Shown: positions 1 through 20,906 of the stretch, piece after piece | How the letters are laid out: each line of letters starts with the position of its first letter | Position numbering within the stretch: the first letter of the stretch is position 1 | The notes under the pieces: model-generated | Seen by the model: the letters and a program-made list of their open reading frames with translations, nothing else | Told to the model about the DNA's origin: nothing | Database searches by the model: none | Translations under genes and position numbers: made by a program | NCBI GenBank assembly: GCA_002269645.1 | Contig: NIVC01005215.1 | Coordinates: 1-20,906, forward strand | DNA: 20,906 nt | Direction: 5' to 3' | Source of the DNA: Macrostomum lignano | Taxonomy: Eukaryota

Positions 1-700
1 GGAGCCCACCAAGAGACAGGGGCGCCACCAAGAGACAGGGTGCCCACCAAGAGACAGGGCGCCCACCAAGAGACAGGGGAGCCCACCAAGAGACAGGGCG
101 CCCACCAAGAGACAGGGGTGCCCAACAAAGAACCAGGGTGAGCCCACAAAAGCCAGGGTGCCCAACAAGAACCAGGGGAGCCCAACAAGAACGCAGGGAG
201 CCCAACAAGAACCAGGGGAGCCCACCAAGAGACAGGGGCGCCCACCAAGAGACAGGAACTGCCACCAAGAGACAGGGGCGCCCACCAAGAGACAGGGTGC
301 CCAACAAGAACCAGGGAGCCCAACAAGAACCAGGTGCCCAACAAGAACAGGGAGCCACCCAAGAGACAGGGGAGCCCAACAAGAACCAGGGGAGCCCACC
401 AAAGAGACAGGGGCGCCACCAAGAGACAGGAACTGCCACCAAGAGACAGGGGCGCCCACCAAGAGACAGGGGTGCCAACAAGAACAGGGATGCCCAACAA
501 GAACCAGGTGCCCAACAAGAACCAGGGGAGCCCAACAAGAACCAGGGGAGCCACCAAGAGACAGGGGCGCCCACCAAGAGACAGGGCGTCCATCAAGAGA
601 CAGGAACTGCCACCAAGAGACAGGGGCGCCCACCAAGAGACAGGGGCGCCACCAAGAGACAGGGCGCCCACCAAGAGACAGGGGCGCCCACCAAGAGAGC
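1..700. repeat. Host minisatellite array of 19-21-bp units (GGGCGCCCACCAAGAGACAG / GGAGCCCAACAAGAACCAG variants)
   Basis: Tandem units are directly visible from the window start to about 700. The three overlapping plus-strand ORFs here are translations of the repeat. Confidence 0.95.
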
Positions 701-1316
701 CCTTAGCGCCCATCAGGTTTGCGGATCCTGGAATTAACATTCCTATCGCAGTCGTGTCTGACCAGCTTACATCCTCTGCAACCATGGTGGCTCGCATTTC
801 ATTGTAGATTTCAATTGAATCGCAATTTGGCCAGCGACGTCCCGGCCGCTGGACAAGCCGCCGAGTAACCGACGCTGGACGTAGTGTAGTGATGGCAGTA
901 CACATCGTTTTAGTGGGGCGAACACTCGATTCGACTCAACGGCTGGCCGACAGACAGAACTGCCGGACACAGACTGCTAGGGCTGGTTCCGCAGCTCCCA
1001 CTGCCGAGCACTCCGCCGAGCTGCTCAGGTGAGTCAGCTGGCCATGGCTGTCCAGCAAGGCGCAGGACTTTGCTGAGAAAGCCGGTCGTGAGTCGGCCAG
1101 CCAAAGCGTCTGGTGCCAGTGGCTGCTGAGCTGCTGGACAGCCTCTGGGCGGCGTAGAGGCGCGCCAGCTGGTAGTCGGAGTGTCAGGCAGGTGCCAGCT
1201 GACTGTGCAGCTGCAGCATCTGCACTCGTTGATGCAGCCGCTGTGGAGACGAACAGGCAGCGGTCTTGTCGGACTGACTGGGAGACCGGGACAGCGCGTC
1301 TGCAATCGGGGGAAAC

Positions 1317-1403
1317 AGGGTTCCACTGGCTGACAGAGAGAGGGTTCCACTAGCTGACTGAGAGAGGGTTCCACTAGCTGACAGAGAGAGGGTTCCACTA
1401 GCT

Positions 1404-1489
<86 letters not shown>

Positions 1490-1507
1490 TCCACTAGCTG
1501 ACAGAGA

Positions 1508-1545
<38 letters not shown>

Positions 1546-1647
1546 TCCACTAGTTCACAGAGAGGGTTCCACTAGCTGACAGAGAGAGGGTTCCACTAGC
1601 TGACAGAGAGGGTTCCACTAGCTGACAGAGAGAGGGTTCCACTAGCT

Positions 1648-1681
<34 letters not shown>

Positions 1682-1715
1682 TCCACTAGCTGACAGAGAG
1701 AGGGTTCCATTAGCT

Positions 1716-1755
<40 letters not shown>

Positions 1756-1789
1756 TCCACTAGCTGACAGAGAGAGGGTTCCACTAGCT

Positions 1790-1829
<40 letters not shown>

Positions 1830-1886
1830 CCACTAGCTGACAGAGAGAGGGTTCCACTAGCTGACAGAGAGAGGGTTCCACTAGCT

Positions 1887-1930
<44 letters not shown>

Positions 1931-1964
1931 TCCACTAGCTGACAGAGAGAGGGTTCCACTAGCT

Positions 1965-2004
<40 letters not shown>

Positions 2005-2140
2005 CACTAGCTGACAGGGAGAGTTCCACTAGCTGACAGTTCCACTAGCTGACAGAGAGAGAGGGTTCCACTAGCTGACAGAGAGAGGGTTCCACTAGCT
2101 GACAGAGAGAGGGTTCCACTAGCTGACAGAAGAGGGTTCC
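1317..2140. repeat. Compound satellite: GGGTTCCACTAGCTGACA units joined by variable-length (GA)n tracts
   Basis: The constant 18-mer is repeated more than 20 times with GA runs of variable length. The array ends at the Polinton terminus. Confidence 0.95.
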
Positions 2141-2445
2141 AGTAGTATAGAAAAAGACGCTTCTAGACCCAGAGCACTTTTTTAATGACCGTTTTAAGGG
2201 TCTAGAGGGGGGACACGGGGGGTAAATAAAAAAACACATCTAAACACCCTTAACACATCTAATCACCCATAATCACCCCTAACAATAAAAATCATTCCCA
2301 ACACTTCCAAACACTCCCCAACACCCCCTCGCGTCCCCCCTCTTAAGACCTTAAAACGGCCATTAAAATAAGGTCTGATCTGTAAGCGTCTTTTTCTATA
2401 CTACTACTCTATAACCCCTTGCCCGCGCCGCAGGCGCGAAGGGTC
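2141..2445 (+). repeat. Left terminal inverted repeat (305 bp)
   Basis: Reverse complement of 19546-19851 with 7 differences by manual alignment. Starts AGTAGTATAGAAAAAGACGC. Confidence 0.95.
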
Positions 2446-2819
2446 ACAAAAGAGTTTAAACTGAGTCATGGTAATAGTAACACTCAACAAAAAATTACTC
2501 TCATAGCCACTATTGGCTAGCTTGCAAAATCTTGCCGTAGCAGGAATTGAACGCCCACTCAGCCATCCAACTCTATAAAAACCACAGCCATCAACCCAGT
2601 TCTAGCTCATCTCTCAGGAAGAAGAAGACAGGCTCCGCGCGTCACAAGTAAAATGGGGTGCCCACCATCAATGAATAAGTTTTTAACAAATCGTCCAGAA
2701 AAATTCTGGACGTCCAGAAAAAAATGACTCAATGCAGTATATACACCATCTTGGGTTGAAAAATATTCTTTTGTGTGTTCTCGTATTCTTTTTTTCTGTT
2801 ACTAAAAATAGAACAAAAA

Positions 2820-3218
2820 ATGACACACGTTACACATGTGCAAAATATAAATGAGTATCAGGTAGGAGATCCAATTGAATACCGAGGTGAGGGACTTTTT
2901 GATTTGGTTGGAACAGCAGCAAATTTTGTTAAAGACAATATGGGGCTTATAGGGCAAGCTGGCTCTGCAGCAGGCTCTATAACAAATGCTGTAAAAGGAG
3001 GAATTGAAGCAGCTAGAGCGGCAGAAGAACTAAAGAAATTGAGAGATTTTAACGACACCCTCTCACAAATAAATGCAATAAAAGATTTAAAGCTGGCACA
3101 AGCCGCACAACCAACAGAAACCCCCACGAAAACCACGCCAATAAGTAATAAAGATATTCAGGATTTTAATAAAATGTTAAATACTATTAAAGGTGGAAAA
3201 GGATTAAAGAAATTTTAA
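2820..3218 (+). CDS. Small Gly/Ala-rich putative virion protein with adenain-type GxG/GG motifs (132 aa)
   Basis: Start chosen at the AAAAATG at 2820. Contains YRGEG and IKGGKG, then a predicted amphipathic and coiled-coil segment. Function is inferred. Confidence 0.6.
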   Translation: MTHVTHVQNINEYQVGDPIEYRGEGLFDLVGTAANFVKDNMGLIGQAGSAAGSITNAVKGGIEAARAAEELKKLRDFNDTLSQINAIKDLKLAQAAQPTETPTKTTPISNKDIQDFNKMLNTIKGGKGLKKF

Positions 3219-3228
3219 CAATATAAAA

Positions 3229-4275
3229 ATGGACTCAGTTAATGATGATGAAAACCGGTTATATTTTATAGGAGAAATTGTAGATACCTTAAATCTTGAT
3301 GATAATAAGCAAACCCACACAATGTTAAAAAGATTGGATCGATTAGGTAAAAAGTTTGACTACGACATCGATACATTTAAACTCGCAGCAAAATATGCAC
3401 AAGAAGGAAGGCCAATATCCTTTAAGAATCGCGGCAGAAATTATAGGTTGACAGACTCCGATGTGAAATTTTTAATGGAGACTCACACTAAAAAGGACGG
3501 CGGATTACTACCCATTCTACCGCTTCTTTTAGGACTTGGCGCAGCTGGAGCAGTCGGTTTAGCCGGAAAAAGAATTCATGATAATGTAAAACAGCTAGGA
3601 GAGTTAAGAGCGAAACAGGGGGGAATCTTGCCCCTTGCAGCTTTGCTCCCAATAATTTTTGCAGGAATTGGAGCAGCTGGAGGAGTTGCTGGCGGAGCAG
3701 CTGGAATTGCAAAAGCAGTAAATGACAAAAAAGCTGCGGACGAAAAAGCTAAAAGAGAGGCCGAATTTCAAAGACAGCAAATAACGCAGGACGCACAATT
3801 TAAACAAAAACTTATCGATACAATTAATAGTAGTTCAGCAACAGCCGAGCAAAAAAGAAATGCAGAAGCTAGGTTATCAGCTGGAAAAGGTTTACTCTTG
3901 CAAGGAACAAATCACGGGAATGGTTTGGTACTAAAAGGAACAACCCAAGGAAGTGGAGTTGTCGCAGATAAACTACATGAATTTGGCCAAACTTTAGAAA
4001 AAACGGGTGAGAAAGCTAAAGGATTTTTTGACAATATTGGATCCAATTTTAGACCAGCTGTTCAGAAATTTTTACTAAGTTAGGAAAAGATTTTAATATC
4101 ATTGAAAAACACGACGGAAGCGGATTATATCTCGAAATGAGACCAAAAGCAGGTTCAGGAATTTTCTTAAATTCAAACGTTATGGGCAATGGATTGCTAT
4201 TACCAAAAGCAGATCTCGAATAGGCTCCTGGGGGAGGGTCTGGACACCAAAAACGCAAAATTAAAAAATCAATAA
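3229..4275 (+). CDS. Adenovirus pX-like membrane-active precursor (two GG-[IL]LP hydrophobic segments; repeated GxG motifs), two compensating frameshifts
   Basis: DGGLLPILPLLLGLG and QGGILPLAALLPIIFAGIG resemble adenovirus pX (RGGILPLLIPLIAAAIG). The frame continues after a T-run slip at about 4070 (KLGKDF...GSGLYL...GSGIFL...GNGLLL) and an A-run slip at about 4206 (LLGEGL), reaching TAA at 4273-4275. Confidence 0.6.
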
Positions 4276-4306
4276 TTCAAACATTATATAAATTTTATTC
4301 TATAAA

Positions 4307-7300
4307 ATGGAAGCAATTTTAGCTCAAATCGACAACCCTGAACTTAGAGCACAATTAATAGCTCAAATCGATGCACAACGAATTGCCGATAGGGCTGAAA
4401 TAGAAGCAAGAATTAGGGCAGAAAATGAGATACGTTTAGAAAGACAATTAAATGATATTGATAACCCCAACCACAAGGACAAAATGGAGCTGAAGTAATA
4501 TATATAGATATAGATATAAATACAAATTATAAAGAATATTTTAAACAAATGAAAGATAAATTAAAGACCATATTAAACAATTATACTATAAGGCCAAATA
4601 ACAAACGACAGCCAATTAAGTATAAAATAGAAGTTGAAACAGAATTTAAAAAACCAAATATTCTTAATGCAAATTCAGAAATTGAAGTAATAAATAACTT
4701 TTCACAAGAATCATATAAAACATTATTATCAATGGGAAATTACAACAATCAATTCGATCAAATAGAAGCTGAGTTTGATGAATGGATAGATAAGATGACA
4801 GAAAACGGATCTGGGTTTATATTTGTATCCTGTAATTCAGCAATAGTAAAGATTGCACCTATAGAAATTCTTAAAGGACGATCACATATGAAGCTCAAAT
4901 TTAAATCACCTATGATTATAAATCCAGACAATAAAGATAATAAATGTTTATTATGGTGTTTATTAATTCATAAATATCACAATCAAGTAGAATCACACAT
5001 TAATAAAATATATAATTATAGACAATATGAGGATGAAATAATAATGAAAAACATATCATACCCAGTAGCAATAGATGATATATATAAGATTGAAAAAATG
5101 AATGGTTTAAATATTAATGTGTTTACAATTGAAGAACCAAAAGATCTAGAAGAAATTTTAACCGATCCAGAATGGTATAAGAAAAGGTGTTATCTTGTTA
5201 AGCCAGCAACTGATATAACAGCACCAGATCAAATCGATCTTTTGTACATGCAGCGCGAAAATGAAACACATTATATATACATAAAAGATATTAGTTCTTT
5301 TTTAAGAGAAAATAGAAATAGATATCCACTATGTAGAAATTGTTTTACATTTAAAAAGGATGAAACAGCTCTTAAAAACCACCAACGATTTTGTTTAGAT
5401 CACAAATTTACTAATGCTATAATGCCAGCATCTGAAGATGCAACCCTAAAGTTCCAACAACATTATATGGCAGTTAAAAAACCAATAGTAATATATGCTG
5501 ATTTTGAAGCAACAAATGTTCCCTTAAAAGAATCACAGACGGCATCTGATGATGGGAATGCACAAAAAAATTGGCACAACAGTTTCCGAATAGTTATTGT
5601 ATATATGTACACTCTGTAGCTGATCATATATTTAAATCAAGGATGATTACTTACCACGGTAATGATGCAGCTAAGCACATGGCAGAATCATTAGTAAATG
5701 TATTTGAATATATTCAAAATCAATATGATAAATTATCAAAAAATATTAATATGACAAATAAGGATAGAGACAATTATAAAAATGCAACAAATTGTTTTAT
5801 GTGCAAAAGACATTTAAGTAAGAATAATAAGATACGAGAACATTGTCATCTAACAGGAAATTATCGAGGGGCAGCATGTAGATCATGTAATGCAAAAGAA
5901 GGAAAAGGATGTAAGGAAATACCAGTATTTTTTCATAATGGTTCCGGATATGATTTTCATTTCTTAGTTCGAGAATTGCTTCATTTAGGAAAGGATGAAT
6001 ATGAAATAAATATATTACCTAAAACATCAGAAAATTACATATCAATAACATATGGTAAGAAATACTCCCATCTAGTTTTTCTAGATTCCTTGAGATTCTT
6101 ATCAACATCTTTAGCAAATGTTGTTTCATCATTAGTTCCAAAACCATGGGATTTAGAAATAGTAAAGAAAAACTTTCCAATACTATTGAATCGTTTCAAA
6201 AAGAAAAACTATCCGAGGAAGAACTAATGCTATTAACTCGTAAGGGCATCTATCCATATGAATATGTAACATCTGAAGACGTATTTTTTCATACCGAATT
6301 ACCCCCATAGAAAAGTTTTATTCAACATTATCACAAACAAATATAAGTGAATCGGATTATGAACACGCTCAAAAAGTATGGAAATACTTTAATTGTAAAA
6401 CATTTAAAGATTATCATAATCTATATCTTAAAGCAGATGTTCTCCTATTAGCTGATGCATTTGAAAACTTTAGGAATCATACATATGAGAATTTTAAAAT
6501 TGATCCCGCATATTGTTTCAGTGCACCGGGATTAACATGGGCTTGTGGTTTGAAACATACAGATGTTAAGATTGATTTACTAACTGATCATGATATGTTG
6601 TTAATGATTGAGAGAGGAATTCGCGGCGGATTCTCGGGTGTACTAGGAGATAGATATACTAAAGTAAATAATAAATATCTACCAAATTATAATAAAAAAG
6701 AAAAATCATCATATGTATTATATCTAGATGCAAACAATTTATACGGTGGTTGTATGAAACAAAAATTACCAATAGCTGATTTCCAATGGGAAGATGACCC
6801 CGATTATTACAAAAATATTCCCGAAGGAAGGGGCTGTATCGTAGAAGTGGATTTGCAATATACTCGGGAAGCAAAAGCAAAAACATATAAATATCCTTTA
6901 GCTCCAGAGCATTGTTCAGTTAATGAAGATGATTTATCACAAACACAAAAAGATTATCTTAAAGCAGATAATGCAAAACATCTAGCAACAAAAAAATTAA
7001 TATTAAATTTACATGATAAGAAAAACTATGTAGTGCATTATAAGCTTCTACAATTTTATGAAAAGCAGGGATTAAAAGTGTCTAAAGTACATCGAACAAT
7101 ATCGTTTATTGAGGAAGATTGGTTAGCTAAATATATTGACTTTAATTCAAATCAGAGACAGATGTCAAAAACAAATTTTGAGAAAGATTATTGGAAATTA
7201 ATGAATAATGCTTTTTATGGAAAAACGGTTGAAAATATTAGAGATAGAACCCAATTCCATTTAGAAAAGGATATTGATAAAGCAAAGAAATATTTCTCAA

Positions 7301-8254
7301 AACCTAACTTTAAAGACTTTATAAAATTTGATGATAACTTTATGGGTATTCATATGAGAAATAAAACAACAAAATTTCTTAAACCAATATTTATTGGAAT
7401 GGTTGTTTTAGATTATGCAAAGCTGGTAATGTATGAATATTATTATGATGTTATAAATAAAACATGGCCAGATAACTATCCAATATATGCAGACACCGAC
7501 AGTTTGGTATTTAAGGTTGAAACAGAGGATCGGGCAAAGCCGCGAACCAAAGGTTCGATGTCTATAAAGATATGGAAAAAATTAAGGATACATTGGATAC
7601 CTCCGACTATCCGGATAACCATCCTTTAAAATCAGATCAAAATAAAAAAGTTGTACTTAAAATGAAAGATGAATTAAATAGCAAAATCATAACCGAGTTT
7701 ATAGCAATAAGATCAAAATGCTATGCATTTAAGTTTTAGGACAGGAGGGAGAGGTAAAAAAAATAAAAGGGGTATCAAGAGCAGCAGTAAAAAAGATAAC
7801 ATTTGATGATTATAAAAACGTACTTTTAGATTACCTTAATACAATTGAAAATTATCATGCTCCACAATATCGATTAAATTCAGATAAGCATCAGATGTTT
7901 GTCATCGAGACAGATAAAAAAACATTAAGTCCATTTGATGATAAAAGATATTTAGATGATAAAATTAAAACATATCCATATGGTTTAAAAGAAGAGATAA
8001 AAAATATGATAAAAGATAAAAAACAAAAAGAAGATATAATAAGTAAATATAATGAATACAAAGCGGCAATAAATAATTATTATTACGATTGTGATTGTGA
8101 ATCCGAATGTGATTGTGAATATAATACATTTCTAGAATATGAAAAAGATATAGATAATTATTATTCAACATTTCCAAAAGAACTTAAAAAATTAAATAAG
8201 GAAAAAGTCTTGAATAACTGGAAGAGATTAACAGAAAAATTACTTATCGGGTAA
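4307..8254 (+). CDS. POLB: Protein-primed family B DNA polymerase (about 6 single-base frameshifts)
   Basis: ExoI IVIYADFEA, EndoVII-like CFMC..EHCHLTGNYRGAACRSCN, ExoII FFHNGSGYDFHF, KGIYPYEY, ExoIII YLKADVLLLADAFENFR, motif A YLDANNLYG, motif B KLMNNAFYGK, motif C YADTDS and LSPFDDKRY. Frameshifts at about 4466, 5567, 6195, 6304, 7541 and 7735 join track ORFs 4307, 4549, 5571, 6550 and 7895. Confidence 0.95.
7529..7559. repeat. Double-hairpin element copy A, inside pPolB
   Basis: AT-CGGGC AAA GC(C)CG-CGAACC AAA GGTTCG-AT interrupts the ...ETED/VYKDM... segment just after YADTDS. Confidence 0.8.
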
Positions 8255-8293
8255 AAAACTAAAGCATGTAATTGTTTAAGCATAATATCCATT

Positions 8294-8590
8294 TCATTTC
8301 ATATATATTGAGCCAATTTCCTCACAGTCGTCAGGGTAACTTAAACAATCCTTTATTTTTTTCCTAAGTTTTTTTATTTTTCTAACCAATCTATCTATTT
8401 CAATTTCAATTACTATTTCAGCATAAACAATATCTTGTCTTAAAAAACGTTTTCTTTTATCTATCTCATATCGGATGGGAAACATATCGTCCCCATACTC
8501 ATGATATTTCTGAGATATAATTATATTTATTTTTTTATTAATATCATTAAGTTCACGCTCTTTAGTGATAAGGATTTTTATCGTATCCAT
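8294..8590 (-). CDS. Hypothetical protein (98 aa, helical/coiled-coil)
   Basis: Intact ORF with AAAATG start context; no recognised motif. Confidence 0.6.
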   Translation of the reverse strand: MDTIKILITKERELNDINKKINIIISQKYHEYGDDMFPIRYEIDKRKRFLRQDIVYAEIVIEIEIDRLVRKIKKLRKKIKDCLSYPDDCEEIGSIYMK

Positions 8591-8605
8591 TTTCTTATAA
8601 AAAAT

Positions 8606-8938
8606 TTAGTCTTCGTCGTCATCCTCCCAAACAGCCGCCAATTTTACAGTCCTATCACTCTTTTTATTATTTGTTTGTTTTAGTTTAAATTGCAATCCAC
8701 CCTCGTTGCAGTATTTCATAACAAACGCTTTAGGTTTATTAATAACTAAAACAGGAAAATTTTTAACATCATCTCCGCTTAGACATAAAATTTTTTGCCC
8801 ATCTAATTGTAAAAATATTGATTGAAGCCCAATAAATTTAACCTGTCTCAAACATATAATATTATATTCTTTATTCTCCAACATATTGGGTGTGAGATAA
8901 TTAATCACATTAGAATCGGTTTTGAACCAGCTCTCCAT
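8606..8938 (-). CDS. Hypothetical beta-rich protein with acidic tail (possible OB-fold ssDNA-binding protein)
   Basis: Intact 110-aa ORF with AAAAATG start and a C-terminal WEDDDED. The fold is a guess. Confidence 0.55.
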   Translation of the reverse strand: MESWFKTDSNVINYLTPNMLENKEYNIICLRQVKFIGLQSIFLQLDGQKILCLSGDDVKNFPVLVINKPKAFVMKYCNEGGLQFKLKQTNNKKSDRTVKLAAVWEDDDED

Positions 8939-8964
8939 TTTTAATCTAAAAAAATAACAAAAAA

Positions 8965-9447
8965 ATGAAAGACATTTATGTTTGTAATAAATGTAATGTG
9001 ACTATGCACAGAGGGCAAACAGCAAACGGAGATATATATCATATGTGTTATTCATGTTCTAAAATATATCAATTTGAAAAAACAAAAAAGATTGAAAACT
9101 CATATTACTATTTTAAAAACACAATTTTAAGAAATCTTACAAGAGACATTTCTGATCCAATTTTAATTCCCGGAAATAATGTTTATTTATATAATAACTT
9201 TTTCCATTTAAATAAAGGAAAGGGATTAAGTTCGAAAGACTCCGAAAGGATTTTAATTTTAGTTGGATATTATTTCAATTTTCTTATTCGAGAGAATACA
9301 AAGTTTATAAGGATAGGTAACATACCTAACGAAATGTTATTGAAAAAGTCATTGGAATTTTTATGTATTGATAAAAAATTTAAACCTAGGATCAGAAGAG
9401 AGTTACCACTTTGGGAAGAATATATAACATATGCATTAAAAAACTAA
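8965..9447 (+). CDS. Hypothetical protein with N-terminal Zn-ribbon (CNKC-x17-CYSC)
   Basis: Intact 160-aa ORF with two CxxC pairs. Confidence 0.65.
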   Translation: MKDIYVCNKCNVTMHRGQTANGDIYHMCYSCSKIYQFEKTKKIENSYYYFKNTILRNLTRDISDPILIPGNNVYLYNNFFHLNKGKGLSSKDSERILILVGYYFNFLIRENTKFIRIGNIPNEMLLKKSLEFLCIDKKFKPRIRRELPLWEEYITYALKN

Positions 9448-10099
9448 ACAACCTGAAGTTCTACAGCACTTCCTGACCGCGGGCTTTGTGCCCCAGTAGC
9501 AATAGTTTCAGGTTCGTAAATGCCTAATGTTTCTATCGGTGGAGCTTTGGGTTTATCGAGTCTCAACTCTTTTAATTCCATATCGGTAAAAGTTTCAACA
9601 TCTAAAATTCTATTTCTATCTTTTAAATATTTTTCATATAATTCAACCGCGGTTGATAATTCATGAATCGTTATCTCTCCGTCATCCAATATTTTTTGCA
9701 CATATAAATATAATTGATTTTTATATTGCTTGCAACATCTCTTAATGATTTATATTTTTCCTTTCTTTTTTTAAGATATAATTTAATTGCTAAAAGTATT
9801 GATAAGTTCCTGATCAATTCAAAACCTGATATTGAGCCAATTGAAATACCTAAAAATAATTGAGATAAATTAAGAGTTGGAATAGATTGTAAAATACCTA
9901 AAACGATTACACATAACATTGATAAGCTTCCAAATCCAATATTGAAAAAGTCCATATTTCTTATATGGTTTGAAACTCTTCTTACTTTTTTAGCATATAA
10001 ATCATAATCATAGTTAATACGATCAACATTACTTAACATCTGACCTTTACGTTGGTTGAACCGGTCGCGTTCCCATTTATCTGCTTCAGATACCGACAT
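9444..10099 (-). CDS. Putative two-TM membrane protein with C-terminal KILDDGEITxxE motif (frameshift at about 9700)
   Basis: Track ORFs 9671-10099 and 9444-9701 join at a TATATGTG slip. Two hydrophobic segments are followed by a basic run (KKRKEK). Confidence 0.6.
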
Positions 10100-10409
10100 T
10101 CTCGTCTATTTTTAATAGCACCAAAATGAATTCCCCGCTCTTTGGGATTTGTCCCGAGCTCAATAGGTATTGTATTGGAGTTATTCTTTCTTTTTTCTCC
10201 CATTTAAATCCTATTTTCCAAAACTCTTGAAGTATAATATGATTTTTTAATAACTTAATTAATTCTTGAAGCTTCTTATTATCCTGAACATTTACAGTAC
10301 TAAATAAAAATTTGGTATGAGATTTGAATGTTTTTATATTTGATTCTTGTTTAGGAATAGGAATAATAACATTATTTTGCCGCATCGATGGAGTTCTACT
10401 AAAAGCCAT
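10086..10409 (-). CDS. Hypothetical protein (107 aa, starting MAFSRTPS)
   Basis: TATAAAATG start at 10409. The longer track ORF overlaps the end of the fibre gene. Confidence 0.5.
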   Translation of the reverse strand: MAFSRTPSMRQNNVIIPIPKQESNIKTFKSHTKFLFSTVNVQDNKKLQELIKLLKNHIILQEFWKIGFKWEKKERITPIQYLLSSGQIPKSGEFILVLLKIDENVGI

Positions 10410-10440
10410 TTTATATAGAAATATTTTATATATAAATATT

Positions 10441-12341
10441 TTATATTTGAGTAGGAGGTTTTTCCAAATAAGCAGTAGAGGGAAAAACATAACCAAACGA
10501 CGTACTACCACATACAACTGCACCACGAATAAAATGTGCAGCATCCGCTCCACCAGTTCGAGCACCAAAACCCATAAGGGTTCCAGATTTATCTAAAGTT
10601 CCCCAAGTTCCACTATCATATGTGAAAACGTTCTGTCCAATGAGGGTAAAAGAATCACCAGCAACATTGTATGACTGTAATCGGTACCAAACCCTTTGAT
10701 TTAAAATATTAACTTCAAATAAATGCCAATGCCGTTATCAATATTAGCATAGGCTACAGTTTGATCCGCATCACTACTAACATCGTTACGAACCGTAGAT
10801 CCGTCTGATTTTTTATTACTCCAAACAACTCCAAACCTATCAGTCCAGCATATATTTTGAAAATGTGTGAAATTGAATTGTAAAGCACCACTTACTCCAG
10901 AAGTTTCACGAGTAATTCTAGCGCCGTTTTGATAATCGATATAAGAAGCGTCACCAATTAAAGAACCGACTGGATATATATCTCCGGCGGTTGTTGGATT
11001 TTGATATCCAGACCAATTGCAAATTACTGGTTCGAACAAGGCCGCATCAATAGCAGGTATTCCATCCAATTTATTTTTATCGCTTCCAGACATTCTACCA
11101 TTTGATGTTGGAGTAGCTAGCTGATCTACGTACGCTCGCGGAACTGCAGAAAGTATTTGAGTTGGCCAATTAAGATCTTGAATTTCAACACGGTGTTCAA
11201 ATAATTGTATTTGACGAACCTCGATAGGTTGTGTACCGGTACCACCAGTTGGGAAGAATACGCTATAATATTTCCAAAAATTAGTCGTTAAATTAGATAG
11301 AGCAAATGATGTTGCTTGAACTGGTGATCCCGACGTAGTTAATGTCGTCCATGAATCGGTAGCAACATTTTTTGCGCGAACCGACCACCCGAGGGTATCT
11401 CAATTGTTTCACTGCCTGTAATTCTTAATTCAAATATTCTTCTATTATAACCTAAAAATTCAAATTGAATTTCCATATTGGTTGTGGTTCCGGTATTTGG
11501 TGACCATTGTGTCGCAAGGCTTCCATCTCCAACTCGAAAAGCTGTGTTGCCATTTTCAGATGCTGTAAGAACAACATCAGGATTTGAAGTATTTGATGTA
11601 AGCGGCGTGGTAAAAATATCGGCGTCGGTTGCATTAGCTCGCTCGTTTACTTGGCCTAGAGTTATCGAGTCTGCGTTCTCTGTTCCAAATAATAAATTTG
11701 TTAATTTAAAATTATTCATATTAATATTACCACTACGAGTGGCAACTTGATTATCGACATAGTTCTTATCAACCACTGAATCACTAGTTGTAATTGAAAC
11801 ATTTATAATTCGGTTGTTGCTCATATCTAGGTTTCCGGTTGCGGTGGTTTGAACATAACGTGAATCAGAATCAGTTCGAGAATAAGAATCAGTTACATCT
11901 CTTTTTAAATTTAATCCATTATCAACTTCGGTTTTGGTATAAGAATCGGCTACGTTCCGTTTCAAATTTAATGAATTATCAACTTCGGTTTTGGTATAAG
12001 AATCGGCTGTATTGCGTTTTAAATTTAATGAATTATCAACTTCGGTTTTGGTATAAGAATCGGCTGTATTGCGTTTTAAATTTAATGAATTATCAACTTC
12101 GGTTTTGGTATAGGAATCGGCTACGTTCCGTTTCAGATTTAGTGAATCATCTATTTGAGTTTTGGTATAGGAATCTGCAACATTTCTTTTTAAATTTAGT
12201 TTATATCAACTTCACTTTTTTTATAACCTTCATCTCATTAATATATCGATTATCTCCAAATGTAACACTTATTCCACCAGATGTGCCACCACCACCACTA
12301 CTTGTTGTTCCGTTCCATGAGGGTGTTCCAGAAAATAACAT
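10441..12341 (-). CDS. Fibre-like adhesin: YTKTEVD repeats, YadA-stalk-like motifs, F5/8-type-C-like domain, L-type lectin-like C-terminal domain (3 frameshifts)
   Basis: Starts MLFSGTPSW at 12341. Contains 19-aa NLKRNxADSYTKTEVDNSL repeats; LDMSNNRIINV..DSVVDKNYVD; PLTSNTS..AFRVGDG..QW..DSWTTL..YY; GRMSGSDKNKLDGI; and DNGIWHLFEV and GFGARTGG..HFI. Slips at about 12200, 11385 and 10734; stop at 10441-10443. Confidence 0.7.
11860..12225 (-). repeat. 57-bp coding tandem repeat (about 6.5 units) in the fibre gene
   Basis: Directly visible; two central units are identical. Confidence 0.9.
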
Positions 12342-12405
12342 TTTTTACTGTCTATTTTATAGAGTCTAAAATAGTCTTAAATACTTCGGGGTTTAACTTC
12401 GAGCT

Positions 12406-12795
12406 TCATTCGAAAGTTTTATATAAAAAATACAACGCCGCTTGCCCGCAATAACTTTTATCAAAGGTTTGAAATTGTTCGTGATGATCTCCACATAAAC
12501 GATTTTTAGTATGATTAAATTTATCTTTTATTTCCTGTAACGGAGGAAGCGCGTATGAATCAAAAAAATAAACAAGTTTTGGTTTTGAATAAACTGCTGA
12601 CCAATGAACACCATTTTCTTTTGTTGTTTCAATATTAACAATGAAAGATCCATATTGTGGTAAGTCTTTGATCTCATCTCGCATAACACATCTGAATGGT
12701 TTTATTTTTAACTGCCTCGCCCAATTTGTTAATTCGATATTGCTTGTTGTGTCCGTTCCATATCTTTGTTTAAAATCATCCCACGTCATGGTCAT
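12406..12795 (-). CDS. PRO: Adenain-family cysteine protease
   Basis: IVN..NGVHWSAV, YFFDSYA and FQ..DKSYCGQ give the His/Asp/Gln/Cys catalytic set. Intact ORF. Confidence 0.92.
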   Translation of the reverse strand: MTMTWDDFKQRYGTDTTSNIELTNWARQLKIKPFRCVMRDEIKDLPQYGSFIVNIETTKENGVHWSAVYSKPKLVYFFDSYALPPLQEIKDKFNHTKNRLCGDHHEQFQTFDKSYCGQAALYFLYKTFE

Positions 12796-12796
12796 T

Positions 12797-13006
12797 TTAT
12801 GTTCCTGAAAAACTCTTGGTTTTAGTTAGTTTCGTAGGTGTGGGTTTTAACAATTCCTTTCTTATTTTATCAGCTTGTAACTGCCTTAATTTTGCTAGTT
12901 CTAGTTCGTAATTATCTTCAGCTTTTTTAACTTTTTCTGATTGTTTTTTTATTAAATTATTATTATTATCGTGCTTTGCACGCGAACATGTTGTTCGATT
13001 ACCCAT
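12797..13006 (-). CDS. Small basic coiled-coil protein (69 aa; MG N-terminus)
   Basis: AAAAATG start; the stop abuts the adenain start. Confidence 0.5.
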   Translation of the reverse strand: MGNRTTCSRAKHDNNNNLIKKQSEKVKKAEDNYELELAKLRQLQADKIRKELLKPTPTKLTKTKSFSGT

Positions 13007-13016
13007 TTTTACAGTA

Positions 13017-13801
13017 CTAAACCTGTTTTATACGTAAAATTATTGTTATTGACTGCCCACCAAAACTTATTAATCTATCGCTTTCATCTACAATCCTAAT
13101 ATAAATTGATTGAACATTATATTGATTTAATGGGTAATATATTGGGGTTTGAGGTGAACAATCATTTTCTCTCCAATTGGAACAGCAAGAAATGGGATTG
13201 AATAAATAATTCCACGTTGAACCAAAACTCCGTTATCGTCTGTTATATAACCACCGTTTGAAATGTCGGTTGTTATATTAATTGTATTTACTCCACCCTC
13301 TATATTTCCAACTGTATCACCGGTGCTTGATGTGGTAACTATTCGGGAATTAAATCCAAGTATGGTTCTGAGTGAATTTGCAATTGTGAAATCAACCTGA
13401 TATCCGGATCCTAGTGATAGTGTGAATCTGCCAGACGGTAAATCAACACCTATAACAATTGCTCCTGCTACCCAATCACCATTAGTTGTTAATTCTCCTT
13501 CTATATAAGCATTCAAATCAGTATAGCTATACGCTCCTGGGTTAACGCTAAATGTTGTCCAATTGGCTCCGGAATCTTTAGAATATCTAAATTGATTATT
13601 TGTTGCATTAATTAATTGAGGCATGTTGAAAACCGAAAATAGTATTAAACCTATTTGATAACTTAGGCTTTGATCAAGTTGTAATGGATCGCGCAATTGA
13701 ATCCGTTGCTCGCTGGTTGTCATTATAAACTGTAATGTTGTACTAAATTTTGAATTAGTTCGATCTACCAATTGTTTTATAGTATTTAAATTTGTAGTCA
13801 T
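13017..13801 (-). CDS. PX: Minor capsid protein (penton, single jelly-roll); frameshift at about 13160
   Basis: NNQFRY, PGAYS, LRTILGF and VNTINITTDI, with a restored C-terminus PIYYPLN..IYIRIVDESDRLISFGGQSITIILRIKQV. Confidence 0.85.
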
Positions 13802-14635
13802 TTTTATAGTGGGAAATTAATCGACGAAGTCGCGTGCTATGCACGATCTCTTCTTCCTCATTATCTTCTTTTATCAAATTTGTTAAAATTCTATGTTTCC
13901 TTTCTAACCTCGGATTGATATAAATATGTTTGTATTGGCTATCATCCCAAATTTTTTTACACATACTTTTAAATGGTTTTGCATCCAATCCGGGATTAAA
14001 TCTAGCGTGTATATTTTGTAAATCATAATTATCTAAATCAAACATTACACAACAACTTGCATTCTTTTTTATAATCGATTCTAATTCTCTAAAGGATTGA
14101 GTAAGATAAAAAGCTCCAATTCCATCTCCTCTACCACTAACAAAAATTTCCTTTTGCAATTCTTGATCACCGTCATTAATACAATCATCAAAAATAATTA
14201 GTGTTTTATCATGTTTTGGAATTTGATCATAGGCTAATCGGGTTGATACTCTAACAGTTGGGGCTCGATCGGACGAAGTCCGCGACCCTTCGGGGCGATC
14301 GGTGATGTTTTCTGGCTGTTGTGCCATTGTTTTACATAAATCCTCAATGTCTGCTAGATTAAATCGCGGTTCGTCATCATCCTCATATTGCTCATATGCT
14401 CTTAACATTCTAAACAAGACATCTTTTTTTAATTTGTTTTTTAATCCATGTTTAAGAAATTCATAATATTTTATTCTAGGTTTATTAGTATAAATTATTA
14501 AATTATTATAGTCTAACATTCCATCTGTTGTTAATAAATCGTAAACAAAGTGTGTTTTTCCTTTACCTGATCCTCCGATTACTAAACAAAGAAAAGGATC
14601 ATTTGGAAATATTTATTGTGTTTTGCCTTTACCAT
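13755..14635 (-). CDS. ATP: A32/FtsK-HerA-like genome-packaging ATPase; frameshift at about 14612
   Basis: Start MVKAKHNK at 14635. Walker A LVIGGSGKGKT lies upstream of the track ORF; Walker B LIIFDDC; SGRGDG..FYLTQS. Confidence 0.92.
13820..13847. repeat. Double-hairpin element copy B, at the ATPase 3' end
   Basis: AT-CGAC GAA GTCG-CGTGC TAT GCACG-AT. Confidence 0.8.
14268..14299. repeat. Double-hairpin element copy C, in-frame inside the ATPase
   Basis: AT-CGGAC GAA GTCCG-CGACCC TTC GGGGCG-AT; encodes RPEGSRTSSD in an uninterrupted part of the ORF. Confidence 0.8.
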
Positions 14636-16140
14636 TTTTAAAGAAATAATTTAAATAGGCGCGACGGTCGGAGACCTGCACTGCGCGAACAATCGTGCCA
14701 TCAGCTTTAGCAATTGACATATATTCCTCTAGAAACAATACGTGGGCGTCAAGTGCCTGATTACCGGTTTTATTAATCTCTAACATATAATTAAGTCCAA
14801 TATTGGCTACGTTTTCTTTCTGTGCCGTTAGATCATAAACAACCACTGGATGAATGTTTAGAAACTCTGTGGGTGTGTACTGAGGGACGGCATACGCTTC
14901 ATTTTTGCATAATCTTGATAATATTTTATAAAATCATTAACATTATTATTTGCTATATTTAAATTTAGGGGGTCTTTAACCGGATAATATTGATCATCAA
15001 CCTGCAGGCGGATATTCTGAACATTAAACTCGTTAATAGCTGCAGCCGCATTGTCTGTTGCGGTGGCTGCTTGTTCTGCTATGGCACCGGATTGAAGCCA
15101 ATATAAATCCCCATTTGCTCTTTTACTCCTTCTATTTGTTATCTTAAACCAAACAAAAATATATCTCACCCGACGTTTTGATGTCAGTATTTGCCACTGG
15201 AATGAATCCTGGTTATTATTAATGGTTCGCATAAAATGTCGACGATTCAAATAAAATATTTCCTGATCATGCGTTAACTGATTATCGATGTGTTTTAAAA
15301 GTGGGGCTGTTACCTCAATAGTTGGTACGACTAATTGAATTGAATCTATACGAACTGCTATATCGGTTGAAATTGAGGTTCCATAAAGTATCCTAGGCTG
15401 ATATCCACCAGATATTTGCAACTGTATCCCAAATTTTAATCCTTTCCATACCCGATTTGGTGAGAAAACCCAAATAGTGGAAAGATTGAAAAGTCCTGCT
15501 CATATGCTGTTGCTGTGGTTAAAACCGCGACTGGGAATTTATTCTGACGATCTATAAAACCAGTATTAATATCTTTTGTATTAGTCATAGTGGTTACAAC
15601 TGGAACTATGTTTGTATTAAGGTAAACAATTAGCGCTGCAGTATCTGCACCGGCTGCGTTTTGTACATTAGGGAAAACTACTGCTTGACCGTTACCTTTA
15701 TCCGGCATCCACCCAACATTATCACCAACTTGTTTTGATAAATAAGTATAATTTAAATGTTTCAAAACTCCATTAATCTCTGCGGGGTTTGATGATGTCT
15801 CAACCTCAGCACCATTAACAGTTAGTTGAGCTTGGGAAAAACATTTATAAAACCAATCATTTTCTATTATTATTCCGGATCGATCTGCGATATCTCCGGC
15901 TGCAAGAGCAGTTCCATCATTTCTAGTATACAACCATCTAACGCGGAAAAACGCATTTTTCATATCCAATATAGTGTTGGTTGCGCCGATGTCAAAAGTT
16001 ACCGTTCCAGTAGTAAAGTTATTTGAATTATCACTTGTTGGTAGGGTATAATTTAAATCTCTTGCTCTGACCTCATTAATATACTGTCGGTGCTTTTTGA
16101 AATGAAATTTATCACTCCACATAGTTTTTGTTTCAGCCAT
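14613..16140 (-). CDS. PY: Major capsid protein (double jelly-roll); frameshifts at about 15457 and 14903
   Basis: VTFDI, ILDMKNAF, FSQAQLTVNGAEVE, PLFGF/NRVWKGLKFGIQL, RVRYIFVWF, NIRLQVDDQYYP and PVVVYDLT. Joins track ORFs 15436, 14858 and 14613. Confidence 0.88.
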
Positions 16141-16174
16141 TTTTTTAAGTTAAAAAAGTTTTTTATGTTAAAAA

Positions 16175-16845
16175 ATGAGTCAATTTATGGACGTTGATGG
16201 AGAGTTAGCGATTTATAAAGAGAAGCAAAGATATTCTGATTTTGTTAGAAATTTACAAAAAAGAAAGTTAGGAATACAATTAGCGGGTGAAAGATTTGCT
16301 GCTCCTTTTGTTAATCCTATTACTGGGAAAATTAGTGAACTAGAAAAAACAGATAAAGATCTTCTGGAAAAAATTGCTAAAAATACGGAGCCAAAAGAGG
16401 ATGAAATTTTGGATGAGCCGCCTGCTTATGAGACTGATCAAGCAATATTTAGAGTTGCAGAAATTAGACGTGAAGAGATTAGGGGTGGAGTTGAACAATA
16501 TCCGAGACCTGCACCAACTAGTATTGCTGTGACAGATTTAGGTGGTGGTAATTATCGAATTGGTAACGTTGTTAAAGATCGAAATGAACTATATAGAGAA
16601 TTGGGCGGAGCATTTAATATTATTACGAACCCTAGGGTAAAATTTAACCCGATTTATATACTAGGGATGAATTAATAAGTGCTAGAATTTTTTATGATGA
16701 GTTAGGAGGAGCTGTTAAAAATACCAGCTTGTATAAATGGATTGTTAATTCTATAAATAACAAACCAGCTGTTGGTGATGGATTTAAAACACCGCGAAAA
16801 CTTGTTTTAGCTGCTGCGAAAGCTGCTGGACATACTGGAGTTTAA
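16175..16845 (+). CDS. Polinton conserved protein, PZ-like C-terminal LxLxxAAxxAGHT motif, with a PPxY motif; frameshift at about 16650
   Basis: The alternative frame continues YTRDELIS...VGDGFKTPRKLVLAAAKAAGHTGV to TAA at 16843-16845. Contains LDEPPAYE and IRGG. The gene is divergent from the MCP. Confidence 0.55.
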
Positions 16846-16873
16846 TTAATTGTTAAATTTATTTTTTTATAAA

Positions 16874-17377
16874 ATGGATGAAACAATAAAAGACCACCTT
16901 TGTAAGCCTATTTATGATAAAGTTGGTTCTGACAGAATACTAAATAAAATATTTCAAGATGAATTAATAATTGCAAACCGTATTAAAACAATACAAATGA
17001 GACTTGGATCTCTTTATGAATTATTAGCTATTAAACATTTTGGTTTTGAAAAAGTAAATAAAATTGATTTAATTCATACAGAAAGAAAAGTTGCGTTAGA
17101 GTTAAAATCTTCTGATAACACAGATAATTCATCAAGTCGATTTAGAAATATTCAAAAGTTATTAGAATTTAAATATGTTAATCCCGAATTTGATTTATAT
17201 TATATTTGCATTAATAATACTACTAAAAACCCCGTACAAAAAGTATTTGATAATGGAGTTACCTTGTTAACTGGGGAATTTGCTTTAAATTTTTTATATG
17301 GTGACCAATATTTAGAAATTATTAAATTGATAGAAACATGTTTTTTAAACATTAAAAATGAACCAAATAGTATTTGA
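16874..17377 (+). CDS. PD-(D/E)xK type II restriction-endonuclease-like protein, Eco47II/Sau96I family-like (167 aa)
   Basis: RIKTIQMRLGSLYE, KIDLI, ALELKSSDNTDNSSS (as I recall, the family pattern is E-x-K-x3-N-T-x-N-S) and LLTGEFALNFLYG. Intact ORF; no methyltransferase motif was found in the element. Confidence 0.7.
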   Translation: MDETIKDHLCKPIYDKVGSDRILNKIFQDELIIANRIKTIQMRLGSLYELLAIKHFGFEKVNKIDLIHTERKVALELKSSDNTDNSSSRFRNIQKLLEFKYVNPEFDLYYICINNTTKNPVQKVFDNGVTLLTGEFALNFLYGDQYLEIIKLIETCFLNIKNEPNSI

Positions 17378-18962
17378 AGGAGGATTTTTAGATGTTCAAA
17401 AAGGATTAACAAGCTTACCACCAATATTTACTACTGGGAGGTATACGGGTGAGCTACACCTACCATCAATGAACTTCACAGGTTAACCCGTGGCCTGAGT
17501 GAGGAAGGCAATGTCCTTGCTAGTCACTATTTGTGGCGACATCTCCAAATTGCGTGAAACCCGTCATACAGCTTCAAGTACCACTTCAATTGAGAAATCT
17601 TTTGAAGGAACAGAGGTAACTCCTCTTCCCAATCGGACTTCGTCCGCGAACCTATGGTTCGATGGTAAAAAGCTTGAAGACACGGTGGCAATGCGCAGCC
17701 AAGCTCCTAAGTATTTTAAATATAAGGAGAAGGTTCAGAGAGCAGACGGAGATGGGCGGTAATTATCGCCGCTTAAGGTGTGCTCCAGCCTCTTTCGAAA
17801 GATTGAGGGTAAACTACCCGGCACTCGCTTAGATTTGAGATTAAATCCTGATGACACCCAAAAGCCGATTCAATTCCCATAAATGGAATTGATTGGTTAG
17901 CATACTATCATGACTTAGCATACAGAGATGCTGATAAGAACACACCCGAGGAAGCATTAAGATTAAAACATGAAGCCGATCAAAAAATGATTCAAGGATT
18001 AGATAACTTGCAGGGATTATCGGTAGGTCAAAAATTAACTAGGTGGATGGTTAAAAAGATCTTGCAGTCTAAAGTTAAATTTGGTTTGGGAATTAATTAT
18101 AATCAACATGGAAATAATTGTGTTGAGTGTTTGTTGTTAAGTGGCGGCGGGTTAAGTTCTGATGAGGCAAAGATTCTTCATAAAGAATATCGAAAACCTA
18201 AATTTTATAGAAAAATCATGAACTTCAAAAAGAATGAAATTTGGTATGCTGATTTAATGTCGATGCCGAACGAAAGAGGATATAAATATATCTTAACCAT
18301 ATTAGATGGTTTTACTCGATACGCGTGGGCTGTTCCTTTAAAATCCAAAAAGGGAGAGGAGGTTGCTGCTGCTTTTAGAAGTCTTGGAGAAAAAAGTGAA
18401 AGGTTGTGTGTTGACGAAGGAAAAGAATTTTACAATCCTCACATGTATAAATTGTATCATTTTGAAAAAGGACAAGAAAGGAAAAAGGACGCGAATGGGG
18501 AGTATATTAATAAAATTTATTCTATTTATGGAGAGAGTAAAAACGCATTAATAGAAAGATTTAATAGAACTTTAGGTAAGAAATTATGGTTTCAGTTTAG
18601 TCTTAATGGTAACCAAAAATGGGTAAAAATATTACCAGACGTAGTGAAAGATTATAACAATTCATATCATTCGGCGATAAAGATGACTCCTCAACAAGCT
18701 TATAACAATCCTGAAAATGTTAGGGTTACTTTTGGAGATTTTGAAAAAAAGAAAAAAAGGTTTTAAGGTTGGTGATTCTGTTTATATCTATAAATGGAAA
18801 GATAAGTTTGAAAAGGGAAGAAAAGGATATTGGAAAATAAGTGAGAAATTTACCATCAGTAAAGTTTTAAATACAAATCCTACAACCTATATAATTGCTG
18901 ATAAGGATGGTGAAGAAATATTGGGTTCTTTTTATGAGAACCAGATAATGTCTGCGAACTAA
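17358..18962 (+). CDS. INT: PLA2-integrase fusion: parvovirus-type phospholipase A2 followed by RVE (DDE) integrase; split by a group I intron; frameshifts at about 17858 and 18762
   Basis: Exon 1 (17358-17483) ends GELHLPSMNFTG. Exon 2 from 17817 reads PGTRLDLRL..PINGIDWLAYYHDLAY..KHEADQKM and runs in frame into WYADLMSM, YILTILDGFTRY, VDEGKEF and IERFNRTL, with a C-terminal FKVGD..FEKG..GSFYENQI. Confidence 0.88.
17484..17816 (+). ncRNA. Group I self-splicing intron, IC1-like, 333 nt, no homing endonuclease ORF
   Basis: P1 CAGGU/GCCUG with U.G at the splice site; CUAGUC-P2.1-GGCGAC; P3 CAUCUCC (17540-17546)/GGAGAUG (17748-17754); P element AAAUUGCGUGAAA; Q element GCGCAGCCAAG; P7 GAGCA (17740-17744)/UGCUC (17781-17785); P8 GGCGGU/AUCGCC; P9 with GAAA loop. 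Removal restores FTG-PGT in frame. Confidence 0.92.
17632..17663. repeat. Double-hairpin element copy D, in the intron P5 extension
   Basis: AT-CGGAC TTC GTCCG-CGAACC TAT GGTTCG-AT; both stems are perfect. Confidence 0.85.
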
Positions 18963-18972
18963 GTTCAAACAG

Positions 18973-19197
18973 TTACTTAAGACAACATGGTAGTAAATTT
19001 TTTATTACAAACAAAAACAATATTATTACTATTATTGTTACTAATATTATTATTGACATTTGTTCAACTGTTATCAAACTTAAATTTTCATTAAGTTCAT
19101 TAATTGGAACATTTCCGATGTAGGAATAATTTACCTTCATTTTTTTATATATATTTTTCATAATAAACGTCGTTTCTGTTATAGAATAATAGTTCAT
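18973..19197 (-). CDS. Small single-TM protein (74 aa)
   Basis: AAAAATG start and a C-terminal hydrophobic stretch IIILVTIIVIILFLFVI. Confidence 0.5.
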   Translation of the reverse strand: MNYYSITETTFIMKNIYKKMKVNYSYIGNVPINELNENLSLITVEQMSIIILVTIIVIILFLFVIKNLLPCCLK

Positions 19198-19213
19198 TTT
19201 TTAAATATTTTTT

Positions 19214-19528
19214 TCACATAAAAATTTCACTTTCATTCTCTGAATCACTGGTTTCATATGAACTATTTGTTGATTCGGAATCTGTTGATCTAACCTCCCA
19301 ATCATCCGAATTTAAATAATCTCCAAGTTGAAATATTAACTCACCCTCTTGTTCTAAATCATACATCTCATCTAGCTCTAATGGATAAAGCTTTAGGTCA
19401 TGCTTGTCGTCATATTTTAAATAAACTTCATCAATTATTCCATTCAAAATATGTTGTTTTATTATCTCTGCATTTTTAGCAACAGTCTCAAAAGTATCAC
19501 TAACAGAAAAGGTGTAAACTCGGGTCAT
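19214..19528 (-). CDS. Acidic Ser-rich hypothetical protein (104 aa)
   Basis: Intact ORF starting just inside the right TIR, with AAAAATG context. Confidence 0.6.
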   Translation of the reverse strand: MTRVYTFSVSDTFETVAKNAEIIKQHILNGIIDEVYLKYDDKHDLKLYPLELDEMYDLEQEGELIFQLGDYLNSDDWEVRSTDSESTNSSYETSDSENESEIFM

Positions 19529-19545
19529 TTTTAGTAACAGAAAAA

Positions 19546-19851
19546 GACCCTTCGCGCCTGCGGCGCGGGCAAGGGGTTATAGAGTAGTAGTATAGAAAAA
19601 GACGCTTCTAGATCAGACCTTATTTTAATGGCCGTTTGTAAGGTCTTAAGAGGGGGGACGCGAGGGGAGTGTTGGGGAGTGTTTGGAAGTTTTGGGAATG
19701 ATTTTTATTGTTAGGGTGATTATGGGTGATTAGATGTGTTAAGGGTGTTTAGATGTGTTTTTTTATTTACCCCCCGTGTCCCCCCTCTAGACCCTTAAAA
19801 CGGTAATTAAAAAAGTGCTCTGGGTCTAGAAGCGTCTTTTTCTATACTACT
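19546..19851 (-). repeat. Right terminal inverted repeat (306 bp)
   Basis: Ends GCGTCTTTTTCTATACTACT and matches the left TIR inward to GACCC at 19546. Confidence 0.95.
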
Positions 19852-20906
19852 GTCCTCTGCCTGTCTTCAATAAGTATTTCCTGCACTCATTTTGCCTCAG
19901 AGTATTGGTTAGCGACTTCGATGAATGCTTTCAAGGCCAGCTAGGATTCAAGGCGAGCGGAAAGAAAGAATAATTTTCTTCCCACGAGCGATATGAGCAG
20001 CTCCCAGTGCCGTTTGCGTGACAATTCATCAAGGGTGCCGAATGCGTCAGTCAGTCTTTCAACCCGAATTTTTTTCGGCTGCTGCGGTCTTGGAAATGTA
20101 TGGGAAAATGGTTAAATATATAGAACAGGCCGTGTCAGAAAACTGGGATTTCAGCGGTTTAGCAGGATCAGAATGCGATGTCAATAATACTAGTGCAGAG
20201 GAAAACACAACACCGGAGATGTCCCAGGCACCTGATCTTTTAAAGTAGCATTCAGTTCAAACCGAGTAACTCCAAATTAAAAGGGGTAGGTCGACAAAAG
20301 GAGCGATACAAAGGTTAGTAGGTCGCTTAACCCTCGCAGAGGAACAGTGAGAGCAAACAGATTTTTAATATTCGAACGCGCTGAAGAGGCAGTGAATAAG
20401 GGAACTGAAAACCCGAGGCTGGTTGCGGCTGCCGATCTGATTAGCTGCATCAAGGGACTTGAGCAAAATCGGAGCTCATTTGCATGCTAGCTATGGCTCC
20501 TATAATTCCTTACAGCGCTTATACATGTAGTCGTAGATTTAGTCTCTAGAGACGCTGAAGTCAAGGGGTTCCGCGTGCCTCGACCCTTCCGCCCTCCAGG
20601 CTCTAAATGGCACCGTAATCCTACTGAGATTGGCATCTCAGGAATAAAAAACGCTGGTTTCCTAAAAAGCCTCGCCTTCAAAAGCTATTCAAGTCTGACA
20701 GAAGTGGTGCAGGTCTTTGGTTTGCTTTTGATGCGACCTACAAACCAACAGACAGCTTATATGTGCTTTATCTGGCTCATAATAAGTTCTGAATATGCAT
20801 GAATCAGAATGCCCACTATGATACCTTTCAACGGATGTTCCGCACTTCAGTGGGCCAACAATCGACGACTACGTGCTCATTCATCTGTTCGAGGATTCAT
20901 ACGAGA

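Follow-up and report, generated by a model that had tools for sequence, protein, structure and literature searches.

An Eco47II-family nuclease, a group I intron and the absence of GGNCC suggest a five-base homing system in Mavericks of Macrostomum lignano

The Maverick/Polinton at positions 2141..19851 of the window (the whole 20,906-nucleotide stretch of contig NIVC01005215.1 of Macrostomum lignano analysed here) is free of GGNCC, carries a nuclease of the GGNCC-cutting Eco47II family and contains a group I intron between a Gly and a Pro codon. We propose that its clade uses a methylase-less restriction enzyme with the five-base target GGNCC as a group I intron homing nuclease, immunity being provided by purged sites and by the intron, which would split the one Gly-Pro pair that has been kept. 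On the sequences analysed we give this reading a probability of roughly 0.7. With somewhat less confidence, though still in its favour, we propose a "restriction-intron" system, in which a restriction enzyme of a giant virus would have been turned by an animal DNA virus into a homing nuclease with a five-base target, and in which site erasure (a ban on Gly-Pro) and a self-splicing intron would replace the methylase. The absence of GGNCC, the family of the nuclease, the intron and its exact position, the mutual exclusion of nuclease and intronless allele, and a search that found no methylase are established.

The element is bounded by terminal inverted repeats with arms of about 300 bp, at 2141..2445 (plus strand, beginning AGTAGT) and at 19546..19851 (minus strand, end about 19852). 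A protein-primed PolB (pPolB) lies at 4549..8254 on the plus strand, where the ORF list gives it in several reading-frame pieces, one of them matching both PF03175 and Endonuclease_7. The morphogenesis block at 12406..16140 on the minus strand contains a packaging ATPase, and genes which we take, from gene order and familiar motifs, to encode protease, minor capsid and major capsid. The terminal inverted repeats, pPolB, an rve integrase and the packaging ATPase, whose A32-like match (Pox_A32) is weak, place the element among the Mavericks/Polintons, and an Adeno_PX-like match was obtained as well. A 6-bp target-site duplication was not found, the flanks at the two ends of the window copy being different, and this copy carries several frame changes. 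The host genome, which contains Wnt genes and hence is that of an animal, holds many related Mavericks. We call the family of the window A; the polymerase segment of family B is about 55% identical to that of A, and that of family C about 50% identical to both.

An exact scan bore out the complete absence of GGNCC between 2141 and 19851 which the earlier note had reported after a manual scan. Its counts of the control motifs GGCC (11) and GGNNCC (14) were also right, and the GGGCC it had placed in the right flank, at 20852 and outside the element, is the sole GGNCC of the whole window. Its estimate of about 9 expected sites was too low: the GC content is 32.6%, and Markov models of orders 0, 1, 2 and 3 predict 12.5, 20.7, 15.9 and 10.6 sites, with a Poisson P(0) of 1e-9 to 2.5e-5. 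Among all 2304 gapped 4-mers, GGNCC is both the only one with a count of zero and the most strongly depleted; GGACC, GGTCC, GGCCC and GGGCC are the sole 5-mers missing from both strands, and 306 positions of the element are just one substitution away from GGNCC. The codon-shuffled background that the note had suggested gave 4.2 expected sites against 0 observed, but some shuffles also reached 0 and this comparison is weak alone. The lack of Gly-Pro dipeptides deduced in the note was found too (0 in 22 ORFs of at least 100 aa, compared with 6.9 from residue shuffles), Gly-Pro being somewhat low in control elements as well (17 vs. 26 expected). The 2.1 kb of the left flank have no GGNCC either, but this sequence is a tandem repeat. 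A cause in base composition alone was rejected, since composition models predict 11-21 sites and control sequences are undepleted. We conclude that the absence of GGNCC is real and highly significant.

A gene at 16874..17377 on the plus strand, free-standing in the window, encodes a PD-(D/E)XK endonuclease of 167 aa with the residues D65..E76-x-K78, assigned to the Eco47II family by profile, fold and conserved residues. Against PF09553 (RE_Eco47II) the window protein scored 20.6 bits (E 3.8e-4), which is under the cut-off of 25.9, and a family B copy scored 30.1 bits, above it; the profile was matched by 32 of 36 aligned homologues, and D65, E76 and K78 are kept in at least 90% of these 36 rows. 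The structure model (pLDDT 89) had its best PDB fold match in EcoO109I (TM 0.68), AvaII being matched too; ranked by E-value, the first row was DdmD, matched only in part (TM 0.34). A sequence search of the PDB with the nuclease gave no meaningful match. Eco47II recognizes GGNCC, EcoO109I RGGNCCY and AvaII GGWCC. Family and fold thus independently both point to cutters of a GGNCC core and, considered together with the site avoidance, indicate that the nuclease likely cleaves GGNCC. Values of dN/dS between 0.12 and 0.38 in 10 pairwise comparisons point to purifying selection acting on it.

It might be that the protein is instead a conventional homing endonuclease with a long target around a GGNCC core, the depletion being historical or compositional. 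Known homing nucleases have long targets, by which toxicity is avoided (PMC3943268), and family A has 2-3 times too few CCNGG as well. A long target would not, however, account for a 5-mer count of zero in three lineages that differ as much as 50-55% identity implies, and the absence of the 5-mer throughout the elements argues for a short one. Composition models predict 11-21 sites, and the protein is a restriction-type core of 167 aa with no additional DNA-binding domain. We consider this explanation highly improbable.

The stop of the nuclease gene is overlapped by exon 1 of a PLA2-like/rve-integrase gene (17358..17483, plus strand), which was delimited by its reading frame and an intronless copy. 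From 17358 the gene reads ...H-L-P-S-M-N-F-T-G, the last codon being GGT (Gly), and meets a stop; it resumes with P-G-T-R at 17817, the Pro codon that begins exon 2 (17817..18962, plus strand). According to ORFs and profile matches, exon 2 completes the PLA2-like domain and encodes the rve integrase. Two frame changes, one near 17850-17880 and one near 18760, affect it in the window copy; a natural intronless copy has PF08398 (parvovirus-type PLA2) and PF00665 (rve) in a single frame. The 333 nt between the exons (17484..17816, plus strand) are an IC-like group I intron with P2.1 and P5abc, without ORF, whose last base is A. A scan restricted to 17400-17900 matched it to Rfam RF00028 (Intron_gpI) with 61.1 bits (E 3.8e-15, gathering 50), a scan of the whole element against Rfam having given nothing; related introns score 66-89 bits. 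The guide sequence lies at 17493-17497, P7 is formed by 17738-17744 with 17781-17786, and P9.0, just before the terminal A, by 17787-88 with 17814-15 (all plus strand). Across 20 aligned cores, 96.1% of the cells of P3-P9 are paired, compared with 38-51% in slid controls, and 17 of 64 core pairs, including 4 of 6 in P7, vary on both sides, counts which in related sequences are not independent events. The P1 U-G pair at the 5' splice site is present, the exon end CAGGU pairing with GCCUG. The intron ends in A instead of the usual G, which counts against the homing model; among the 20 IC-type introns, 9 end in A and 11 in G.

The boundaries of the intron were set by intronless alleles and by a contig joint to 17817. 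One joined contig (X17) was considered as evidence of splicing and rejected, because its joint agrees with that of a DNA allele without intron (L090); contigs of 4 runs contained no joint attributable to splicing. In all IC-type copies the intron sits between GGT (Gly) and CCN (Pro), and the intronless alleles have GGTCC or GGCCC at the junction. Because a Gly-Pro codon pair always contains GGNCC, an uninterrupted PLA2-integrase gene must carry the site. Other family A copies have a second intron type at the same 5' splice site, with a core that we take from its motif to be IE-like; it has no Rfam match, and the position of its 3' end is uncertain. When the 5' splice site was searched for as a DNA pattern, 26 loci were found, none with Maverick genes.

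We compared 38 elements, chosen from search matches and therefore neither random nor independent, counting only element-homologous bases. The intron is present in all 14 elements with the nuclease, where GGNCC occurs 0 times and GGNNCC 143 times in 162.9 kb. Ten elements with intron and without nuclease have 2 GGNCC, each in a single copy, in 163.4 kb. None of the 10 intronless elements (C620 is counted here from its junction allele) has the nuclease, and all 10 have the GGNCC site of the Gly-Pro pair; 4 of the 38 have no PLA2 region within the DNA retrieved. The exclusion of nuclease and intronless allele gave a Fisher p of 0.0017 for copies that are not independent. Intronless lineages of B and C have additional GGNCC sites common to several copies: C620 and C1101 share 4, one of which is also found in C273, and each terminal inverted repeat of family C contains one. 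In the three intronless family A copies, 48 kb contain just 1 additional site. As controls, the non-element parts of the loci contain 242 GGNCC (224.5 expected) and the cores of distant pPolB elements in the host genome 81 (88 expected), host DNA and distant elements having about 2 sites per kb.

Avoidance of GGNCC is clade-wide and relaxed only in intronless lineages. All three polymerase lineages, just 50-55% identical, are purged, including the polymerase half of family C (49.5% identical). Between families B and C the structural module is 98.5-99% identical, so that its depletion in C is inherited and not independent. The earlier note had explained the missing sites as self-protection by avoidance rather than methylation. 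Avoidance is supported by a nuclease of a GGNCC-cutting family, by the lack of any C5 methylase in our searches and by the undepleted host and distant pPolB elements; a purely self-protective role does not agree with avoidance throughout the clade. Equal depletion in nuclease-lacking relatives or in the host had been named as a reason to give the idea up, and the first of these holds in part, since nuclease-less members of the clade have just 2 sites in 163 kb; host DNA is undepleted. Depletion thus does not follow the nuclease gene copy by copy (intron-bearing A copies without nuclease are nearly as depleted), which speaks against the homing model. Its clade-wide occurrence is best accounted for by elements that replicate alongside nuclease carriers and exchange modules with them.

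Pfam scans of 24 element ORFs found neither a C5 methylase nor N4/N6 methylases, and the 12 PF00145 matches in the whole genome all lie outside the Maverick positions located. The cognate methyltransferase of a type II restriction-modification system was accordingly not found in the element. Distant homologues of the nuclease occur in 63 viral contigs, many of them labelled giant-virus MAGs; scans of viral contigs gave no relatives, either with the alignment of close nucleases or with the PLA2 domain. Beside the giant-virus homologues, 26 of 27 scanned ORFs are C5 methylases (Pfam); these 27, mostly the convergent downstream ORF, were taken from 78 neighbouring ORFs. In 54 giant-virus loci, 9 near-duplicates having been dropped, GGNCC is partially depleted (280 vs. 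421 expected), and GGSCC is the most depleted palindrome (42 vs. 116). This fits protection by methylation and does not fix the specificity.

Such homologous restriction-modification pairs, common in giant-virus contigs, suggest an alternative, in which the GGNCC enzyme of a helper or competing giant virus purges the Mavericks, the intron hides the last site and their own nuclease is a passenger or secondary. Budvirus was reported to have a predicted GGNCC endonuclease and methylase (PMC10960955), and a driver from outside would account for the purged relatives without nuclease. Intronless elements nevertheless persist with the site and gain more, and other pPolB elements of the same genome are unpurged. 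The nuclease itself is under purifying selection, is located in or beside the intron and never occurs together with the intronless allele. We regard a foreign driver as unlikely.

The arrangement of nuclease and intron differs between families. In family B the P2.1 loop of the intron contains the nuclease ORF, which continues into the core, and a metagenome locus (L068) has the same layout and insertion site; most close homologues of the nuclease extend into intron core sequence. In family A the nuclease is free-standing, immediately upstream of the PLA2-integrase gene, and in nuclease-less copies the same slot is filled by an endonuclease-VII/HNH-like gene, the HNH label resting on PHROGs (Pfam gave nothing). 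At the 30 best nuclease loci the intron is present in 28, and in the other 2 the PLA2 gene is missing. The free-standing nucleases form one well-supported clade among intron-encoded ones, in a tree with an arbitrary root and weak deep branches. As expected of a homing endonuclease, the nuclease gene thus lies within or next to an intron, and this intron interrupts the predicted target.

Retention of the gene after its exit from the intron would also agree with a nuclease that serves mainly as a weapon, destroying the DNA of co-infecting viruses or host chromatin in lytic growth, with intron homing as a side effect. A five-base cutter would shred unpurged DNA, given about 2 sites per kb in host and distant elements, and in phage PhiPA3 an intron endonuclease is reported to act in interference between viruses (PMC11620839). 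The many copies without nuclease, having another endonuclease-like gene in the slot, indicate however that it is dispensable, and most close homologues extend into the intron core. Every established step is common to this explanation and the homing model, which differ only in the dominant benefit; we think it quite unlikely that the weapon dominates.

For the homing reading, the following course of events may be proposed. The nuclease would be derived from a giant-virus restriction-modification pair whose methylase was then lost, and its gene would have entered the P2.1 loop of the intron, accompanied by an AT-rich start context of its own. During joint replication of Mavericks with and without the intron, the sole cut in a purged genome would be made at the intronless site, and repair of this single cut would copy the intron in. 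With the intronless allele as the only target, the restriction enzyme would behave as a homing nuclease. Nuclease carriers would need the intron, and lineages without both would regain GGNCC sites. In the family of the window, the gene would have left the intron for the upstream slot, which corresponds to a collaborative-homing arrangement. In unpurged DNA, be it of other viruses or of the host chromosomes, a cut would be made roughly once per kilobase, and the gene is therefore likely expressed only while the free element replicates. Since GGNCC is at normal levels in the host, expression of such a frequent cutter by integrated copies would be toxic, a further point against the homing model; with about 2 sites per kb in host DNA, the enzyme would have to be silent in integrated copies or might also be a weapon during replication. 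The intron is likely the antidote of the enzyme and the enzyme the means by which the intron spreads.

The proposed system resembles mobile group I introns with homing endonucleases in the ORF in a peripheral loop, in the predicted target split by the intron and in the occurrence of intronless, full and ORF-less states. One such endonuclease, I-Ssp6803I, is also of the PD-(D/E)XK type and has a long target. It differs in that the enzyme here belongs to the Eco47II family, has a predicted 5-bp target (14-40 bp being the range of homing-endonuclease sites used for comparison) and is carried by an animal Maverick, uniqueness of the target being a consequence of the purged carrier genome. I-Ssp6803I is cited in PMC3943268. 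As in the collaborative homing of cyanophage psbA, the nuclease gene of the window adjoins a gene with an ORF-less intron. That case was reportedly described by Zeng and by Bonocora and Shub, both in 2009. Collaborative homing is described as a precursor of intron-encoded genes (PMC11296320), whereas the free-standing form here looks derived (on a weakly rooted tree) and alternates with an endonuclease-VII/HNH-like gene in one slot. Giant-virus type II restriction-modification (Eco47II/Sau96I-like, GGNCC) has the same nuclease family, its members being paired with C5 methylases; the Mavericks have no methylase, and protection would come from site loss and intron. Overall, the system would operate like homing and not as restriction-modification, its predicted five-base target setting it apart from known homing systems.

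Group I introns (RF00028, 309-376 nt) have been described in a protein gene of Polinton-like viruses from only a few protist groups (PMC12220804). They interrupt another gene, and in the part of that paper drawn on here no intron nuclease is identified and site avoidance is not mentioned. A parvovirus-like PLA2 domain is known from animal Mavericks as adintovirus PLA2X (PMC8502044); here a group I intron interrupts the domain, which is joined to the rve integrase in one protein. For Polisuviricotina, restriction-modification systems and homing nucleases are mentioned as possible (10.64898/2026.10.13.758929), and endonuclease domains for nematode pPolB (10.1101/2023.08.22.554363). No description of the combination of nuclease, intron and site purge was found in full-text searches of open-access papers and bioRxiv.

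Here, a group I intron interrupts a protein gene of an element that is present in many copies in the nuclear genome of an animal. This contrasts with reviews, in which nuclear group I introns are stated to be limited to rRNA genes of microbial eukaryotes (PMC3679873) and those of animals to be mostly mitochondrial (PMC8393795; placozoans, corals and sponges in PMC11835236). If the homing reading is true, long targets would cease to be a rule for homing nucleases, since uniqueness would be provided by the purged carrier genome, and a route from restriction-modification to homing would be shown. The intron would gain a positive role as antidote and be obligatory for nuclease carriers, working group I introns would exist in an animal nuclear protein gene, and these Mavericks would co-replicate and exchange alleles as viruses.

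Just upstream of the PLA2-integrase gene in family A, the window's Maverick relatives, one slot is occupied by either of two alternative genes, namely the Eco47II-like nuclease gene or an endonuclease-VII/HNH-like gene (alignment A6 of the alternative slot genes, comprising L037:5874-6470 and six further copies). The latter varies strongly among the copies of this alignment. An Endonuclease VII domain was also observed fused within the pPolB region (window 5643-6227).

In an intronless copy (L063:4084-5400; window counterpart 17358-18962), a single reading frame encodes the rve integrase together with the PLA2-like domain. Therefore, it is the integrase gene itself that is interrupted by the intron. 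The PLA2 gene of L009, L016, L027, L028, L031, L035, L042 and L044 contains a second, IE-like group I intron, which has the 5' splice site, P2.1 and P5abc in common with the IC-like intron but differs in the catalytic core. Downstream of its putative 3' boundary, the in-frame reading is Gly-Ala-Gly-Leu instead of Gly-Pro-Gly. Within a multi-copy intron lineage, the 3' end is A instead of G at window 17816 and in 8 other introns, and these terminal-A introns retain an unchanged G-C pair in the G-binding site. The P5 region of some family A and family B introns carries an optional 30-nt double hairpin (window 17633-17662; L049, L053, L056); in several copies, short palindromic inserts resembling it lie close to the start of PLA2.

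Genes of the element start in an AT-rich AAAATG context (window 2820, 3229, 4549, 16175, 16874 and 17358; L049, L058). The intron-encoded nuclease of the sister family B is among them, and this start context suggests that the nuclease has its own promoter inside the intron.

Family C, the other sister family, combines the structural and integrase module of family B (98.5-99% identical) with a different polymerase and different TIRs (L061-L062 vs L049-L050). This make-up reflects a recent module swap. At the ends of the window element no target-site duplication was found (2135-2140 vs 19852-19857), and its left flank is a tandem repeat. One end of the window copy may therefore be the product of recombination or of misassembly. 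Within a minus-strand gene, perhaps encoding a fibre-like protein, a unit of 57 bp is repeated in tandem about 5-7 times (window 11807-12226).

In family A, CCNGG is underrepresented 2-3-fold (7 vs about 20, window 2141-19851), and CCWGG occurs there 3 times vs 12-13. No CCNGG depletion was found in families B and C. Possibly, the depletion in family A represents a second, weaker or older avoidance.

Follow-up and report, generated by a model that had tools for sequence, protein, structure and literature searches.

Mobile group I introns that carry the gene of their own homing endonuclease (reviewed in PMC3984707) share several properties with a locus in Macrostomum lignano. The locus lies in a stretch of 20,906 nucleotides (GenBank contig NIVC01005215.1), referred to throughout as the window. 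As in the known mobile introns, the insertion interrupts an essential gene at a conserved functional motif, the intron sits within the presumed target such that intron-bearing alleles would be immune, and in six relatives of the locus the endonuclease open reading frame (ORF) occupies a peripheral loop between helices P2 and P3 of the intron. Here, however, the enzyme comes from a type II restriction family (Eco47II, PF09553) and from no classical homing lineage, its target is apparently only 5 bp long, and the carrier genome has been purged of that site and its proteome of the dipeptide Gly-Pro.

Collaborative homing, described in 2009 and cited in PMC11296320 and PMC3984707, offers a second comparison. 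The layout of the window is the same, with a nuclease gene just outside an ORF-less intron that splits the presumed target, and its function may be the same as well. In contrast to the described case, the carrier is a eukaryotic Polinton and not a phage, and the layout seems to be derived from an intron-encoded ancestor instead of being a precursor.

The nuclease itself recalls the bacterial restriction-modification systems of the Eco47II/Sau96I type and EcoO109I (PMC3424549, where the Eco47II family is placed in the PD-(D/E)xK superfamily), with which it shares a family sequence match, the PD-(D/E)xK motif and a fold for which EcoO109I is the best full-length match. Unlike those systems, the present one has no methyltransferase, and protection would come from absence of the site and from the intron; the nuclease is also short (about 165 amino acids) and is carried by a eukaryotic virus-like element. 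I-Ssp6803I, a PD-(D/E)xK homing endonuclease (family listed in PMC6083498), is likewise encoded by a group I intron and belongs to the same catalytic superfamily, but neither a profile search of the Protein Data Bank nor a fold search returned it as a match, and the target in the present case is presumably much shorter.

A count of group I introns in Polinton-like viruses has also been published for Paulinella micropora, Rhodomonas lacustris and Desmodesmus (PMC12220804). Those introns match the same Rfam model and reside in Polinton-like elements too, but their reported location is a short gene, unannotated and upstream of the capsid gene, and the paper connects them neither with a nuclease nor with a target site or its avoidance. 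An earlier note on this DNA knew of no description of a partnership of nuclease and intron in Polintons; the introns as such were already on record, with no tie to any nuclease.

The Polinton and its split phospholipase-integrase gene

The window contains a Polinton/Maverick-type element of 17.7 kb and 33% GC (positions 2140 to 19852, no strand assigned) inside GC-rich, repeat-laden host DNA. The element was recognized by its DNA polymerase (pPolB; DNA_pol_B_2), rve, Endonuclease_7 and phospholipase A2 (PLA2) domains, by genes homologous to those of loci L001-L009, and by terminal inverted repeats at 2140-2445 and 19546-19852 (both unstranded). The left repeat is itself a foldback and is 98-99% complementary to the right repeat. 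Homologues of the ATPase, penton and protease in the window are common to loci with double-jelly-roll capsid genes. Given several interrupted genes and one defect at the 3' end of the intron, this copy looks degraded or inactive. Only about ten elements were examined; the comparison drew on clade loci L001-L009, the distant Polintons L010 and L011, and a contig bearing a methylase-nuclease fusion, L012.

On the forward strand, exon 1 of the PLA2-integrase gene comprises 42 codons (17358-17483) and ends with a Gly codon, GGT, as judged from its translation and from homology to exon 1 of L005 and L006 and to the N-termini of proteins from intron-less genes. Exon 2 (17817-18962, forward strand) starts with a Pro codon, CCC, and its translation contains a PLA2-like domain and the rve integrase core (Pfam Phospholip_A2_4 and rve). 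By a tblastn frame count, the gene in the window is broken by two frame changes. An ORF-less group I intron (17484-17816, forward strand) lies exactly between the Gly and Pro codons, as first noticed from the sequence alone, with its bounds set by homology with six relatives. The Rfam match (RF00028, 17474-17807) covers the full-length model (positions 1-253) and scores 61.1 bits against a gathering threshold of 50 (E 5e-15). It was found only by a permissive-filter scan of a short stretch; a scan of the whole window with default filters at the gathering threshold missed the intron and found nothing, and the permissive scan in turn missed the ORF-bearing introns of L001-L003.

Helices of the intron show covariation. 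In the Rfam alignment, the P1 hairpin (17479-17497, forward strand) contains the 5' splice site, with U17483 paired to G17493, and a C-G pair of P1 in the window, L005 and L006 is replaced by U-A in L001-L003. In the core helices of the ribozyme, 19 of 64 predicted pairs show compensatory changes on both sides with pairing kept, and an 87-residue ORF at 17499-17762 is mere read-through of this core. At the 3' splice site, all six relatives carry the canonical terminal nucleotide and the window lacks it, the single defect counted at this end. The Rfam match includes another possible 3' splice site, use of which would preserve the reading frame; it was rejected on homology, since it would add extra codons that no relative has. 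Excision in the window would join GGT (17481-17483) to CCC (17817-17819); the homologous junction in each of the six relatives would also join as GGT|CC (7/7 intron-bearing loci), and the intron-less controls L010 and L011 both read GGT CCC at this position.

The nuclease and its position among relatives

Directly upstream lies a free-standing nuclease gene (16874-17377, forward strand) with an intact ORF of 167 amino acids that ends 20 nt past the ATG at 17358 of the PLA2-integrase frame, the overlap reported in the earlier note. Taken alone, the protein is only a weak match to the Pfam RE_Eco47II profile (20.6 bits against a curated threshold of 25.9, E 3.8e-4). The profile is matched by 10/10 aligned members of the nuclease family (best E 4e-7), which numbers 285 representatives, and PF09553 was already recorded on P0003-5, P0013, P0016, P0156 and the L009 gene. 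At the level of the family, then, the sequences place the nuclease of the window in Eco47II (PF09553), with the single sequence below threshold. The catalytic residues D65, E76 and K78 are invariant in the family alignment. The AlphaFold model, a check that the earlier note had proposed, has a pLDDT of 89 and an alpha/beta core, and among solved structures its best full-length match is EcoO109I (TM 0.63-0.69). Other fold matches are to restriction enzymes and to McrC/DdmD nucleases. EcoO109I recognizes a 7-bp site with GGNCC at its core.

When the family profile was run against sequences in the Protein Data Bank, nothing was hit, and in BFVD the fold search retrieved no viral structure that matched convincingly over the full length. 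Viral contigs yielded no relatives to either the nuclease profile or the integrase, and JGI metagenomes yielded a single locus. Among the 27 ORFs of the window, no methyltransferase domain was detected, in agreement with the description of the nuclease as methylase-less, nor does one appear in the precomputed domains of the relatives' genes. A methylase partner appears only on L012, a giant-virus-like contig where an m5C methylase-Eco47II-like nuclease fusion (family profile E 2e-25) adjoins an Rpb5-like gene.

All six relatives that have the intron (L001, L002, L003, L004, L005 and L006) carry it at the identical insertion site, with the nuclease ORF inside it. Intron-encoded nucleases are thus found in six of seven intron-bearing elements that were examined, a basal branch included, and the window, with its ORF upstream of exon 1, is the exception. 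In a neighbour-joining tree, which carries no support values, the nuclease of the window nests among the intron-encoded ones. The free-standing nuclease and ORF-less intron of the window are therefore probably derived from an intron-encoded state. A collaborative-homing layout, as the earlier note had suggested, does fit the anatomy of the window, but as an exception nested inside an intron-encoded clade. Upstream of the window nuclease, remnants of exon 1 or of P1-P2 were sought and none were found; the only shared feature is a short A-rich context before the start codons. At least 11 database proteins bear intron-derived C-terminal tails, exposing an annotation artefact: ribozyme sequence is translated by gene callers and joined to the nuclease.

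Members of the clade without the intron differ in other ways. In L008, a free-standing nuclease occupies the same upstream position, the Gly-Pro is replaced by Gly-Ala, and there is no GGNCC at all, which is the combination predicted beforehand for a nuclease without an intron. In L009, a distant member of the nuclease family coexists with a GGGCC that is not interrupted, and there is no methylase. Besides the one Gly-Ala, the Gly-Pro position is also seen among relatives as Gly-Leu and, in two cases, with the rare Gly codon GGG, giving GGGCC; the site is therefore not strictly unavoidable, contrary to the claim of the earlier note.

Avoidance of GGNCC and of Gly-Pro

The window has a single GGNCC, which lies at 20852 in the host flank; the element itself (2140-19852) has none, where 15-21 copies are expected. 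Of 160 palindromic patterns, no other is depleted as strongly (P about 1e-7 to 1e-9), and the manual scan behind the earlier note had been correct. Eight relatives together hold 3 copies against 20 expected, the expectation for each AT-rich relative being small (2-5), and the nine elements pooled, which are related and hence not independent samples, hold 3 against about 35. Two of the three remaining sites are the Gly-Pro codons of intron-less relatives, where they are the sole GGNCC of L007 and of L009. In the same nine elements, GGWCC is found once against 28.9 expected (P about 1e-11) while the control CCWGG, of equal composition, is found 45 times against 45.8. For GGSCC, the counts are 0 against 4.6 expected in the window and 2 against 2.4 in the relatives; since its depletion comes mostly from the window, avoidance of GGNCC and of GGWCC cannot be separated.

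Avoidance extends to the proteins. Across five elements, Gly-Pro occurs twice against 25.7 expected, and the reverse dipeptide Pro-Gly occurs 25 times. The DNA around the elements behaves differently, as host flanks contain 38 GGNCC against about 38 expected, or about one per kilobase. Distant Polintons that lack the nuclease are also undepleted (13 against 10 expected in L010; 16 against 18 in L011), as is L012 with three sites in 4.5 kb. Avoidance by the host itself was considered with regard to the unique left flank (721-1320; 0 against 2.9 expected, not significant) and was rejected, as the flanks of L002, L003, L007 and L008 are undepleted.

Clade-wide avoidance of GGNCC and the fold match to EcoO109I suggest that the target of the nuclease is GGNCC, or at least GGWCC. 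The narrower specificity is possible because L009 combines a distant nuclease homologue with an uninterrupted GGGCC. The earlier note had named such a pairing, in the absence of a methylase, as evidence against its proposal, and the proposal survives L009 only if that enzyme spares GGGCC (for example by reading GGWCC) or is inactive.

Proposed homing and self-protection, and competing explanations

The locus is best described, with reasonable though incomplete confidence, as a mobile group I intron/homing-endonuclease system in the PLA2-integrase gene of one Polinton clade, with a nuclease that would cut GGNCC or GGWCC and a genome purged of the site. Where no intron interrupts the gene, the conserved phospholipase stretch would contain the target in its Gly-Pro codons (GGT CCN). 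Since the intron is inserted in the middle of that target, splitting it as GGT|CC, intron-bearing DNA would be immune; intron-less GGTCC alleles could be cleaved, and repair templated by an intron-bearing copy could then convert them. As the target comprises only five bases, selection would have purged all other copies from the elements as well, down to the level of proteins in which Gly-Pro is nearly gone. Lineages without the intron would escape by other means, one through Gly-Ala and two through the rare codon GGG. In the window, the nuclease gene would have left the intron for its place directly upstream of exon 1, with the 20-nt overlap.

It weighs against this description that the targets of homing endonucleases are normally long, and that an enzyme with a 5-bp site would also cleave host DNA roughly every kilobase. 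A broader proposal, to which we give somewhat less than even weight, is that the element keeps an active methylase-less 5-bp restriction enzyme and protects itself solely by erasing sites, by banning Gly-Pro and by splitting the indispensable Gly-Pro with the self-splicing intron in which the enzyme is carried. The enzyme could then act as a homing drive and, at the same time, as a weapon on competitors that bear the site, and resistant alleles (Gly-Ala, GGG) could arise as they do in gene drives.

Avoidance may instead be a defence against an outside nuclease of the same family, belonging to the host or to the restriction-modification system of a parasitised giant virus, with the element's own nuclease and intron being secondary. 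A candidate for such an enzyme is provided by the fusion beside the Rpb5-like gene on L012, the restriction systems of giant viruses have been suggested to exert pressure on Polinton-like viruses (PMC12220804), and GGNCC is avoided in L007, whose available 12 kb showed no nuclease. The earlier note's expectation that nuclease and avoidance go together agrees with the clade-wide pattern but not with L007, where an external nuclease of the family is possible. We nevertheless consider this explanation unlikely, as the nuclease-carrying intron sits exactly in the site, L010 is undepleted though it comes from the same sample as L003, L007 and L008, and the lone GGGCC of L007 and of L009 would still be exposed to an enzyme that reads GGNCC. 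An outside nuclease is also compatible with the homing system described above.

The order of events favored by the earlier note carries a similarly low probability. There, the nuclease is mainly a weapon on host or competitor DNA (restriction without modification), and the intron was recruited as a patch for one unremovable site. Such a role would suit the frequency of GGNCC in the host flanks, the free-standing nucleases of L008 and the window, and the missing methylase. What speaks against it is the intron-encoded state of the nuclease in all but one of the intron-bearing elements examined, a basal branch included, a signature of selfish homing that points to a classical mobile group I intron with its homing endonuclease and not to a recruited patch. 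The escapes by Gly-Ala and GGG further indicate that the intron is not needed for protection. As the copy in the window appears degraded, an indispensable ribozyme can be upheld as a description of the lineage but not of this locus.

A conventional, long homing target of which the junction is simply a part, with GGNCC depleted by composition, mutation bias or chance, is disfavoured and very improbable: typical homing endonucleases read 14-40 bp and some other N-containing palindromes also fall below second-order Markov expectation (AGNCT, 58 against 101), but the depletion of GGNCC is about 7- to 30-fold where that of other patterns is less than 2-fold, CCWGG is unaffected in the pool, flanks and controls are undepleted, Gly-Pro dipeptides have been lost, and both family and fold point to enzymes that read GGNCC.

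If the homing interpretation is true, a restriction enzyme has been turned into a homing endonuclease in a eukaryotic virus-like element, linking two classes of selfish nucleases, and a nuclease with a short target has reshaped a whole genome and even the amino acid content of its proteome. Such a system would also give a functional meaning to the group I introns that were recently counted in Polinton-like viruses. The clade would then represent a natural series that runs from a nuclease within the intron, to a free-standing nuclease with an ORF-less intron, to a free-standing nuclease with an amino acid escape, and to a synonymous escape, and this series would bear on how mobile introns and endonucleases associate and part.

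The Eco47II-family nuclease and its element

The nuclease is encoded by an intact open reading frame (ORF) of 167 amino acids at 16874-17377. As the earlier note had described, it overlaps the start of the phospholipase (PLA2)-integrase gene by 20 nt, ending that far past the ATG at 17358, the start codon of a 42-codon exon whose last codon is GGT (17481-17483). Identification as an Eco47II-type enzyme is borne out by the family: all ten aligned members match Pfam RE_Eco47II (best E 4e-7), while the window protein alone falls under the curated threshold. Nine homologues share 51-63% identity, 24 were recovered by profile, and a search of all representative proteins gave 285 relatives at E <= 1e-3. 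Among the aligned members D65, E76 and K78 are invariant, forming the signature of the PD-(D/E)xK superfamily in which the Eco47II family has been placed (PMC3424549). A search of solved structures found none related in sequence. The AlphaFold model of the window nuclease is confident (pLDDT 89, pTM 0.80), and of all solved structures the restriction enzyme EcoO109I resembles it best over the full length (TM 0.63-0.69, probability 1.0). The EcoO109I site comprises seven bases with GGNCC at the core. As claimed earlier, no methylase accompanies the nuclease: no methyltransferase domain was found in the 27 window ORFs.

The surrounding Polinton/Maverick-type element (2140-19852) is 17.7 kb long and AT-rich (33% GC), has terminal inverted repeats, each about 306 nt and 98-99% complementary to the other, and lies in host DNA that is GC-rich and mostly tandem repeats. 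Its ORFs contain a protein-primed polymerase B with Endonuclease_7, the core of an rve integrase and, as a weak match, a phospholipase A2-like domain, and its ATPase, penton-like and protease genes are common to related loci having double-jelly-roll capsid genes. At least 3-4 frame changes and one or more stops interrupt the polymerase gene, two frame changes break the phospholipase-integrase gene, and the capsid region comprises three separate ORFs. This copy of the system is probably inactive; since the terminal repeats are almost identical, some gene breaks could be assembly errors. Each terminal repeat is also a foldback (2141-2405 and 19586-19851), its outermost 27 nt recurring inverted about 211 nt inward with 93-100% complementarity, so the element ends could form hairpins. 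In the left host flank a unit of about 20 nt is repeated over 700 nt (1-700) and one of about 24 nt is interleaved with long GA microsatellites (1320-2130); the element's insertion point lies on the border of this array.

The group I intron and the position of the nuclease

At 17474-17807 the Rfam model for group I introns scores 61.1 bits (gathering score 50, E 5e-15), a match that a whole-window Rfam scan with default filters missed. It confirms the intron that had been placed at 17484-17816, between a Gly and a Pro codon, and the junction is homologous to that in six relatives (L001-L006). In P1, C17479-U17483 pair with G17493-G17497, and the splice-site U stands opposite G. All six relatives keep a canonical signal at the intron terminus that is missing from the 3' end in the window; this was counted as one defect. 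About 30 nt inserted in the P5/P6 region (about 17633-17662) have no counterpart in any of the six.

In each of these relatives exon 1 closes with GGT and is followed by P1 and P2; the nuclease ORF comes next, then P3 to P9 and a final G, and exon 2 opens with CCN GGN ACN. With its ORF between P2 and P3, the nuclease of every one of the six is encoded by the intron, and exon joining always yields GGT/CC. The 5' and 3' intron pieces, compared separately, align with the window intron and share its insertion site; P1 covaries between subclades, and compensatory changes occur in 19 of 64 predicted core pairs. The C-terminal tails of nuclease homologues resemble translated intron core, with at least 11 database proteins carrying such read-through tails. 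In the window one frame runs open through the ribozyme core (17499-17762). Gene callers fuse the translated core onto the nuclease, and public protein sets thereby acquire spurious C-terminal extensions (homologues P0001-P0004, P0006, P0008, P0010-P0013 and P0148).

The combination of a free-standing nuclease with an ORF-less intron, proposed in the earlier note, thus describes the window and none of the six relatives; among the intron-bearing loci compared, only here is the ORF external to the intron, immediately preceding exon 1. In a neighbour-joining tree, which carries no support values, the window nuclease has the L005/L006 group as its sister, and the intron-encoded P0148 branches much deeper. 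Since the window enzyme is nested among intron-encoded ones, its free-standing state is probably derived. A search for a remnant explaining the move out of the intron found none. An A-rich context before the ATG is common to ordinary element genes and the intronic ORF (window 17343-17360; L001 9240-9253; L006 1010-1028; L004 147-162), which makes an own start signal for the latter possible.

Avoidance of GGNCC and the junction codons

The absence of GGNCC from the element, asserted earlier, is real and far beyond chance: the single site in the window (20852) lies in host flank, and the element has 0 against 21 (first-order Markov) or 16 (second-order) expected, the strongest depletion among 160 palindromic patterns (P about 1e-9 to 1e-7). 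The related L001 has none in the 19.7 kb counted, and L002 has 11 in the first 1.3 kb, which is host flank, and none in the remaining 13.2 kb. L003 has one in its Polinton part and two in an inserted retroelement. Eight relatives pooled contain 3 versus 20 expected. Over all nine elements GGWCC occurs once versus 28.9 expected (P about 1e-11), CCWGG, of equal composition, 45 times versus 45.8, and the pooled host flanks hold 38 GGNCC versus about 38. In five clade elements Gly-Pro occurs twice versus 25.7 expected, both times at the phospholipase site, and Pro-Gly 25 times; control elements have 8 Gly-Pro versus 11. Two more distant Polintons with an equal phospholipase-integrase fusion and without the nuclease have GGT CCC at the junction and are undepleted in GGNCC (L010, from a sample shared with L003, L007 and L008, 13 versus 10 expected; L011, 16 versus 18).

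Several observations accompany these counts. CCNGG is also depleted in 2140-19852 (7 versus 24-26 expected, P about 3e-5), with no matching depletion in the pooled CCWGG of relatives; a second avoidance signal peculiar to the window lineage is possible. The L003 insertion is a Ty3/gypsy-type retroelement in the capsid gene region (6343-9975), L007 is flanked by LINE-like and DDE transposase genes (1732-6904), and mobile elements abound in the host genomes. In L001 two polymerase B genes with Endonuclease_7 face apart on one contig (390-3416 and 5122-7863), which may be two joined elements or an internal duplication. Between two L001 genes a long near-perfect hairpin (8257-8390) passes the threshold for MIR7504, a family of plant microRNAs, on either strand; it is most likely just an inverted repeat.

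Many phospholipase-integrase proteins are uninterrupted, with mostly Gly-Pro-Gly-Thr at the junction, besides Gly-Ala-Gln (three), Gly-Pro-Asn (two) and Gly-Leu-Asp (one). The earlier note had predicted that a Gly-Pro substitution might accompany the nuclease, and L008 is such a case: a free-standing family nuclease (profile E 6e-20) immediately precedes the phospholipase-integrase gene, an arrangement shared with the window, the junction is Gly-Ala (GGA GCA), and the Polinton part has no GGNCC. L007, with no nuclease found in the available 12 kb, and L009 both read GGG CCA, and in each these codons form the only GGNCC of the Polinton part; GGG makes up about 3% of their Gly codons. L009 formally combines a nuclease with an uninterrupted GGNCC and no methylase, which the note had named as contrary evidence, its enzyme being a remote member of the family encoded at another place in the element (E 5e-13; PF09553). 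These facts are most simply reconciled if the nuclease spares GGGCC, for example through GGWCC specificity. In that event a synonymous escape would exist, and the claim of a strictly unavoidable site gives way to the Gly-Ala, GGG and Gly-Leu junctions of relatives. A pure GGWCC reading is weakened by the lack of GGSCC in the window (0 versus 4.6 expected) and the near-absence of Gly-Pro; as a predicted target, either GGNCC or GGWCC is compatible with the counts.

A candidate homing endonuclease with a putative short target

With conclusions drawn from about ten elements, the best-supported reading is that the restriction-type nuclease would serve as homing endonuclease of the group I intron. 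The Gly-Pro codons would make up the enzyme's short target, which the intron interrupts. At alleles with GGTCC and no intron the enzyme would cut and conversion would follow, selection would have removed all other sites from elements meeting the nuclease, and intron-less lineages would survive via resistant alleles. Cleavage, with its specificity, and homing are inferred. Alternatively, an external enzyme of this family may drive avoidance. One example is the m5C methylase fused to an Eco47II-family nuclease (542 aa, 323-1951) on L012, a 4.5-kb contig of assembly GCA_013573015.1 with three GGNCC sites; it is probably giant-virus-derived because the fusion gene adjoins an RNA polymerase Rpb5-like gene. 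A fold search of BFVD, which gave no convincing viral match over the full length, had an uncharacterised Heterosigma akashiwo virus 01 protein of 542 aa as its top hit. The nuclease may also be primarily a weapon against host or competitor DNA. Both alternatives are compatible with the homing-endonuclease reading.

Group I introns with intron-encoded endonucleases are already known. So are PD-(D/E)xK homing endonucleases (PMC6083498), and collaborative homing, the layout seen in the window (2009 work, as cited in PMC11296320 and PMC3984707). Group I introns in Polinton-like viruses have been counted, with no functional link made (PMC12220804), and none of the top-ranked papers in the library searched for Eco47II together with Polintons, virophages, Mavericks or giant viruses mentions Eco47II. 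What appears new is an Eco47II-family enzyme as a candidate intron homing endonuclease, its putative 5-bp target, the purge of that site across genome and proteome, and a series of alternative nuclease/intron states within one clade.

Follow-up and report, generated by a model that had tools for sequence, protein, structure and literature searches.

Positions 17484–17816 of the analysed stretch (the window: 20,906 nt, Macrostomum lignano contig NIVC01005215.1) are confirmed as a group I intron in the PLA2-integrase gene of a Polinton, and every tested feature of the family is present save the terminal G. Its fold, its boundaries, its location in an animal nucleus and the A/G variation at its end are established. 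The steps of splicing we infer, and on balance we consider it rather likely from the sequence that the intron excises itself by the two-step guanosine pathway and joins 17483 to 17817 despite its terminal A. The terminal A at 17816 and the animal host are the two most unusual features, and both were overlooked in the preliminary description of this DNA, as were the frame breaks of exon 2. The element, the gene and its upstream neighbour are arranged as follows:

2140–19852, no strand assigned: Polinton of ~17.7 kb with 308-bp inverted repeats (terminal inverted repeats, TIRs, at 2140–2445 and 19546–19852).
16874–17377, forward strand: free-standing PD-(D/E)xK-like nuclease gene, overlapping the start of exon 1, with a weak RE_Eco47II match.
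17358–17483, forward strand: exon 1 of the PLA2-integrase gene, 42 codons, stopping at the first Gly of the G-P-G loop.
17484–17816, forward strand: group I intron, type A, with an IC1-like fold, placed by RF00028, intronless alleles and pairings.
17817–18962, forward strand: exon 2, with the rest of PLA2 (H-D motif) and the rve integrase; frameshifts near 17857 and near 18750.

The intron ends at 17484 and 17816 are fixed to the single base by close natural intronless alleles. Two of these (L106 and L137) read GCAGGT/CCCGGG at the insertion site, the stroke marking the insertion point, which falls after the first Gly of the G-P-G calcium loop. The uninterrupted ORF of L106 encodes 423 aa, a parvovirus-like PLA2 fused to an rve integrase, and its Pfam PLA2 match spans the junction (PF08398, 33.4 bits, cut-off 23.9); the sole match in a PDB search was weak, to parvovirus VP1 (E 0.4). 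The loop motif GPGT is present in 31/34 pattern-matching database homologues (120 homologues listed). Five near-identical copies differ from the window by one gap in 802 bases. As assembled, exon 2 of the window is broken in frame near 17857 and near 18750, and the break near 17857 recurs in 9/70 A-ending copies of differing sub-lineages, which suggests a repeated sequencing error or a slippage site. The preliminary description was correct in placing the intron in phase 0, with an in-frame TAA at 17484–17486 that leaves unspliced RNA with a 42-aa peptide. Its proposal that splicing gates both enzymes stands for one of them: full-length PLA2 needs the intron out, but the integrase may not, because the first in-frame ATG of exon 2, at 17987, precedes the rve core and because copies of the related type C (below) multiplied without exon 1.

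The surrounding element has TIRs of 97.7% identity and carries a fragmented protein-primed PolB (DNA_pol_B_2 over the cut-off) together with the rve integrase. An A32-like ATPase has a weak Pfam match (Pox_A32, E 0.012), and the capsid and protease candidates of the window element gave no Pfam match. To the left of the element, window positions 1–900 are host DNA rich in GC, with a strong A skew and a tandem-repeat-like make-up. Wnt exons in the genome (86 matches) show the host to be an animal, and four contigs (C506, C952, C393 and C67) carry Wnt exons and intron copies together, on C952 ~23 kb apart. The PLA2-integrase ORF, the TIRs and these animal Wnt exons on copy-bearing contigs bear out the earlier placement in a protein-coding gene of a nuclear-integrated Polinton. 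That the element instead came from a contaminant or symbiont (alga, fungus or protist) might be read from the window being a short contig whose flanks, GGTTCC and GTCCTC, are no matching target-site duplication. This reading is extremely improbable and already largely refuted: besides the four contigs with both Wnt exons and intron copies, the 17-base core motif of the intron has 141 exact matches genome-wide (reversed control, 0), perfect 6-bp target-site duplications flank 3/3 other copies recovered with both ends, all of them A-ending, and a single organism label is attached to 20/20 sequencing runs containing the stretch.

A local cmscan against Rfam matches RF00028 at 17474–17807 with 61.1 bits (E 5e-15; gathering cut-off, 50 bits), the outcome anticipated when a covariance-model check was first proposed; a scan of the whole window gave 0 matches because of a filter effect, and the local scan finds the intron. 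The intron is 333 nt long and has no ORF, its first codon being the in-frame TAA and its last base A. Pairing is present in the window copy for every helix (P1, P2, P2.1, P3, P4, P5abc, P6, P7, P8, P9.0 and P9), with the following elements, all on the forward strand:

17479–17497, forward: P1, with the U17483.G17493 wobble at the 5′ splice site (U.G in 39/39 type-A rows).
17488–17497, forward: internal guide; by reading the sequence, P10 is possible with 17817–17821 (4/5 pairs).
17501–17537, forward: P2 and P2.1; both-side change in 4/5 pairs of P2 between two haplotypes.
17540–17754, forward: P3 (17540–17546 with 17748–17754), enclosing the P4–P6 domain.
17551–17556/17692–17697, forward: P4, by pairing and covariation.
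17561–17688, forward: P5abc, with A-rich bulge (17667–17671) and GAAA loop (17594–17597).
17632–17661, forward: double-hairpin insert of 30 nt, in some copies only.
17698–17734, forward: P6/P6a, with a CCUAAG/UAAGG receptor-like motif.
17738–17786, forward: P7 (17738–17744 with 17781–17786), with the guanosine-binding pair G17740-C17785.
17756–17772, forward: P8, by pairing.
17787–17816, forward: P9.0 (17787–17788 with 17814–17815), which puts the terminal base at 17816.
17789–17808, forward: P9, a GAAA hairpin, by pairing.

Pairing and covariation were scored in an alignment of 42 natural copies, all from this genome (39 of type A and 3 of type C), in which pairing is kept in 99.1% of 3428 cells. 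Both-side (compensatory) changes affect 15/83 pairs, against 1–4 in slid controls and a mean of 7.5 in shuffled alignments (0/500 shuffles as high, in a test inflated by kinship among the rows), and are located in P2, P3, P4, P5a–c, P7, P8 and P9. The full catalytic core with a P5abc-like extension proposed at the outset is thus upheld, with all helices paired and covariation across the 42 copies. Of the P/Q/R/S columns, 5/56 vary among the 39 type-A rows, each in a single row. The guanosine-binding G-C pair of P7 is kept in 41/42 rows, and three further P7 pairs show both-side change between types A and C. The intron has P5abc with an A-rich bulge, a GAAA loop and receptor, and P2 plus P2.1, which we take to be features of the IC1 subgroup, and we name the tertiary motifs of the P4–P6 domain on the assumption of the Tetrahymena model. 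An extended P9.1/P9.2 periphery is typical of Tetrahymena IC1 introns, although not universal; here it is absent and P9 is a single hairpin, so the intron is IC1-like and not formally IC1. Introns with the 30-nt double-hairpin insert measure 333 nt and those lacking it 303 nt. Palindromic double-hairpin inserts of ~30 nt occur both in intron peripheral loops and near the start of exon 1 (window, L131, L151, L175, L028 and L148) and may be a tiny mobile repeat.

Removal by the spliceosome, or use of another 3′ site, was weighed against this fold. A GT at 17482 and an AG at 17831–17832, both present in the window and in frame, would remove 351 nt, and the product would keep the integrase and delete the G-P-G loop. 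We regard this as very unlikely: the donor GTTAAC fits the consensus poorly, the AG is absent from other haplotypes, and the conserved ribozyme core and the P-G-T-R codons would be left unexplained.

The genome holds many copies of this locus, with more than one intron at the same site. A search with 64 exon 2 residues gave 150 scored matches of 241 candidates, and the 126 distinct loci classified comprise 95 of type A (the window's intron), 22 of type B, 7 intronless and 2 unclassed, counts that overstate independent insertions given the haplotype duplicates in the assembly (Wnt exons recur on 2–4 contigs). Type B shares the 5′ site of type A but has another group I core (22/126 loci, for example L090:410-735; RF00028 33.6 bits, folding z −4.2), presumably IE-like by its motifs. 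It looks chimeric, because its P2, P2.1, P5abc and P8 motifs are shared with types A and C, and exon 2 is out of frame in 22/22 copies when the type-B 3′ end is placed by comparison with type A. Decayed remnants of an old type-B-like intron (L415–L417; ~74% identity with type B) also lie at this PLA2 site and are probably one locus in three haplotypes. Type C (L151–L178) is a related intron in a second Polinton family whose PLA2 exon is about 56–60% identical. Its core scores high (73–91 bits), its multiple copies lie directly behind the nuclease gene, and exon 2 is open for 408 codons in 10 of them. Exon 1 is absent in 28/28 type-C copies, and the amplification of this lineage without it means that multiplication is no proof of splicing. 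Among the intronless alleles, 5/7 (L079, L140, L141, L143 and L144) have GGC in place of GGT as the insertion codon; lacking the U for the U.G pair, they may be resistant to the intron. The exon haplotype of A-ending copies occurs in none of the seven. Copies are mosaic, in that nuclease type, intron type and exon-1 variant reassort. In the protein database, P0005 (ENA assembly, 4853-nt contig) starts with read-through of the intron 3′ tail followed by PGT, and another assembly thus contains a related copy with the intron; P0124, of the same 90% cluster, is uninterrupted.

The last intron base of the window, 17816, is A, on which P9.0 and the intronless alleles agree. Resolved type-A copies (n = 93) end in A in 71 cases and in G in 22, and the sister type C ends in G in 27/28, so the terminal G is likely ancestral. 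To our knowledge, a terminal G is near-universal in group I introns, and a terminal A opposite a G-specific pocket slows the second step. The window thus departs from the family at its last base with the G-binding P7 pair intact. The 23S intron of Coxiella burnetii, from a 2007 report by Raghavan et al., reportedly self-splices without the canonical terminal G, as the title of that report has it, and is said to end in A. It resembles the present case as a natural group I intron lacking the terminal G, and differs in being a bacterial rRNA intron at a single locus, whereas here A and G endings occur across ~90 copies in one genome. No readable account of A-ending introns turned up in the literature searched, most subscription papers lying outside reach.

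Of the A-ending copies 49/70, and of the G-ending copies 15/21, keep exon 2 open over 360 codons or more. For frame-intact copies (45 A-ending and 14 G-ending), crude dN/dS-type ratios are 0.21 (A-ending) and 0.29 (G-ending) over 35 codons of exon 1, and 0.12 and 0.10, respectively, over the 56 codons from the 3′ splice site to the first in-frame ATG. Directly after the terminal A there are 14 haplotypes, and P-G-T is kept in 13 of them via synonymous changes. Both exons of A-ending copies are thus under purifying selection, from which splicing of A-ending introns seems probable. The data fit translation across the junction in A-ending lineages, a fit weakened on two counts: copies are recombinant, so that the selection may have taken place on templates that ended in G or had no intron and whose exons then recombined in, and P10 pairing itself constrains some of the first bases of exon 2.

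The same observations bear on a second reading, in which A-ending copies are dead or nearly dead for splicing and only G-ending copies splice. A-ending copies would then be passengers and would obtain integrase by initiation at an internal start or, in trans, from G-ending or intronless copies. A terminal A facing a G-type pocket is what this reading expects; so are the in-frame ATG at 17987 ahead of the rve core, the type-C lineage amplified without exon 1 in 28/28 copies, and the commonest exon-1 variant of A-ending copies, PSMNFTG (54/70), which departs from the PGYSYAG-type loop. It accords poorly with nonsynonymous ratios that are low both in exon 1 and over the 56 codons ahead of the ATG, with the synonymous diversity directly beside the terminal A, and with a catalytic core that is nearly invariant although A-ending rows dominate the sample. 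P9.0, moreover, is intact in the A-ending rows, and the four rows in which one of its pairs is broken are G-ending. Weighing both sides, we think this reading unlikely, if a serious one.

Under the preferred reading of self-splicing at the terminal A, the gene of this animal Polinton is presumably transcribed by host RNA polymerase II. Free guanosine would bind the intact P7 G-C site and attack at U17483.G17493 in the first step. In the second, P9.0 and P10 would position A17816 well enough for the reaction, probably more slowly than with G, and the joining of 17483 to 17817 would give full-length PLA2-integrase at a reduced rate. Of 24 sequencing runs listed, none is recorded as RNA containing the stretch. 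Assembled contigs of four runs (three guessed to be RNA and one guessed to be DNA) contained no joint over 17300–18100; since rare forms are lost from contigs and all four runs may be DNA, this result counts neither for nor against splicing. The intron looks most like a parasite that is tolerated at a conserved site, and not like a designed switch.

How the intron reaches new copies was considered from the nuclease slot upstream of exon 1. The product of 16874–17377 matches RE_Eco47II below the Pfam cut-off (E 4e-4). Across the copies the slot alternates between this PD-(D/E)xK-like gene (32 loci) and an HNH/EndoVII-like gene (75 loci, for example L106:62-631), with 16/126 loci of the survey lacking an anchor. 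The HNH/EndoVII-like gene matches endonuclease VII in PHROG (E 4e-9), and its relatives in 6/147 viral loci (best E 5e-10) lie beside giant-virus introns. A strict link between nuclease and intron was rejected: the HNH-like type adjoins 3/3 close intronless alleles, both types co-occur with intron types A and B, and neither tracks intron state. Collaborative homing (Zeng et al. 2009; Bonocora and Shub 2009; both after PMC11296320) likewise involves an ORF-less intron beside a free-standing nuclease gene, here with weak family matches only, but in the present copies nuclease type is not exclusive to intron state. Because neither nuclease tracks that state, collaborative homing is unsupported for now. 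The intron probably spreads among copies by recombination, perhaps aided by the adjoining free-standing nucleases.

As to its source, the preliminary description suggested that the ribozyme derives from a host rDNA intron and proposed a comparison with rDNA introns. The host rDNA examined is intron-free and has no similarity to the intron: 0 SSU copies are interrupted (13/13 scored full length), and neither of the 2/2 scanned rDNA units contains a group I intron. One of these two units has a 2.8-kb LSU insertion with a reverse transcriptase (L184:6182-8960), presumably R2-like by position and motifs. The nearest relatives found are giant-virus mRNA introns. A core motif matches at least 121 viral stretches, many of them labelled as giant-virus genomes. 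The best of these matches, located in protein genes that include those for RNA polymerase and capsid, have P2.1, P5abc, P6 and P8 motifs in common with the intron. In an unrooted tree with 121 such introns, whose bootstrap is not settled, types A and C group together (94/82). The viral set was picked from a viral collection by the analysis's own motif, and the tree contains neither rDNA introns nor a root, so the direction of transfer is a matter of inference; on these sequence comparisons a viral source of the intron is likely.

Searches further afield were less productive. A P5abc pattern gave 26 viral matches, none among the top-ranked intron relatives, and the type-B core pattern gave one; the phage collection yielded four short, weak matches. 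No relatives of the PLA2 gene were found in viral contigs. The intron profile did not match any of 80 metagenome loci (kept of 491), an Rfam scan of 20 selected metagenome loci gave no match, and 20/20 metagenome relatives spanning the PLA2 loop are uninterrupted.

Descent from a nuclear rDNA IC1 intron, reverse-spliced into a Polinton mRNA, is improbable by comparison with these viral relatives. A fungal or protist host in the past is possible, and the type-B core at the same site looks IE-like by its motif (RF00028 33.6 bits); IC1 and IE are the two dominant nuclear rDNA subgroups (PMC8395846). Against this descent stand the host rDNA, which lacks both group I introns and similarity to this one, the long motifs held in common with giant-virus mRNA introns, and the viral relatives of the adjoining HNH-like gene (6/147 loci, best E 5e-10). 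In the reading that we prefer, the ribozyme would have been acquired from introns circulating in giant viruses or Polinton-like viruses and not from rDNA.

In reviews (PMC3679873), the group I introns of nuclei are limited to the rRNA genes of microbial eukaryotes. The preliminary description repeated this position, that nuclear group I introns are essentially confined to rDNA, and protist Polinton-like viruses break it: PMC12220804 gives RF00028 introns in endogenous elements of this type from Paulinella micropora (53), Desmodesmus armatus (2) and Rhodomonas lacustris (44). As described there, these are also ORF-less introns of ~300–380 nt in protein genes of nuclear-integrated elements. They differ in their protist or algal hosts, in their position in a short gene upstream of the capsid gene and in being known as Rfam matches only, whereas the present intron has an animal host, interrupts the calcium loop of a PLA2-integrase, has ends fixed by intronless alleles, ends mostly in A and shares its site with a second, different core.

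Giant-virus mRNA introns have the core and peripheral motifs in common with the present intron and are likewise inserted at a conserved motif of a protein gene. In the Bodo saltans virus polr2a and polr2b genes, according to PMC5871332, ORF-less 'offspring' introns occur whose splicing was confirmed by RT-PCR, and ORF-less giant-virus intron copies are thought to rely on nucleases in trans. Their hosts are lytic cytoplasmic protist viruses, unlike the element here, which is inherited in animal chromosomes. Tetrahymena-type rDNA IC1 introns (PMC3679873; PMC8395846) share the U.G 5′ site, the P3–P7 core, the G-site, P2/P2.1 and P5abc; the present intron differs from them in its protein gene, its short P9 without P9.1/P9.2, its terminal A and its animal host. 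The gene itself resembles PLA2X of adintoviruses and Polintons (PMC8502044) in being a parvovirus-like PLA2 in an animal Polinton, but here the PLA2 is fused to an rve integrase, as also in many metagenome proteins, and is split by an intron.

The literature searched yielded no group I intron from an animal Polinton or an animal nucleus, again with most subscription papers outside reach. New here are the occurrence in an animal, the position in a PLA2-integrase gene, the predominance of A endings and the competition of cores at one site. The most far-reaching reading joins these into a single picture, in which a ribozyme drawn from the giant-virus pool via a Polinton is at work in an animal mRNA and splices at a terminal A, its G pocket unchanged. 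Four kinds of allele (A-ending, G-ending, IE-like and intronless) would be competing within one genome for one PLA2 loop, and the slower A form would throttle the integrase. We offer this tentatively, as having somewhat less than an even chance of being right. A group I intron that is multi-copy and structurally maintained in a protein gene of an animal nucleus would show that these ribozymes can last in transcripts there, and it suggests that genes have passed between giant viruses and the Polintons of animals. The natural mixture of A and G endings on one ribozyme background makes an old question, the strictness of the need for a terminal G in the second step, testable with host RNA that already exists and with natural sequences.
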